Shown here one piece after another: positions 1-64,000 of a DNA stretch of 64,000 nt. Source of the stretch: a bacterium (GTDB lineage: Bacteria; RBG-13-61-14; DATKZS01); contig CAXXFL010000001.1 in NCBI GenBank assembly GCA_963674965.2, positions 736,001 through 800,000 of the forward strand, in the 5' to 3' direction. The notes beneath the pieces are model-generated. The model saw only the letters and a list, made by a program, of their open reading frames with translations, made no database searches and had not been told where the DNA came from. Every line of letters begins with the position of its first letter. The first letter of the stretch is position 1. A program made the translations under genes and the position numbers.

Positions 1-1305
1 AATATCGACAAGATAGTCGAGGCGGTTAAAAAGACCGGCGCCGAGGCCGTGCATCCGGGCTACGGCTTTTTGGCCGAGAACGCCCGCTTCGCCAAGCGGA
101 TCGAGGAGGAGGGCGTCGTTTTCATCGGACCGCCCTCGGCCGTGATCCGGGACCTGGGCGACAAGATCGTGGCCCGGCGCATCATGAAGGACGGCGGAGT
201 GCCCATTACTCCCGGCATGATCGAGCCGGGCCCGGACCCGGCCCGGGTGGCCGCCGAGGCCGACAAGATAGGATATCCCGTTCTTATCAAGGCCGCCGCC
301 GGCGGGGGGGGCAAGGGCATCAGGATCGTGAACTCGGGCGGGGAGATCGCCGACGCCCTGGCCGGGGCCTCGAGCGAGGCGAAAAGCGCCTTTGGCGACG
401 GCTCGGTTTACGTGGAGAAATTTTTTCCCAAGGCCCGGCATATCGAGTTCCAGATACTGGCCGACTCGCATGGGAACGCGATCCACCTTTGGGAGCGCGA
501 GTGCTCGATCCAGCGCCGTCACCAGAAGATAATCGAGGAGTCTCCCGCCAACGTGATGACGCCCGAGCTGCGGGAGAAGATGGGCCAGGCCGCGGTGGCG
601 GCGGCCCGGGCCTCGGGCTACGTGAACGCGGGCACGGTCGAGTTCCTGGTGGACGAGAAGGGCGACTTTTATTTCCTCGAGGTCAACACCCGCCTCCAGG
701 TCGAGCATCCCGTGACCGAGATGATCACGGGGATTGACATAGTAAGAAAGCAGCTCGAGATAGCCTCGGGGGAAAAGCTGGGTATAAGGCAGGAGGACGT
801 TATGGGCAGGGGCCACGCCATCGAGTGCCGCCTTTACGCTGAGGACCCGAGAAGCGACTTCATGCCCTCGCCCGGCAAGATCAAGTACTACAAGGAGCCC
901 GCCGGACCGGGGGTAAGGGTTGACGGCGGGGTCTACTCGGGCTTCGAGGTCCCGGTGGATTACGACCCCATCGTGTCTAAGCTCATAGTACACGGCGAGG
1001 ACCGGGACAAGGCCATAGCCAGGATGATCAAGGCCCTCGGCGACTACGTCGTTTTGGGAGTGACCACGCCCATTCCCTTTATGATCGACGTGCTGAACTC
1101 GGAGGCGTTTCGGGGCGGCGACATATTCACCGACTTCATCCCTCGCCATTTCGCGGACTGGAAGCCGGCGAACAGGAATAAAAGGGAGGCGCTTATCGCC
1201 TTCGTGGCGGACGAGCTTTCGGGCCGTGCCAGTAAAAAGCCCATTGCCGCGGGCAAGTCCCGGGTCCCGTCGCCTTTTGACACGCTGGGCAACTGGCGCC
1301 TCTAG
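1..1305 (+). CDS. Biotin carboxylase subunit of an acyl-CoA carboxylase (5'-truncated by window)
   Basis: Frame is open from base 1 (NIDKIVEAVKKTGAEAVHPGYGFLAEN). Motifs GGGGKG, RECSIQRRHQK, EVNTRLQVEHPVTE. Confidence 0.95.
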   Translation, partial: NIDKIVEAVKKTGAEAVHPGYGFLAENARFAKRIEEEGVVFIGPPSAVIRDLGDKIVARRIMKDGGVPITPGMIEPGPDPARVAAEADKIGYPVLIKAAAGGGGKGIRIVNSGGEIADALAGASSEAKSAFGDGSVYVEKFFPKARHIEFQILADSHGNAIHLWERECSIQRRHQKIIEESPANVMTPELREKMGQAAVAAARASGYVNAGTVEFLVDEKGDFYFLEVNTRLQVEHPVTEMITGIDIVRKQLEIASGEKLGIRQEDVMGRGHAIECRLYAEDPRSDFMPSPGKIKYYKEPAGPGVRVDGGVYSGFEVPVDYDPIVSKLIVHGEDRDKAIARMIKALGDYVVLGVTTPIPFMIDVLNSEAFRGGDIFTDFIPRHFADWKPANRNKREALIAFVADELSGRASKKPIAAGKSRVPSPFDTLGNWRL

Positions 1306-1327
1306 GCGATGAAACGGAGAAGGTCGG

Positions 1328-1855
1328 ATGGAATACAATTTAATCCTGGATGGTGAGACCGCGCCTGTCGAGGTGGAGACCGAGGGCGAAGGAAAGATTT
1401 CGGTTACCATAGACGGCGTCAAAAGCGACGTGGCCTACTCGGTAATCGGCGAGCATCGGATACGTCTGGTTATCGAGGGGAAGGCGGTCGACGTCTTCGT
1501 GACGGGCGACTCGAGCGGGAAATCCATCTTGATCGGCGGCGAGTCCTTTTTGGTGGCCGATAAGGACGCGGCTGGGCAGCCGTCCTTCCGCAAGGTCGCG
1601 GTGGGGTCATTGCCGGACGTGGTTACCGCTCCCATACCGTCGGTGGTGGTGTCCGTGGCCGTGTCCGAGGGTGACCGCGTGGACAAGGGCCAGGCCGTGA
1701 TGGTGGTCTCGGCCATGAAAATGGAGACCACCCTCAGGGCGCCTTACAGCGGCACGGTGATCAGGGTGAACGCCGGGGAAGGCGACAAGGTCATGCCCGG
1801 GCACGTGCTGGTGGATATCGAGCGGGACGAGGACGGGGAGGGAGAACATGTCTGA
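1328..1855 (+). CDS. Biotin carboxyl carrier protein (biotinyl domain with N-terminal BT-like domain)
   Basis: AMKME biotinylation motif; follows the biotin carboxylase. Confidence 0.9.
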   Translation: MEYNLILDGETAPVEVETEGEGKISVTIDGVKSDVAYSVIGEHRIRLVIEGKAVDVFVTGDSSGKSILIGGESFLVADKDAAGQPSFRKVAVGSLPDVVTAPIPSVVVSVAVSEGDRVDKGQAVMVVSAMKMETTLRAPYSGTVIRVNAGEGDKVMPGHVLVDIERDEDGEGEHV

Positions 1856-2624
1856 GGGCGAGCTTTTTTACCGCGTCGAGAAGAACGTGGGCTATTTCAC
1901 CATCAACCGGGAGGCCAAAAGGAACTCGATCAGTCCCGACGTGATCACGTCCTTTTTAAAGTACCTGGACGAGGCGGAGGCCGACGCCGAGGTCCGGGCC
2001 GTTTGCGTGACCGGCGCGGGGGACAGGGCCTTTTGCTCGGGCGCCGACCTGGGCGGGGCCATCGAGGGAGGCGAGACCGGCGCCTCGGGCTTTTCCTATT
2101 ACGCCAAACTCCTTAAGCGCATCGCGTCCTTTCCCAAGCCCACGGTGGCACGGGTCAATGGATACTGCCTGGCGGGAGGGATGGGCTTCATGCTGGCCTG
2201 CGATATAGTAATCGCGACGAAGGACGCCAAGTTCGGAACGCCCGAGGTCAACGTGGGGTTGTGGCCCATGATGATCGGCGCCCTCATCTTCCGGAACGCG
2301 CCAAGGAAGAAGGCCATGGAGATGATCCTTTTGGGCGAGAAGCTGGGCGCGGACAAGGCCGTCGAGATGGGCCTTATCACCCGCGCCGTTCCCAGAGATA
2401 AACTGGACGATGAGGTGGGCGGCGTCCTTGCCGGCCTGGCGGGCAAAAGCCCGATCGGCATGAAGATCGGCAAGGACGCCTTTTACAAGTCGGCCCATTT
2501 GCCGCTCGACGAGGCTCTTGACTACCTGGCCGAGCGGCTGGTTGAGGTCACGGCCACGGAGGACGCGGTCGAGGGGATCACGGCCTTCATCCAGAAAAGG
2601 CCCCCCCTGTTCAAGGGCAAATAA
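1848..2624 (+). CDS. Enoyl-CoA hydratase/isomerase (crotonase) family protein
   Basis: AFCSGADL, VNGYCLAGG and FGTPEVNVG crotonase motifs; overlaps the upstream stop. Confidence 0.93.
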   Translation: MSEGELFYRVEKNVGYFTINREAKRNSISPDVITSFLKYLDEAEADAEVRAVCVTGAGDRAFCSGADLGGAIEGGETGASGFSYYAKLLKRIASFPKPTVARVNGYCLAGGMGFMLACDIVIATKDAKFGTPEVNVGLWPMMIGALIFRNAPRKKAMEMILLGEKLGADKAVEMGLITRAVPRDKLDDEVGGVLAGLAGKSPIGMKIGKDAFYKSAHLPLDEALDYLAERLVEVTATEDAVEGITAFIQKRPPLFKGK

Positions 2625-2649
2625 ACGTCCTTATTGAAAGGAGACTCGA

Positions 2650-3519
2650 ATGTCGGAGCTTAAAGACAAGTGCGTTATATCCTGCGCTCTTACCGGGGTG
2701 CTTACCAATCCCAAGACGCACAACGTTCCGGTCACGCCCGAGGAGATGGCCAACGAGGCCAGGCGGGCGGCGGACGCGGGGGCCACCATCGTGCATTGCC
2801 ACTTCCGGGACCAGCGACCGGACATGGGCCACATGCCCTCGTGGGAGCCCGAGGTGGCCAACGCCATTATCCAGGCCATCAAGGCCGAGGTCCCCGAGAT
2901 GATCATCAACATGTCCACGGGCGTGCCGGGCCTGGACATCGAGGGGCCGCTGTCATGCCTCCGAGCCGGCAAGCCCGACATGGCGGCTATGAACTCGGGG
3001 TCCCTCAACTACCTCAAGCTCACGAGCAAGAACGAGTGGGCCTGGCCCCCCATGCTCTTCGACAACCCCATTGACAAAATACAAGGCTACCTGGACGTTA
3101 TGGACGAGTTCAACATCGTGCCCGAGTGCGAGTGTTTCGACACGGGCATCGTCAGGAGCGTGGTCCTCTTCGAGAGAAAGGGCATGCTCAAGTCTCCGGT
3201 CCACGTGTCCCTGGTCATGGGCGTGGCCTCGGGCATGCCCGCCGACCCGGACCTCCTGCCCATTCTCATCCGGCAACTGAATCCGGGGACCCGGTTCCAG
3301 ACCATCGTCATCGGCCGGGGCGAGATATGGGACGTTCACAGAAGGTGCGCCGAGCTTGGCGGCAACGTGCGCACGGGGTTGGAGGACACCTTCTATCTTC
3401 CCTCGGGGGACAAGGTCGACTCGAACGGCCCCCTGGTCGAGGCCCTGGTCAAGGTCGTCCGCGAAACCGGCCGCGAGCCGGCCAACTTCGAGGAAGCGAG
3501 GAAGATAGCGCTGCAATAA
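2650..3519 (+). CDS. Beta-keto acid cleavage enzyme (BKACE/Kce, DUF849)
   Basis: ISCALTG, PVTPEEM, VHCH metal ligands, PECECFD, VRTGLED. Confidence 0.92.
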   Translation: MSELKDKCVISCALTGVLTNPKTHNVPVTPEEMANEARRAADAGATIVHCHFRDQRPDMGHMPSWEPEVANAIIQAIKAEVPEMIINMSTGVPGLDIEGPLSCLRAGKPDMAAMNSGSLNYLKLTSKNEWAWPPMLFDNPIDKIQGYLDVMDEFNIVPECECFDTGIVRSVVLFERKGMLKSPVHVSLVMGVASGMPADPDLLPILIRQLNPGTRFQTIVIGRGEIWDVHRRCAELGGNVRTGLEDTFYLPSGDKVDSNGPLVEALVKVVRETGREPANFEEARKIALQ

Positions 3520-3541
3520 TCGGGTAACCCGCTAGAGGGGG

Positions 3542-3711
3542 GGGTGACCCGGCCGGTTTGAAAAAACCGTCCGGGTCCGGCGAAGCCGGATAGGTATATG
3601 GGGAAGATGACGAAGAACGGTGGAAAGACGTGGTCGCGAGAGGGGCGGAGCGGGATACCTATCCCGCTACACGGGACCCGCGCGGTTTCTACGAAACCGG
3701 ACGGGTCACCC
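3542..3711. repeat. Pair of related ~32-bp imperfect palindromes (REP/BIME-like) with nested inverted repeats
   Basis: GACCCGGCCGGTTT-gaaa-AAACCGTCCGGGTC (3546-3577) and GACCCGCGCGGTTT-ctacg-AAACCGGACGGGTC (3675-3707). The outer inverted repeat 3542-3559/3694-3711 matches 17/18. Confidence 0.75.
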
Positions 3712-3773
3712 GGGCTGGGACAGCGCGGCAGAGGATTATAGGTTAAGTATTTCAGACATATAAGGAGGCGACA

Positions 3774-4922
3774 ATGGGTTTTGATAAGTATTTCACTGAG
3801 GAACACAACATTTTTCGCATGCAGCTCCGCTCTTTCGTGGAGAAGGAGCTTGCTCCTCACGCGGAGGAGTGGGAGAAGACGGGCTTTCCCAACGAGGTTT
3901 TCAAGAAGCTGGGTGAGCTTGGTTACCTGGGCCTCCGCTACCCGGAGGACGTGGGCGGCGCGGGCGTGGATTACTGGTACACGGTGATCTTCCATGAGGA
4001 GCTGACGCGGTGCAACTCGGGCGGCGTGGTCATGGGGGTGGGGGTCCAGACGGACATGTGCACGCCCGCCATCGCGGCCCACGGCTCTCCCGAGCAAAAG
4101 GCCGAGTTTTTAACGCCCGTGATCAAGGGCGAGAAGATCGGTTCCATCTGCGTGACCGAGCCGGGCGCGGGCTCGGACGTGAAGGCCATCCGCACGAGAG
4201 CGGTAAGGGACGGCGACTATTACGTCATCAACGGTTCCAAGACCTTCATCACCATGGCCTCGCGGGCCGACTTCCTGACCCTGGCCGCCAAGACCGACCC
4301 GGACGGCGGTTATAACGGCATATCTCTTTTCACATTTCCCACGGACACGCCCGGCTATACCATGCTCCGGAAGCTGGACAAGTTCGGCATGCACTCGGCC
4401 GACACCTGCGAGCTGACCATCGAGGATTGCCGGCTGCATAAGAAGTATCTCCTGGGCGAGGAGAACAAGGGATTCTACTACATCATGGAGGGCTTCCAGT
4501 TCGAGCGCATGGTCTCGGTCATCGCCTGCCTGGCCGCGGCGGAGAACTGCTTGAAGCAAACCATCGAGTACGGCCGCACGCGCGAGGTCTTCGGCAAGCC
4601 CATCATCCGGCACCAGGCCAACGCCCATATGATCGCCAACCTGGCCACCGAACTGGAGGCTGCCAAGGCCCTGGCCTACCATTGCGCGGACATGCTGAAC
4701 AGGGGGGAGGACGCGCTCAAAGAGGTGAGCATGTGCAAGCTTTTCGCCTGCGAGACGGGGGTCAAGGTAATGGACCGTTGCCTCCAGCTTCACGGCGGTT
4801 ACGGCTACATGGAGGAATACCACGTGGGCCGATCGTACCGGGACAACCGTCTCAACACCATCGGCGGCGGGGCCTCGGAGGTGATGCGAGAAATCATCTC
4901 GAGGATCGTCTGCGCCGGCTGA
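3774..4922 (+). CDS. Acyl-CoA dehydrogenase
   Basis: VTEPGAGSD, INGSKTFIT, QLHGGYGYMEEY, IGGGASEVM; AAGGAGG RBS. Confidence 0.96.
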   Translation: MGFDKYFTEEHNIFRMQLRSFVEKELAPHAEEWEKTGFPNEVFKKLGELGYLGLRYPEDVGGAGVDYWYTVIFHEELTRCNSGGVVMGVGVQTDMCTPAIAAHGSPEQKAEFLTPVIKGEKIGSICVTEPGAGSDVKAIRTRAVRDGDYYVINGSKTFITMASRADFLTLAAKTDPDGGYNGISLFTFPTDTPGYTMLRKLDKFGMHSADTCELTIEDCRLHKKYLLGEENKGFYYIMEGFQFERMVSVIACLAAAENCLKQTIEYGRTREVFGKPIIRHQANAHMIANLATELEAAKALAYHCADMLNRGEDALKEVSMCKLFACETGVKVMDRCLQLHGGYGYMEEYHVGRSYRDNRLNTIGGGASEVMREIISRIVCAG

Positions 4923-4981
4923 GGCGGCCTTAAATATATGGTCAAAACCCTTGTCAACGCGTCTCGAAGCGGCGCGGGCGC

Positions 4982-5011
4982 TTGATTTTTCCAGCGACTG
5001 TGCTATAAAAT
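4982..5011 (+). promoter_or_regulatory. Probable sigma70 promoter of tRNA-Val
   Basis: TTGATT at 4982 and TGnTATAAA/TAAAAT at 5001-5011, just upstream of the tRNA. Confidence 0.55.
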
Positions 5012-5022
5012 TATAAGAACAA

Positions 5023-5097
5023 GGGCGCTTAACTCAGCGGGAGAGTGCCACCTTCACACGGTGGAAGTCGTAGGTTCAAATCCTACAGTGCCCACCA
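5023..5097 (+). tRNA. tRNA-Val (anticodon CAC)
   Basis: GGGCGCT/AGTGCCC acceptor stem, CCACC-TTCACAC-GGTGG anticodon arm, GGTTCAAATCC T-arm, encoded CCA. Confidence 0.97.
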
Positions 5098-5306
5098 TAA
5101 TAACGGCAAGGGGGCTATATGCCCCCATTTTAATATTCTCAGCCCTGGGGCGGGACGGCATATCTTCAATGCGCGTGGGCAAAGCCATCGCCGGCGGGGA
5201 TTTTTTCGGGCACGATAAGACGGCCTTGGCCGTTTAAGACGACACTCTTTGGAGGTTTCACTCATTGAGCGGCAACCACTCGAGTACCCAGCCCGGCCGT
5301 CCCTTC

Positions 5307-6326
5307 ATGAACAGGGGTGAAATTTATTATTATCTTAGGAGTCGCATTCCTCGCGAGCGCGACTCCCTTTTAAGTAAAGTCTCCAGCATCCGCCGGGCCG
5401 GCTCACCCAACCTGGTTTATTGCGTGGGCGTCATCACTATTTCAAGTCATTGCGTAAGAAATTGTATCTACTGCTCTTTTCGGGCTGACCGCACCAGCGC
5501 CTCCAAGTTTCGACTCTCCAGGAACGAGATTATGGAGGCGGCTGAAAGGACCCGGGCCGCCGGTATCAAGTACATCATGCTTTACTCGGCCGACGATCCT
5601 ACCATCAAAACCGAGGACGTTATCCAGTTGACGCGAGACCTGAAAAACAATTTCGACTTCGACGTGACCTTGTCCATGGGCGAGAAGGAGGCGGCGGTTT
5701 ACAACGCCTGGTCCGACGCGGGGGCAAGGTCCTATTGCATCCGGCACGAGACCTGCGACCCTCATCTATACCGGCGCATCCGTCCGTCCATGTTCTGGGT
5801 GGACAGAATCCGCGCCCTGGACGCGGTCAAGGCCTCGGGCCTTCGCCTGGCCACGGGCATCATGGTGGGCATGCCCAACCAGAGCTTCGAGAGCCTGGTC
5901 GAGGACATAGTCCTTTTTCAGGACGACAAGGTCTTCGGCGTGGTGGTCGAGCCCTACTCGCCGCCGGTGGACTCGCCCGGACATTCCCTTGCCATGCGGC
6001 CGGAGAACCTAATCGTGAACCCCGACCTGGCCACCATGGAAAAAGTCATCGCCATTACCCGCATAAACCGGCCGGACCTGATCATACCTCTTACCAATAC
6101 TCACCTTAAGCTCTACGACGCGCTGTCCGACAAGAAGCTTTTTACGGCCGGCGCCAACGCGGTCCTTCTCGAGATGACGCCTTCTCAATATATGCCCGTC
6201 GCCTCGAGCCATCCCTGCGCCGGATGGCCCGCGGACGAACCCGGCATTATCGAGAAGATCGGCGAGACCCTCGACAAGGGAGGATGGACCTTTACTCTCG
6301 AGTCTCCCATCAACTTCGGGAGATGA
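5307..6326 (+). CDS. Radical SAM protein, HydE/PylB/BioB-like (divergent)
   Basis: CVRNCIYC CxxxCxxC motif; RHETCDPHLYRRIRP, GIMVGMPNQ and AGANAV resemble HydE. ATG at 5307 preferred over TTG at 5265. Confidence 0.85.
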   Translation: MNRGEIYYYLRSRIPRERDSLLSKVSSIRRAGSPNLVYCVGVITISSHCVRNCIYCSFRADRTSASKFRLSRNEIMEAAERTRAAGIKYIMLYSADDPTIKTEDVIQLTRDLKNNFDFDVTLSMGEKEAAVYNAWSDAGARSYCIRHETCDPHLYRRIRPSMFWVDRIRALDAVKASGLRLATGIMVGMPNQSFESLVEDIVLFQDDKVFGVVVEPYSPPVDSPGHSLAMRPENLIVNPDLATMEKVIAITRINRPDLIIPLTNTHLKLYDALSDKKLFTAGANAVLLEMTPSQYMPVASSHPCAGWPADEPGIIEKIGETLDKGGWTFTLESPINFGR

Positions 6327-6385
6327 CCCGGCGTTTCAGAGTCCGATGATGTTGCTCTTCAATCTTCGAAATATTTCTCGCGGCC

Positions 6386-7024
6386 ATGGCCATGCCTGAA
6401 ATGAAGGGCCCCCGTAAGATATCCGATCTTACCTGCATTATCATGGCGGGCGGAAAAAGCAGCAGAATGGGCTCCGACAAGGCCCTCCTCAAACTGGGAG
6501 GAATGACTCTCATCGAGCGCTCCGCCCGCCAGGCGGCCAAGGTTTTCGAGCGCGTGGTTATATCGGGGCCGCCAAGCCTGGGCTGGACCGGCTTTCGGGC
6601 CATTCCCGACGACCGCCCGCCCGAGGGACCGCTGATGGGGCTTTTATCGGTTATGAGGACCATCGATTCCCCGTGGTTTTTCACGCTTCCCTGCGATTCG
6701 CCCTTTGTGCCCGAGGCCTTTTTGCGGGGCATGGCCGGCCTCAGGGAGGGAGTGGACGCGGTCGTTCCCATGATCGAGGACTATTACGAGCCGCTCCACG
6801 CCCTGTACTCGAGGTCCTTGAGAGAGGAGGCCGAGCGTTTCGTGGCTGAGGGGGAGCGGCAGATACTTCGTCTTTTCGAGAGGGCGAGAACGAGGGTCGT
6901 GGGCCCGGAACTTCTTTTTGAATGGGACCCCCGGTCGCTCGCCTTCTTTAACGTGAATTATCCAGGTGACCTTATTGAGGCCGAGGAAATCCTTCAAGGC
7001 CTCACGCGGGAGGGACTTGACTGA
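6386..7024 (+). CDS. mobA: Molybdenum cofactor guanylyltransferase
   Basis: IMAGGKSSRMGSDKA, GPLMG, PCDSPF, EPLHALY, FFNVN. Confidence 0.92.
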   Translation: MAMPEMKGPRKISDLTCIIMAGGKSSRMGSDKALLKLGGMTLIERSARQAAKVFERVVISGPPSLGWTGFRAIPDDRPPEGPLMGLLSVMRTIDSPWFFTLPCDSPFVPEAFLRGMAGLREGVDAVVPMIEDYYEPLHALYSRSLREEAERFVAEGERQILRLFERARTRVVGPELLFEWDPRSLAFFNVNYPGDLIEAEEILQGLTREGLD

Positions 7025-7168
7025 TAGTGGGCTTTCGTTTGACTGGATGGAAGCCGGTTGGTATGTTTGAACGGCGTCGCAAAGGCGAAAACACGAACAA
7101 TTTTCGCTTTACAACCTGGTAAAACGCAAATAAAATATAGGATAACGAAGACTTATGGAGGGTTTGAA

Positions 7169-8278
7169 ATGAAGCGTCGCGATTTTATCAACCTTACCGC
7201 CGCTGGGGCGGCCGCTTTGGCCCTGGTTGGAAAACCAGGATCGAGCCGGGCCTTTGACATGCTACTCGAGGATTGCCGGGACCTTCAGCGCTTCGACTGG
7301 TTCGAGGCCGGGCCGGACGGCAAATTGCTTCTGTCCGACGGGGTGGCCGACGAGATCATCGACTTCCATACTCACATCGGGCTATCCTTCCTCGCCACTC
7401 CCCACGTCGACCTCGGCAGGCGGGATGAAGACCCGCTGACCTTTTTCCCGGTGGAAGGCAATCCCATTGACCTCAGCCTTTACGCGGCCGACAGCTTCAC
7501 CGAGGAAAACGCGAAGACGGCTCGCAAGGAATCGGTGCGCCAGGCCTACTCGATAAGGGGATACGCCTCGACTCATACTCCGCTCAACCTGCTCGATATG
7601 ATGGATCGGACCCGCGTGTCCAAATCGGTCATCCTGGCCATCGACTACCCGGACGGACTTTCCCATAACACCAAACACTATCTTAAGTGCTCGGAGATGT
7701 ACGACCGTCTTATCACCTTTTGCTCGGTCCATCCCCACGACGCGCAAGTCGAGCGGAAGACCCTCAAGTTCAAAGAGAAAGGCGCCGTCGGCATGAAGCT
7801 GCATCCGCCGAACCAACTCGTTCGGGCCAATAACAAAAAATGCATGGAATTGACAAAGATGTGCGGAGAGATTGGCCTACCCTGTCTTTTCCATTCCGGG
7901 CATTCTCCCCTCTCGCCCCAGTCCCTGGCGGACTACCCCGCCATCAAGCACTTCTGGGAGCCAGTCGAGAAGCAGCCGGACACGACGTTCATACTGGCTC
8001 ACGGCGGCATGAACATGTACAAGGAGCTTATCGACCTGGCCGTCCGGCATGAAAACGTTATTATCGAGCTTTCCGGCCAGGCCCCCGGTCCCATCAGCGA
8101 GATGATCGAGGCCGGCCTCGAGGACCGCATGTTATTCGGGTCGGACTGGCCCTATTACGTCGAGGCCCTGCCGCTGGCCAAGGTGCTTATCGGTACTGAG
8201 GGTAAGCCGGAGGCGAGGAAAAAGATACTTTACGACAACGGGGCCAGGCTGTTCGAGCAAATGGGGGTCTCAACTTAA
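7169..8278 (+). CDS. Tat-exported amidohydrolase_2 family protein
   Basis: MKRRDFINL twin-arginine signal; DFHTH, KLHP, FHSG, AHGG, FGSDWP. Confidence 0.88.
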   Translation: MKRRDFINLTAAGAAALALVGKPGSSRAFDMLLEDCRDLQRFDWFEAGPDGKLLLSDGVADEIIDFHTHIGLSFLATPHVDLGRRDEDPLTFFPVEGNPIDLSLYAADSFTEENAKTARKESVRQAYSIRGYASTHTPLNLLDMMDRTRVSKSVILAIDYPDGLSHNTKHYLKCSEMYDRLITFCSVHPHDAQVERKTLKFKEKGAVGMKLHPPNQLVRANNKKCMELTKMCGEIGLPCLFHSGHSPLSPQSLADYPAIKHFWEPVEKQPDTTFILAHGGMNMYKELIDLAVRHENVIIELSGQAPGPISEMIEAGLEDRMLFGSDWPYYVEALPLAKVLIGTEGKPEARKKILYDNGARLFEQMGVST

Positions 8279-8578
8279 AGCCTGAGATTTTTTGCGCGAG
8301 AAATTATATTCGGCCTTGCATGCCGATGGTTGTCAGGATTGGGGCCTTCGGAAATTATTTAGGAACCGTCCTTGGGAGACTCGTTAATCGAACGCGGGGG
8401 CCCCTATTAAGGGGCCTCAAAATTTTTCAAAGCCTTGATATTCACATTCTCCCCTAATAATGGCGTTGCATGATAGAATATGGAAGGGGAGAGAAGCTAT
8501 TCCCATCCAGATCATGAGAAATTGCTCGCGAGTAAACATGCCGGCCGAATGCCGTAATTTTATTACCCGGGAAACGCC

Positions 8579-9517
8579 ATGAGTTTCGTGCTGGAGATAG
8601 TCAACATCGTTTCGCCCGTGTTCCTGGTGATCGGCGTGGGATACGCCTTGGGCCGGCGCAAGTTTCTCGAGCGCGACGTAATCGACGGTATGTCTCGCCT
8701 GGTATTTTACGTGGCTGCCCCGGCCCTTCTTTTCCATGGAGCGGCCAAGGCCGACCTGGCCGAGGCCTTCGATTTGAGGATAGTATCCGTGTCCTACGCG
8801 GCCTCGATCATCACCGCCTTTGGAGTGTACTTTCTATCCGCCCGCGTCATCCCCGCCCGGCGGGGCGTGATCGCGCAAGGGTCCTTTCGCAGCAACATGT
8901 TTTTCGTGGGCCTGCCCGTCGTCGTCAACGCCTACGGAGAGGACGTGATCGGGCCGGCGGCCGTTTTTATCGGGTTCATGGTTCCCCTTATCAATTTCCT
9001 TTCCGTAATCGTCCTGACCATGCCCCATACAAAAGGGGGCGACGGCGCCGGCAACGTGGCGGGCCGGATCGTAAAGGACGTGTTTACCAATCCCCTTATC
9101 ATATCCAGCGCCGCGGGCATACTCTTTTCCTTTTTTGGGCTGACCATTCCCAAGCCCGTTGACGGCACCCTCGGTCTTATTGGCCGCGTCGCCATGCCCC
9201 TGGCCCTGTTAACGGTAGGCGCCAGCCTGGACTTCGGAAAGCTGAAAGCGCAGCTTCCGGCGACGGCGCTGACTTCTCTCATCAAGCTGATCATTTACCC
9301 GGTCCCGGTTTACCTGGTCATGTCGGCGCTTGGCGTGAGTGGAGAGAAGCTTCATTTCGCGGTTATTTTAATGGCCACGCCCACGGCGGTGGTCAGCCAC
9401 GTCATGGCCCGAGAGATGAAGGGGGACGACGACCTGGCCGGGGCCGTTGTCCTGGGCACGACCATCGCCTCGGTTCTCACCATATCCGGGTGGCTGGCGT
9501 TTTTTATGTACGACTGA
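8579..9517 (+). CDS. AEC (auxin efflux carrier) family transporter
   Basis: About 10 hydrophobic segments; SNMFFVGLP, NPLII, PLALLTVGASL, PTAV. Confidence 0.9.
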   Translation: MSFVLEIVNIVSPVFLVIGVGYALGRRKFLERDVIDGMSRLVFYVAAPALLFHGAAKADLAEAFDLRIVSVSYAASIITAFGVYFLSARVIPARRGVIAQGSFRSNMFFVGLPVVVNAYGEDVIGPAAVFIGFMVPLINFLSVIVLTMPHTKGGDGAGNVAGRIVKDVFTNPLIISSAAGILFSFFGLTIPKPVDGTLGLIGRVAMPLALLTVGASLDFGKLKAQLPATALTSLIKLIIYPVPVYLVMSALGVSGEKLHFAVILMATPTAVVSHVMAREMKGDDDLAGAVVLGTTIASVLTISGWLAFFMYD

Positions 9518-9567
9518 CGGAACGCCCGCACGCGGCGGGCCTTATATAGAAAAGCATGGAGGCGGCA

Positions 9568-10236
9568 ATGGCGGAAAAAATTCTCTTTTCCTGGAGCGGC
9601 GGCAAGGACAGCTCGATGGGACTATGGCGAATCATGGAAGGCGGCGACTACGAGGTGGAAGCCTTGATGACTACCGTAACCGACGCTTATAACCGCGTCA
9701 GCATCCACGGGGTTCGGCGCGAGCTTTTAAAGGCGCAGGCCGAATCGATCGGCCTTCCTCTTCTCGAGATATCTCTTCCGGGCAAGACGTCGAACGAGGA
9801 ATATGAGGAAATAATGGGCCGGGAGATGGAGAAGGCCAGGCAAAGGGGCGTGTTCAAAGTGGCCTTTTCCGATCTGTACCTCGAGGACGTCCGCGAGTAC
9901 CGGGAAAAAAACCTGGCCCGTGCCCGAATGAAGGCCATCTTCCCCGTGTGGGGGGAGGACACTCTGGCCTTTGCCCATGACTTTATAAAGTCCGGCTTCA
10001 AGGCCGTCATTACCTGCGTTGATACCCGGGCGCTTGAGGCGTCCTTTTCCGGCAGGTTTTTCGATGAGTCCTTTTTAGAAGACTTGCCCGAGGGAGTGGA
10101 CCCCTGCGGAGAAAACGGGGAATTCCATTCCTATGTTTTCGACGGCCCAATTTTCCATAAGTCAATCCAGATTGAACTGGGGGAAAGAGTGCTCAGGGAA
10201 CAGCGGTTCCAATACATTGACGTTCTGGCCGCCTGA
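9568..10236 (+). CDS. Diphthine-ammonia ligase-like / DUF71 PP-loop ATPase
   Basis: SWSGGKDS and DPCGENGEFHSYVFDGPIF; GGAGG RBS before ATG 9568. Confidence 0.9.
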   Translation: MAEKILFSWSGGKDSSMGLWRIMEGGDYEVEALMTTVTDAYNRVSIHGVRRELLKAQAESIGLPLLEISLPGKTSNEEYEEIMGREMEKARQRGVFKVAFSDLYLEDVREYREKNLARARMKAIFPVWGEDTLAFAHDFIKSGFKAVITCVDTRALEASFSGRFFDESFLEDLPEGVDPCGENGEFHSYVFDGPIFHKSIQIELGERVLREQRFQYIDVLAA

Positions 10237-10473
10237 GCGTGGAATGTTTTGCGTCAGGCGTGAAAAAACGCCATCATAGTGAGGGGCCCGTATGGATTTC
10301 TTTCCGGGCGAGGCAAGGCCGCGCGCTTTATTATTCGTTTATTTCGTCATGCCCGCGGCAAACGCCGCTTTAATGGCCGCGGATTGGTTAATCAATTTCT
10401 TTGTCGGCGGGTAACCATGAAAAAAATATCGAGTGGCGCTGAACGGACATGGACGATCAATTAGGAAGGCTTC

Positions 10474-12201
10474 ATGAATAGGACTTGGGCCGGGATTTTT
10501 CTTCTCGTCATGGTGCTGTCGCTCGCCGCTTACGGCCGTTACTCGGGCGCTCCCGTCCGAACCTTCGAGAAGGTAATAGACTCGCGATCCGGCTCGCCTA
10601 TTCGCGTCCAGGTTTTCTTTCCGGCCAAGACCGACGGTTTCGCGGAAAAATCCCGTCCCGCCGTCGTGGCTATCCCTCCTTACAGCATCCATCCCGAGGC
10701 CATGGAGATCATCTGCGCCGAGCTGGCCAGAAGAGGGGCGGCCTGCGCCGTTCCTAATTTTTTCGGCAAGACCCCCGAGGAATCGCGGCAGCACATGGAC
10801 AAGGAGAGCCTCAACATAATGGCTGAGGACGTCTTTACCATCGTCCAGTACCTTCGCTCCCTTCCCTGGGTCGATCCCCGTAAAATTGGCGCCTGCGGCC
10901 ACTCGGTTGGCGGCACGGTGACGACGCTGGTGGGAATAAGGGACCCCAATCTGGCGGCCGCCGTTCCCATCGGCATGGAGTCCATGTTCCTGGAAAAGCG
11001 CCCCCGGAACCTCCTCTTTCTATCCGGACTTTACGACGAGATACACTCGCCCAAGGCCCTGCTTGAAAACCTCAAGGAGCATGAAGTCACGGACAACCCC
11101 CAGCTTGACCAGCTTTACGGGTCCTTTGAAAAAAACAACGCCCGGCAAGTAACGGTTATTCCGACCACCGACCACTTCATCGAGACCTTCGATTATCTTC
11201 TTATTAAAAAGCTTCTTGACTGGTACGCGCGGGCTTTTAACGCGCCCGAGCTCGGCGCCGGACCGCTTGAAGAGTGGTTCAAGAGGGTATCGCAATTCTT
11301 CCTGGCCTTTAGCCTCACGGCGCTATACGCCATGGCTTACGGCGCGTTCGCGAAAAGGATGGCCAGACGCATGGCGGCCTTTAAGCCGTCCTGGCTGATC
11401 CTCCGGATCACCGCCTTGCCGGCGGTTCCCTGTCTTATCGCGGCGTATCTTTTAGGTTTTCATTTTCCCGAGCACAGGTCGCTGGCCATGGACCTTATGA
11501 TATCTCTTATCCTGGGACAGGAGGTTGCCGTGACCATGGCCAGGGGCGAGCTGACTCATCCCGGACGCTCTCCTTTCCGTGCCTGGCGTAGCGCCCTTTT
11601 CATCCTGGCGGCCCTGGGCGTCGGGACCCTTTTAAGCTTCGGCATAGTTACGGCGCCGGACTTTTTCAGGTATGAGGGGACTATCAAATGGTATCCGGTG
11701 TTTTTCGCCAATATGACCTTTCTTTTTCCCATCGAGGTTTGGGGAAGGGCCAAGCCCTTTTTATTCGCCGAATACATAGGAGGGTTTAAGCCGGACCTTT
11801 TATATTTTGCTCTCGCGGCCTTTGCCATGCTTTTCCCCGGACATCTGCTTTGGCTTTTCGAAATCGTGCTCCGAGAGCTGACCTTGACCGTAAGAAGAGG
11901 CCTGAAACCGCTGGCCCCCAAAGGCATGGCGGCTATTCCACTGAAAGAAGAAAAGAATAGCCAAACCATTGATAAAAAAGCGCCGGGCGCTCCCTTCTCT
12001 CCCGTCAAACTCTCTGTTCTCGCGCTTCTGTTTATAATCCTCATTTTTTTTGGAGCCAAAAGAATAAGGGAGGGAATGCTGACGCTCGAGACCTTCTGGC
12101 TGGTCGTGGTGTCCCTTACCCGCTTCGCCGTGCTGCCTTTTATTATCACGTGGCTGATCGTAAGGACCCGAGGATTCAGAAAAATCAGCCTGCTCGATTG
12201 A
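10474..12201 (+). CDS. Alpha/beta hydrolase with N-terminal signal anchor and C-terminal multi-pass membrane domain
   Basis: GHSVGG nucleophile elbow; candidate Asp (GLYDE) and His (TDHF); hydrophobic C-terminal half. Confidence 0.75.
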   Translation: MNRTWAGIFLLVMVLSLAAYGRYSGAPVRTFEKVIDSRSGSPIRVQVFFPAKTDGFAEKSRPAVVAIPPYSIHPEAMEIICAELARRGAACAVPNFFGKTPEESRQHMDKESLNIMAEDVFTIVQYLRSLPWVDPRKIGACGHSVGGTVTTLVGIRDPNLAAAVPIGMESMFLEKRPRNLLFLSGLYDEIHSPKALLENLKEHEVTDNPQLDQLYGSFEKNNARQVTVIPTTDHFIETFDYLLIKKLLDWYARAFNAPELGAGPLEEWFKRVSQFFLAFSLTALYAMAYGAFAKRMARRMAAFKPSWLILRITALPAVPCLIAAYLLGFHFPEHRSLAMDLMISLILGQEVAVTMARGELTHPGRSPFRAWRSALFILAALGVGTLLSFGIVTAPDFFRYEGTIKWYPVFFANMTFLFPIEVWGRAKPFLFAEYIGGFKPDLLYFALAAFAMLFPGHLLWLFEIVLRELTLTVRRGLKPLAPKGMAAIPLKEEKNSQTIDKKAPGAPFSPVKLSVLALLFIILIFFGAKRIREGMLTLETFWLVVVSLTRFAVLPFIITWLIVRTRGFRKISLLD

Positions 12202-12317
12202 ACTCTTTTGCCGCGCCTATAAAGGGATGGACCGGAAGGTAAATTCTTTTGCTTTCAGAGGCCAAGGCGTCTATTATAATAAGATTATGAAGTCCCCGAT
12301 ACAAAGAGGTATTTTGT

Positions 12318-13307
12318 ATGCCGGCCAATAAAAAGCGGCTTCTGGGATTGGACCTGGTGGGCCGCGATCTCGAGGCGGTCGAGTCCCTTCTGGCCGAGGA
12401 AACCCGGTCCGAGGTTCAACTGGTAATCGACGTTTCGCGTCATATCCTGGACAGCGGCGGCAAGCGTTTTCGTCCCATGCTCACTCTCCTGGTCGGTCGC
12501 ATGCTCGGGCTTAGACGCAAGAAGGAGCTTATCTGTTACGCCGCCGGGATCGAGTTTGCCCATACCTCGACTCTTCTCCATGACGACGTAATCGACGAGG
12601 GCGAAGTTAGAAGAGGCAAGATAAGCGCCAACCGCGCCTTTGGCAATTCCCCCTCCATCATCGTGGGCGATTACGTCCTGTTCAAGGGTTTCTCCTTGAT
12701 GGTCAGGGGGAAAAACATGGAGGTCTTGAAAATCATCTCCAACGTGGCCGTGCAGATGGCGGAGGGAGAGGCCTACCAGCTTACTCAGAAGTCCAGGATC
12801 GACCTTGGCGAGAAGGAGTACGAAAAAATAATCCGGGGCAAAACGGCCCTCCTTATCCAGGCGGCCTGCGAGATTCCGGCCATCGCCGCGGGGGCCACGC
12901 CAAAACAAGCTAATTGCGCGGGAAAGTTCGGCTATTTGCTGGGGCTGGCCTTCCAGATCGCCGACGACGTGCTGGATTACTCGGCCACCGACAAGGGCTG
13001 GGGCAAGAAGGTGGGCCAGGATTTCCTGGAGGGCAAGACCACCCTGCCCTTGATTTTCACCTACCAGGCCGCCTCCAAGAACGAGCGGGAAGAACTGAAA
13101 GCTCTCTATAAAAAACCTTCCCGTACCCGGGAAGATTTTCAAAGGGTCATGGAACTTATCGCAAAGTATGACGCGCTGAACAAATCCAAGGCTCGCGCCA
13201 TGGCTCACGTGGAAGAAGGCAAAAAGCAACTTCAGGTCTTTCCGGACAACGCCGCTCGGCGGGCCCTTTCGGACCTGGCCGATTACGTGGTTGAAAGGGT
13301 GATATAA
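12318..13307 (+). CDS. ispB: Polyprenyl diphosphate synthase (IspB-like)
   Basis: GGKRFRP, LLHDDVID...RRG (FARM), FQIADDVLD (SARM), DFLEGKTTLP. Confidence 0.9.
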   Translation: MPANKKRLLGLDLVGRDLEAVESLLAEETRSEVQLVIDVSRHILDSGGKRFRPMLTLLVGRMLGLRRKKELICYAAGIEFAHTSTLLHDDVIDEGEVRRGKISANRAFGNSPSIIVGDYVLFKGFSLMVRGKNMEVLKIISNVAVQMAEGEAYQLTQKSRIDLGEKEYEKIIRGKTALLIQAACEIPAIAAGATPKQANCAGKFGYLLGLAFQIADDVLDYSATDKGWGKKVGQDFLEGKTTLPLIFTYQAASKNEREELKALYKKPSRTREDFQRVMELIAKYDALNKSKARAMAHVEEGKKQLQVFPDNAARRALSDLADYVVERVI

Positions 13308-13509
13308 GGGAAATCACCGGAGGTTTATCGAGCCCGGCCTAATTCATCCTGATTCTGCCGCTTGTCGATAAGGACAGCGCGCCGGTATTGACAGCCAAAA
13401 ACAACCAGGGCCCCGGAAGCGCAATACTTCGCGGGGCCCTTATTGCGGCCTTCAGCCCACTCGAGGTGGGGATATGGATTGTTGGCGGGCCTTGGGCTGA
13501 ACCCGGAAA

Positions 13510-14082
13510 TCACATGAGATTTTGCAGCGCCATGAGGAACATCATGTCGCCCGAGAACTGCATCTTGCCGCCCATGACCAGGGTTTGGCCGTCCACTTCC
13601 TTGCTTTGCATGGCCGCCCAGTCGCTCAGGCTCAGCTTGATGACGCTCTCCGGCGAGGCGGCCCCGTTAAAGACCATGGCCAGTTTGGCGATGGAGCCGT
13701 CCGGTTTGGTAAGCTCCGCCTTGAGAGTGCCGCTCGTGGATTGAAGCGCCGCGTAGCGGGCCGCGTCCGCCGCCTGCTGAGGGTCGGTAAATTGATCCAT
13801 GCCCGCCTCGATCTTGCCCGTGACCGAGTCCCGCCAGAAATCCTCGGATATCTGGATGCCCAGCATGGGCTTTTCAATGCCGCCCTCGATTATCTCGAGG
13901 TCCTTGCCGTCTTTGACCTTGAGACAATATTTTTTTCCGTCCACGTCGAACTGGAGGGTGAAATCTTTGCCCGCCATGACCGACATGTCCGCGCCCTCGA
14001 GTGTCTCCTTGAACTGCCTGGGCACTAAGTCCTTGAAGAAGTCATCCACGCTGATGTTTTCCGGCGCCTGGAACATTGCCAT
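13510..14082 (-). CDS. SCP2 sterol/lipid-binding domain protein
   Basis: TLQFDVDG, and C-terminal DGQTLVMGGKMQFSGDMMFLM SCP2 signature. Confidence 0.8.
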   Translation of the reverse strand: MAMFQAPENISVDDFFKDLVPRQFKETLEGADMSVMAGKDFTLQFDVDGKKYCLKVKDGKDLEIIEGGIEKPMLGIQISEDFWRDSVTGKIEAGMDQFTDPQQAADAARYAALQSTSGTLKAELTKPDGSIAKLAMVFNGAASPESVIKLSLSDWAAMQSKEVDGQTLVMGGKMQFSGDMMFLMALQNLM

Positions 14083-14254
14083 TTTTTTCCTCCCTGCAAC
14101 ATAATTATTGGAGCGTTATTTTTACGCTCGTTAAAGTATAGGGCCGGATCAGTCGATTGTCAACGGTTTTTTTAACGAAAGTTTAAAAATAGCGGGGCTG
14201 ATTCATGAAACACATTTTAAAACGGCGCCTTACTTGAAAATATAACGCGACTCG

Positions 14255-14731
14255 TCAATAGACGTTGATCTGGGCCAGAGCGTCGCAGCGCGAGTTATTG
14301 TTCTCGTTTGACTCGTCGTGATCGGACCAAAAGTCAATGTAGCCGCATACGTAATATACTCCTACCGGCGTACCGGCCAGCACCGGGCAGGAAGCGTTGG
14401 CCGTAAAGCTTTCCCCCGCGTGCAGGTCTTCCGAATACGAATTGTAGCACTCAAGTATATCCGAGCTGGGCCAGTAGCATTCAGCGTCGGTCGAGAAAAA
14501 CAAGCCCACGTCATAGAACGAAACATAAGCGTTGCCGGCGTTTTTGGCGGTATAGTTTACGAAAAAATTCTGCCCTACAGTCGCGTTGAGCGTATAATTG
14601 TGAAAGGAAGTAATCGTCAGATCGCTGTAAAAAGCCGGCCCATCGGGCGTGTCACCCTCCCCCTCCCCGCAGCTAAGACAGCAGAAAATGGCGCATAGGA
14701 CGATGATGAAATGATACTTGATTTTTGACAT
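14255..14731 (-). CDS. Lipoprotein with CARDB/Ig-like domain
   Basis: Lipobox LSC; DLTI...VNYTAKNAG...GVYYV...DESNENNN. Confidence 0.75.
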   Translation of the reverse strand: MSKIKYHFIIVLCAIFCCLSCGEGEGDTPDGPAFYSDLTITSFHNYTLNATVGQNFFVNYTAKNAGNAYVSFYDVGLFFSTDAECYWPSSDILECYNSYSEDLHAGESFTANASCPVLAGTPVGVYYVCGYIDFWSDHDESNENNNSRCDALAQINVY

Positions 14732-15105
14732 GCTTCGCCTCCTGTTTCATGCAAGATAAAATTTCCCCGGAGTCAGGATGATAACCATCCCCACGCCCGT
14801 AAAGCTCCTTTGCATGGCTCGACGCCTCGGTGATTGTACAAATGGTAAAACATTACTTAACAAAAGGCAATGCACTATTATGAAAGGGGTCTCAAATCCT
14901 GAAAAGTTAATGGAACCGCGCTGAAAAATTTTTTACCAAACCGCGCTCCGATAAAAATCTTTTTAAAAATTGTTCCCCTCCCCTTGATATGGACCCAATA
15001 TTGTGTTTTATTCCATGAATACAAAAGCTTAACCCCAAGGGAAAAGCGAAGGCCCTTGCCTTGACGGCTTTTCGGGACGGCATATTTACCCTGGAGGAAA
15101 TATCC

Positions 15106-16521
15106 ATGAATCAGGAGCCGCAAAATTTAGCGCAAAATCAGTACATGACGACCAACCAGGTGATCCGGGTTATCCAGGAGCATCTGGAGAAGTCCGAGGT
15201 CGAGGAAGCCGCCAAGCTTTACAGCCATTGCCAGGAAGACGTGGGATATCTTCTGATGACGAGGATGCCCCGCGAGAGGCCGCTCCAGGCCAAGATGGCC
15301 AAGATGTTCTTCGCGGCCAAGGACTACGAAAAGGCCGCGCTGGTACTCGAGGCCAACGAGGAGTATAAAAGGGCGGCCGAGCTTTACGAGCGGACCGATC
15401 AGTTCGAGAACGCGGCTGAAATGTGGCTCAAGATAGGAGAGCCCAAACGGGCGGCCCACAACCACGAGAAGAACGGGGCCTGGCAGAACGCGGCCGAAAT
15501 CTACACCCAGCTCGGGGACTACGAGCGGGCGGCCTATTGCTTCGAGAAGGCCATCAACCACTACCTTGCGGGCAAGTATTATTACCAGCTCAACAAATTC
15601 CAGAAATCCATGGAGCTTCTCCAGAAGATCAAGGAGGATGAGGAGCACTACCTCGAGGCGACCTCCATGATCGCCAACATCCTGGCCATGCACGGATACC
15701 TGGACATGGCCATCGCCAAGTATAAAAGCGTGTCCAAGAGCGTTCCCCTCTCTGGAGCTTCCCTTTCGGTTTATTACAACCTCGCCCAACTTGACGAGAA
15801 AAAGGGCGACCTGGGCGAGGCCCTCCAGTATTACCGCGACGTCGCCTCGGTGGACTCCTCTTACAAGGACGTGCAAAAAAGGATCGCCGATTTGTCCGAA
15901 AAGATTTCGGACGATAAGGCCGTCGACTTTTCCGAGGAGGAAGAGGGGGGCGAGGACATGCTCGAGATGCTCGAGAGCCAGCCCATCGCGGAGGACGTCC
16001 TGCCGATGGGGGCCCTTAGCGAGTACGCTCAGGCCCAGCAGACCAAGATCGTGAGCGTCATGGACGGCTTCGAGTTCCTTAAGAACACGTCTCTTTTCGA
16101 CCGCCTCTCCTTAACGGAGATGAAACGCTTGTGGAACATCTGCGAGGTGCAAGACTTCGGACCCGACGAGATAATAATCGAGCAGGACGAGCCGGGCCAG
16201 GGCCTTTTCATCGTCAAGTGGGGCAAGGTGATCGTGCAGAGGATCGAGGGCGACAAGGTAACGAACCTTGTTCAACTCGGTGAGGGCGCCCACGTGGGCG
16301 AGATGTCCCTGGTAGACATGGCGCCCACCTCGGCCCGGGTCATCGCGGGCCAGGACGGCGCCCAGGTTTTCGCCATGACGCCGCAGAGGTTCGAGGACCT
16401 GCTCGAGTCCGACCAGCGCATCGCCATCAAGGTCTACCGCGTGTTCGCGGAAACCTTTTGCCAGCGGCTTCGAAAGACCACGGCCGAGCTTTCGGCCCTC
16501 AAGGCCAAGGTGGGAGATTGA
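15106..16521 (+). CDS. TPR-repeat protein with C-terminal cyclic nucleotide-binding domain
   Basis: Repeated AAELYE/AAEMW/AAYCFE helices; IIEQDEPGQGLFIV...GEMSLVDMAPTSARV; GGAGG RBS. Confidence 0.88.
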   Translation: MNQEPQNLAQNQYMTTNQVIRVIQEHLEKSEVEEAAKLYSHCQEDVGYLLMTRMPRERPLQAKMAKMFFAAKDYEKAALVLEANEEYKRAAELYERTDQFENAAEMWLKIGEPKRAAHNHEKNGAWQNAAEIYTQLGDYERAAYCFEKAINHYLAGKYYYQLNKFQKSMELLQKIKEDEEHYLEATSMIANILAMHGYLDMAIAKYKSVSKSVPLSGASLSVYYNLAQLDEKKGDLGEALQYYRDVASVDSSYKDVQKRIADLSEKISDDKAVDFSEEEEGGEDMLEMLESQPIAEDVLPMGALSEYAQAQQTKIVSVMDGFEFLKNTSLFDRLSLTEMKRLWNICEVQDFGPDEIIIEQDEPGQGLFIVKWGKVIVQRIEGDKVTNLVQLGEGAHVGEMSLVDMAPTSARVIAGQDGAQVFAMTPQRFEDLLESDQRIAIKVYRVFAETFCQRLRKTTAELSALKAKVGD

Positions 16522-17156
16522 GGATACGTATTTTTGTCTCGCTGTCGGCCGCGATACTCGTCGCGGCCATGCTCGGGCCGTCATGCAAAAAGGAGAAGCG
16601 GCCGGTCCCCGGCGCGTCGAACTCCTTCAGCTATACCGCCGTCCCCGCCAGGGAGGAGCGGGACCGCGTCTTTCAGCGGGTCGAGGTCAAACGCGACGGC
16701 GAAAGGTTCAGCTATAAAGTCCTCGAGTACAATCCCTCGGCCCACTCGGATTATACTCCCACCTTGTGGATACTCCACGACGGTAAAAAGCTTTATCGTT
16801 TTTATGGCGACCAGGAACTCACGTCCGAGGAAAGCCCGGACGACGAGTGGCTCGAGCACTTGGGCCGGGCCATCATCAATCCCGTCTGGGAGCGGCACCT
16901 CGAGGACATGCAAGGCAAAATCCAAACCGAGCGAGTGGAAGAGATAGTGGTGCAAGGAGAAATAGTCAAGAGGTATAAGGTGGCCATGGCGGCTTCCACC
17001 AATCTTCTGGCCGTGCTCGGCGAGGACGACATGGTCTATTACGACGTGAATCAAGACGGCCTCATCCTCCGGGCCGGACCAATGGAGTTGACGAAGGTTA
17101 AGCTGGACCCGGAATTTTCGCCCCTCGATTTTTGCCCGCCATCTTCAGATGAATAG
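16518..17156 (+). CDS. Hypothetical lipoprotein
   Basis: TTG start overlaps the upstream TGA; signal peptide ending LGPSC. Confidence 0.7.
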   Translation: MRIRIFVSLSAAILVAAMLGPSCKKEKRPVPGASNSFSYTAVPAREERDRVFQRVEVKRDGERFSYKVLEYNPSAHSDYTPTLWILHDGKKLYRFYGDQELTSEESPDDEWLEHLGRAIINPVWERHLEDMQGKIQTERVEEIVVQGEIVKRYKVAMAASTNLLAVLGEDDMVYYDVNQDGLILRAGPMELTKVKLDPEFSPLDFCPPSSDE

Positions 17157-17351
17157 CGGCAACCCTCAAAATGCCAGGATAGGATGAAGCGCTCTTGGCG
17201 GCCATTACCCTTCGATCGTGAGGACGTCGCAGTACATCTCATGTTTGAATGAAAAACAGTTGATCCTTCCGGATTATGGCGCTATTGTAATTATTGACCA
17301 ATATTGAGCCAAGCGGTTGGCTGTATCTTGCAATGTGAGGAGGGGCTTGAA

Positions 17352-17750
17352 TTGAAAGAGATAATAAATAAATTTTACCGGCTTAGATACGATGAAAAGG
17401 AAAACCGCGTTTATTTCGATTGTATGGGAAACTGGACTTCCCGTGAGGTTACGCCCGATTTCGTCAAGGACTGGGAGACCATAATCGAGAATTGCAAGAC
17501 AGGCTGGACTATTATCGGAGACCTCAGGAAAGTCGAATATTTATCCGATGACGCCCAGGCGTGGCACGCGGAGGCTCAAAAAAAATGCATGGAAAACGGC
17601 GTAAGAAAAGTCGCCCAGGTGGCGCCCATGGAAACGGCGGCGACTTGTATAGCGTTCTCGAGGCAGTCCGGCATGAAAAAAGTCCTATGGGCTTTTACCA
17701 AGCCTGAAGACGCCATCGAATGGCTGGACGACAAAATCAGCTTTGATTAA
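17352..17750 (+). CDS. Hypothetical SpoIIAA/STAS-like small protein
   Basis: IGDLRK...KVAQV...FTKPEDAIEWL ending; GAGGAGG RBS before TTG 17352. Confidence 0.65.
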   Translation: MKEIINKFYRLRYDEKENRVYFDCMGNWTSREVTPDFVKDWETIIENCKTGWTIIGDLRKVEYLSDDAQAWHAEAQKKCMENGVRKVAQVAPMETAATCIAFSRQSGMKKVLWAFTKPEDAIEWLDDKISFD

Positions 17751-17923
17751 TTTATCGAGATAATTCCCTTTTTTTGGCGCCGTCCGCGAACTTCTCCGGC
17801 TTCGCGGACGTTATTACTCCTTGGGCTGGACGCGTGGACCTGGAGGTATTAAAGCCGATTCCGTCTATTGTCCGGTCCTTTCAGCGGCAAAGAACGTCTT
17901 CCGGGCGCTACGTGAAAAATCCC

Positions 17924-17950
17924 TCAAGTTATTCCCCTTCGATCCGATAA
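17924..17950 (+). promoter_or_regulatory. Putative sigma28 (FliA) promoter
   Basis: TCAA-N15-TCCGATAA, 40 bp upstream of ATG 17990. Confidence 0.6.
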
Positions 17951-17989
17951 GCTTATTTGATAGGGCCATCAGGCGTTGGAGGTCTTGCC

Positions 17990-19081
17990 ATGATAATAAG
18001 CTCGTCGGAAATAACTCTTTCCAGTTCGCGCGTCTTCGCTTCCCACTCGGAGCAAAAAACCTCGGCCCGCGTCTGGAGGGGCGCTCCTCCAGCCGGGGAG
18101 TACGATAATCGGACCGGCGGGGCAAGCGGTCCCGAGAAATCTTCATCATCGCTCCTTAAAGCCGACCTGGTCGAGATATCCAAAGCGGCTCAAAGCTCTT
18201 GGTTCGAGTCGGTCTCCGAGGTCAATAAAAAGGATGAGCCGGCCATGGATTCCCGCGAGCTTTTCAAGGCTCGCCTGCTGAAGGCCCTGCTTGAAAAAGC
18301 CACGGGCAAGAAAATCGAGATTTACCTTCCCGACAACCTGGAGAACGCTGAAGGTAAGGAGGAGAGCCGGCCGGAGAGCGGGGGAGGAACGACTTCTCCC
18401 CCGCTCCTTGGCTGGGGAATCGAGGTCCATAGCCTCGAGACCCGGGCCGAGGTGGAGATTACCGAGTTCAAAGGACAAGGAGTCGTCACCACCGCCGACG
18501 GCCGACGGATAAAGTTCTCGGTCACGGCGGGGATGAGCCGGGAATGGCTTGAAACGAGCGAGACCACCATCAGGATGGGTGACGCTGCCCGACTCGCCGA
18601 CCCCCTGGCCATAAGCTTCGAGGGGGCCGTGACCGATCTGACCGAGCAAAAATACGACTTCGATCTTAACGCCGACGGCGAGGTGGAAAGGATTTCATTC
18701 CTCCAGGAGGGCGCCGCCTTCCTGGCCATCGACCACAATGGTGACGGGACCATTAACGACGGCTCCGAGCTTTTCGGTCCCACCACCGGCGATGGATGGG
18801 CCGAGCTGGTCAGGTACGACAAGGACGAGAACGGCTGGATCGACGAGGCCGACTCGATCTACTCGAGCCTTAAGTTATGGTCGAAATCGGCGGCGGGCGA
18901 GGACAAGGTTTACTCGCTTTACGAAAAAGAAGTAGGGGCCATTTACCTGGGAAACGTCGACACGGCCTTCGACCTTCGCGACGCGGGCAATACTCTCGAG
19001 GGCAAAGTCCGGACCTCGGGAGTGTATCTCAATGAGGACGGCTCGGCCGGGGTAATCCAGCAGGTGGACCTGGCGGTATAG
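17990..19081 (+). CDS. Conserved hypothetical protein with DxxxDG calcium-binding-like loops
   Basis: DPLAISF, FDLNADG, FLAIDHNGDGTINDGSELFG, YDKDENGWIDEAD, C-terminal QQVDLAV; GGAGG RBS. Confidence 0.8.
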   Translation: MIISSSEITLSSSRVFASHSEQKTSARVWRGAPPAGEYDNRTGGASGPEKSSSSLLKADLVEISKAAQSSWFESVSEVNKKDEPAMDSRELFKARLLKALLEKATGKKIEIYLPDNLENAEGKEESRPESGGGTTSPPLLGWGIEVHSLETRAEVEITEFKGQGVVTTADGRRIKFSVTAGMSREWLETSETTIRMGDAARLADPLAISFEGAVTDLTEQKYDFDLNADGEVERISFLQEGAAFLAIDHNGDGTINDGSELFGPTTGDGWAELVRYDKDENGWIDEADSIYSSLKLWSKSAAGEDKVYSLYEKEVGAIYLGNVDTAFDLRDAGNTLEGKVRTSGVYLNEDGSAGVIQQVDLAV

Positions 19082-19483
19082 GCCGGCCCAGCCGGCAATA
19101 TTAGCTCAGGCTAATCTAATAAATAGCTTTTATTATTTTCTTTAACCGACAAAATAAATCGGATTTACCTTTTTTGTCCGTATCCCTCTCGGCTTAACGC
19201 TAAAATCTCGATTAAGCGCATTTTTATTTCTAAATTAATTACTTGTGATATTAGGGCCTTAAGCGGCAACCTGGACGGGCCGAGCACTTTTTTATTAAAA
19301 CCGCTTGAAATTTCGTCAAAAAACCCCGATAATAAACGTCTGTTCAAGGGAAGTTTTTAAAGGTCTTTCGGTAGTTCTTCTTTTATTCAAATTGCACTTC
19401 AGCGTCTTTACGTCACCGGTGACGTCCCTTTACCGATCGCGGTTTTCCCAATCTTTTTTCTTTAAAATGGAGGATTGTAAAAA

Positions 19484-22150
19484 ATGAAAAAAAGGATCGC
19501 CCTCGCGGCTTTCTTGACTTGCGTCGCGTTGGTTATATCCGCGCTGGCCCAGACCGTGCCTGACCGTATTAACTACCAGGGCCGTCTTTTCGACGGGTCG
19601 GGACTTCCCGTGACCGGCGCCAGCGTGCCCATGGAATTCAGCCTCTGGGACGGGGCCGTTACCATGGACGCCGTCACCGACGAGGAAGTCTGGATCGAGG
19701 GAACCAGCCCCATTTCCCTTGCCCACGGAGACGTCCTTCCGGGCGAGACCGTCACCGTAACCAGGCTGGGCGGGTCTCCGGTATTCGAGAGCCCGAGGGA
19801 TTACGTCGTCGATTATGAGAACGGGACCATCACTCGGTCGCCCTCGGGTTTTATCATTGACGGCGAAACGATCGAGATCGATTATAAATGGATGAACTAT
19901 GGAAACGAGCTTTGGAGCGAGTCCATGGCCGTCGAGGTGGAGGACGGGTTATACTCGATAGCCCTCGGCTCCTCGGTGGGCGTCCCCTACTCGGTCTTCT
20001 CGGGTCCCGAGCTTTTCCTTCAGGTATCCGTGGGCGGCGAAACCCTGTTGCCTCGCGCCTCATTAACTTCCGTGCCTTACGCCATAAACGCGGCCCTGCT
20101 GGGTGGAATGACGGCGGGCGATTTTGCCCTCGCGTCCCATTCCCATGATTTCTCCTATATCGCCGGCCAGGTTACGGACGCGCAAGTACCCGACGATATT
20201 ACTATAATCTATTCGGAAGACGCCGGGTCCCTCGACGGTCTCGATTCTTCCGCCTTCGCCCTTAGTGGACACGCGCATGACTTTGCCGAGATAACCGGGC
20301 AGGTTACCGACGCCCAGGTACCGGACAATATTACCGTAACCCTGGCCGAGAACTCGGACCTTCTTGATGGACTCGACGGGTCGGCCTACGTTCACGCCGC
20401 GGGAGACACGGTCACGGGGCCTCTCACGGTGCAGGGAAAGCTCCAGGCCCAATCTATCTTCGAGTCGCAAACGGACGCCATCTTTCATGGGCAGATAGGA
20501 TTGGGGCGAGCGCCCGCGTCGAATTACGGGATCATTCAGGACCATGCCAGTCCGAAGCAATACGGGGCCGCCTTCTACGGCACGAGCCAGGGAGTACTTG
20601 GCGGTTGGGCCAACGACCCGGGCAATAACTACGCCTATTTAGGAAGCCAAAATTACGGGGTCTACGCCCGGGCCGGGTCTTCCGGCTCGATGTCCAATCA
20701 GTTCGCGGGCCGGTTTACAGCCCTGTCTCAGAAAGCCGCGTATGGAGTGTACGGCTACGCCAACGGATATAGCGTCGACCCGTCCTTCGGCCTCTACGGA
20801 TACGGTTACAATACGGGCGCCTCCAGCTCCGTCTATGGCGTCTATGGCATAGGCCAAGGCGCGGGAGCCTCCAACTCAGCCGTCGGCGGTTTCTTTACCT
20901 CCCTGGGAAGCTCGGCGGCGTCAAATTACGGCGCGCGGGCGACGGGCTACAACAGTGGAAGCGGAGACGCCTACGGCGCCTACTTTAACACCAACAACGT
21001 GGGAAGCGGAACGCATTACGGCGTGTACGCCCAAAGCGAAGACTATCCGGCCGTTTTCGCCAACGACCTGGGTCCCGACGTTTACCGGGTAACGATAAGC
21101 GCCCCCGACGAGGGCGTTGAAATTCTGAGCGGGACCTCGGTATCGACCGGTACCAGGAAGGGCCTGGCCATGGCCGCGGCCAATAGCGAGGCGCTTACTG
21201 GAATAGACATGGACGTCGACGGCTACTCGACTTCATACTATACCTACGGTATCGACATGGACGTCATAGGACACAACAACGACGCGGTCGGCATAAGGCT
21301 TGGCCTTAGCGCCATGGACAACGCCAGGGGCATCGAGGTCCGGGTCGACAGCGAGGACACGAGCGGCACGGGCATGGGAATCTTTAGCGCCGTGAATATG
21401 CACGACAATAACGACTACGCCTACGGCGTTTATTCGACGGTATCTGGAAACACGGGAAACGGACCTCAATACGGCGTATACGGCGCCGCCAATGGCCAGG
21501 TCTTCGGCTACACCTACGGAGTATACGGCTACGCGCACAACGACCCCGGCGTCGCCTACGGCGTTTACGGCAAGGCGGGCAGACAAGACGACTACGCGGG
21601 TTATTTTTCGTATGGAAAGGTGAGAGTGGGAGACGGCGGCACGGAGAACCACGTCAACGGAAGCGGGGACCTTTTCGTGGCGGACGACGTGGAGGTGGGG
21701 GGCGGCTATTACTACGCCGCTTCCAAAACCATGTATTTCTCGGTCCCGCTGGTGGGCCAATACGACGGGAGCGCCGGTACCGAATGGGACCCGAGCACCG
21801 CCGGCTTCTCGTGCCCGGGAGGAGTGACTTGCGGAAGCTATATAGGAGTCAACCTGCCGCATGGGGCGGTGGTTACGGCGGTCAGGGCGTGGGGGAACAC
21901 GTCCGCCGCTTCTCACTTTTTCGAACTTTCTCTTTACAGGAAGGACCTGGACTCCAGTTCTAATAGTACCATGGCGTTCATGTATTCCAGCGACGTCGAT
22001 ATGAATATTGAGGACGCGACTATAGCCAATCCGACTATCGACAACGAAAATTTCTCGTATAAGATTTATATTAATGAGGGAACGACCAGGGCCGACGTCG
22101 TCAGGCTTTATGGAATAAGAATAGATTACACCGTGGAAGGTCCTCAATAG
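19484..22150 (+). CDS. Large secreted Gly/Tyr-repeat (beta-helix/fibre-like) surface protein
   Basis: Signal peptide, INYQGRL N-terminal domain, SVPYA motif, many YGVYG repeats, C-terminal VNLPHGA...IRIDY domain. Confidence 0.8.
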   Translation: MKKRIALAAFLTCVALVISALAQTVPDRINYQGRLFDGSGLPVTGASVPMEFSLWDGAVTMDAVTDEEVWIEGTSPISLAHGDVLPGETVTVTRLGGSPVFESPRDYVVDYENGTITRSPSGFIIDGETIEIDYKWMNYGNELWSESMAVEVEDGLYSIALGSSVGVPYSVFSGPELFLQVSVGGETLLPRASLTSVPYAINAALLGGMTAGDFALASHSHDFSYIAGQVTDAQVPDDITIIYSEDAGSLDGLDSSAFALSGHAHDFAEITGQVTDAQVPDNITVTLAENSDLLDGLDGSAYVHAAGDTVTGPLTVQGKLQAQSIFESQTDAIFHGQIGLGRAPASNYGIIQDHASPKQYGAAFYGTSQGVLGGWANDPGNNYAYLGSQNYGVYARAGSSGSMSNQFAGRFTALSQKAAYGVYGYANGYSVDPSFGLYGYGYNTGASSSVYGVYGIGQGAGASNSAVGGFFTSLGSSAASNYGARATGYNSGSGDAYGAYFNTNNVGSGTHYGVYAQSEDYPAVFANDLGPDVYRVTISAPDEGVEILSGTSVSTGTRKGLAMAAANSEALTGIDMDVDGYSTSYYTYGIDMDVIGHNNDAVGIRLGLSAMDNARGIEVRVDSEDTSGTGMGIFSAVNMHDNNDYAYGVYSTVSGNTGNGPQYGVYGAANGQVFGYTYGVYGYAHNDPGVAYGVYGKAGRQDDYAGYFSYGKVRVGDGGTENHVNGSGDLFVADDVEVGGGYYYAASKTMYFSVPLVGQYDGSAGTEWDPSTAGFSCPGGVTCGSYIGVNLPHGAVVTAVRAWGNTSAASHFFELSLYRKDLDSSSNSTMAFMYSSDVDMNIEDATIANPTIDNENFSYKIYINEGTTRADVVRLYGIRIDYTVEGPQ

Positions 22151-22170
22151 GGAAGGCTCGATATCTCTCG

Positions 22171-22199
22171 AACGGCCGGGCTCGATACCCGGCCGTTTT
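22171..22199. terminator. Intrinsic terminator between convergent genes
   Basis: AACGGCCGGG-N7-CCCGGCCGTT hairpin followed by Ts. Confidence 0.7.
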
Positions 22200-22218
22200 C
22201 ATTGGAACCATTACGCGG

Positions 22219-23325
22219 CTACATCGAGGTCCTGGCGGTGGTAAAGGCCTCGATCCGCTTTGTTACCACCTCGTATCCGATGCCGGGCTTTTCGGAAAGC
22301 TCGATATGTCCGTCCTCCATGATGACGGCGGGCTCGATAATGTCCTCCTCCCAGTAGCGGTCGCTGGCGGACACGTCGCCCGGAAGGGAGAACTCGGCGA
22401 GCGAGGCCAGGGCCAGGTTATGGGCCCGTCCGATGCCGGTCTCGAGCATGCCCCCCGTCCATACGGCTATTCCGTTTCGGAGGCATTCCCTTGCCAGCTC
22501 GCGGCCGGCCAGGAGTCCGCCCACCCTGCCGAACTTGACGTTCACTATCCTGCAAGAACCCAGGGCCACGGCGGCCCGGAGGTCCTCGATCCCCCGGATG
22601 GACTCGTCCAGGCACACGTGGGTCCGGATTCTTTTCTGAAGCTCCGCGTGATCGGCCAGGTCCTGAGGACCGAGAGGCTGCTCGATCATGATAAGGTTGA
22701 ATTTCGATATGGCCTCGAGAAGAGAAAGGTCGGAAATGGTATAGCAAGAGTTGGCGTCGACCATGAGGTTGATATCCTCGAAGCTCTCGCGCACTCCTGA
22801 AAGGACACCCACGTCGCGGCCGGGCTTCACCTTAAGCTTGATCCGCTGATATCCCTCGTCAAGGGCCCACCGGATCCGGTCGAAAAGGACCCCCTGGTCG
22901 TCCTCGATGCCCAGGCTCACTCCCGCGGGGATAAGGGTCCTCGACCCGCCCAGCCACCTGTGGATCGGCTCGCCGATGGATTTGCAATAAAGATCGATGA
23001 ACGCGCTTTCCACGCCGGTCCTGGAAAAAGGATACCCCGTTATGGCGCCGATCTCGGCCGCCAGGTCCTCCGGCGTCTCGAAGGACTTTCCCACTACCCG
23101 GGGGAAGACGTACTTCTCGAGAACAAGAAGAGAAACGGGAGGCGTTTCATAACAATAGTCCGGACACTCGCTGACGGCGGCCTCCCCCCAGCCCGTGAGG
23201 CCTTCCGACTCGAGTTTCACGAGCACCGTTTCGCGCTCGGTCTGCCGGCCGTAACTGGTCTCGAAGGCAAACTTAAGTGGAATTTTTACGGAGACGGCCT
23301 CCGCTCGCTCGATTTTCAAAACCAA
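22219..23325 (-). CDS. menC: o-Succinylbenzoate synthase / N-acylamino acid racemase (enolase superfamily)
   Basis: FETSYG, RIKLK, VDAN, IEQP, LDESI, GGMLETGIGRAHN, GDVSASDRYW. Confidence 0.88.
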   Translation of the reverse strand: MVLKIERAEAVSVKIPLKFAFETSYGRQTERETVLVKLESEGLTGWGEAAVSECPDYCYETPPVSLLVLEKYVFPRVVGKSFETPEDLAAEIGAITGYPFSRTGVESAFIDLYCKSIGEPIHRWLGGSRTLIPAGVSLGIEDDQGVLFDRIRWALDEGYQRIKLKVKPGRDVGVLSGVRESFEDINLMVDANSCYTISDLSLLEAISKFNLIMIEQPLGPQDLADHAELQKRIRTHVCLDESIRGIEDLRAAVALGSCRIVNVKFGRVGGLLAGRELARECLRNGIAVWTGGMLETGIGRAHNLALASLAEFSLPGDVSASDRYWEEDIIEPAVIMEDGHIELSEKPGIGYEVVTKRIEAFTTARTSM

Positions 23326-23512
23326 ACCTCCATTTTCCGTTTAACCGCGACGTGAATGAAGATGTACCGCGCCTCGAATTCCCGGTTGAAACAAGGCCCC
23401 CTCGGGCTCTCCCCTAACCCGATCCAAACATTATAATCCATCGCGGGTCCCGGTTAAAGCCTCTTTTTCCGGAATCGCGCTCGCCTTTCCTTCATTTAAC
23501 TTCCGTTATACC

Positions 23513-23540
23513 TTGACTGGCAATACAATTGTGGTAGCTT
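23513..23540 (+). promoter_or_regulatory. Putative sigma70 promoter of the GMC/dehydratase operon
   Basis: TTGACT-N16-TAGCTT with TG preceding the -10. Confidence 0.4.
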
Positions 23541-23599
23541 AACTTAAAGACCCTCATCGTTATAGTTATATGCGGCGCGCGCCGCGAAGGAGGCTTCCC

Positions 23600-24889
23600 A
23601 TGAAAAGGATGGAAACCGACGTCGTCATAGCCGGCTCCGGTCCGGGCGGAGGGACGCTCGCCCGGGAACTGACCCGTCGAGGCAAGAACGTGGTAATAGT
23701 CGAGAGGGGCGGGTGGCAGAACTGGCCGCTGGGCACGCTGGCTTCCATGGCCACGGTCACTCAGATGATCCGCTCGACCAGCGGCGGGCTCATGGGCCGG
23801 GGCATCACGGCCGGCGGCTCGTCCGTGGTTTTTAACGGCAACGCCTACGAGCCTCCCACCTGGTTAAAGGAGGAGCTTGGCATCGACCTTGCCGAGGAGG
23901 TGGCCGAGGCCAGGGAGGAGGCCGGGGTCAAGGTCCTGCCCGATTCCTTTTACGACCGCTGGCCCGCCACCCGGAGGCTGATCGAGGCCGCGGGCGAGGC
24001 GGACGTGGCCCTGCTTCCGCAGAAGAAATTCATCAACCCCGACAAATGCGTGAACGGCTGCGACGACTGCATGCTCGGGTGCCGCCATGGCGCCAAATGG
24101 ACCTCCCGGACCTATATCAAGGAGGCCATGGAGGGAGGCGCCAGAATACTGACTCGCACCAAGGTCAACTCGGTCATCAGAGACAATGGCGAGGCAAAAG
24201 GAGTCAATATAAGCGGTCCCGACGGGATCGAGGAAATCCGGGCCGAAAAGGTCGTGCTCGCCGCCGGCGGCATCGGGACGCCCATTATTCTTTTGCGCTC
24301 GGGCGTCGACGCGGGCGAGGGTTTCTTTATCGATCCCATGAACGTGATCATGGGCGTGGGCAAGGACAAGGGCACCCTGGGCGAGATGAGCTTCTCCGTG
24401 GCCAGTGAGGAGTTCGTCGAGAGCGACGGCTTTTTGGTGGGCACGGTGGGGGCCTTCATGGTCTGGTCGGCCCAGCTTACGCGGCTCGAGAGCTTCAAGG
24501 CCATTTTCCGTTCCCACCAGTACAAGCGGATCATGGGCATGTTCACCAAGATCGGCGACACCCCCGGCGGCCGCATCCACGCGGACGGCACGATCGAGAA
24601 GCCCTATCCCGCCGAGGACCAGGTCAAGTTCGAAAAGGGGACCAAGGCCTGCCGCGATATCCTGGTCGGGGCGGGGGCCGATCCCGACTCGATCACCGTG
24701 GCCCGCGACATCGGCGGACACCCGGGCGGCACGGCGGCCATCGGCCGGGTCGTCGGCAAGGACCTGCAGGTCAATGGGGTCAAGGGCCTTTACGTGTGCG
24801 ACGCGTCCGTGTTCCCCCGTTCTCCCGGCAGGCCGCCCACCTTGACCCTCATATCTTTGGCCAAGCACCTGGCGAAGAACCTCCAGTGA
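23600..24889 (+). CDS. GMC family FAD-dependent oxidoreductase
   Basis: GSGPGG FAD motif, GGSSVVFNG, CxxxCxxCxxGC, HPGGT, YVCDASVFP. Confidence 0.88.
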   Translation: MKRMETDVVIAGSGPGGGTLARELTRRGKNVVIVERGGWQNWPLGTLASMATVTQMIRSTSGGLMGRGITAGGSSVVFNGNAYEPPTWLKEELGIDLAEEVAEAREEAGVKVLPDSFYDRWPATRRLIEAAGEADVALLPQKKFINPDKCVNGCDDCMLGCRHGAKWTSRTYIKEAMEGGARILTRTKVNSVIRDNGEAKGVNISGPDGIEEIRAEKVVLAAGGIGTPIILLRSGVDAGEGFFIDPMNVIMGVGKDKGTLGEMSFSVASEEFVESDGFLVGTVGAFMVWSAQLTRLESFKAIFRSHQYKRIMGMFTKIGDTPGGRIHADGTIEKPYPAEDQVKFEKGTKACRDILVGAGADPDSITVARDIGGHPGGTAAIGRVVGKDLQVNGVKGLYVCDASVFPRSPGRPPTLTLISLAKHLAKNLQ

Positions 24890-24901
24890 CGGAAGACGCG
24901 A

Positions 24902-26314
24902 ATGCAGGAACTTAAGCCCTTACAGATGCTCCACGAGCTCTACGACGACAGGGTCATGGCCTTCGGCGAGAGGGCCCTCAAAAACGAAGCCGCCGTGATG
25001 AGAAGGTGGAAACTGTTAAGGGCGCTGGGTAAGCTGGGCAAGCCCCTGCTCCGCTTCGAGAACCTCCTCGGCGTCCAGAAAAGAATGGCCCTCGAGCTGG
25101 CGAGCAGCCAATCGGTCAACATGGAAATCCATTGGGCGCTGCATCCGCTTCACCTGGCCCTCAAGGAATACATCGAGCGCCTCTTTGAATGCGAATACGA
25201 AAACAAGCGCCCCCTCGCCTGGCTCGAGTGGTGCGTGAGCACGGACCTGCTTTACGCTTTCGACGCCCAGCCCATGTGCTCGGAGGGGCTGGTGGCCATC
25301 CTTTTACTTCTAAACCCCGAGTATAATCTTCAGCTTATCGACATAGGAGAGGCCGCCGGCGTGCCGAGCGAGTATTGCTCGGCCTCGAAGAACGCGGTCG
25401 GGGCCGCGCTGGGCGGACAGCTTCCGACCCCCGACTGCATCGTCACCAGTTCCCACCCATGCGACAGCATCGTCAGCTCGTACCAGTCCCTCGAGTACCT
25501 GTCCCGCGTTCCCACCTTCAGGCTCGATACTCCTTATTGGGACGACGCTCGCTCGGTGGACTTTTACGCCCAGGAGATGAAGGACCTCGTCGCCTTCCTG
25601 GAGAAGAACTTCAATAAGAAGCTCGATTACGACCGCCTCCGCGAAGTGATTGACGACGTCAACAAGACCAACAACTACATGATGGAAGTTTGCGAGATGT
25701 ACGCCAACGTGCCCTGCCCCGGCTCGATCTTTTCCACCGTCTTCGGGTGGGTGGCGCGCATACTCGGGCAAGGAACGCCCCTGGTCACGGAATGCTCGAG
25801 GCGGCTGCACCAGGTTACCAGGAAGAGGGTCGAGAACGGACTCGGCACCATCAAGAACGAAAAGATACGGGTCATCTGGCTTGACGTTCCCATCGCCTAC
25901 TATCCCATCGTCACCTGGATGGAGGAAACCTTCGGCGCCGTCATCGTGACGGACATAGTGACCTTCCTGAAAACGCCCGATATCGACACCTCGACCAACG
26001 AGTCCATGCTGAGAGGGCTGGGAGAGTCCTACATGAACCTGGCCATGGCCCGCCAGTTCCACGGGCCGATCGAGCTTTTCATGCGCGACTTGACCCACGT
26101 GTGCGAGACCTTCAGCGGCGACTGCTTCATCTTCGCCGGCCACCAGGGATGCAAGCATATATGGGCCAGCACCAAAATCCTGGCCGATTATCTCAAGGAA
26201 ATCGAAATGCCTCTTCTTCTTCTTTCCACCGACATCTTCGACCGCCGGGTCACCCATGAGGACCAGGTAAAAAGACAGATCACGGAATTCTTCGTGTCCA
26301 ACGGGCTGGCGTGA
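24902..26314 (+). CDS. 2-hydroxyacyl-CoA dehydratase family subunit (HgdA/FldB/Bcr-like)
   Basis: EYCS, HPCD, RLDTPY, KLDYDRLREV, GCKH, DIFD. Confidence 0.87.
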   Translation: MQELKPLQMLHELYDDRVMAFGERALKNEAAVMRRWKLLRALGKLGKPLLRFENLLGVQKRMALELASSQSVNMEIHWALHPLHLALKEYIERLFECEYENKRPLAWLEWCVSTDLLYAFDAQPMCSEGLVAILLLLNPEYNLQLIDIGEAAGVPSEYCSASKNAVGAALGGQLPTPDCIVTSSHPCDSIVSSYQSLEYLSRVPTFRLDTPYWDDARSVDFYAQEMKDLVAFLEKNFNKKLDYDRLREVIDDVNKTNNYMMEVCEMYANVPCPGSIFSTVFGWVARILGQGTPLVTECSRRLHQVTRKRVENGLGTIKNEKIRVIWLDVPIAYYPIVTWMEETFGAVIVTDIVTFLKTPDIDTSTNESMLRGLGESYMNLAMARQFHGPIELFMRDLTHVCETFSGDCFIFAGHQGCKHIWASTKILADYLKEIEMPLLLLSTDIFDRRVTHEDQVKRQITEFFVSNGLA

Positions 26315-26315
26315 C

Positions 26316-27446
26316 ATGGAAGCCCTGGAAGCCTTCAAGAAGATCGCCAAGACGCCCTATAACCACACCCTTTCCGCCCACAAGGACAAGGGCGGCAAGA
26401 TCGTGGGTATTTTCTGCTCCTACGCGCCCGAGGAGATGGTCATGGCCGCGGGCATGATCCCCTTCCGCATGAGGGCGGTGGGCTCGGACAAGACTACCCT
26501 GGGCGACGCCTGGTTCAGTTCCCTTAACTGCTCCTTTGTGAGGCATACCCTGGACATGGCCCTCGAGGGAAACTACGGCTTCCTGGACGGGGTCGTGTTC
26601 ATTAACGCCTGCGACCACATCCGAAGAATGTACGACAACTGGCGGCGAGGGGTAGACGGTCCCGGACTCGTCCACATGATGAGCGTTCCCCACAAGGCCG
26701 GCGGCAGGGCCCTTGCCTGGTACCGGGAGGAACTCGACCTGCTCCGTCAAAAAATCGAGTCTCACTTCAAACTTAAAATAACCGACGACGACCTGCGCGC
26801 CGCCATCAAGGTCTCGAACCAGACCAGGCGCCTTCTCGCCAAGCTCTACGAGTTGAGAAAGGACGAGTCGCCGCCCATCACGGCGGCGGAAACCCTCTCG
26901 GTCATCATGGCGGGAACGGCCATGGAGCGGGAGAGGTTTAACGAGCTTCTCGATCAGCTCCTCGAGGAGATTCCCGGACGGAAGGCGTATAAGGCAGGAG
27001 CGCCAAGACTCCTTATAATGTCGGGCTGCCTCGAGGAGCCCGAGCACCTCGAGCTTATCGAGGGCCAAGGAGGGGCCATCGTTGACGACCTCCTTTGCCA
27101 CGGCCGCCGCTATTTCGATACCCTGGTGGACGAGGAAAACAAGGACCCCATCCAGGCCCTGGCAGAGCGCTACATGAACCACCTCTCCTGCCCCCGCATA
27201 GGCGACGACTTCGGCCGGAGAATCGACCGGGTCAAGGAGTCCACCGGCGAGTACGGGCTGGACGGGGTCATCGTCGAGACCCTGAAGTTCTGCAACCTCT
27301 GGGGAGGCGAGTCGTTTATTATGAGGCAGGAATCCAGGAAGACCGGCATGCCGACCCTCCACCTGGAAAGGGAACTCTACGGGGGAGGGGACGGCCAGGT
27401 AAAAACAAGGGTCCAGGCTTTCCTCGAAAGGATAGGAAAGTTCTAG
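26316..27446 (+). CDS. 2-hydroxyacyl-CoA dehydratase family subunit (HgdB/FldC-like)
   Basis: FCSYAPEE, CSF, NACD, KFCN, GQVKTRVQAFLE. Confidence 0.9.
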   Translation: MEALEAFKKIAKTPYNHTLSAHKDKGGKIVGIFCSYAPEEMVMAAGMIPFRMRAVGSDKTTLGDAWFSSLNCSFVRHTLDMALEGNYGFLDGVVFINACDHIRRMYDNWRRGVDGPGLVHMMSVPHKAGGRALAWYREELDLLRQKIESHFKLKITDDDLRAAIKVSNQTRRLLAKLYELRKDESPPITAAETLSVIMAGTAMERERFNELLDQLLEEIPGRKAYKAGAPRLLIMSGCLEEPEHLELIEGQGGAIVDDLLCHGRRYFDTLVDEENKDPIQALAERYMNHLSCPRIGDDFGRRIDRVKESTGEYGLDGVIVETLKFCNLWGGESFIMRQESRKTGMPTLHLERELYGGGDGQVKTRVQAFLERIGKF

Positions 27447-27464
27447 GCCGATAAGCCAAGAAGA

Positions 27465-28226
27465 TTATTTTATCGCCACGAAAAACGCCCTGTCCTCCTT
27501 TTCGGGTTCGGCGAGAGGAACGTCAAGGATTCCCTCCGCCGCGGCGTAGGCTTCACGAAAACCAATATCAAGGAGGGCCTCCAGGACCTCGGCCACCGGA
27601 TAGGTCTTCTCGATGATCATCTCCTCGAAACGCTCGTAAAGGCCGCCGGCGGTATGCACGAAGCCCGAAAGTTTGTAAAAGGCCTGGCCCGTCCGGTCGT
27701 CGTATCCTCCCCTCGTGATCAGCGTGACCTCGGGGCTCTCGTCAACCGTTATCTCGGCCCAGTGCCGAAGTCCCTTCCTGGTGTTTAGATCGAAGATGAA
27801 AACGCCGCCCTCCGCGAGGGCCGCGTGGGCCAGGCGAAGACACTTGACAGCGGCCTCGAAGCCGTCCAGATGGTTGAGCGAGTCGTAGGTGGCCAGGACC
27901 AGGCCATACTCGCGGTCGGGCGAGTACTCGGTCACGTCGGACGGCGTGAAGCGGGCCTTGCCTTTTTCGACGTATTCCCTGGCGTTGTCGAGGGCGTAGT
28001 TCAGCATGTACTCGGACGCGTCCACGCCGGTGACCTCGAAGCCCTCGGCCAGGAAATGAAGGGCCAGGGTACCCGTCCCGCAGAAAAGATCGAGCACCGG
28101 CCGCCGGTCCCTCCCCGGGGCGGAGGCCTTGTAAAATTCGAGTATATGGGAGGCCACGCCGTCGGCGAAGTCGGTCCACATCATGTTGTAAACGCCCGCG
28201 AAAGTTTTATTGTACGCCTGGACCAC
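27465..28226 (-). CDS. Class I SAM-dependent methyltransferase
   Basis: VLDLFCGTG, GVDAS, YDSLNHL, GGVFIFD. Confidence 0.9.
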   Translation of the reverse strand: MVQAYNKTFAGVYNMMWTDFADGVASHILEFYKASAPGRDRRPVLDLFCGTGTLALHFLAEGFEVTGVDASEYMLNYALDNAREYVEKGKARFTPSDVTEYSPDREYGLVLATYDSLNHLDGFEAAVKCLRLAHAALAEGGVFIFDLNTRKGLRHWAEITVDESPEVTLITRGGYDDRTGQAFYKLSGFVHTAGGLYERFEEMIIEKTYPVAEVLEALLDIGFREAYAAAEGILDVPLAEPEKEDRAFFVAIK

Positions 28227-28313
28227 GCTTGTCTCCTTTCATGAGCCGGCTCGCTTCATTTTATTGCCGGAGCCAAACTAGCATATAATCATTAACGGCA
28301 GCGGACAATTTTC

Positions 28314-29738
28314 ATGGATATAACCACCACGGGACTTATTACCCTCGCCGTGGCCGCCCTGGATATAAGCGCCATCATTCTGGCCATATCCCGGAGCGGC
28401 GGCGTCGAGCGGACCCTGGCCTGGCTGGCCGCCATCGTGGCCTTCCCGGGAGTGGGGGCCGTCGCCTATCTGGCCCTGGCCAACCCCAGCGTGAAGCGGA
28501 CGACCCACCGCAAGCGCCGCGGCTCGTCGGCTATCAGGGCCGCGATCACCGCCTGCGGGAGCGTGGACGACCTCGAGGCCGGTTTCCGCGAGCGGTCGAT
28601 CCTGCAGCTATCGTCCGAGCTTACCGGGCTTATTCCCTCGGTGGGAAACTCGGTCGAGCTTTTAGTGGCGGACGAGTCGGCCGCCAGGCGGATGAGGTCC
28701 GTGTTCGAGTCCGCCAAGCGAAGCATATGGGCGGAGTTTTACATCATCCAGAACGACGAGACGGGAAGACTTTTTCTCGATCTCCTCGAGCAAAAGGCAA
28801 GCGAGGGTCTTGACGTCCGGCTTCTTTACGACGCGGTCGGGTCGATGCTCATCAACGAGGAAAAGCTTGGCCGCGTCAGGCGGGCGGGCGGCAAGGTCGA
28901 GTCCTTCCTTCCCCTGAACCCTCTCCGGAAGCGCTGGAGCGTGCATCTCAGGAACCACCGCAAGCTGGTGGTGGTGGACGGTGAATACGGTTTCACGGGC
29001 GGCATGAACGTGGGCGACGAGTACTCGGGCCGGGCCAGGCGGTCGGGCCGGGAGTATTTCCATGACACCCACCTCCTTATTCACGGCGCCGCCGCGGGTG
29101 ACCTTGCCCAGGTGTTCGCCGAGGACTGGATGTTCGCCTCGGGCGAGAAACTGGGTCCCGCTCCCAGGGTTTCGGCCATGTCCGGGGAAGGGACCATCGT
29201 GGCCGCCGTGCCCAGCGGCCCGGACCAGGAGTTCAACGCCAACGGCATGATCTTCTTCTCGGGCATAGCAACGGCCAGGGAGAGGGTATTTCTTACCACT
29301 CCCTACTTCGTTCCGGACGGGCCCACCGCCAGGGCCCTTATCAGCGCGGCGCTCCGGGGCGTGGACGTACGGGTGATGGTACCGGCCAAATGCGACGTGG
29401 CCCTTGTCCGGGCGGCCGCCAGGTCCTATTACCCGGAGCTTTTGGCGGGGGGGGTCCGTATCTTCGAGTACCTGCCCGCCATGCTTCACGCCAAGACCAT
29501 GGTGGTTGACGGCAGGTGGGGCGTCGTGGGGTCGGCCAACGTGGACTTTCGCAGCTTCAGGCTCAACTTCGAGTTGGGCGCCATGGTGGTGGACAAGAAG
29601 TTCGCCTCCCTTCTCGAGTCGAGGTTCAGGGCCGACGTGAAGGACTGCGTCGAGATCACCCAGGCCGATTCGGCAAAAAGAGAATTCATGGGCAAGCTCA
29701 TAGACGGCACGGCCAGGCTACTGTCTCCGCTCCTTTAA
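28314..29738 (+). CDS. cls: Cardiolipin synthase
   Basis: Two N-terminal TM helices and two HKD motifs (HRKLVVVD, HAKTMVVD). Confidence 0.93.
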   Translation: MDITTTGLITLAVAALDISAIILAISRSGGVERTLAWLAAIVAFPGVGAVAYLALANPSVKRTTHRKRRGSSAIRAAITACGSVDDLEAGFRERSILQLSSELTGLIPSVGNSVELLVADESAARRMRSVFESAKRSIWAEFYIIQNDETGRLFLDLLEQKASEGLDVRLLYDAVGSMLINEEKLGRVRRAGGKVESFLPLNPLRKRWSVHLRNHRKLVVVDGEYGFTGGMNVGDEYSGRARRSGREYFHDTHLLIHGAAAGDLAQVFAEDWMFASGEKLGPAPRVSAMSGEGTIVAAVPSGPDQEFNANGMIFFSGIATARERVFLTTPYFVPDGPTARALISAALRGVDVRVMVPAKCDVALVRAAARSYYPELLAGGVRIFEYLPAMLHAKTMVVDGRWGVVGSANVDFRSFRLNFELGAMVVDKKFASLLESRFRADVKDCVEITQADSAKREFMGKLIDGTARLLSPLL

Positions 29739-29882
29739 TATGCCGAGCGCGCCGCCAAGGTTGTTCCATTTTTATCGGCCTGAATATTCGACTGCACTTG
29801 ATTATCGCCCGGATATTAATGATGCTTAGTCATATGGGCCTTTTCCAGGAAGCGAAAGCAACTCGCGCGCTCGGAGTAATAT

Positions 29883-31712
29883 TTGAAGCTTAAAAAAGAA
29901 CTCACGCTTCTCGATGTTTTCAGCATCACCGCCGGCGCGATGATGAGCGCTGGTCTTTTCCTGTTACCCGGCATGGCCTACCTCAAGACGGGTCCGGCCG
30001 CCCTGGTCTCCTATCTCCTGGCCGGGGTCCTGGCCACGGCGGGAATGCTCAGCCAGGCGGAGTTGACCTCGGCCATGCCCAAGGCCGGGGGCACGTACTT
30101 TTACGTGACCAGGAGCATGGGATCCGCCGTGGGCACGGTCTACGGACTCATCACCTTTTTGGCCCTGTCCCTTAAAAGCGCCTTCGCCCTTTTCGGCATG
30201 GCCGCTTTTACCAACTTTTTGATCGACGTCGATATAAGGCTGATCGCGATCCTCCTGTGCGTTCTTTTTCTGGTTCTCAACCTGGTGGGAGTCAAGGGCG
30301 CCGGACGGGTGCAGGTGGTCCTGGTAATAGTGATCCTGGCGGTTCTTGCCGTCTATTCCTTCATGGGCGTTCCTCAGGTGAAGGCCTCGCGCTTCGAGCC
30401 TTTCATGACGGGGGGAGCCGGATCGATACTGGCCACCGCGGGCTTCGTATTCGTGAGCTACGGCGGCCTTCTCAAGGTGGCCAGCCTGGCCGAGGAGGTC
30501 AAGGAACCCGGCAGGGTGTTGCCCCTTGGAATGATCCTCTCCCTTTTGGCGGTGGCCGTCGTATACTCGGCGGTTATCTTCGTGACCTACGGAGTGCTCG
30601 ATTCCGATACGCTTGGAAAAACCCTGACGCCCGTCTCCGACGCGGCCGAGGTCTTCATGGGAAAATGGGGAGCCGTTCTCCTCAGCCTTACCGCCATCCT
30701 CGCTTTTTCCTCCGCGGCCAACGCCGCCATCATGGGAGCCTCGCGCTATCCCCTGGCCCTGAGCAGGGACTCTCTTATACCCGGCCTCTTCTCCCGCGTG
30801 AACGGGAAATTTAATACTCCTCACTACGCCCTTCTCGCCACCGGCGTTTTCATGATGGGCGCGTTGTTTCTGAATCTGGACGCCATCGTCAAGGCCGCCT
30901 CGAGCGTTTTGATCCTCACTTACTTATTCTCCTGTCTGGCCAATATCATCATGCGCGAAAGCCGGATACAGAACTACCAGCCAGCCTTCAAGGCCCCTCT
31001 CTATCCTTGGATTCAGATAGCCGGCGTCATCGGCTTTTGTCTTCTCTTGATCGAGATAGGCTCCGAGGCCTGGCTGGTGGGAGGAGCGCTCAGTCTTGTT
31101 GGACTCCTCGTATACATGCTTTACGGCAGGCGCAGGGTGAAGAGGGAATACGCGCTTTTACATTGCATCGAGAGGATCACGGCCAAGGAGTTGACCACCC
31201 ACTCCCTGGAGGAGGAACTCAAGGAAATCATCCGGGAAAGGGACGACATTGTCAAGGACAGGTTCGACTCCCTGGTCGAGAAATGCACGGTCCTCGATAT
31301 TGACGAGCCCATGAGCGCGGAGTCCTTTTTCAAGATCGTGGCCGATCATCTGGCCCAAGGCGTGGACATGGGACCGGCCGAGTTGGTGAAGCTCTACCTC
31401 GAGCGCGAAAAGGAAAACGACACGGTCATCGCCAAGGGTCTCGCCATACCCCATATCGTGGTGCCGGGGGAGAAAACCTTTAACGTCCTGATCGCCCGGT
31501 GCAGGCCGGGGGTCCTGTTCCTCGAGTCGGCCTCCCGGGTCAACGCCGCCTTCGTGCTGATGGGAAGCTCGGACGAGAGAAACTTCCACCTGCGCGCCCT
31601 CGCCGCCATCGCCCAGATAGCCATGGACCCCCACTTCGAGAAAAAATGGATGAGCGCCAAGAGCGTGGAAGCGCTGAGAGATATCGTGCTTTTAAATCCC
31701 AGAAAACGGTGA
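29883..31712 (+). CDS. APC amino-acid permease fused to a C-terminal PTS EIIA domain
   Basis: About 12 TMs, GAMMSAGLF, AEEVKEP; C-terminal LERE...GLAIPH...HLRALAAIA. Confidence 0.88.
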   Translation: MKLKKELTLLDVFSITAGAMMSAGLFLLPGMAYLKTGPAALVSYLLAGVLATAGMLSQAELTSAMPKAGGTYFYVTRSMGSAVGTVYGLITFLALSLKSAFALFGMAAFTNFLIDVDIRLIAILLCVLFLVLNLVGVKGAGRVQVVLVIVILAVLAVYSFMGVPQVKASRFEPFMTGGAGSILATAGFVFVSYGGLLKVASLAEEVKEPGRVLPLGMILSLLAVAVVYSAVIFVTYGVLDSDTLGKTLTPVSDAAEVFMGKWGAVLLSLTAILAFSSAANAAIMGASRYPLALSRDSLIPGLFSRVNGKFNTPHYALLATGVFMMGALFLNLDAIVKAASSVLILTYLFSCLANIIMRESRIQNYQPAFKAPLYPWIQIAGVIGFCLLLIEIGSEAWLVGGALSLVGLLVYMLYGRRRVKREYALLHCIERITAKELTTHSLEEELKEIIRERDDIVKDRFDSLVEKCTVLDIDEPMSAESFFKIVADHLAQGVDMGPAELVKLYLEREKENDTVIAKGLAIPHIVVPGEKTFNVLIARCRPGVLFLESASRVNAAFVLMGSSDERNFHLRALAAIAQIAMDPHFEKKWMSAKSVEALRDIVLLNPRKR

Positions 31713-31726
31713 CCGAAGCAGCCGCG

Positions 31727-32872
31727 CTATACCGCGTCGCTTTTATAAACCGGCGGATGAGACTTGATGAAATCCACCACCTCGGCCGGGTCGTCGGAAA
31801 GGAAAAGCAGTTTCTCGTATTCCCTTCCCTTGGCCAGGCCCCGAAGCATCGGATACAGGGAAGTCTCGGCCTCGTAGCGCTCCCGGCCCAGGAAAACCAT
31901 GGGACTGTAATAATCGAAAGTGCCGTAATGGTTCTGAGTGGCGTCCTGGAATATCTCCTGCGTCGTGCCCGCGCTTCCCCTGGCGTAAACGATCCCGTGG
32001 AGGCAGACGGCTAGAAGGCAATCCTCGCGCAGGCTGTTCGAGAAATACTTGGCAATGGAAGAGGCGAAAAGGTTCGAGGGCTCGTGCCCGTAAAACCAGG
32101 TGGGAATGGCCAGACTGCGGCCACCGAAAGGATAGGAGCCGATGACCTCCTCGGCCCTCTCGATGTAGCCCCCGTCCTTATAAGACGGTGACTGGGCCAG
32201 AATGCCGATGGCCCGCTCGAGGTCATCATCGGACGCCGGGGACATGTAGGCCCCCAGGTTGGCCGCCTCCATCACGCCGGGACCGCCGCCGCTGACCACC
32301 ATGTAGCCCTCCCTGGCCAGGAGCTGGGCCGTACGGGCGACCTGGACGTAATCCTTGCCGCCCCTCATGGCGCCGTGACCTCCCATGATCCCGACCAGTT
32401 TCTTCTCCGTCATGCCCGAATCGTCGAACTGGAGAAGCTCGCGAAGGGCGTTGTCAATGGCGTGGTCGTGAATCCTTTGCGCCAGGGCCTCGCAAACGTC
32501 AGGGTTCGATCTTCCCATTTCCTTGAAGTGAGTATAAATCCTGAGGTCGAGGCTGTTATCCAGGTCCTTCGAGTAGCCCTCCATCAGCTCTCGCCAGGAA
32601 TAAAGACTCGAGCGATAGGGGTTGTAAGGAAGACCCTCGAAACGGGGAAAAACGAAGGCCCCCTTGGACCTGAGCAGTAGCTCGTCCTCGACGCTCCTGA
32701 ACAGGCAACCCATAAAATAGGAGTTGTCGACCTTAACCGAGTTCCAATCCACGTCCAGGCCGGAAAGGTCCAGCCCCTGAACCAGGCAGTTGCCGAGGGA
32801 ATCCCCCATTTTTACGAACTCTTCCAGGTTGTCTATCTCGTGAATGGTACCGCGCGTTTTTCTTTTGACCAT
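31727..32872 (-). CDS. LOG family (Rossmann-fold nucleotide-binding) protein
   Basis: SGGGPGVMEAANLGA and GSAGTTQEIFQD. Confidence 0.87.
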   Translation of the reverse strand: MVKRKTRGTIHEIDNLEEFVKMGDSLGNCLVQGLDLSGLDVDWNSVKVDNSYFMGCLFRSVEDELLLRSKGAFVFPRFEGLPYNPYRSSLYSWRELMEGYSKDLDNSLDLRIYTHFKEMGRSNPDVCEALAQRIHDHAIDNALRELLQFDDSGMTEKKLVGIMGGHGAMRGGKDYVQVARTAQLLAREGYMVVSGGGPGVMEAANLGAYMSPASDDDLERAIGILAQSPSYKDGGYIERAEEVIGSYPFGGRSLAIPTWFYGHEPSNLFASSIAKYFSNSLREDCLLAVCLHGIVYARGSAGTTQEIFQDATQNHYGTFDYYSPMVFLGRERYEAETSLYPMLRGLAKGREYEKLLFLSDDPAEVVDFIKSHPPVYKSDAV

Positions 32873-32972
32873 TTACTCCTCCAGAGGCGATAGTAGCACG
32901 GATTGACCCGTCGGCAAGATTAGTTGGCCAGGGATACCGGCCAAACGCCGGCAAGCGCGTTTAAATAGGTTG

Positions 32973-33644
32973 TTAACCGCGCTTGCCGGAAAGACCGTAA
33001 ATGATAAGCTCGGTCAAACCCTTGGCCGCCTCATCGAGATCGGGGTCCTCGGACTCGAGGAGGTTGGTCGTGATGTAAAAAAGGATCGTGCCAAGGGGAA
33101 GGAAAGCCGCCAGCCGAACGTCGGAGACGCCGATAAGGCCCAGCCGCCTGGCCAGGGATATGTCCGTCTGGGCCTGGATCAACATGATCTTGCCGATCCT
33201 TTTCAAAATCTCGTCCACCTCGGCGTCAAGCCCGCTCCACTCCCGCGTGAGCACCATGAAAACGTCGGCGTTTTCGCTCACCGCCTCGAGAACTCTCTTG
33301 GTCCTTTGCTCGATGAAATTCTCGAGGCTGAAACTTCCAAGATTACTCAGGCCCTCCTCACTGGGCTGGACCGGCTCGAGCATGGTCTGGATTTTATCCA
33401 CCGCGTCGAAGATGACCTCACGGAAAACCTCGCGCTTGTTCTTGAAATGCGCGTACAGCGTGCCCTGGGCTATGCCGCAGGCGGAGCAAAGGTCCTCCAC
33501 AGTGGTCCCCCGATATCCCTTTTCCGCGAAGATACCCCGCGCCCGCCTGATAACCTGGGCCCGGCGCTCGGACCTTTTCATGTAGTTGTACGTTCCCGGA
33601 CCGGACGCCACGGTAGCACGTTTTCTCAGTCTTACTTTTGGCAT
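32973..33644 (-). CDS. TetR/AcrR family transcriptional regulator
   Basis: FAEKGYRGTTVEDL...GIAQGTLYAHFKNK HTH. Confidence 0.92.
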   Translation of the reverse strand: MPKVRLRKRATVASGPGTYNYMKRSERRAQVIRRARGIFAEKGYRGTTVEDLCSACGIAQGTLYAHFKNKREVFREVIFDAVDKIQTMLEPVQPSEEGLSNLGSFSLENFIEQRTKRVLEAVSENADVFMVLTREWSGLDAEVDEILKRIGKIMLIQAQTDISLARRLGLIGVSDVRLAAFLPLGTILFYITTNLLESEDPDLDEAAKGLTELIIYGLSGKRG

Positions 33645-33661
33645 GTCCTTCTATCTTTTCC

Positions 33662-34855
33662 TTAGGGCTTGGGAGCGGTCATCTCCATGAGCTTTTCCTT
33701 GATCCCGAGGGAAACGGTTTCATTGACGTCGGAAAAGGATAGCCGGGGAGGCCCGCCGGACAACTGGAAAGCCCGGGCCAGGACCCTGTCGTCCCAAATC
33801 GTGTTTAAGTCGTTTACCGTCAGCTTCTCGGACCTTGCCGCCTCGGCGGGACCTCCTAAAAGGGTGACCACGCCCTTGTTGAAGGAATTGGCCATGGTCC
33901 TCGAGGAGTAGGGGTCCCTGGTGATCTTCTTCTCGGACTCGGGGGTTTCATCTCTTCCCATCAGTAGCCAGGAAAGGGACGTCATATCGTGGGCCGTAAC
34001 GGAGGATGAGGCTATCACCAGTCCCGTTTCCGGCTCGACCACGTAACCCTTGTCCGGTCCCAGGGTGGTCAGGACCCTGGTGGCAATGGTGAGAGTGAGC
34101 CTTTGCTTTTCCAAAAGCACCTCGGCCCAGTTGGCCTCGGCGGTCTTCTCCTGGAATGAGCTCGCGTCGCGGTGATACTCGAGACGGGTGTCGGTCCGCC
34201 ACCATCCCACCGCGGCCTTGAGCCCGAGCGAGCTACCGGCCAGAAGATGCCGGCCGCAGCGGGGCATGAGGACGATATGATCGACCTCCCTGGTCTTTTT
34301 CGGCATCATGACCCCGCCTTTCCAGCTCGAGCCTGCCTTGATTCCGACCTCATCAAAGGCCTCCCAGCCGTCCTCCTCGGGGAAGTAAAGCACGGCGCCC
34401 GACTCGAGGGCCGCGCGGGCCAGGCCCGATCGCTCCATCAACTCGCGGCTCGAGCCCCGGAGCTTGTCGGGACTCAGCTTGACGTGCTCGACGCCGGAAG
34501 TGTCGGACACGATAACCTTGCCCGCGCCCTTTTCCCTCAATATCTTTATCATCGCCGCCAGGCCCTCGGGACTGGTCGTGGCCGGATAGGGGTTGCCCGA
34601 GTTCACCACCGGCTTGATCAGCACCGAGTCGCCTTTCGAGAGCCACGAAAAACCGCCCGCCCCCTCGGCGGCGCTCCGCGCCGCCGACTCGATCACGGCC
34701 GCGTCGGCTCCCCTGGGCACGCCCGCCAGTCCCACGTCCGCGGTCTTGTCGCTCGCTCGAGCCGCGCCGGCTGAGGCCAACGCCGCGGCCGCTCCCGCGC
34801 CCACGAGAGAGTTGAACTCACGGCGTCCCATTTCCGAGCTTTTAAAGCGCTTCAT
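33662..34855 (-). CDS. Tat-exported DUF362 domain protein
   Basis: GRREF signal; GDSVLIKP, TTSP, DHIVLMP..RH, LGLK. Confidence 0.8.
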   Translation of the reverse strand: MKRFKSSEMGRREFNSLVGAGAAAALASAGAARASDKTADVGLAGVPRGADAAVIESAARSAAEGAGGFSWLSKGDSVLIKPVVNSGNPYPATTSPEGLAAMIKILREKGAGKVIVSDTSGVEHVKLSPDKLRGSSRELMERSGLARAALESGAVLYFPEEDGWEAFDEVGIKAGSSWKGGVMMPKKTREVDHIVLMPRCGRHLLAGSSLGLKAAVGWWRTDTRLEYHRDASSFQEKTAEANWAEVLLEKQRLTLTIATRVLTTLGPDKGYVVEPETGLVIASSSVTAHDMTSLSWLLMGRDETPESEKKITRDPYSSRTMANSFNKGVVTLLGGPAEAARSEKLTVNDLNTIWDDRVLARAFQLSGGPPRLSFSDVNETVSLGIKEKLMEMTAPKP

Positions 34856-34879
34856 TTTTTCCTCCCCATAACGAGCCGC

Positions 34880-35632
34880 TCATGTCGAAAGAAGTTTCGA
34901 GGCCATCTCCTCCCCCCATTTGCCTATGGCCTCCCAGTCGCGCCAGTCGCCCTCCACGAAGCGAAGGGACTTCATCATGGTCTTGTCCGAGCGGCTAAGC
35001 TTATCGAAGTCGATGGCCCCGGCGAAAAGAGTCATGTCCGCGGGCTTCACCTCCGGATACTTTTTAAGGACGGGATCGAAATACTCCATTACCCGCGATC
35101 TTCGCTCCTCCTTCGACTCGTTCTTGGGCGGAAGCGTGCCCGGCTTGCCAATGGCGGGCTGCTCGGGCACTATCTGGAGGCAGGTCATAAAATAGGCGAC
35201 CCTGGTCCGGGAAAGCGCCGACTGGTTCTTCTTGATAAAGTCCACCGCGCCCGGCATCCACCCGAAGTTTCTGGCGGCCCCCCCGACGATCACGGCCTTG
35301 TAGGGCGCAAGGTCCTTGACCTCGTCGGACGGAAGAACGTCGCAGGCCGCGCCGGCGGCGCAAAGCTTTTTCCCTATGGCCTCGGCCACCTCTCCCGTGG
35401 TCCCGTACTTGCTGGCGTAGGTTACCAGCGCCCTCGTTACCTCGTCCTTTTTCTCGCCGCAACTGGACCTTGCGAAGTCGGCATTATCCGCCGCCAGGGC
35501 GCGCGAAAGAGGCGAGACGGTCAAAGCCGCGGCGGCGGCCGCACCCGCGACCTCGATAAACACTCGGCGGTCGGCGCGGCATATCTTTTCTTTTTCGTTT
35601 TTCTTAAAGAGTTCCGGTTTTTTCCTTTCCAT
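34880..35632 (-). CDS. Flavodoxin domain protein (HemG/flavodoxin_5-like) with Tat-like signal
   Basis: DRRVF plus Ala-rich signal; YASKYGTTGEVAEAI, FAGAID, GDWRDWEAI. Confidence 0.85.
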   Translation of the reverse strand: MERKKPELFKKNEKEKICRADRRVFIEVAGAAAAAALTVSPLSRALAADNADFARSSCGEKKDEVTRALVTYASKYGTTGEVAEAIGKKLCAAGAACDVLPSDEVKDLAPYKAVIVGGAARNFGWMPGAVDFIKKNQSALSRTRVAYFMTCLQIVPEQPAIGKPGTLPPKNESKEERRSRVMEYFDPVLKKYPEVKPADMTLFAGAIDFDKLSRSDKTMMKSLRFVEGDWRDWEAIGKWGEEMASKLLST

Positions 35633-35841
35633 GTCATTGCCTCCTTTTTTCGTCCAAAACCAGTCGGCCATGATTTTAATTCGATTTTATTGCAAGATAA
35701 ATCCTTTATAATTCATCTAATTAAAATATAATATGAATACATATCACAACAATAAGGTCATATGCAAAAAAGGGAGACGACGCCAACGCGCTAACAAATA
35801 TTACAAGGACAATCCCGTCGCCTTATATAAGACGCCGTCCG

Positions 35842-36675
35842 CTAATAGAATTTTTCCCTGGCCGTAACGTCTCCCAGCCATCTTTCGAAAAAGATATTGT
35901 AGAAAACTTGGGACATGAGGTTTCCGAGCCGGATATCCGCGGCCAGGGCCTTTTGGGGACATCCGTTGAAGCAGTGATAACAGCGAAGGCACGTCTCGCC
36001 GAAGGAAGGGAGCGGATTAAGGGTAATGGCCCCGGCCGGGCAGGCGGCCTCGCACCATCCGCAGGAGTTGCATTTTTCCGGGTCGGGGACCGGAGGCGGA
36101 AGCAGGGCCCGAAGTTGTTCGTCCGTGTTGAGGATGGCCACCAGGTCGTAAAAACCCCGGCCCGGCTCGAGCGCGTCCACGCGGCTGGAAGGGACCGGGC
36201 CCGGCAGCCCCTTTTCGATAAGCGCCTTGGCCTCGGCGCCGAAGGCCCTGGCCAGGGCCAGGTCATCCTTATCGGGCCGGCCGGGGAAGCGGCCGTTGAT
36301 GGCGGGGAAGGGATGGAAGCACTCGCCCCGAATCAATATCCCTCCCCTGGCGCGGCCGCCTTTTTTTTGGAGGGCGTCGGTCATTTCGTAAAGGACCCGG
36401 CCCGGTCCTCCTCCGCTGGTGGCGAAGACGAGGACCTCGCGTCCGGCCAGGTCCGGAAGAGCCCGGATGAAGTCGAGGACCGGCTGAGGGGCCCGGCTCG
36501 AGAAACATGGCGAGCCCACGGCCACAAGGTTCGAATCCCAAACGCTCCGGGTCTTGGCCTTTTTCAGTGAAAGCAGTTGGATGGACGCTCCGGCCGACTC
36601 GAGGCCCTCGGCCAAGGCCCGTCCCACCTTCCTGGTGTTTCCGGTCTGGGAGAAATAGACCACCGAGGCTTTCAT
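35842..36675 (-). CDS. EFR1-type flavodoxin/ferredoxin fusion
   Basis: YFSQTGNT plus two CxxCxxCxxxCP motifs. Confidence 0.88.
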   Translation of the reverse strand: MKASVVYFSQTGNTRKVGRALAEGLESAGASIQLLSLKKAKTRSVWDSNLVAVGSPCFSSRAPQPVLDFIRALPDLAGREVLVFATSGGGPGRVLYEMTDALQKKGGRARGGILIRGECFHPFPAINGRFPGRPDKDDLALARAFGAEAKALIEKGLPGPVPSSRVDALEPGRGFYDLVAILNTDEQLRALLPPPVPDPEKCNSCGWCEAACPAGAITLNPLPSFGETCLRCYHCFNGCPQKALAADIRLGNLMSQVFYNIFFERWLGDVTAREKFY

Positions 36676-36681
36676 GACCGC

Positions 36682-37464
36682 TCAGCCCGCCTTGGGTGTC
36701 TCTTTGGTTTTATACAGGGAATCGAGGACGTTGCGGATGTACTGCTCGTCGGTGAGGCCGAAGGTCGCCTCCTCGGGGAACTCGGCTACGGAGCGGAAGT
36801 AATCGGCCAGTTCCTTGTTCAACTCGACTCGACGCTCATCCTCGAGCTGGTCCCGCCTGAGGATGACCCGGGTGGCGAGGGCGGCCTCCTCGGCGCTCAC
36901 CCGCTGGCGGAGCCGGGCCTCGAGGTGAGGATAGTCTCGAAAGGAATTGTATTTGCCCGCGGTCACGTCGGCCAGGACGTGGTCGAAAGTGGGACGGCTT
37001 CTTATAACCGCGGTATTGGCGGCGTAATCGCCCAGCCGCTGTGATTTCCGGCTGAAAAAACAGGCCAGCCCCCCGAGAAGATAGAAAGCCGGCAGGGCGT
37101 CCACGAAGCGAAGCAGGTTGCGGATGACTATCTGTGAGAACTTGAGCCTCAGTCCTCCCTCGTCCACCACCCTGAGTTTAAAGACCCTCTTGCCGATGGT
37201 CTGGCCTCGCCAGTGCCACTCGAGGGCCATGCCGTATCCGATGGAAACGACGAAGTACATGACGATCATGGCGGCCGACATCAGGTCCGGGCTGATAATG
37301 CCCAGAAAACCGATGAGCACGTTGGCCAGGGTGGTCAGCGCGCCGATCACGAGAAGATCGATGAAGAAGGCGAAGAACCTGGTCACGGGCCCGGCCAGGG
37401 GGAGGGTAAAGGACACGCCCTCCGGCGTCCTTATCACGAGCGCGTTGGTCCTTGCCTCGCTCAT
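36682..37464 (-). CDS. RDD family protein
   Basis: TPEGV, RFFAFFID, GQTIGKR, QRLGDYAANT. Confidence 0.9.
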   Translation of the reverse strand: MSEARTNALVIRTPEGVSFTLPLAGPVTRFFAFFIDLLVIGALTTLANVLIGFLGIISPDLMSAAMIVMYFVVSIGYGMALEWHWRGQTIGKRVFKLRVVDEGGLRLKFSQIVIRNLLRFVDALPAFYLLGGLACFFSRKSQRLGDYAANTAVIRSRPTFDHVLADVTAGKYNSFRDYPHLEARLRQRVSAEEAALATRVILRRDQLEDERRVELNKELADYFRSVAEFPEEATFGLTDEQYIRNVLDSLYKTKETPKAG

Positions 37465-38486
37465 GACCTTGTTTTCTCCTCGGCCAGGGATTCCCCCTTA
37501 CCCCGGCCGGTAAAGCCAAGGTAGAGGAAAAGCATGAAAAGCTCGCATAGCCCGAAGAATATCTTGACCGAGTAAGGCAGGACGGGCTCGTGGTACTGGC
37601 TGAAGAAGGCCTCGACGAACCCCGCCCATACAAGCAGGATCGCCACGCCGGCGATGAGCGTAACCAGGTCGGGACCGATCTGGCGCAGTCTCGTCTTCAC
37701 GCTTTCCGAGGCGCCCCATCCGATCAGGGCCCTGGCCAGCACCAGTCCCGCCTGTCCCGCTATCAGAATGCAGGGTATCTCGACCGACCCGTGAGGCAAT
37801 AGCCAGCCGGCCAGGAACTTGCCCTCCCCGGCGAGAACGTAATCCAGGCCGACCACCCCCAGGATAACTCCGTTGTGAAAAAGCAGCAGGATGGTCCCGA
37901 TCCCGTAGGTCATGCCCAGGGCCAGGGCCATAATGGAAACCCTGGTGTTGTTGGTCCACAAGGAAGCGGAGAAACCTCCCATGTGCCCGGCGAGCCGTTC
38001 GCCGCCCTCCTTCTCCTCGTGCTTGACCCGCTCGGACGGGTCGCCGTGGAGGTGGGGAAAAGGCGCGAGTATCGTGCTCTTTACGCCCGGCTCGATATAG
38101 AGTACGAATGCCCCGAAGGATGAGCCCGCCAAAGTGACGGCCAGGGACAGGGCGAAGGCCCAGGCGTGCCGCCTGAAGGTTTGGGGAAAGGTCCTGGTTA
38201 TCCAGACGAGGGGGGCCAGGCGGGTCCTTTTATCGCGGCTCTCGTGTATCTCCGCGTAGGCCCGGGCCACCAGGGACTCGAGGTCACGTCTTACCCGGGG
38301 CTCAGCCGGAAAGGACGACAATTTGGCCAGGTCGGCCTGGGCCCTCTGATAAAGGTAATGGAACCGCTTGGCGGACCTCAGGTCCAGGACCCTCTCGACC
38401 TCCTGTTCCATGTTGGAGATCATGGCCTCGAGCTCGTTCCAATAAGGGCGCTCGGCCGCCAGAAATCTTTGCAGGTCCATTATCAA
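37461..38486 (-). CDS. Stage II sporulation protein M-like (DUF95) membrane protein
   Basis: LYQRAQADL, NNTRVS, NGVILG, PHGSVEI, AGFVEAF. TTG start at 38486 overlaps the DUF58 stop; ATG 38480 is an alternative. Confidence 0.88.
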   Translation of the reverse strand: MIMDLQRFLAAERPYWNELEAMISNMEQEVERVLDLRSAKRFHYLYQRAQADLAKLSSFPAEPRVRRDLESLVARAYAEIHESRDKRTRLAPLVWITRTFPQTFRRHAWAFALSLAVTLAGSSFGAFVLYIEPGVKSTILAPFPHLHGDPSERVKHEEKEGGERLAGHMGGFSASLWTNNTRVSIMALALGMTYGIGTILLLFHNGVILGVVGLDYVLAGEGKFLAGWLLPHGSVEIPCILIAGQAGLVLARALIGWGASESVKTRLRQIGPDLVTLIAGVAILLVWAGFVEAFFSQYHEPVLPYSVKIFFGLCELFMLFLYLGFTGRGKGESLAEEKTRS

Positions 38487-39826
38487 AGGAGTTGCCTCCT
38501 CTTTACTCCGATGTATTGCGATACCAGCTCGGGGCAAAGGCCCTCGTTGGCGATCATGCTCATGGGAGCTCCCCTCCGGTTGAGGGCGCCTTCCAGTTCC
38601 TTGAGCCTCTGCCAGACCAGGTGGCCGCCGAGTTTCTCGTAAACGCCGTCAATATTGGCCACGTCGGGCGAGCTGAAAAGCGGCGCCACGCCGGGGGCCG
38701 TGAGCATGTTGACAAGGACCAGGTGGCTTCCGCTGAGCACGGGAAGCTTGTCCACGAAGTTTTCCGCCAGCACCGGGTCGTCGAGGTTGGTAAGAAAAAT
38801 AAGCAGCGCCCTCCTTCTCATCCTCGTCTTGATAAAGGAGAAGACCTCGCCGAAATCCGGGTTGACCGGGTCGGGCTCGAGGGCGTACAGGGCGTCGCGA
38901 ACCGCTCCGTAGTGGGCCTTGCCGTTCCTGGCCCTGACGAACCGGTTGACCTTGTCCGAGAAGGCGACCACGCCGAAGAGGTCTCCTTGCTTCTCCGCCA
39001 CCAGGCCCAGCACCATGGCCGCCGTGATGAAGCGCTCGAGCTGGGTGGTCTCGCCGCTCCCGTTGCCGACGGACTCGACCGTCCTGGCGCTGAGGCGGGA
39101 CGAGTCGATGACCACGTAAATCTCCTGGGTGCGCTCGATCTGGAAGACCTTGGTCACGGGAAAGCCGCGCTTGGCCGTGGCCTTCCAGTGGACGTCCTCA
39201 TATCCGTCGCCGGGAACGTATTCCCGCAGCTTCTCGAACTCCCTTCCCTTCCCGACCTGGCGCTGGGCGTGGACGCCGAACATGCCGCGGTTGAGGAAAA
39301 GGGCCGCCAGGTTCTTTTGCTCGTGAAGAGTGTTCGGATAGGCTCGGACCTCGCCCCGCGCGGCCGAGGTCTTTCGCGTGGACCACAGTCCCAGGGCCGA
39401 GGCCGTCTCGAGGTAGACGTTCTCGAGATGGAATACGCCTCTCCTCAAAGGGGTGACGGGTATCTGGATACGGGAGAGGGCGGCCCCCTCCGGCAGGACC
39501 ACGTCCAATTCCCGGCCGTTCATTGCCAGGTCGCGGGGAGGAAGAAGGCCCAGCCTTATATTGATGGACTTTTGCTTTTCGTTTTTGATCTCCAGCTCGA
39601 GCGGGCCTTCCCGGTCCTTGGTCAGACGCGTTACCGGGGGAAAGGAAGCCTCGACCCCATCCAGTCGCCCGAGGGAGAAGGCCGCGTCCGCCGCGGCTAT
39701 GGCGGCCAGGGCCGCGCAGGCCAGGGCAACCACGCCGATCATGCCCGGCTCGATGGCGTAACCGACGGCGAGCGCCAGTCCGAGAAAGGCGGTCCAGAAA
39801 ACAAGCCTGTCGCGTGGGACGATCAT
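38483..39826 (-). CDS. DUF58 domain protein (vWA-like)
   Basis: EFEKLREYVPGD..VHWKATAKR, VIDSSR. Confidence 0.92.
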   Translation of the reverse strand: MIVPRDRLVFWTAFLGLALAVGYAIEPGMIGVVALACAALAAIAAADAAFSLGRLDGVEASFPPVTRLTKDREGPLELEIKNEKQKSINIRLGLLPPRDLAMNGRELDVVLPEGAALSRIQIPVTPLRRGVFHLENVYLETASALGLWSTRKTSAARGEVRAYPNTLHEQKNLAALFLNRGMFGVHAQRQVGKGREFEKLREYVPGDGYEDVHWKATAKRGFPVTKVFQIERTQEIYVVIDSSRLSARTVESVGNGSGETTQLERFITAAMVLGLVAEKQGDLFGVVAFSDKVNRFVRARNGKAHYGAVRDALYALEPDPVNPDFGEVFSFIKTRMRRRALLIFLTNLDDPVLAENFVDKLPVLSGSHLVLVNMLTAPGVAPLFSSPDVANIDGVYEKLGGHLVWQRLKELEGALNRRGAPMSMIANEGLCPELVSQYIGVKRRQLL

Positions 39827-40800
39827 CTCGGGACGGCCACCTCCTGGAGCACGCGATTGACTACCTCGGGAACCGTCAGGCCCTCGATCTCGTACTCGGG
39901 ACGGAGTATAAGACGATGCTCGAGCACGGGCAGGGCCATGCTCTTAACGTCGTCGGGAGAGACAAAGTCTCGTCCCTCCAGCGCCGCCCGGACCCGGCTG
40001 GACAAAAGAAGCGCCTGGGTGGCGCGGGGACCGGCGCCCACCAGAACGCTTTCGTTCGAGCGCGTCCTTCTTACGATCTCGACCATATAGGCCACCAGTT
40101 CGGCCCTTACCGTGACGAGCTGGAATATCTGACGCAGCTTCCCGAGTTGTTCCGCCGTCATGACGGGGTTGACCTCGCCCCTCTCGAGGATGGCCTCGGG
40201 AGAGTTCTGACCCAGCATGCGCTCGGCAAGCCCTATCTCCTCTTCCCTGCCGGGAAAGCCCATGCTGATCTTGAGCATGAACCTGTCCTTTTGGGCCTCG
40301 GGAAGAGGATAGGTACCCTCGTACTCGATGGGGTTCTGAGTGGCGAACACGGTGAAATTGGGCGAGAGCTTGTGGGTGGCCACGTCTATGGTCACGGCCC
40401 GCTCCTGCATGGCCTGCAAGAGGGCGGACTGGGTCTTGGCCGGGGCTCGGTTGATCTCGTCGGCCAACAGGAACGTGGTGAAGACGGGTCCCTTTACCAG
40501 GGTGAACTCGTTCATCTTCATGTTGAAGACGTTGGTCCCCGTGATGTCGGCCGGCATGAGGTCGGGAGTGAACTGGATGCGGGCGAAATCTACCCCCAGC
40601 ACTTTGGCCAGGGTCCTGACCAGGAGGGTCTTGGCCACGCCGGGCACTCCCTCGATAAGAGCGTGCTGGTTGGTGAATATGGCGATAAGGGCCTTGTCCG
40701 TCGCGTCGGTCTGGCCGATTATCACCTTGCCTATCTCCTGGCGGGCCTTTTGCAGGGCGTTCTTGAGATAGTCGAGATACTCCTGGTTCCTGTTGGACAT
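39823..40800 (-). CDS. moxR: MoxR family AAA+ ATPase
   Basis: EGVPGVAKT, RIQFTPDLMPADITG, ADEINR, ATQNPIEYEGTYPLPEAQKDRF. Confidence 0.95.
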   Translation of the reverse strand: MSNRNQEYLDYLKNALQKARQEIGKVIIGQTDATDKALIAIFTNQHALIEGVPGVAKTLLVRTLAKVLGVDFARIQFTPDLMPADITGTNVFNMKMNEFTLVKGPVFTTFLLADEINRAPAKTQSALLQAMQERAVTIDVATHKLSPNFTVFATQNPIEYEGTYPLPEAQKDRFMLKISMGFPGREEEIGLAERMLGQNSPEAILERGEVNPVMTAEQLGKLRQIFQLVTVRAELVAYMVEIVRRTRSNESVLVGAGPRATQALLLSSRVRAALEGRDFVSPDDVKSMALPVLEHRLILRPEYEIEGLTVPEVVNRVLQEVAVPR

Positions 40801-40801
40801 G

Positions 40802-42160
40802 CTATTTCCTTTCAGCCACAATCCGGCATATTCTCACGTAGGCCCGGGCGAGATTCCCGTCGCCCAGGGGCCTGTTCCTCTCCTCGGCCACCACTTGCTC
40901 GACGGCGCGGGTCTTCCTGACCGTCCGCTCGTTGGGCCTGCCCAGCGACCGTTTCCACTCGTCCAGGCAGACCGTAAGGAGAGTGGACGCGGGCACGCTT
41001 CTTTTAAGAAGGTTGACCAGTCCGGCGGTCGCGTCCTTTCCCGTCTCGACGTTTTCCTCGGCCGGGTCCCGCTTGGGAGTGAGGCTCGAGGCGTTCTTCC
41101 ATATATACAGGACCGCCGCGATTATTAGGGCGATAAGGAGGGCGTGTATCCTGTACTTTCTCATCAGGGTCATGGTTCCCTCCTTGCGCGCTATCCCGAA
41201 ATGGAACTCGTCGAATATGACGTCGCTGGAGGGGCCGACCATCCAGGCCAGAAGATGGGGACGTCTTTCCGTCCTCATGGCCTCGTTGCTGATGAAGTAT
41301 GAATCCGAGGAAAGGACTATCGTGCCTTGGCCGAAATCTCTCTCCATTATCACCGGGTCGCCTTCCCGCTCGTACAGGACGCGCCAGGCGGGGGCCGGGT
41401 CCCCAAAGTAAAGAGCGGAGTGCCAGGAAAGCTTCGGCGGCAGCCAGTCCTTGTCGAGGTCGCTTAAGAGGGCCTTGCCCTCCCCGAAGGACTCGGTCGT
41501 GTCTCCGGACAGGGGCTTGTATTGAAAGGAGAAGCCCCACCTGTCATCCACCGAGACCAAATTGGGCGTAAACGGAAATAACTCGGCGCCGTCCTCCCCT
41601 TCGTCGTCTTCGCTTTTTTCTTCCCGGGCTTCTTGATTTTCCTTTTTGGGAGGCGGTTTGGAGGCTTCTTCTTTTCCCTCCTTCTCTTCCTCCTCCTTGA
41701 TCGGCTCGTCCGGCTCGTCCTGGCTTTTCTTGGATTCCTCGGCCAGCTCGTCGATCTTTTTCTTGAAGTCCTCGTTAACGTTTTCCAGGCAGCACGGTCC
41801 GGACCCCACCGGGAAGAAGGCTATCACCAGCCGGCCGCCCTCCGCCACGAAGGCCTCGAGTCGCTCGATCACGTCCTCCGGGTCCCGGCTTAAATTGGCT
41901 CCCGTGAAAATCAGCGTCCTTCCGTTGCCGCTTTCCAGCTCGGTAAAGGGCCGTATATTTCGTCTCGTCGATACTCCTTGCAGGTCGTCGAGAGACTCGT
42001 AAAGGGCGCGCGCTCCAAGGGGATCGCTTCGATATGAGGAGTAAGGCGGGTAGACGTCGCCGGTCTCGAAGGACAGGTCGAAGAGGGCCACTATCCCGCC
42101 GGCGAAGGCCACAAGGATGACGCCGAGCATCAGCGCGATATATTTATTGTCTCGCGCCAT
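40802..42160 (-). CDS. DUF4350 domain membrane-anchored protein
   Basis: N-terminal TM, SSYRSDPLGARALY, GQGTIVL, ISNEAM, FDEFH, C-terminal TM; position in the MoxR cluster. Confidence 0.8.
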   Translation of the reverse strand: MARDNKYIALMLGVILVAFAGGIVALFDLSFETGDVYPPYSSYRSDPLGARALYESLDDLQGVSTRRNIRPFTELESGNGRTLIFTGANLSRDPEDVIERLEAFVAEGGRLVIAFFPVGSGPCCLENVNEDFKKKIDELAEESKKSQDEPDEPIKEEEEKEGKEEASKPPPKKENQEAREEKSEDDEGEDGAELFPFTPNLVSVDDRWGFSFQYKPLSGDTTESFGEGKALLSDLDKDWLPPKLSWHSALYFGDPAPAWRVLYEREGDPVIMERDFGQGTIVLSSDSYFISNEAMRTERRPHLLAWMVGPSSDVIFDEFHFGIARKEGTMTLMRKYRIHALLIALIIAAVLYIWKNASSLTPKRDPAEENVETGKDATAGLVNLLKRSVPASTLLTVCLDEWKRSLGRPNERTVRKTRAVEQVVAEERNRPLGDGNLARAYVRICRIVAERK

Positions 42161-43988
42161 TGATCCTGAGCCTTTGCCGCCTGGCCAATATTTCGTCCAC
42201 CGCGGCGCGGTCCGCCGGGTGGGTCCCGTACCATACCGACTCGAAAACCCTGGCCGACTCGGAAAAGGTCTCTAGAAGCTCGGGGGCCTCGTGGGACCGC
42301 CTGGCCAGCTCGAGCATGTAGTCGCGGTTGGATTTGAACTTGGCGATGAATACAAGACCGTCCCTGGACAACTGGGCCAGGGTCGCCAAAAAGACGGCCC
42401 GGAGGGCCAGCCGGAACTCCGCTTTTTCCATGAGCTCCCTGGCCAGGGCTATCCACTCGTCCTCGGGCAGGTCGGCGGCCGTGGTTCGCTCGTCCTCCAG
42501 GTCGGGGGGCGCCGCCATGGCCTCGGCCTCGATTTGATGCGTCTCTCCCTCCCCGCGCTTTTGCCAAAGCCGGAGGAGAAAAATAGCCGCCACGCAAAGA
42601 ACGACGGCCACGAGTACGTAGAAAAGCACCTGAATAAAGCCGCTGAAATCCGGCATGGAGAAAGAGCCGTCATGATTGAGCGGGACTTGTCGCTGGGGGA
42701 ACAGGTCCCGGAACCAATCTCGGATATCCTTCAGCCATTCCCCCGCGGTCTTGCCCCATTTCTTGATCGTTTCCGACAGGCCCCGTAAAAAGGAACTTAT
42801 GATGCCTTCCCGTTCCTCGGGCGCGATACGGGGCATGCGCCATTTGTATCTTCTTTCCTCAAGCTCGGACGCGATGGCCCGGTCCAGTTCCTCGGCCCTC
42901 GAGCCGGCCGCGACTTTTTCTCCCGGCTGGTCATTGTCTTGCGCCAGGGAAAGGGAGGGAGAAAAAAGAGTTGAAGCGGTTAGGGCGAACAAGACCGCGG
43001 CCAGGGTGGCCCGGGTCCTCTTGTGGGACAGGCGCTTAATCTCGATCTTCAGGTCCTCCCCCGTTTTAAGGGAGCTTCCATAAAAGCACCTCAGCACGTA
43101 TGCGGCCTTGATGAAGGGGTCCATGCAAAGATAGGTGACGCCGCAGGTGACCGCGTAAAAGGAAGCGTTATACAAGGCCCCGGGGTTCTCGTGGTAGGGA
43201 GTGCTCACGCCCAGGAGCATGTGGAGAAGAGTCGGCATGATGGATATGGCGACCCCCACGTTGACGGCGACCAGTATTCCAAAGGGGCTTAGTAGAACGA
43301 ACATCACGCCGAAAATAAAGCTGAACAGGCCGATGAAAACGTCGGCCCAGTCCGGCGAGGCGGCGGCCGTCGAGGGAATGAGAACAAGGAATACTCCCGC
43401 CGCCGCGACCACTAATATCGGGCTCAGCACCCAGATGATCACGGCGTTTTGCCGCTTCCACAAGGAAGCCTGATACAGGGCGCGGCCGACCAGGTCGCGG
43501 ATCGTCCCCTTTTCTCCGTCGTCCATTACCGTGAAGTTCTGAAAAAAGGCGTAGGCGCCGGGAAAGAATATGACGAAGGGAAGCGTGATGGTCATGGCGA
43601 ACAGGCCGATGGGCTGGATGGCCGCCTGCCTCGCGGCCAGGCGCATGAACCTTATCAGGCTGGGCCTGGGAGGCTCGTCTCCCAGCAACTGCCTTCTTAG
43701 GTCTCCCGCGTAAATCGACTGCCACGTCTTCATCCAGGGGAACAGGATGGCCAGGGCAATGGCGGCCCGGGGCAGCGTAATATGGGCGTCGGCGCTTTTG
43801 CCCATGTCGGCCCAGAAAAATAATAGCGCCAGCACGAAGGGAGCCGAGCCTATGAAATAGGCCAGCAGCGCCCGGGGCGGAGAAAGACGGACGAGATGGA
43901 AGGCCTCCTCGATAATGTCGAAGGGCGGCATGCCGTCGAAAAATTTCTTCCTCGGCCTCAGCATTATTCCATGAATCCCTTTTTCCAT
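42144..43988 (-). CDS. Multi-pass membrane protein with C-terminal DUF4129 domain
   Basis: Many TMs; C-terminal ALRAVF...KSNRDY...FESVWYG. Start uncertain (43988 or 43964). Confidence 0.8.
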   Translation of the reverse strand: MEKGIHGIMLRPRKKFFDGMPPFDIIEEAFHLVRLSPPRALLAYFIGSAPFVLALLFFWADMGKSADAHITLPRAAIALAILFPWMKTWQSIYAGDLRRQLLGDEPPRPSLIRFMRLAARQAAIQPIGLFAMTITLPFVIFFPGAYAFFQNFTVMDDGEKGTIRDLVGRALYQASLWKRQNAVIIWVLSPILVVAAAGVFLVLIPSTAAASPDWADVFIGLFSFIFGVMFVLLSPFGILVAVNVGVAISIMPTLLHMLLGVSTPYHENPGALYNASFYAVTCGVTYLCMDPFIKAAYVLRCFYGSSLKTGEDLKIEIKRLSHKRTRATLAAVLFALTASTLFSPSLSLAQDNDQPGEKVAAGSRAEELDRAIASELEERRYKWRMPRIAPEEREGIISSFLRGLSETIKKWGKTAGEWLKDIRDWFRDLFPQRQVPLNHDGSFSMPDFSGFIQVLFYVLVAVVLCVAAIFLLRLWQKRGEGETHQIEAEAMAAPPDLEDERTTAADLPEDEWIALARELMEKAEFRLALRAVFLATLAQLSRDGLVFIAKFKSNRDYMLELARRSHEAPELLETFSESARVFESVWYGTHPADRAAVDEILARRQRLRINGARQ

Positions 43989-44287
43989 ACCTGTCCCTCA
44001 TGGAAGGACGAGGGAAGGTTTAAAAGCGACTGGCCAACCAGCAGGAAGAAAAGCCAGGCCAGGATAACGCCAAGGGCCATCTGAAGAGCGGCCGCGGCGA
44101 AGCCAAATCTGGAGAAGCGGCGAGACTTGCCCTCCGCGATCTTGGCCAGGCAGGCGGCGCACACCATGCGGTGCTCGTGCTCGGTCACGCACTCGCGGCA
44201 GAAATAGTTGCCGCACTCGAGGCATTGGGCGGCGGCTTCCCTATCCGCGTGGTTGAAGCACCGCTGGCCGGCAAGGACTCGCTCCAT
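43964..44287 (-). CDS. B-box-type Zn-finger protein with C-terminal TM
   Basis: CFNH...CLEC...FCREC...CAAC followed by a hydrophobic helix. Confidence 0.8.
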   Translation of the reverse strand: MERVLAGQRCFNHADREAAAQCLECGNYFCRECVTEHEHRMVCAACLAKIAEGKSRRFSRFGFAAAALQMALGVILAWLFFLLVGQSLLNLPSSFHEGQVWKKGFME

Positions 44288-45075
44288 TATTCCTCCTCCT
44301 TGCCGGGCGCGGGATTGGACGGACCGGGAACCGCGCCGGTCCCGCCGTCCGTCCGGTAATAGTCGTCAAGCGACGGCCGCGCCGGGGCCCCCGTCTGGGC
44401 CTGGGGCCATCCACCCGGGGGCGGGGCCGCGGTAGTCTGGGGGCCTTGCCACGCCGGTCCTTGCGCCTGGCCCGGGTAAGAGGGCTGAGCCGCCTGGTTA
44501 GTCTGGCGAGGCTGATAGCCGTAAAAGGCGAAAGGCGAGGCCATAACGTCGATCCTGACGTCAGGATACCGGTCCAAAACGTCGCTCGCCAGCCGGCCCT
44601 GCGAGCGCTCGATGAGCGGAACCAGAATGGCCAGGGTCTTCTCGGCCATCCTCACGCGGGAGAGGGAATAGAGCCTCTCGACCTGGACCGCCGTGTGCAC
44701 CCGCGTCACGCAGGTCGGTCCCATGGCCGCGGTTGCAAGGGCCATGATAAGCGGCACAAACGCGATTATGCTGAAGATGGCCCCGGGGACCGCGTTGGTT
44801 TTGATGGCGGCGAAAAAGATCATGGCCAAAAAGGCGAAGAAGGCGGCCGCGACGACAAGCCCGATGATGACGTAAAGGTTGGTCCGTGTCCGGGTCACGG
44901 TAATGGCCTGCACGTCGTTAAAATAAAACCTCTTGCACTCCTCGGTGAACTGGTTCCTTTTGAGGAAAACCAAATGATCGCTAGCCATCCACAGTTCGTA
45001 CCGAGCGGAGTTTATAAGATAGAAAAACTCGCGAGGCTTGCCGGGCAGCTTCTTCAGTTTTATATCCTTGGCCAT
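44287..45075 (-). CDS. Hypothetical 2-TM protein with Pro/Gln-rich C-terminal tail
   Basis: Operonic spacing; PH-like N-terminal segment, two TMs, low-complexity tail. Confidence 0.78.
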   Translation of the reverse strand: MAKDIKLKKLPGKPREFFYLINSARYELWMASDHLVFLKRNQFTEECKRFYFNDVQAITVTRTRTNLYVIIGLVVAAAFFAFLAMIFFAAIKTNAVPGAIFSIIAFVPLIMALATAAMGPTCVTRVHTAVQVERLYSLSRVRMAEKTLAILVPLIERSQGRLASDVLDRYPDVRIDVMASPFAFYGYQPRQTNQAAQPSYPGQAQGPAWQGPQTTAAPPPGGWPQAQTGAPARPSLDDYYRTDGGTGAVPGPSNPAPGKEEE

Positions 45076-45077
45076 GG

Positions 45078-45650
45078 TTAGACCCCAAAAACCCTTATGG
45101 CGTAAACGCCCCAAAGAGCCAGGGTAAGAAGGGCGATGGCCATGGCCGCCACGAACCTTATTTTAGTCCTGCCCACGAAGCTGTCCTGCTTTTTCCAGTA
45201 CCTTATGCAGATATATATTACGACGGGCGCCGTTAAAAAGGATACGATCCAGAAAAACATGGATATCAGAGCAATGAACAGGGCTATCGAGTCGTAATAA
45301 TAGTGCTTGGCGGCGGTTTCCTCGATTTTACCGCTTCCCACTCCGCCGCTCACGCAGGAGGGGCAAAGACGGCGTCCGCTCCAGTCGATGCTGCAAAGGT
45401 CGCAAAGGAACCTGCCGCAACCGTCGCAGGCGACGACCGCCTTTTTATTGGGATGGTAAAAGCAGCCGCTTTCGCCGTCTACCACCACGTCCTGTCCCTT
45501 CTTGCCCACCTCGACCTTGAGGAGGGCGGGAAAGGCGTTGGCCGAGACGGCGGACTTGCAGCGCGGACACTCGCCCGACGGACTCGAGTCGATCAGGGGC
45601 AAAGTCATCCAGGTCGAGCAGTTGCCGCAATGTGAGCCTAAATAATACAA
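45078..45650 (-). CDS. Zn-ribbon plus B-box-type Zn-finger membrane protein
   Basis: CGNC/CPRC, then CFYHP...CDGC...CDLC...CPSC, followed by 2-3 TMs. Confidence 0.8.
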   Translation of the reverse strand: MYYLGSHCGNCSTWMTLPLIDSSPSGECPRCKSAVSANAFPALLKVEVGKKGQDVVVDGESGCFYHPNKKAVVACDGCGRFLCDLCSIDWSGRRLCPSCVSGGVGSGKIEETAAKHYYYDSIALFIALISMFFWIVSFLTAPVVIYICIRYWKKQDSFVGRTKIRFVAAMAIALLTLALWGVYAIRVFGV

Positions 45651-45656
45651 GGTTTC

Positions 45657-46694
45657 TTAATACCTCCTGATCACCCTGGTGTTCACGATGAAGTCGTGCA
45701 GGGTCCTTTTTTGCTCGTCGAACAGGGGAATGAAGTATCCCAGGTAACAAGTCATCATGCTGACGAACTCGGAAAGGGTCCGCAGGAAAGCCTTAAGGTA
45801 GGACAACCGGGACCAGTCCGCGTTCACCGCCACCATGCCAAGGGCCATTTTTCCCGGCGTGGCCGCGTACTTGCCGAGAAACAAGGTGTTGTATACGAGG
45901 GGGGTGGCGATCTGGAAGAAATACATGAAGACCATCATGACGATAAAGGCCGGCTCGGGTTTGTCTCCGCTTCCCACCGTGTCGGACACTCCGACTATGG
46001 CGAACATCATCATCATGATTACGACCTGGAACAAGGCGTAGATCATGTAGATAATAAAGGCGTCGATGATCTTGGCCAGGGCCCTTCTCCAGAACTCGGC
46101 GTAGATGGGGACCGCCTGGAGGGGAACGCCCTCCCGGAGTCTCTGGAAAAAGATGGGCTTACACTCGGCGCAAACGTAGTTGTCCTCGTACCTTATCATT
46201 TCCTCGGGGGCAAAGCCCCGGCCGCAGGAGACGCAGGTCGGAAGGCCCCAATTAGCCTGGGGCGAGGCTTGGCCGTGAGCGAGGGAATCGTAGCGTTGCC
46301 AGTTGGCCATGCCGGGGGTCCAGACGAGGGAGTCGCCGCCCACGCGGCCTGACGCGACCAGACGGCCGATCTCCTTCCTCGAGACGGGACCGTTTCTTTG
46401 CTGGCCCACGGCGTAATACCAGTTTGCCGCCTCGTCCTGTTTTTGCTCCGCCTCGGAAGGCGCGGCCCGGGCCGCTATCGGCCTGGCCGGTTCCGCCGGC
46501 GCCTGTACGGGGGCGGCGGGCGCGGCGGGCGCGGCGGAGGAGGGACCGGCCTCGGACCATTTTTTCCAGCCGGCCATTCCCTTTCGCCATACCAGGGTAT
46601 CGGGAGCGATCACTCCCGTCTCGACCAGGGCGTCGAACTCCAGGTCGTCCACCGGGCCCATCCTCTCGTTATTTTTGGCGTAATACCAGGCCAA
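45657..46694 (-). CDS. GYF_2-GYF_2-Zn ribbon-RDD protein (paralog D)
   Basis: Two WYY..GPV..LVW..GM..W units, CVSC/CAEC, FWRRALAKIID, ATPGKM, LHD...TRV. Confidence 0.88.
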   Translation of the reverse strand: MAWYYAKNNERMGPVDDLEFDALVETGVIAPDTLVWRKGMAGWKKWSEAGPSSAAPAAPAAPVQAPAEPARPIAARAAPSEAEQKQDEAANWYYAVGQQRNGPVSRKEIGRLVASGRVGGDSLVWTPGMANWQRYDSLAHGQASPQANWGLPTCVSCGRGFAPEEMIRYEDNYVCAECKPIFFQRLREGVPLQAVPIYAEFWRRALAKIIDAFIIYMIYALFQVVIMMMMFAIVGVSDTVGSGDKPEPAFIVMMVFMYFFQIATPLVYNTLFLGKYAATPGKMALGMVAVNADWSRLSYLKAFLRTLSEFVSMMTCYLGYFIPLFDEQKRTLHDFIVNTRVIRRY

Positions 46695-46853
46695 TAATAG
46701 GTTTCCTCCTTAGGGCTTTAAAGCCCGCGCTCCAGATTACAAATTATAGCCCATGGATACAAGGCCGTCACCCCCGAGGGGCTGTTTTTATTAACGCCTA
46801 TTGGAGCTTAACCTTTTCCCATGCGCTTTATTTTATCCCGTGCTTATAATCCC

Positions 46854-47594
46854 TCAAGGTTTCCGGATAACCCTTGTATCGAGGATTCTATCGTGCAGGG
46901 CTCTTTTTTCGACGTCGAAAGCGGCCATAAAGTATCCGATCATTAAAGTCATCTGACTTACCAGTTCGCCGAATTGCCTTCCAAAGGCGTCCATATAGTC
47001 TATTCTTCCGCCGCCACGTTTTATTACGATCAGACCAAAGAGCATTTTCCCGGGGGTCGCGGAAAATATGCCCAAAAAGAATGTAGTATAGACAAGACCT
47101 AGCGCGAAATAAGGAATATATAAAAAGGCCATATTTAAACCTAAAAGGACAACTGGTCCAAATCCTGTAAATTTTGGTCTTAAGTAGAAAGTGTAAAAAG
47201 ACAGCAGAACGCTAACAATAACAAGGTCCACAATCTTGGCCGCGCCCCGAATCCAGAACCCGGCATAGGAGAAAAAAACCTTCTCTCTTTGCACGCCCTC
47301 CCTGACGCGCTGGAAAAAGACGTTCTTGCATTCGGCGCAAAGGAAAATCCCCTCGTATCGGACCATCTCCTCGGGATTTGCCAGGCGCCCGCATTCGGCG
47401 CAGGGGACGTTCCCCGCGGCGTCGCGTCCGGTAAGGAAGCCGTATGGTCTCCATTGACTCATGCCCGGCCGCCAGACCATAGTGTCATCGGCTATCCTGC
47501 CTTTTTCCACCAGGGCCATGAACTCCCTCTCCTCAACCGGTCCCATCTTCTTGTGCGCTCTCGCGTAATACCAGGCCACGAAAAAACTCTCCAT
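46854..47594 (-). CDS. GYF_2-Zn ribbon-RDD protein (paralog C)
   Basis: WYY..GPV..MVWRPGMSQW, CAEC/CAEC, AGFWIRGAAKIVD, ATPGKM, ALHD. Confidence 0.88.
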   Translation of the reverse strand: MESFFVAWYYARAHKKMGPVEEREFMALVEKGRIADDTMVWRPGMSQWRPYGFLTGRDAAGNVPCAECGRLANPEEMVRYEGIFLCAECKNVFFQRVREGVQREKVFFSYAGFWIRGAAKIVDLVIVSVLLSFYTFYLRPKFTGFGPVVLLGLNMAFLYIPYFALGLVYTTFFLGIFSATPGKMLFGLIVIKRGGGRIDYMDAFGRQFGELVSQMTLMIGYFMAAFDVEKRALHDRILDTRVIRKP

Positions 47595-47665
47595 TCAGCC
47601 AAGAGGAGGACAATCCCGGATAGGCAAGATTATTGTTTCTCGATATGCCAAGTAATGGCCACTCC

Positions 47666-48439
47666 TTACCTCTTAATGAACACCCTGGTGTCGCAAAGAC
47701 GATCGTGCAGGGTCCTTTTCTCGTCGTCGAAAATAGCGACGGCGTATCCCGCCAGGCCGCTTAATAAACTTAGATTCTCCGTAAGGACCCTGAAAAAAGC
47801 ACGCCCATAGGTAAGCTTTGTGCCGTCGGACCTAAGGACGATGAGGCCCGAAAACATCTTGCCGGGGGTCGCGGAGTATCTGCCCAGGAAAAACGAGGGA
47901 TACATGATATATGCAATGCTTGCCAGCGCGAAAAGACCGTAATAAAAAACACCGTAACCCCAAATGCCGGTTACAATCTGCCTCAGAAAGAAAAAAGGAA
48001 AGAATAGCAATATAAGATCGGCTAATTTCGCTCCGGCCCTGGATGCAAAATCCGCGTAAGGGGATGAATTAACGGAAATGGAAAAAAAGTACTCCCATCC
48101 ACCTACCCCTTCCCTGGCGCGCTGGAAAAAGGCGGGCTTGCATCCGATGCACACGAATATATCCCGATATGCCAGAGTTTCCTCGCGAGGGATGAAGCGC
48201 CCGCACATGGAACAAAAGACTTCATCGGACTCCGGGTTTTGCGCTTTATAGGCCCCGTAAGTTTGCCATCGATTCATTCCCGGGCGCCAGACCACGGCGT
48301 TAGCTTTTATTCTTCCCTCCGCCGCCATGGCCTTGAATTCCTCATCGCTCAGGGGTCCCCATCTTTGACCCTTGTCCATGAGATACCAGCCATCCCCGGA
48401 AGAGGCGTTTTCATCGGTCAGCTTCTCTTGGGACTCCAT
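47666..48439 (-). CDS. GYF_2-Zn ribbon-RDD protein (paralog B)
   Basis: WYL..GPL..VWRPGM, CSMC/CIGC, ASRAGAKLAD, ATPGKM, TLHD. Confidence 0.87.
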   Translation of the reverse strand: MESQEKLTDENASSGDGWYLMDKGQRWGPLSDEEFKAMAAEGRIKANAVVWRPGMNRWQTYGAYKAQNPESDEVFCSMCGRFIPREETLAYRDIFVCIGCKPAFFQRAREGVGGWEYFFSISVNSSPYADFASRAGAKLADLILLFFPFFFLRQIVTGIWGYGVFYYGLFALASIAYIMYPSFFLGRYSATPGKMFSGLIVLRSDGTKLTYGRAFFRVLTENLSLLSGLAGYAVAIFDDEKRTLHDRLCDTRVFIKR

Positions 48440-48453
48440 ATCCAGCTCTTTCC

Positions 48454-49419
48454 CTACTTCTTGTAAAACACCCTGGTGTCGCAAATGTGGTCGTGCAGGG
48501 TCCTTTTTTCGTCGTCGAAGGCGGCGATGATGTATCCGATAAAGCAGGTGATCTGGCTAAGCATTTCGGCGAAATGCCTGCCCAGGGCGCGCCAGTAGGT
48601 GATCCGGATCCCGTCGGGCCGCAGGACTATCAGGCCGCAGGCCATTTTGCCCGGCGTGGCGGCGTATTTGCCCAGGAAGAAGGTGGTGTACGCCGCCGGC
48701 ACGGCAATCTGTAACAGGAAGGAGATCATGAAAAGAAGGATGGGGAAAGGAGCGGGCCCGTTTTCAAGCCCCGAGGAAAAGCTCGTCTGCGCGATTGAAA
48801 AAGGCATCTGTAATAAGAAGTTAACGAAGCCCAGTAGAATATTGTCCAGGAGTTTGGCGGCCACCCTTATCCAGAAGCCGCCATATTTCAGTATTCCCGG
48901 CCGGTCCGCTCCCTCTCGAAGGCGCTGGAAGAAAATGTTCTTGCACTGGGCGCACACGAACTCGCCCTGGTAATTAATCGTCTCGTCGGCGGGAAAGGGA
49001 CATCCGCACTCGGCGCAGAAGACGTCATCTTTCGAGGCCGTTCCCGCCAGTACGCCGTAAGCTTGCCATTGGCTCATGCCCGGGCGCCAGACCAGGTCGC
49101 CGGCCTTGATTTTTCCCGCCGCGACCATGGCCTGAAATTCGCGGTCGCTTACGGGCCCCTTTTTCAGGCCCTGGGACACGTAATACCACTCATCCCGGGC
49201 GGTCGGACCCGCCGGCTCTTCGACCTTGCTTTCGGAAGGGGTCCCCGATGGGGCGGCCTCTTTGGGGGCTTTGACCTCGGAGTACTCCTTCCATCCGTCC
49301 ATGCCCTTGGACCAAACCAGGGTGTCGGGCGCGATGGTCCCCTCGTTGACCAAAAGCTCGAACTCGACTTCGTCAACGGGACCTTGTCTTTTGCCATCCT
49401 TGGCGTAATACCAGTTCAC
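48454..49419 (-). CDS. GYF_2-GYF_2-Zn ribbon-RDD protein (paralog A)
   Basis: Two GYF_2 units, CAEC/CAQC, GFWIRVAAKLLD, ATPGKM, TLHD. Confidence 0.88.
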   Translation of the reverse strand: MNWYYAKDGKRQGPVDEVEFELLVNEGTIAPDTLVWSKGMDGWKEYSEVKAPKEAAPSGTPSESKVEEPAGPTARDEWYYVSQGLKKGPVSDREFQAMVAAGKIKAGDLVWRPGMSQWQAYGVLAGTASKDDVFCAECGCPFPADETINYQGEFVCAQCKNIFFQRLREGADRPGILKYGGFWIRVAAKLLDNILLGFVNFLLQMPFSIAQTSFSSGLENGPAPFPILLFMISFLLQIAVPAAYTTFFLGKYAATPGKMACGLIVLRPDGIRITYWRALGRHFAEMLSQITCFIGYIIAAFDDEKRTLHDHICDTRVFYKK

Positions 49420-49532
49420 CGCCGTTTCCCTTTCCTCTTTGGATTAGCGGGCCCCTCGGGGAGATTCGGTTCCGATCGGACTATATCGCCTTCGCCGCGG
49501 CGCGGCTTTTTCAGCCGCTTATTTCGCGGCGC

Positions 49533-50204
49533 TTACTGGACCCACTTGTCCGAGTTTTCCTGGACGCAGAAAGCCTTCATCTGGGAGCACGGCTCCCCAT
49601 GAATGTAATCGTACATCGCCTTGACCTGGGGCCGGAGGACCGGGTCGAACAATGGCATGAGCAGGCCGTTATAGTCCATCACCATGATGGCCTCCCCCGC
49701 GGTAAGCCCCTGGTACTTCATCTGGTAATAAGCGGCCGTCCGGCCCGCCCTGTGGCTGCCGGTGGTGCAGCGGAAAAGAAGACCCGCCTGGTCGTTCCTG
49801 GCCCGCTCGATTTGTTGGTCGAAGTACTCGAGGAAGCCGTCGCTCACGGGCTTGTTGTGGTTTTGCTTGACGTTGTAAATGACCTCGATATCCGGGCACA
49901 CTCCCTCTTTCTGATAGGCCAGCTCGTGTTTCTCGGCCGTGCCCGCCATGACAATGACCCTGTCGATCTGGTAGACCGAGCACCACTTGGAAAAGGTCTC
50001 CTTGTCCGGTTCCCCGCTCCGGTAGAGGCGGAAAGCCTGGCCCTCGCCCGGCGGCGGTCCGTCGATCTGGTGAAGGTTGCCCTCGACCTTGGTGTAACCA
50101 GGGCCGTCCAGAAGCTCGGGCCGGGCCGGGGCCTTGGCGGCGCAGGCCGCGCCCACCAGGGCGGCTATGAAAATGGCGCACAAGATTACGCGAATATTTC
50201 TCAT
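49533..50204 (-). CDS. Lipoprotein with tyrosine/dual-specificity phosphatase-like domain
   Basis: Lipobox GAAC; LYRSGEP; CTTGSHR equals the CX5R catalytic loop. Confidence 0.78.
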   Translation of the reverse strand: MRNIRVILCAIFIAALVGAACAAKAPARPELLDGPGYTKVEGNLHQIDGPPPGEGQAFRLYRSGEPDKETFSKWCSVYQIDRVIVMAGTAEKHELAYQKEGVCPDIEVIYNVKQNHNKPVSDGFLEYFDQQIERARNDQAGLLFRCTTGSHRAGRTAAYYQMKYQGLTAGEAIMVMDYNGLLMPLFDPVLRPQVKAMYDYIHGEPCSQMKAFCVQENSDKWVQ

Positions 50205-50303
50205 TTTTATTCCTCCGGGAATGACGGCTATTTATCATCAGCGGCGAACGACTCTGGGAAAGCCGTTCGCCGCATTTTCTCTCCCCTTCGTCGCTTTATC
50301 AGG

Positions 50304-51206
50304 TTACAGCTTTTTGACGGCCTCGGCAAGCTTTTCAGGCAGCTCGCCTTTCCCGCACTTGTGGACCTCGCTGACCGTCTTTTCCGTCACCCCCGAGAGG
50401 GAGTCCACCAGTTGGAGACTGATAGTATAAGAATCGCCTATCCTTCCTATCTGGCCCACCACCGCCTTCTGGGCGCCCACATCGCGGGCGATGGCGGCCG
50501 CCGTAGCGGGATTGGCCATGTCCTCCTTCTTAATCTTCTTTCGCTTTGCCGCCGCCTCGACCTGACCCTGGTCCACCACGATGTAGTTGCCCGTTGCCCC
50601 GAGCTGGCCCCTAATCGTTATACTCAGCACCTGGGCCTCGTCCTCGGGAACGTTTATTGCCGCCAGGTCCATGACCGCCGTCAACGCCGGCGACTTCTTA
50701 TCCGGCGAGTCAACGGAAACCACGCGCACGGTTATATTGAAGTGGCCCAGGTCGTCGAACCGAAGGGAGTCAAGCTCATTGACGTGAAAACCCAGGTTTC
50801 CGCCCTCGATCACCTCGAAGGTCCCGGCCGACCCCACGCAAAAGGGAGAGGCGTCGCCGATCCTTCCCAGGAGCGCCATGTAGTTGCAGTCCCGCACCAT
50901 CTCCTTGAGAGGGTCGCGGCCCTGGCCGTCGGGACCCCTCGAGAGACGCACGCCGGGGTCTACCAGGCCGTCGGCCGTTATGTTGACCAGGTCGCCCTCT
51001 TTGAGGAATATGCCCGAGTTGATCCAGCCCTGAGTCGGATTAAGATACACCTCGGTCGTGGCCGGCTCCTTGCCGCTCTTGGCCATGACCTCGTAGGACA
51101 CGCTGCGTACCCCGCTGGCGCTTTTGGCCTGAACGACGCTCGAGAAAAGCGCCGCCAAGACGAATGACAATATCAGACCCACCAATGCCTTGCCTTTCAT
51201 ACTCAT
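50304..51206 (-). CDS. Secreted protein: LecA/PA-IL-like domain plus CsgG/DUF2380-like C-terminal domain
   Basis: Signal peptide; GWINSGIFLKEGD..ITADG..ALLGRIG..G.LGFHVNE; C-terminal VGAQKAVVGQIGRIGDSYTISLQLVD. Confidence 0.6.
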   Translation of the reverse strand: MSMKGKALVGLILSFVLAALFSSVVQAKSASGVRSVSYEVMAKSGKEPATTEVYLNPTQGWINSGIFLKEGDLVNITADGLVDPGVRLSRGPDGQGRDPLKEMVRDCNYMALLGRIGDASPFCVGSAGTFEVIEGGNLGFHVNELDSLRFDDLGHFNITVRVVSVDSPDKKSPALTAVMDLAAINVPEDEAQVLSITIRGQLGATGNYIVVDQGQVEAAAKRKKIKKEDMANPATAAAIARDVGAQKAVVGQIGRIGDSYTISLQLVDSLSGVTEKTVSEVHKCGKGELPEKLAEAVKKL

Positions 51207-51549
51207 GATAAGTACCTCCTTTTGTTGACTTTCTTTTTGCTACCGCCGCTCTGCCCAGCGGCTTTGGCCATGATAAAGGCAACATCGGCGCCAAACGTAT
51301 TTGGCGGCGGACCGCGGTCCCCGCAAGGCCCTATAAACAAAGGGCGAGCGGGGAAGGGCGGATAGATGAAAGGGTCGATGAAAAAATTCCTTACTGAAAT
51401 CAAATAATCCTCTAATATAAGAAATGGCGAAAGAAAAACATGCGGCGGCCATATTAAATGGACCGGATATTTGTAACCTTTTATTCCGGACGGCCTCATA
51501 AGACGGATAGGCAAAACGCGATTAACCAATAAATGAAAAGGAGGAGACC

Positions 51550-52065
51550 ATGAGCGAGAGGAAAGGCATAGTGACGATGATGGGAAACCCGGTGACCCTG
51601 GTTGGGGATGAGGTATCGGTCGGTGACAAGGCCCCGGATTTCACGGCCCTCGACAATGGGCTTAAGGAGAAGAAGCTTTCCGATTTCAAGGGAAAGGTGG
51701 TAATAATCGCGGCGGTCCCGTCCCTTGATACTCCCGTTTGCGAGCTCGAGACCCTTCGTTTCAATACCGAGGCCGGGGCATTGGGAGAGGCGGTCCAGGT
51801 TTTGACCGTCAGCATGGACCTTCCCTTTGCCCAGAAAAGATGGTGCGCGGCCAAGGGCATCGGCAACCTGATGACCGTCTCGGACCACCGCGACGCGGAC
51901 TTCGGTCAAAAGTACGGCGTCCTGATGAAGGAGTCGCGCCTGCTTGCGCGGTCCATCTTCGTTCTGGACAGGGAGGGAGTAGTCAAATACAGGGAGATCG
52001 TGCCCGAGATAGCCAAGGAACCCAATTACGACGCCGTGCTCGACGCGGCCAAATCCCTGATATAA
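51550..52065 (+). CDS. tpx: Thiol peroxidase
   Basis: VPSLDTPVC, SMDLPFAQKRWC, EPNYD; AGGAGG RBS. Confidence 0.96.
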   Translation: MSERKGIVTMMGNPVTLVGDEVSVGDKAPDFTALDNGLKEKKLSDFKGKVVIIAAVPSLDTPVCELETLRFNTEAGALGEAVQVLTVSMDLPFAQKRWCAAKGIGNLMTVSDHRDADFGQKYGVLMKESRLLARSIFVLDREGVVKYREIVPEIAKEPNYDAVLDAAKSLI

Positions 52066-52092
52066 CGGCGTAAATGTATTTCGATTTAAAGC

Positions 52093-52128
52093 GCGGACGG
52101 GCGGCTTAAAAGGCCCGTCCGCCCTTTT
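52093..52128 (+). terminator. Intrinsic terminator after tpx
   Basis: GCGGACGGGC-N10-GCCCGTCCGC followed by CCTTTT. Confidence 0.75.
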
Positions 52129-52204
52129 GTTGTATCCCGGGCAATTGTTATTTACAATTGAAACATGATCTTCTCACTGGGACTTCGGGGGTTTTCCCTG
52201 CCAA

Positions 52205-53077
52205 ATGATTAAATCTTTGCGTGAAGTGATTCTTTTCACCGGGTGCATGGATTCCACGCTGGTGGGCGTGGACGGCTCCGGCCGTTTTCACGTGGTTGGC
52301 GAGACGCCCGACCCTGGCCGTCGTCCGACCGTTCTTTTCATGACCTTTTCTCCGGAGGGGATTCTCGAGCGGTCCGAGGAGCGGAGCCTGGCCGAGGTCA
52401 TCCTTATTACCGGCGAGGACCCGATATGGGACAACATGGGTTGGCCCCTGCTCCAGAAGCAGCTCGGGGTCTTTCCCGCCCAGGGCGAGATGTACTACGA
52501 GATGGGTCCTCCCACGATCCCCTATTTCCAGCCCAAGTATACGGACTATCTTTACGAGGGACCGCTTGACCTGGTCGAGGCCCAGGCCTTTTTAAGCGAC
52601 CTTATAAGGGTGGGGCCGGGCGAGGTGGACGCGATCATCGAGCAGGCCAACTATATAAACGAGCTCGACGAGTTCATCGACTGCGACGGCGATTTCAACT
52701 ATAAGACCGTCTTCGGATACGGCGCCGACGGCATAATAGCTGGGGCCAAGCTCGCCCCGGACCTTTTCGTGATGGTCCGGTCGAGAAAGTATCTTCTCGA
52801 GACCGAGCAGCGGGAGAGGATCGTGATGGACCTCAATTCGCTGGAGGCCGTCCTCGAGACGGGACCCGATTCCTATAACGTCATCACCCTTCCCTGGATG
52901 GATCACCCCTGGATACACCACGTGGACGCCATGATTAAAACCAAATCCGGACTCTACGCCCGGGACTACGGATTTGACGAGTTCTACGATCTTCAGATTA
53001 CCGAGCTCGAGTTCGACGAGAAGGCGCTTCGCAAAGCCCTGGCCGCCCCGAGCGCCGCCCGGGCCGTGCCCGCCTAG
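52205..53077 (+). CDS. Hypothetical protein
   Basis: 290-aa ORF with host-like codon usage; no motif recognised. Confidence 0.75.
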   Translation: MIKSLREVILFTGCMDSTLVGVDGSGRFHVVGETPDPGRRPTVLFMTFSPEGILERSEERSLAEVILITGEDPIWDNMGWPLLQKQLGVFPAQGEMYYEMGPPTIPYFQPKYTDYLYEGPLDLVEAQAFLSDLIRVGPGEVDAIIEQANYINELDEFIDCDGDFNYKTVFGYGADGIIAGAKLAPDLFVMVRSRKYLLETEQRERIVMDLNSLEAVLETGPDSYNVITLPWMDHPWIHHVDAMIKTKSGLYARDYGFDEFYDLQITELEFDEKALRKALAAPSAARAVPA

Positions 53078-53167
53078 GGCCTTTTATCATCCCGCTCTCG
53101 CCCTTACCATCCGGGCGGCCGTCTCCTTGTCTTGAGCCGAAAGCCCGCCTTATGCGATACTTATCAA

Positions 53168-53938
53168 ATGTCGGAAGCTAATAAAACTAACGGCCCCGCG
53201 ACTCGGATGAAACCGGCCGAGATAAAAAGCAGGCTCCAGAACTCCATACTCATGGCCGGCGGCGCGGCCATCGTGTCCTTTCCCCTTTACTACTACAACT
53301 TCGGAAGGCTGGTGGGACGCATAGCGGACGCGGACCCAACGCCGGGACAGGTTTTTTCCCTCGCGGTAGGTCAAGCCATAATCATATTCCTTACTTCCTT
53401 CCTGTGCGCCCTGGTGGGCTTTCTTTATTACGAGCGGCTTTCCTTGCCGGGACCGGGCAAGGCCCGCGACGCGCGAAGATGGCTTCCACTCGGGCTGGCC
53501 GCCGGGCTAATACTGGCGCCGGCGATTTATTTTCTGGGCGAGCGCTCGGCCATGGCCAAGGTCCCCGGTCTTTTTCCTTCCGATCCGGTTTGGTCCCTGG
53601 CCCTGGTGGTTGGAAGCTCGGTGACTGACGAGGTGGTGGCCCGCTTCGGATTGGTCACGATCATGGTTTATCTGCTCCGCTGGCGGGGAATGAAGGGTCA
53701 TCCCTGGCCCGCGTCCCTTGCCGTGTCCCTGTTCGGGGCGCTCTCGTCGTTCTTGTTCCTGACTCGACTTAACATCGACGTGGACCTCACCTACCTCGAG
53801 CTGGCGGCGACCATGGCCTTCAAGGTCCTGGTCAACTACATACTTTGCGAGGTCTACCTGAGGAAGGGACTAGTCGCGTCATTATGCCTTCACCTGGGAC
53901 TACAGGTCAGGCTCGTCGCCTACGCGCTGCTATTATAA
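53168..53938 (+). CDS. Membrane protein, CPBP/CAAX-protease-like (degenerate)
   Basis: Several TMs; TDEVVARFG and GLVASLCLH resemble the CPBP EExxxR and HxxxN motifs. Confidence 0.6.
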   Translation: MSEANKTNGPATRMKPAEIKSRLQNSILMAGGAAIVSFPLYYYNFGRLVGRIADADPTPGQVFSLAVGQAIIIFLTSFLCALVGFLYYERLSLPGPGKARDARRWLPLGLAAGLILAPAIYFLGERSAMAKVPGLFPSDPVWSLALVVGSSVTDEVVARFGLVTIMVYLLRWRGMKGHPWPASLAVSLFGALSSFLFLTRLNIDVDLTYLELAATMAFKVLVNYILCEVYLRKGLVASLCLHLGLQVRLVAYALLL

Positions 53939-55147
53939 ATCGTCCCTTTTTTCGACGTCCCGGGTTTTTAAAATAAGGACCATTCCCAGCGCCGCGGCGA
54001 TTAGCAGACAAAGGGCGAAGACCGCGAAAATTCCCTGCAAGGAATGCCGGCTCTCACCGATATAGCCCCCAATATAGGCCATTGCCGAGCCGACGCCGAA
54101 GTTCATGAAGAAATACAGGCCGAACACGAGTCCCCTCACCCGAGCGGGCGTGTAAGTAGGCAGCAGGCTGTTTCCCACCGGCTGCCCGGAAAAATAAATG
54201 AAGGCGAAAAGGGCGGAGGCGGCCACCAGGGCCATGTCCTCGAGTCTTCCCAACATGAAAAGCGCGGGACAGGCGAGGACGTAGACGAAGGTGAACAGTT
54301 TTTCCTTTTTGAATTTATCCGCCAGGTTTCCCCCCGTCATCTGTCCAACTATCCCGATGAAAAGCACGGCCGTGGTGATGGCCCCGCCGAGGGTCACCGC
54401 GTCGATATCGATTCCTTTCAGGCTTACCCGCTCGGAGAAGTAAGCCGGCAGGAAGGTCATGCATCCCCGATAGGCCATCCCGTTAAACACGCCCATGGCG
54501 AAGAGCAGGAGAAGGGGAGTCAAGCGGACGGCCCGCGGTCCGGCCGTCGCGGCCGGTTCACTCTTTTCTTCCTCCGACCTCCGAGCCCCGGCGTCCACTC
54601 CGGAAAAAAACACGATCAGCCCGATGGCCAAAGGAATGAGGGCCACCGCGGCGTAGGCCGTTCTCCATCCGCCCAGGGCCTCGGCCAGGGCCGCGGCGAA
54701 AAAGGGGGTCAGGGCCAGGCCCAGGTTGCCGCCCATGCCGTGGGCGCCCATGGCTTTTCCCTGTTTCTCGACGCTAAGAGATATGAGGGTCAGGCCGGCC
54801 GGGTGATAAAGGCCGGCGAAGAAACCTAAAAGGGCCAGAACGGCGGTGAAGGCCACGTAGCCTGGAACGATGGAAAGAGTGAATAGAGACGCGGCCGTCC
54901 CGAAAAGATAGATAAGAAGCACGCGCCTCGCGCCCAGCCAATCCACCAGCGGCCCGGACGGAAGGGCCGCCAGCCCGAATAAAAAGGACGAGATGGAAGT
55001 GGCCAGCCCCACCTTCTCGTAGTCCTTGACCCCGAAGAACTCGGCCGAGACGAGAAGGGCCGTGGCCGGGAAGATAAGCTCCGCCACGTGGGTGGCGGCG
55101 TGCGAGCTGATGGTGACCGCCAGCACGGTCTTTTCGCTGGAGCGCAT
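53933..55147 (-). CDS. MFS transporter
   Basis: About 12 TMs; GPLVDWLGARR, GLYHPAG, GNLADKF. Confidence 0.9.
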   Translation of the reverse strand: MRSSEKTVLAVTISSHAATHVAELIFPATALLVSAEFFGVKDYEKVGLATSISSFLFGLAALPSGPLVDWLGARRVLLIYLFGTAASLFTLSIVPGYVAFTAVLALLGFFAGLYHPAGLTLISLSVEKQGKAMGAHGMGGNLGLALTPFFAAALAEALGGWRTAYAAVALIPLAIGLIVFFSGVDAGARRSEEEKSEPAATAGPRAVRLTPLLLLFAMGVFNGMAYRGCMTFLPAYFSERVSLKGIDIDAVTLGGAITTAVLFIGIVGQMTGGNLADKFKKEKLFTFVYVLACPALFMLGRLEDMALVAASALFAFIYFSGQPVGNSLLPTYTPARVRGLVFGLYFFMNFGVGSAMAYIGGYIGESRHSLQGIFAVFALCLLIAAALGMVLILKTRDVEKRDDL

Positions 55148-55188
55148 TGCTTTATCCCACCCGGCCCTCGGGCGCCGGCGGGGCGGCG

Positions 55189-55701
55189 TCAGTCACGCGA
55201 GTGGCCGTCGTCGTCGTGATGGTGGTGACGTCCTTCTCCCGAGTGGGAATGGGTATGGGGATGCGAGTGCTCGCCTTGGTTCCTCTTAAAGGTCGTCCCG
55301 ACGGTCGAGCCGATGAGCTTTCCGTGCAGCACGCCGCGGGAGGCCGTCATCTTATCGGCCAGGGCCTTGATCTGGTTGGCCTTGCCCTTGGCCACGATGA
55401 CCTCCATGCAGTTGTCGTGGTCAAGATGAACGTGCATCGAGGAGATGACGTTGCCCTCGAACTGGTGCTGGTAATCGTTGAGCTTGCGGCTAAGGTCGGG
55501 AACGTGGTGGTCGTACACGATGTTGATGGCGCCCACCGTCTCCCGGTCCTCGGCCCACTCCTCGTCCACCAGCGCCCGCCGGATGAGGTCCCGGATCGCC
55601 TCCGACCGGTTGGTGTAGCCGTGGTCGCGGATGTAGCGGTCGAACCGCTCGAGAAGAGCGGCGTCCATCGATACTCCAAAGCGCTTGAGTTCCTCGTCCA
55701 T
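55189..55701 (-). CDS. nikR: Nickel-responsive regulator NikR with His-rich tail
   Basis: RFGVSM, NRSEAIRDLIR ribbon-helix-helix, VYDHH, HVHLDHDNCMEV. Confidence 0.95.
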   Translation of the reverse strand: MDEELKRFGVSMDAALLERFDRYIRDHGYTNRSEAIRDLIRRALVDEEWAEDRETVGAINIVYDHHVPDLSRKLNDYQHQFEGNVISSMHVHLDHDNCMEVIVAKGKANQIKALADKMTASRGVLHGKLIGSTVGTTFKRNQGEHSHPHTHSHSGEGRHHHHDDDGHSRD

Positions 55702-55755
55702 GGGACCCTCCTTCACCGCCATTATAGCAGATCGGCCTTAAAGGAAAACCGGTCC

Positions 55756-56931
55756 CTATTTGCCGCCCCGGTCGGGACGCGACTCGCGCCTCTTACGGCG
55801 GGCCTCCTCCAGGGCCGCCCGCCTTTGCTCGGGCGTGAGATTTCTTCCTCCACCCTCGAGCCCGTACTTCTCCGCCGCCGCCCGCATGGCCGTCACGTTG
55901 CGGTCGATGATCTTCTTGTTTTGCTCGTGGACCCCGGCCACGTCCAGTTCGGCCAGCTCCCGGTCGGCCTTCTTTACCGTCTCGATGAACTCGGGCGAGT
56001 AGTCGCCGGAATTGTTCTCGACTTCCTGGACAAGACGGACGACCAACTGGTACCTCGCCATCATGCGCCTGTCCGCCCGAGCCAGATCGGCCGTCGTCTT
56101 ATAAACCGCCCTCATCCGCCGCGCGGCGGCCATCTTTTTTTGCCTCTCGGCTTTTTCCGTTTGTCCCCTTTGCTCGAGTTTATTGAAGTGTTCCTTGAGC
56201 CGCTCGGAATTCTCGGCCATGACCTTTTGCGTGGTCGCCGCGTTTTGCCGGCTTCGCTTTACGTCGCTTACGACCCAGGGCACGATCTTGTCGCCGTTCT
56301 GGACCAGCCGCTCCTGTCTTTTCTGGACCCAGTCCCGCCAGGCCTCTTCATTCCGGTCGTAGCGTCCGGGCCTTTGGGGAGGGGCGTTCCACTCGACCGT
56401 GGTCTCCTTTCCGGCGCCCACCTCCACCGAGCCCACGTCCGAGCCGACCTCGACCAGGCCGTCGTCCACCCCCACCCGGGTGGCCCCGTCTATCCCGACT
56501 CCCACCGAAAAGGCCGTGCCCCGAACGCCCGCCACGGCCGTGGGCGTCTCGACCTCGAAAACGCGCTCGCCCGACTCCACGCCCTCGATCTCGAGCCAGA
56601 GCCTGCCGATGTAAAGGATGACCGCGCTCATGGTCCCTTCCGCCGCCCGGGTGTCGGCGACCTCGACGCGAGAGCCGGACTGGACCTCGAGGGCGGACCC
56701 GTCGGCAAAGAGGACCCTGCAAAAGGAATCCTTCCCCGTCTGGATCTCCTCGCCGGAAAGAACGTAGTCGTCCTCCTTGGCCGGGCGGGACTTGCCGCCG
56801 TTGTCAACGATCTTAACGTCGCCTTTTACCATGTCGATCACGCCCTCCTCGGCCGGGTCGGCCGAGGCCGAAAGGGCCAGAGGCAAAAGAACAAGGAATG
56901 AAAGAACAATAACGCGGATCGATCGAGTCAT
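55756..56931 (-). CDS. Secreted FecR-domain protein with coiled-coil C-terminus
   Basis: Signal peptide; IQTGKDS, FADGS, VETPTAVAGVRGTAF, VDDGLVEV. Confidence 0.85.
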   Translation of the reverse strand: MTRSIRVIVLSFLVLLPLALSASADPAEEGVIDMVKGDVKIVDNGGKSRPAKEDDYVLSGEEIQTGKDSFCRVLFADGSALEVQSGSRVEVADTRAAEGTMSAVILYIGRLWLEIEGVESGERVFEVETPTAVAGVRGTAFSVGVGIDGATRVGVDDGLVEVGSDVGSVEVGAGKETTVEWNAPPQRPGRYDRNEEAWRDWVQKRQERLVQNGDKIVPWVVSDVKRSRQNAATTQKVMAENSERLKEHFNKLEQRGQTEKAERQKKMAAARRMRAVYKTTADLARADRRMMARYQLVVRLVQEVENNSGDYSPEFIETVKKADRELAELDVAGVHEQNKKIIDRNVTAMRAAAEKYGLEGGGRNLTPEQRRAALEEARRKRRESRPDRGGK

Positions 56932-57076
56932 TTTTTCCTCCCGGGAAAAACGGAGCTTGGGGCGACCATTTTATTCTTTATACGTTCTTCTCGATAATTT
57001 ATTGTAGCCCACCTGGCCGAGACGGCACAAAAAAGCGCGACTCGGGGCCGCGCTTTTATCGTCGAAAAGGTTACCG

Positions 57077-57841
57077 TCAGATTTCGCTGAGGATTTCCTC
57101 TCTCTTTTTCTGGTACTCCTCCTCGGTGATGAGTCCCTCGTCGTAGAGCTTTTGGAGCTCGGTAAGCCTCTCCTTGGCCGTCTTCTCCGGCTCCCGATCG
57201 GTCGGCTTGTCCGAGGCCCCCATGTCGCGGGGAGGAGGCTTGGGTATGTTCTTGGCGTCCACCACGATCCAATTGTCGTCCTTCAGTTCCTGGCCCTTCT
57301 GGGCCACCAGCTTGAAGCTGGACCTGTATCCCTTGGTCGGGTCGAACTTGTTCATCTCCTGGTCCGGGGCCTTTTTCTGGTAGATGTTGCGGAAGGCCAC
57401 GTTGAGCTTTCCGTCCTTGACGAACATAACCCCGTCGGTCAGGCGGAAGCTTCCCACCAGCGACTGCCCCTTGAAGGTCATGATCGAGAAATCGACCCAG
57501 CTCTCGGAGTCGGCCGTGGCGAAGGCCTTGGCCAGGTGCGGCGCCAACTGTTTGGCTTCATCATCGCTGAACACCTGGATATCGGTCCCCTTGGCCCCGT
57601 CCAGGGAAAACGCGCCGGGCTTGAACAGGGTCACGCCAAGAAGCAACTTCTCCATGTCCTCCGCGCCGAACTCGTGCGGGTGCGCGAGAGGCTGCATTTT
57701 TTTATTGGCCGTCTTGACCTTGACCCAGGTGTCCTGGCCCTTGGAATAGATGGTCTTGGTTTTGGGCCATGTAAAACCATAGCCCGCCGAAGCGATTAAT
57801 AACGCCGCCAATATGGACGCGGCAATGATTGTCTTCCTCAT
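57077..57841 (-). CDS. Secreted protein with C-terminal SHOCT domain
   Basis: Signal peptide; ERLTELQKLYDEGLITEEEYQKKREEIL. Confidence 0.85.
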   Translation of the reverse strand: MRKTIIAASILAALLIASAGYGFTWPKTKTIYSKGQDTWVKVKTANKKMQPLAHPHEFGAEDMEKLLLGVTLFKPGAFSLDGAKGTDIQVFSDDEAKQLAPHLAKAFATADSESWVDFSIMTFKGQSLVGSFRLTDGVMFVKDGKLNVAFRNIYQKKAPDQEMNKFDPTKGYRSSFKLVAQKGQELKDDNWIVVDAKNIPKPPPRDMGASDKPTDREPEKTAKERLTELQKLYDEGLITEEEYQKKREEILSEI

Positions 57842-57922
57842 TCCCCAATTCCTCCTTTTAGGAAGGATACCACTCGGCCGCTTTCAGGACAAGGCTGTTT
57901 CATCGGGCCTTTCATCGCGGTA

Positions 57923-58939
57923 TCACTTCGATAAATAGCAAACGACCTTGCCGTCGTTCATCATGGGTAGAAACACCCTCGTCATTTCCTTTACTTGATC
58001 TTCGCCCTTCTCGCCGGCCAGATAGAACGCGGTGCCAAACCGGTAATGCATTACCTTTACTTGGTCTTCGCCCTTCTCGCCGGCGGGACCGGCCTTTGGC
58101 TTCCTGACAAAACCCGGGATTACCTCGAGGTCCGCGCTGCCGGAGTTAATATCCAGTAAAAGCTCGAACTCCCCGGAGGGCTGGATAAGATAAAGGGCGC
58201 CCTTTACCCAGTCGGTGGCCAGATACGCCCCCGCCCCGTCGGACTCGAGCCCGTCCAGATTGCCTACCGGAGTTTTATTGCCCAGGCTCTTTATGGTTTT
58301 ATCCTTCAAGGATACCACCTTCAAATGGCCGGGCGTGCTGGTGGCGAACCCCTTGGTCCTGTCGCCCCAGCTCGCGACGATAAGGGAGTCCCCCTCGGCG
58401 AGAAGCCCGTTCGGCGACTGAAGCGCCGGGTCCTTCAGCCATAGCTCGAACCCGTCGGGACCAAGGCGGTAAATCGCGTCGTCCAGCATGTCCGACACGT
58501 ATACCCAGCCGTTCGAGTCGGCCGTCACGTCGTTTAGAAACTTCGCGTCCTTCGCGGGGTAGCGCTTGGATATCTTTCCTTCCCAGGCGTGTATTTCAAC
58601 CAACTCGTCAATGTTGGAGACGTAGAGCCTGTTTTGTACCAGAGCCATGCCCTTGGGAGCGTCCAGGCCCGTAACCCATTCAAGTTCCTCTATTTTGCCG
58701 TCGATTCCGAGTTTTGAAATAAAACCGTTTCCGTCCTTTTCATTGGGGACCCCGTTAACGTTGGAAACGAAAAGCCAAGAACCCTCCTCCCTGTAAATAA
58801 CCGATTCGGGGTTCTTGAAACCATCGGCTTCCCACAGTACTTCAAGTTTTAGGGGGGTTTTGCCCTTGTCCTGGCCGGCCGCGGCCGCCGCGCAAATCAA
58901 GCCGGCGACAATCAAAATAGTCGCTACTCTTCCTTTCAT
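57923..58939 (-). CDS. SMP-30/gluconolactonase-like beta-propeller secreted protein
   Basis: Signal peptide; PESV, GFISK, APKGM, FLNDV, PNGL, LDGL, SADL. Confidence 0.85.
   Translation of the reverse strand: MKGRVATILIVAGLICAAAAAGQDKGKTPLKLEVLWEADGFKNPESVIYREEGSWLFVSNVNGVPNEKDGNGFISKLGIDGKIEELEWVTGLDAPKGMALVQNRLYVSNIDELVEIHAWEGKISKRYPAKDAKFLNDVTADSNGWVYVSDMLDDAIYRLGPDGFELWLKDPALQSPNGLLAEGDSLIVASWGDRTKGFATSTPGHLKVVSLKDKTIKSLGNKTPVGNLDGLESDGAGAYLATDWVKGALYLIQPSGEFELLLDINSGSADLEVIPGFVRKPKAGPAGEKGEDQVKVMHYRFGTAFYLAGEKGEDQVKEMTRVFLPMMNDGKVVCYLSK
57983..58084. repeat. Two 36-bp direct repeats (34/36 identical) separated by 30 bp, in frame within the CDS
   Basis: CATTWCCTTTACTTGRTCTTCGCCCTTCTCGCCGGC at 57983-58018 and 58049-58084. 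Confidence 0.9.
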
Positions 58940-58978
58940 TTCGATCCCTCCTTTTCCGGGTCCAGGCCAGTGGGCTTT

Positions 58979-59809
58979 TCATTCAACGAAGACCATTTTA
59001 TGGTCCTTGATCATGGTCATCTTCTTGGCCATCCTTACGATCTTCTCCGCCTTTTCTATGTCCGCCACCAGGGCCCCGTTCTTACAGTTGAGAAGGCACT
59101 GGCCGCACTTGATGCAGCCGGCGCCTCTTACGGCTTTCTTATCCACCACCTTGACCGCTCCAGCGGGGCAGACCTTTTCGCATGTCCCGCACCCGGCGCA
59201 GAGGTCGGCCTTGAACTCGATCTTGGGCATGGCGTCGATCTTGGTCTGCAGGGGAAGGAGTGAGTCCATAAAATTGAGGAGCTTCTTCCGGTTATGGAAT
59301 CGGTCGAGCGCGAGCTTGAGGTCCGGGTCCCGCTCGATCCGGCCGATCATTCTACCGGCGAATTCCTTGACCTTTGCCAGCTCGTCCTCGCCGGGCTTGC
59401 CCGCGCCGAACTCGGGGACCGTACGAAGCGGCGGCAGGTTGTGCATGGAGGGGACCTGCACTCCCCCAACCGAGCGGTATCCGAGCCCGCCCAGCTTGCC
59501 CGCCATATCGTGCAGGACGTTGCCCCCGAACACGTGCCCGTAGGTGGTGAAGACGTAAGCGGGCCGGTCCTTGCCCGCGGGAAGCCGGTCCATCCATTTA
59601 GCCGCCGGGGTGGGAATCTTCCAGTACATGACCGGTACGCCCACGCCGATGACGTCGGCCTCGGACAAAAGAGCCGGGTCGTCCCTCGGTATACTTACTA
59701 TGGCCGAGTCCCAGCCCGCGTCCATAAAGGCCGACGAAATGGCCTCGGCCACCTTCATGGTGTTGCCCGTCTGCGAGAATACCGCCGCTCGATGAATCTT
59801 TTTTTCCAT
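58979..59809 (-). CDS. EFR1-type flavodoxin/ferredoxin fusion
   Basis: [19 protein letters not shown] and [11 protein letters not shown]. Confidence 0.88.
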
Positions 59810-59952
59810 GCCTTACCTCCATGGAGATTTTAGCGCCTCGGGGCGCGGGCTGAAAAGCCGACAAGCCGCCCCGCTCGCTCGGTCTATTCTATTACTTCGC
59901 CGTCCATTTTGCATGCCCGCGAAAAACGCGGGATTGGAGTCCCCTATTTTTG

Positions 59953-59981
59953 TTGACCGGCGCTTGCCGGCGCGTTAAGCT
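59953..59981 (+). promoter_or_regulatory. Putative sigma70 promoter of the kinase gene
   Basis: TTGACC-N17-TAAGCT. Confidence 0.45.
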
Positions 59982-60035
59982 TTGCCTGTGGATGGCCGCC
60001 CGCTTTGGCGGCGAGACCCGTTACAAGGTGATAAT

Positions 60036-62657
60036 ATGGCTGACTCGAAAGACCTGGTTTTCGCGAGGGACAGAAACCTTTTGCTCGGCGTTATCGCGGT
60101 GCAGCTGAGTTTTATCTCTCCGTCTCAATTGGCCTCGGCCGCGGCCATGTGGGCCAATGACGGCGCGTCGGACCTGGGCAAGATACTTCTCGAGCTTTCC
60201 TTCCTCTCTCCCAAAAATCTCGAGGTCATCGAGAAGCTCCTCGAGAACCGGCTCGAGGCCCATGGGGAGGACCCGGCCAAGGCCCTGGCCTCCATCGGCG
60301 GCGACGGCGCGGTGCGGGCGTCCTTCGCTGGGGCCGAGGAAAAAATCCTCGGACGCGAGACCGCCCGGGAACGAAGCGGCGGCTCGCCGACCGCCTCGAT
60401 AGATAAGACTGACAATATCACCATCGAGCACCCGGGAAGGTACTCGATAAAAGGAGAACACGCGAGGGGGGCCATCGGCCGGATACTGATCGCCTTTGAC
60501 GAGCACGTGGGCAGGGAGGTGGCGCTCAAGGAATTATTGGCCGGAGACAACGCGGCCGGTTCCTCGGAGGGCCGCTCTCCTTCCCGGGCCTCGGTCGAGG
60601 CCGAGGCCAGGTTCCTGCGGGAGGGAAGGATCACCGGGCAGCTCGAGCACCCCGGCATCGTTCCCGTCTATGAAATAGGAAAAAGGCCGGACGGAGAAGT
60701 CTACTACACCATGAAGATGATGAGGGGGGCCACCCTGGCGGAGGCCCTCAAGTCCTGCGCCTCCCTTTCCGAGAGGCTCCAGCTTCTGCCCAAGTTCCTG
60801 GCCATGTGCCAGGCCATCGCCTTTGCCCACGCCAAGGGCGTGATCCATCGCGATATCAAGCCGGCCAACATGATGATCGGCGAGTTCGGCGAGTGCGTGG
60901 TGCTCGACTGGGGCCTGGCCAAGGTCAAGGGGCTGCGCGACATACAATCGCGGACCCTGGAGAAAGGGTACACCCTCCTTCAGGACGGCGACATAGTGGC
61001 CACGGTGGCGGGCTCTCCGATCGGCACTCCCGCCTACATGAGTCCCGAGCAGGCGGACGGCCGCATCGAGGACATCGACGCCAGGAGCGACGTCTGGGGT
61101 CTGGGCGCCATTCTTTTCGAGCTACTGACGGGTCGGTATCCCTACACGGGCCGGACGGCCCACGAGGTGATGATGAAGGTGGCCACCGAGCCGCTCGACG
61201 ATATCTCGAGGATCGAGCCGCACGCCCCGGCCGAGTTGAAAGAAATCTGCGAGAAGTGCCTTAACAAGGACCGCGACGAAAGGTACCAGGACGCGGGCGA
61301 CCTGGCCCGCGAGGTGGAGAAGGTGGTGGTGGTCATCTTCGGCGCGGGTTCCTTCGTCGAGGTTCGGGAGGAGAAGAACTACGCCCTCGAGCAGATGCGC
61401 ATCGCTGAGGAACAGCGCGCCATCGCCGAGGCCAAGGAGCGGGAGGCGAGGGAGAACCTGGCCGAGGCTTATCTGCAATACGGACTGGGAGCGGAAAAGG
61501 AGGGGGACTGGAGTCGCGCCAAGATATATTTCGCCAAGTCCCTGGCGCTCACGGGCCGGACCGACGCGAGGAAGGCCATCTGCCGTGAGCCTATTAAGGC
61601 GGCGAGCAAATTCTCGGTCATGTCCTATTCCGAGGCGGGCGAGTCCATTACCGCCGTTTATCTTTCGAGGGAAGGCAAATACGCCCTAACCGCCGGCGGC
61701 GATTACAGCCTCTCGCTGTGGTCCATCGAGGGCGGCGAGTACATGCGGACCTATACGGGCCACTCCAACGAGGTCCGGGCCATCGGCCTTTCGATGGACG
61801 GAAAGCTCGTGCTGGGGGCGGGCGACGACTCGAAGATCAACGTGTGGCGGACCAACAGCACCAATTTCGAGCGGGAGTTTATTGGCCACCAGGGGACGGT
61901 CAAGGCCGCCTGCTTTTCTCCGTCGGCCAAGTACGTGATCTCGTCGGGGGCCGACTCGACCATCCGCATGTGGTCCATGGAGAACGGCCAGTGCCTCTTC
62001 GTCTTCCAGGGCCACAAGGGACCGGTCAACTCGGTGGAAATCTCGCCGGACGGAAAGCACCTTATCTCGGCCGGAAGCGATAAGACGGTCAAGCTCTGGT
62101 CGCTTCAGAGCGGCAAATGCATCCATACCTACGAGGGCCACCGGGGACCGGCGCTGGGCGCGCATTTCGACCCCCGCCGCGAGTACGCCGTGTCCTTTGG
62201 CCGTCGGGTGATACTGTGGTCTCTTAAATCCGGGAAGAGGGAGAGGACCTTCGAGGGTCACGCCGAGGGCGTGGTGGCGGCGTCTTTCTCTCCCGACGGC
62301 ACGCACGTGGTCACCGCCGGCTGCGCCGAGCGGGAGCACTTCGGCACCTGCGTGGCCGGGGACTTGAGGCTCTGGTCCATCAAAAGCGGCGAGCTGCTTC
62401 GCGCCATCGTGGCTCACGACCGGCAGGCCATGGCCGTGAGGTTCATGCCCAGCGGAAACCTGCTGGTCTCGGCCGGGGCCGACAGCACAATCAAGACCTG
62501 GCCCATCGACTGGGAAGTGTTCGGCCTGGAAGGGGACCAGATTCTCGCCCGTGCCCAGCGGGAGGCGGGTCTTGTCCTTGACGGCTTCAAGCTCGAGTCA
62601 CTCGTGCACGAGCCCGTGGAGGATGAGTCCGCTCCCGATCTGCCGCCGTCCATATAA
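60036..62657 (+). CDS. Hanks-type Ser/Thr protein kinase with C-terminal WD40 repeats
   Basis: VALK, HRDIKPAN, DWG, GTPAYMSPEQ, DVWGLG; about seven GH...W repeats. Confidence 0.93.
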   Translation: MADSKDLVFARDRNLLLGVIAVQLSFISPSQLASAAAMWANDGASDLGKILLELSFLSPKNLEVIEKLLENRLEAHGEDPAKALASIGGDGAVRASFAGAEEKILGRETARERSGGSPTASIDKTDNITIEHPGRYSIKGEHARGAIGRILIAFDEHVGREVALKELLAGDNAAGSSEGRSPSRASVEAEARFLREGRITGQLEHPGIVPVYEIGKRPDGEVYYTMKMMRGATLAEALKSCASLSERLQLLPKFLAMCQAIAFAHAKGVIHRDIKPANMMIGEFGECVVLDWGLAKVKGLRDIQSRTLEKGYTLLQDGDIVATVAGSPIGTPAYMSPEQADGRIEDIDARSDVWGLGAILFELLTGRYPYTGRTAHEVMMKVATEPLDDISRIEPHAPAELKEICEKCLNKDRDERYQDAGDLAREVEKVVVVIFGAGSFVEVREEKNYALEQMRIAEEQRAIAEAKEREARENLAEAYLQYGLGAEKEGDWSRAKIYFAKSLALTGRTDARKAICREPIKAASKFSVMSYSEAGESITAVYLSREGKYALTAGGDYSLSLWSIEGGEYMRTYTGHSNEVRAIGLSMDGKLVLGAGDDSKINVWRTNSTNFEREFIGHQGTVKAACFSPSAKYVISSGADSTIRMWSMENGQCLFVFQGHKGPVNSVEISPDGKHLISAGSDKTVKLWSLQSGKCIHTYEGHRGPALGAHFDPRREYAVSFGRRVILWSLKSGKRERTFEGHAEGVVAASFSPDGTHVVTAGCAEREHFGTCVAGDLRLWSIKSGELLRAIVAHDRQAMAVRFMPSGNLLVSAGADSTIKTWPIDWEVFGLEGDQILARAQREAGLVLDGFKLESLVHEPVEDESAPDLPPSI

Positions 62658-62680
62658 AGGAAGTCACCCGGATTCATGGC

Positions 62681-62944
62681 TTACTGGACGCTCCGAAAAA
62701 ATCCGATCAGCATGTAAATGGAAGGGACCAGTAAAATAAAGCCCACCCAATAGAGCCAGAAGTAAAGTCCTACTTGACCTTTCTCGCTTCTCGTTTCCTT
62801 TATATAGTCCCGCATTATCAAAATGGGAAGACCGCGTCTCAGGCTCCAGTGGCCGGGACCCTTAAGATAAACCTGCATTTTATAGTCGCTTACCAGGGAA
62901 AGAACCAGACCCGCGATAAACAAAACCAGCCATAACCACGTCAA
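62681..62944 (-). CDS. Small 2-TM hypothetical protein
   Basis: GAGGAGG RBS before TTG; two hydrophobic helices. Confidence 0.65.
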   Translation of the reverse strand: MTWLWLVLFIAGLVLSLVSDYKMQVYLKGPGHWSLRRGLPILIMRDYIKETRSEKGQVGLYFWLYWVGFILLVPSIYMLIGFFRSVQ

Positions 62945-62990
62945 AGCACGCCTCCTCGAGAAATCCGAATTTTTTATACGGCATTTTTCA

Positions 62991-63212
62991 TCACGGCATA
63001 TGGATTGCTCTTGTAACGTCTAAAACAAATGACTTTTCTCCATACAGTATCGCCAAACCCAGGAAAATCGTCAATGAAGAAATCAAAAAAATAAATTTTT
63101 CAAGTAATTGCGCCGGACAAGACGCAAATAAGGTCAATAAGAAAAAAAAGGGCTTTCTCAATCTGAATAAAAACGCGAGTCGTTTTCGCAATATTGGCAA
63201 GAGGGTTTTCAT
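62991..63212 (-). CDS. Possible small hydrophobic protein
   Basis: 73-aa AT-rich ORF with GGAG upstream; weak support. Confidence 0.3.
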   Translation of the reverse strand: MKTLLPILRKRLAFLFRLRKPFFFLLTLFASCPAQLLEKFIFLISSLTIFLGLAILYGEKSFVLDVTRAIHMP

Positions 63213-63247
63213 ATGTACTCCCGAAATTATCTATTAAGGCGATAACC

Positions 63248-64000
63248 ATGGGTCAAGACTTAAGATCGGTTTTCATGAATAACGCCGCCGGCTCATGGCC
63301 CAAGGCGCCGGGCGTGGTCGAGGCGGTGAATTCCGCTTTGAGCCGAAGACCGGAGCACCCGGGCCGGACGTCCCTGCAAAAAGACGATCTGGCCGGCCGC
63401 TGTCGGGAGCTTTTAGCCGGGATCATGGGCGTTGAAGATAAAACCCGCGTGGCCATAACCTTTAACGCCACCCACTCGCTCAACATAGCCATCATGGGCA
63501 TGGGGCTTCAAAGGGGAGACGTGGTGGTGACCACCGTGACCGAGCACAATTCCGTGCTAAGGCCCCTGGCCCATCTGGCCGAGCGCCAGGGAGTCGAGGT
63601 CATTGAAATCGGGCTCGATGACAATAACCTCTTGGACTTTGCCGCCTTTTGTCGCGCGCTCGAGAGAAGGCCGAAGCTGGTGGCCATAAACCACGCCTCG
63701 AACGTGACGGGCAGAATCCAGGACGCGGCCCGATATTTCGCGGCGGCCAAAAAGGCGGGGGCCGTGACTCTTCTTGACGCCTCGCAGACGATGGGCCACG
63801 CTCGGGTCAATCCCGACGAGCTTTTTGCCGACATGGTGGCCTTCACGGGTCATAAAGGACTCCTCGGCCCGCCCGGCATAGGAGGACTATACGTGAGGCC
63901 GGGAATCGAGCTCGAGCAATGGATGGTCGGCGGGACCGGCGTTCGCAGCGATCTCACCCTGCACCCCGAGGACATGCCCACCCGGCTGGAGGCCGGAACG
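63248..64000 (+). CDS. Class V PLP aminotransferase / cysteine desulfurase-like (3'-truncated)
   Basis: Read manually: MGQDLRSVFMNNAAGSWPK, NATHSLN, EHNSVLRP, NHASNVTG, DASQT, FTGHKGLLGPPG, LEAGT. Confidence 0.92.
   Translation, partial: MGQDLRSVFMNNAAGSWPKAPGVVEAVNSALSRRPEHPGRTSLQKDDLAGRCRELLAGIMGVEDKTRVAITFNATHSLNIAIMGMGLQRGDVVVTTVTEHNSVLRPLAHLAERQGVEVIEIGLDDNNLLDFAAFCRALERRPKLVAINHASNVTGRIQDAARYFAAAKKAGAVTLLDASQTMGHARVNPDELFADMVAFTGHKGLLGPPGIGGLYVRPGIELEQWMVGGTGVRSDLTLHPEDMPTRLEAGT

Follow-up and report, generated by a model that had tools for sequence, protein, structure and literature searches.

A predicted ten-gene operon joining a MoxR/DUF58 core to zinc-finger and GYF-RDD membrane proteins, with an expanded 13-gene copy in one bacterial genome

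The question raised by positions 36682 to 49419 of the window (the whole 64,000-nucleotide stretch of DNA that was analysed) is whether the 13 genes found there encode a single membrane system and, if so, what that system might do. The initial annotation had described 13 co-directional genes with named domains, among them five RDD and six zinc-binding proteins; verification of the coordinates of the 13 ORFs, all on the minus strand, and a Pfam search with each ORF bore out this arrangement and recovered the domains, and the count of five RDD and six Cys-rich, zinc-type proteins was correct (Table 1). Clear hydrophobic transmembrane (TM) segments are present in 12 of the 13 products, the sole one without a convincing segment being P10, in which one 19-residue stretch rises barely above the crude threshold. 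The genes had been described as mostly overlapping or a few bp apart; the majority of the junctions are indeed overlapping or 2-6 nt long, but P2 and P3 are separated by 71 nt and P3 and P4 by 159 nt. Both gaps, the longer of which lies upstream of gR4, hold promoter-like matches (consensus matches only), so that the paralogues gR1 to gR4 may be transcribed separately. Downstream, a flavodoxin/4Fe-4S gene (35842-36675) begins 6 nt past the last RDD gene; it lies outside the conserved set described below.

Table 1. The 13 genes of the locus in order of transcription (positions in the window; ZnR, zinc ribbon)
Gene	Position	Strand	Length (aa)	Features
gR1 (P1)	48454-49419	-	321	Two GYF_2, four-Cys ZnR, RDD membrane domain
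gR2 (P2)	47666-48484	-	272	GYF_2 (one stretch), ZnR, RDD
gR3 (P3)	46854-47594	-	246	GYF_2 (one stretch), ZnR, RDD; Pfam matches
gR4 (P4)	45657-46694	-	345	Two GYF_2 with Ala/Pro-rich linker between, ZnR, RDD
P5	45078-45650	-	190	N-terminal ZnR, B-box-like eight-ligand zinc module, two C-terminal TM helices
P6	44287-45114	-	275 (longest ORF)	PH-like domain interrupted by TM hairpin, Pro-rich tail
P7	43964-44287	-	107	B-box-like zinc finger, one TM helix, short conserved outer motif
P8	42144-43988	-	614	Polytopic helical membrane domain (about residues 20-310), linker, one TM helix, DUF4129 bundle
P9	40802-42160	-	452	DUF4350 (Pfam 3.3e-18)
P10	39823-40821	-	332	MoxR-type AAA+ ATPase (AAA_3 209.5 bits, AAA_lid_2 74.2 bits)
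P11	38483-39826	-	447	DUF58 (vWA-like), N-terminal TM hairpin (Pfam 7e-20)
P12	37461-38537	-	358	SpoIIM-like polytopic membrane protein (Pfam SpoIIM 2.1e-34)
P13	36682-37464	-	260	RDD membrane protein (Pfam RDD 1.8e-22), C-terminal soluble region of about 120 aa (hydropathy)

Judged from gene order across genomes, the locus is a local, enlarged version of a ten-gene operon found, in fixed order, in hundreds of bacterial species. Relatives of P5 are encoded in 384 stretches among one-genome-per-species contigs, and with the P5 family (zinc ribbon/B-box) as anchor we fetched 81 loci from several phyla; the counts that follow include loci of related genomes, which are non-independent samples. The family matches were colinear and on one strand in all 81 loci, in the order GYF-ZnR-RDD, ZnR/B-box TM, split PH-like TM, B-box TM, DUF4129-type, DUF4350, MoxR, DUF58, SpoIIM-like and RDD, and all ten families were present in 46. 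That the GYF-RDD and B-box genes are linked to the MoxR core, as had been proposed, is upheld by these loci: the DUF4129-type gene, which joins the front to the core, was found in 66 of the 68 loci where 4 kb or more of sequence follow P5, all six core genes in 53 of the 59 where 9.5 kb or more follow it, and the GYF-RDD gene in each of the 76 where 1 kb or more precedes it. The reverse check gave the same picture, in that all five Desulfobacterota genomes with a strong P8 match (151 were sampled) also encode P5, adjacent to P8 in four of them and split from it in Desulfonema magnum. Gene order is likewise preserved in a genome outside the class of the window's (G033), and a genome of the same family (G003) carries P7 to P13 at the start of a contig.

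The front end, described as variable, is at this level a fixed quartet of one GYF-ZnR-RDD gene, P5, P6 and P7. Variation is confined to how many copies of the GYF-ZnR-RDD gene are present and to P6 towards its C-terminus; a different front was seen only in distant core arrays (Rhizobium plasmid; see below). The GYF-ZnR-RDD gene is single in 75 of the 81 loci and present twice in three; four diverged tandem paralogues are peculiar to the window. In this genome duplication of the subunit has yielded four diverged copies; two carry GYF domains in tandem, and all six GYF_2 matches found in the 6.5 Mb genome fall within the four genes. Pfam matched gR1 (GYF_2 1.4e-30, two stretches; RDD 3.6e-23), gR4 (GYF_2 1.6e-31, two stretches; RDD 2.9e-23), which has five Pro in 15 residues of the linker between its GYF domains, and gR2 (RDD 3.4e-18; GYF_2 2.4e-12). 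With an end branch of 0.12, and being 57% identical to the one copy that another locus (L005) carries, gR1 is the conservative copy; gR2, with an end branch of 1.81, is the fastest-evolving paralogue. The four Cys residues that follow the GYF domain are invariant in all 47 aligned GYF-RDD proteins (C65, C68, C86 and C89 of gR3; alignment A3).

The Cys/His patterns of P5 (alignment A1) and P7 (alignment A4, mean column identity 58%) are also invariant. The assignment of both to the B-box type draws its support from the family, 34 of 40 P7 homologues matching ANCHR-like_BBOX and zf-B_box (E<=0.01), but the proteins of the window score below the Pfam cut-off of 24.1 bits (21.1 for P5 and 17.4 for P7). 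P6, which by comparison with its homologues probably starts at 45075 (262 aa) and not at 45114, matched neither Pfam nor NCBIfam; its family profile matches 2,882 representative clusters at E<=0.001. The core of the AF2 model has a pLDDT above 90, and fold searches were topped by PH, PTB and FERM-F3 domains, with middling scores (Foldseek E at least 0.099; VIA Z 8-9, near the level that the tool calls common). Its tail is Pro-rich, disordered and about 100 residues long. Crude hydropathy and charge counts place K/R-rich segments beside both ends of P6, so that the tail should share a side of the membrane with the GYF domains.

Among the core proteins, P10 has intact nucleotide-binding motifs (P-loop GVPGVAKT, Walker B FLLADE) and weak NCBIfam similarity to GvpN and chelatase ATPases. 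P11 lacks a canonical MIDAS motif, a point against the machine proposed below, and has DSSRLS at that position; a DxSRL core recurs in the commonest variants among 58 members of its family. The C-terminal helical bundle of P8 passes the Pfam cut-off for DUF4129 narrowly (26.3 against 24.8 bits); the AF2 model (pLDDT 78.5) found no clear solved structural relative with Foldseek. By crude hydropathy and charge counts, P9 is predicted to have an N-terminal TM segment, an acidic non-cytoplasmic domain, a second TM segment and a basic cytoplasmic tail. P12 is 57% identical to its D. magnum homologue.

We tentatively read the 13 genes, at close to even chances, as an expanded ten-gene operon for one inner-membrane machine, most likely one that remodels or maintains the inner membrane or envelope. 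By analogy with MoxR/vWA pairs, the TM-anchored, vWA-like DUF58 protein would hold a MoxR hexamer at the membrane, and the hexamer, driven by ATP, would assemble or remodel a platform of the DUF4129-type, DUF4350, SpoIIM-like and RDD proteins. Domain content and predicted topology would place the zinc ribbons, B-box-like fingers, PH-like and GYF domains of the four front genes on the cytoplasmic face, where these adaptors could form a docking and gating layer, gR1 to gR4 perhaps replacing one another, or mixing, as adaptor subunits of one machine. Because GYF domains bind proline-rich peptides, the C-terminal tail of P6 is the best candidate for a GYF ligand inside the system. In GYF-bearing loci, 33 of 35 short P6 tails contain PP, mostly as a conserved C-terminal motif, and the three GYF-less loci, two of them from sister Smithella genomes, have no PP tail on P6. 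Across loci the link appears only partial, because in 28 of the 65 GYF-bearing loci P6 is long and has additional TM helices, and 18 of these 28 have no PP; two further GYF-bearing loci have a P6 without any tail.

Could the locus instead be two unrelated units standing side by side, one a membrane set of GYF-RDD and zinc-finger proteins, the other a MoxR core? In D. magnum and in one other locus (L071) unrelated genes come after the front quartet and the core is found at another place, and a Rhizobium plasmid carries core arrays without the quartet. The synteny counts given above nonetheless largely refute this reading, which we regard as highly improbable: front and core are linked in nearly all loci, P5 accompanies the window's type of P8 in every genome of the reverse check, and the split genomes retain the parts searched for, D. 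magnum keeping P5, P8, P9 and SpoIIM-like homologues at three separate places. An anti-phage or other MoxR/vWA-type conflict system, with the amplified GYF-RDD paralogues as diversified sensors, would account for lineage-specific, fast-evolving paralogues that resemble defence genes and for a patchy distribution (one of 12 same-class genomes, besides the five of 151 Desulfobacterota); moreover, P10 passes the Pfam cut-off for bpMoxR, of the MoxR-vWA-beta-propeller ternary systems (31.9 against 27 bits), and has weak PADLOC matches to MoxR proteins (DolB 2.5e-05, mad8 4.3e-04). PADLOC gave no other defence-system match, the remaining 12 proteins having none, and in the 13 Pfam detected neither an effector-like domain, such as a nuclease, protease or pore former, nor a beta-propeller. 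A gene order constant across phyla, a single sensor-like gene in most loci and syntenic, housekeeping flanks (with an amino-acid ABC-transporter ATPase family upstream in 18 loci) also argue against defence, which is quite improbable.

An ion or solute transport complex, in which the pathway would be made up of the RDD proteins and the polytopic domain of P8, with MoxR/DUF58 as mere assemblers, draws on the presence of five RDD proteins, on the Pfam text for RDD, which suggests transport, and on a Halobacillus RDD protein that is reportedly a cation/proton antiporter. The membrane domain of P8 also gave a Foldseek match to CysZ (3tx3, prob 0.90, E 1.1), which is weak and far from significance; no transporter family was found in any of the 13 proteins with Pfam or NCBIfam, and six zinc modules, the GYF domains and the PH-like domain would be left unaccounted for, making this rather unlikely. 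Both defence and simple transport are ranked below membrane or envelope remodelling or maintenance, the most likely function. Transmembrane signalling, with P7 and P5 resembling zinc-binding anti-sigma or anchor proteins that capture a cytoplasmic regulator and let it go and with the GYF-RDD proteins as receptors, would fit the build of P7, in which a single TM helix lies between the cytoplasmic zinc domain and a short outer motif that is strongly conserved. It would also fit excerpts of Attia et al. (PMC11135422), in which the ZnR-GYF module is a switch in GltJ and an N-terminal switch on membrane proteins that include RDD, and RDD is placed under 'predicted multi-TM receptors'. This is doubtful: the ten conserved genes include no sigma factor, kinase, response regulator or DNA-binding protein, and signalling would not require the MoxR/DUF58 pair and four further polytopic proteins.

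How, then, would a membrane-remodelling machine of this kind compare with known systems? MoxR AAA+ ATPases work with vWA partners, as in RavA-ViaA, CbbQ-CbbO, NorQ-NorD and GvpN, and the window likewise has an AAA_3 ATPase with lid domain beside a vWA-like DUF58 gene; unlike in those pairs, its DUF58 partner is membrane-anchored and without a canonical MIDAS, and its putative clients, instead of a soluble enzyme, are eight membrane protein families encoded in the operon itself. In the Bacteroides aerotolerance (Bat) operon, a MoxR and DUF58 pair leads a row of membrane proteins, which are of the vWA and TPR types; we know of no DUF4129, DUF4350, SpoIIM, RDD, GYF or B-box family in that operon. 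Our literature search found no paper describing the ten-gene operon itself. The likeness to GltJ of the Myxococcus xanthus gliding machinery, whose GYF domain has a proline-rich sequence as its ligand (Attia 2024, PMC11135422), lies in a cytoplasmic GYF domain and zinc ribbon N-terminal on a membrane protein. The GYF regions of the window match the GltJ NCBIfam model at best with 9.5e-16 and 58 bits, against a cut-off of 450 bits, and differ from GltJ in their reversed order (GYF before ZnR), their RDD membrane part and the lack of a gliding-motor context.

That the core is a recurrent neighbourhood without an assigned function, as the initial annotation held, agrees with the arrays of mycobacteria and Rhizobium and with excerpts of Makarova et al. 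(2015, PMC5898192). In these, the archaeal arCOG01314 (DUF4350)/MoxR/vWA sets are a predicted secretion or membrane-remodelling system, and SpoIIM homologues stand beside vWA and COG0714 genes in bacteria. The archaeal DUF4350 protein has a large outer domain and a C-terminal TM segment and is encoded with MoxR and vWA; the excerpts list Ig-like, S-layer-type proteins for these sets, and no RDD, GYF or B-box (PMC5898192). Plasmid pRLN2 of Rhizobium leguminosarum (NZ_CP025014.1) has the six core families in the order of the window, but two DUF805 genes in place of the front quartet, a DUF4129-like gene of 251 aa where P8 has 614, and SpoIIM-like proteins to which that of the window is 25-30% identical. 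The mycobacterial Rv3689-Rv3695 region shares the six Pfam families of the core (DUF4129, DUF4350, MoxR, DUF58, SpoIIM and RDD), a likeness by family only. Two published findings on these mycobacterial genes favour the reading of one machine: the core is under common regulation (PMC8191103), and a pull-down of the M. tuberculosis divisome protein Rv0954 also recovered SpoIIM-like Rv3694c and the RDD protein Rv3695 (PMC8093794).

The 13 minus-strand genes carry all ten families of an operon that recurs elsewhere in the same order and on one strand, with the first family present four times. In order of transcription they encode four paralogues combining GYF_2, zinc-ribbon (ZnR) and RDD domains (P1–P4; genes gR1–gR4), with two GYF stretches in P1 and P4 and one in P2 and P3, then a putative ZnR/B-box transmembrane (TM) protein (P5), a TM protein with a proline-containing tail (P6) and a second putative B-box TM protein (P7); these four families are referred to here as the front quartet. 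The core (P8–P13) follows with DUF4129, DUF4350, MoxR with its lid domain, DUF58, SpoIIM and RDD, all six being encoded together. A Pfam run on the ORFs confirmed the domain list that the initial annotation had given for the 13 genes. Most gene junctions overlap or measure 2–6 nt, the exceptions being P2/P3 (71 nt) and P3/P4 (159 nt). Promoter-like sequences in and around the P3/P4 gap are matches to consensus only, and a promoter and terminator scan at the operon ends also returned consensus matches only, nothing decisive. TM segments are clear in 12 of the 13 products by a crude hydropathy scan; the remaining product, MoxR, has a single 19-residue stretch barely above the threshold of that scan, which is not read as a TM helix.

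The genes flanking the array are unrelated to the operon, with a weak DSPc-like phosphatase match on the upstream side and, downstream, flavodoxin/4Fe-4S genes. The 113-nt spacer ahead of gR1 contains a GC-rich inverted repeat. At the other end, the flavodoxin/4Fe-4S gene begins 6 nt past the last RDD gene, and the three downstream genes may be co-transcribed with the operon; they lie outside the conserved set of the other loci.

Positions of the array, its neighbours and the individual genes or loci discussed in the text
Feature	Sequence or locus	Position (nt)	Strand	Content
Array	window	49419 down to 36682	minus	13 ORFs, head to tail
Directly downstream genes	window	33662-36675	minus	flavodoxin and 4Fe-4S protein (277 aa); Flavodoxin_5 protein (263 aa); DUF362 protein (397 aa)
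Upstream genes	window	49533-51206	minus	dual-specificity-phosphatase-like protein (sub-threshold, 24.9 bits vs cut-off 33.5); 300-aa protein with LpoB-like and PA-IL-like matches
Second DUF4129 protein (L109)	contig 4 of the window's genome	~299131-299331		open frame of 745 aa, no match to P8
Long-type P6	L013	10497-11519		~190-aa C-terminal extension, extra TM helices (Desulfobacterales-type locus)
Long-type P6	L033	2844-3908		~190-aa C-terminal extension, extra TM helices (Desulfobacterales-type locus)
Extra upstream GYF gene	L042	2454-3263		GYF and zinc ribbon, C-terminal part not RDD
Extra upstream GYF gene	L048	6272-7498		GYF and zinc ribbon, C-terminal part not RDD
Rhizobium plasmid core array (L111)	NZ_CP025014.1	67211-74571		core array with two DUF805 genes at its head

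A scan of a one-genome-per-species collection with the P5 alignment gave 464 pattern matches, 384 of which encode a relative. The best 80 of these 384 stretches, which are not a random sample, were taken with 10-kb flanks and, together with the locus of G033, a genome outside the window's class, formed a set of 81 loci; all ORFs, taken as the longest frames, were searched with the 13 window proteins, and related genomes in the set are not independent. The matches were colinear and on one strand in all 81 loci, and all ten families were present in 46. A GYF-RDD gene was found in each of the 76 loci that extend 1 kb or more ahead of P5, a DUF4129-type gene in 66 of the 68 that extend 4 kb or more past it, and the complete six-gene core in 53 of the 59 that extend 9.5 kb or more past it. 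The six exceptions comprise two loci that end ahead of the last gene, one with a run of N, one (L055) with other genes after DUF4350, and two (Desulfonema magnum and L071) in which unrelated genes follow the front quartet. Carriers among the best 80 of 384 belong to Verrucomicrobiota, Thermodesulfobacteriota, Acidobacteriota, Nitrospirota, Poribacteria and others, D. magnum being the only cultured one.

The operon of D. magnum is broken: P8 and P9 are found 1.5 Mb away, another 3 Mb separates them from the SpoIIM-like gene, and all the genes searched for (P5, P8, P9 and the SpoIIM-like gene) are retained. Strong P8 matches occurred in five of 151 sampled Desulfobacterota genomes; P5 is found in all five, about 2 kb upstream of P8 on the same contig in four and split from it in D. 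magnum. Within the window's own class, G003, of the same family, was the only system-bearing genome among 12 searched, with P7 to P13 right where a contig begins and E-values down to 5.5e-179. Outside the class, the G033 locus encodes a P6 homologue and keeps this gene order, headed by one RDD gene without GYF. Linkage of the front genes to the MoxR core in other genomes, which the initial annotation had named as a point to check, is upheld by the 66 of 68 loci and the five of five P8-bearing Desulfobacterota. The front end that it had called variable is fixed in order throughout the 81 P5-family loci, and can vary at a deeper level, with a DUF805 front on a Rhizobium plasmid.

A plus-strand ORF family (42 ORFs, 21 loci) that recurs downstream of the final RDD gene was considered as an eleventh gene. 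It was treated as an antisense artefact: the plus-strand ORFs are Arg/Gly-rich, and in L008 one of them is overlapped by a minus-strand ORF family (18 loci). Some metagenome-assembled genomes carry labels that seem out of place, namely L079 (Promethearchaeota), L010 and L014 (Bifidobacteriaceae) and L012 and L021 (Gammaproteobacteria or Pseudomonadales). The L079 GYF-RDD gene is nearly identical to one from a Thermodesulfobacteriota locus (end branches of 0.008 and 0.018). These oddly labelled contigs probably reflect mis-binning rather than gene transfer.

In Pfam, the MoxR protein scores 209.5 bits to AAA_3 (cut-off 27) and 74.2 bits to AAA_lid_2 (cut-off 22.7), and its sequence has a P-loop (GVPGVAKT, residues 58–65) and a Walker B motif (FLLADE, residues 117–122). 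It also passes the bpMoxR model (31.9 bits vs 27), the AAA_3 score being far higher. At the MoxR stop, the MoxR and DUF58 genes share 4 nt, and the product of the latter has a DUF58 domain at 71.6 bits (cut-off 23.4). The canonical MIDAS motif is DxSxS; it is absent from the window DUF58 protein, which has DSSRLS at the aligned position. Among 58 aligned DUF58 family members, the commonest variants at this position share a DxSRL core, and the family appears from this alignment to keep its own DxSRL-type motif in place of the canonical one. P12 matches SpoIIM at 119.3 bits (cut-off 26.9); the DMP-complex partners of SpoIIM, SpoIID and SpoIIP, are both absent from the 13 genes in the Pfam run.

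The B-box calls of the initial annotation hold at the family level and not for the window proteins themselves, which fall under the Pfam cut-off of 24.1 bits (P5, 190 aa, 21.1 bits; P7, 107 aa, 17.4 bits). B-box models were matched at E<=0.01 by 34 of 40 P7 homologues, and the G033 homologue reached 28.4 bits against ANCHR-like_BBOX (cut-off 27). The Cys/His patterns of the P5 family are conserved, P7 is strongly conserved (mean column identity of 58%) with its Cys/His ligand pattern, and the ligands of the eight-ligand pattern are invariant in the B-box family alignments. A profile comparison of P5 with solved structures gave weak rows only (LysW and Rpo12 zinc ribbons, and the Midline-2 B-box at E 0.4).

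The predicted fold of P8 comprises, in order, a helical membrane domain, a linker, a single TM helix and the DUF4129 bundle of helices. A Foldseek search with the P8 model found no solved relative at E<=0.001, and the weak rows, a HEPN-domain bundle (2hsb) and CysZ (3tx3), were set aside; the P8 membrane domain fell into unnamed clusters only in the ESM Atlas, and tblastn of P8 against plasmids gave no match. Relatives also encode DUF4129 proteins of about 730 aa, which do not match P8 and are not of its type. They are present in 12 of 12 same-class genomes, and the second DUF4129 protein of the window's own genome resembles them.

P6 (275 aa) has no match in Pfam, bPH included, or in NCBIfam, and only unnamed clusters in the ESM Atlas; its family is large, with 2,882 representative clusters (50% identity) matching the family profile at E<=0.001. 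A 40-row alignment revealed invariant core residues (D33, H34, R49, D54, G119, T128, V130 and Q159), and AlphaFold2 run on this alignment gave a pLDDT above 90 for about residues 25–165 and a disordered tail. In the modelled core, four strands precede a TM hairpin, after which come two or three further strands and a helix. PH domains lead the Foldseek list (Sin1, bacterial DUF1696 and Shewanella PH), all at E>=0.099, and VIA gave Z scores of 8.3–9.0 to PTB, PH and FERM-F3 domains, a level that the tool itself rates as common. P6 may thus be read, with moderate support, as a PH-like domain into which a TM hairpin is inserted.

The window P6 tail, of about 100 aa, contains a PPPGGW stretch, and in short-type P6 proteins the C-terminus is a conserved motif that contains PP. 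In the 68 loci with both genes intact, PP is present in 33 of the 35 short P6 tails of GYF-bearing loci and in none of the three loci without GYF. The tail is a candidate GYF ligand within the system; the link is suggestive only, because P6 is long, with extra TM helices, in 28 GYF-bearing loci, 18 of which lack PP. The prediction of a complex between residues 1–105 of gR3 (GYF-ZnR) and residues 185–262 of the P6 tail scored 0.00, was run without controls and speaks neither for nor against binding. The C-terminal TM extension is absent from the window protein; in long-type P6 proteins, a recurrent His-rich motif, H-E-x-G-x-x-H, stands just before it.

One GYF-RDD copy is found in 75 of the 81 loci and two in three, the other three being cut by contig ends; four copies occur only in the window. 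In the products of the extra upstream GYF genes of L042 and L048, the C-terminal part has TM helices and a second pair of Cys residues. A quick tree built on the ZnR-RDD part, to which a long-branch warning applies, unites the four window copies (SH-aLRT 93, not starred) and places a Poribacteria locus next to them. The conservative copy is P1, with an end branch of 0.12 and 57% identity to that locus; the end branches of P2, P3 and P4 are long (1.81, 0.88 and 0.83), and pairwise identity among the four is 37–50%. The 6.5 Mb genome has six GYF_2 matches, all inside these four genes, and 14 control genomes have none. The window is a useful natural variant of the operon, since all GYF domains of the genome sit in one array. 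The four-fold amplification and this confinement are new here, as are the P6 tail motif, its partial match to GYF presence and the split state in D. magnum.

MoxR ATPases team with vWA-type partners and assemble or remodel other complexes. Here the DUF58 partner has a membrane anchor, and its gene is accompanied, in fixed order, by those of eight more families of membrane proteins; we infer that these proteins would be either the machine itself or its clients. That front and core are merely adjacent is contradicted by the synteny counts. Less probably, the operon could be a defence system, in keeping with the bpMoxR match above cut-off, two weak PADLOC matches of MoxR, a patchy distribution and fast-evolving paralogues; against this, the other 12 proteins match no known anti-phage system in PADLOC, the 13 proteins include no effector or propeller domain, gene order is fixed across phyla, and the flanks are housekeeping and syntenic.

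A transport complex and a signalling device would each account for only some of the parts. A further reading, which we offer as a rather improbable one, makes the front quartet a portable module for cytoplasmic input. In this reading the RDD subunit would dock through its GYF domain on the PP-containing tail of P6, the putative split PH-like protein, in an assembly held by the B-box and zinc-ribbon proteins, and docking would gate and time the remodelling of an RDD/SpoIIM/DUF4129/DUF4350 platform by MoxR and DUF58; the four diverged GYF-RDD paralogues would then be separate input channels into one motor. If so, the operon would be a bacterial counterpart of eukaryotic membrane adaptor-scaffold signalling, built from GYF, B-box, PH-like, vWA and AAA+ parts.

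With 384 P5-encoding stretches in a one-genome-per-species collection, the operon is widespread, and its carriers include environmentally important phyla (Verrucomicrobiota, Thermodesulfobacteriota, Acidobacteriota and Nitrospirota). Solving it would assign a function to DUF4129, DUF4350, DUF58 and RDD proteins and to non-sporulation homologues of SpoIIM, and would bear on the related mycobacterial Rv3689-Rv3695 cluster. The system is also a second, independent setting for testing how bacterial GYF and zinc-ribbon modules work.

We found no publication on the ten-gene operon; figure S4 of Attia et al. (2024), on operons of GYF proteins, may include it. The MoxR-vWA-beta-propeller ternary system differs in its third component, no propeller family being detected among the 13 proteins at E<=0.01 in Pfam. 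In the parts of Makarova et al. (2015; PMC5898192) used here, a secretion or membrane-remodelling role is predicted for DUF4350/MoxR/vWA sets, and SpoIIM homologues are placed beside vWA and COG0714 genes. The likeness to the mycobacterial Rv3689-Rv3695 cluster is at the level of family annotations in a published table, not of orthology; according to the same source in the portion consulted, these core genes shift expression together (PMC8191103), and an excerpt of another report has both the SpoIIM-like and the RDD protein in a divisome-protein pull-down (PMC8093794). On the Rhizobium leguminosarum plasmid the row reads DUF805, DUF805, a short DUF4129-like gene, DUF4350, MoxR, DUF58, SpoIIM and RDD; therefore, the core can take another small multi-TM front. 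DUF805 is of the same class of small multi-TM modules as RDD; both are listed among the ZnR-GYF-fused "multi-TM receptors" in the sections of Attia et al. (2024; PMC11135422) drawn on here. These sections also describe ZnR-GYF pairs as common at membrane-protein N-termini, and report that the GYF domain of GltJ binds a proline-rich sequence with micromolar affinity and that its zinc ribbon is a switch. GltJ is the closest tested precedent for the front quartet. The best window score is 58 bits against a GltJ equivalog cut-off of 450; the window also encodes membrane proteins in which GYF_2 is accompanied by a neighbouring four-Cys zinc ribbon.
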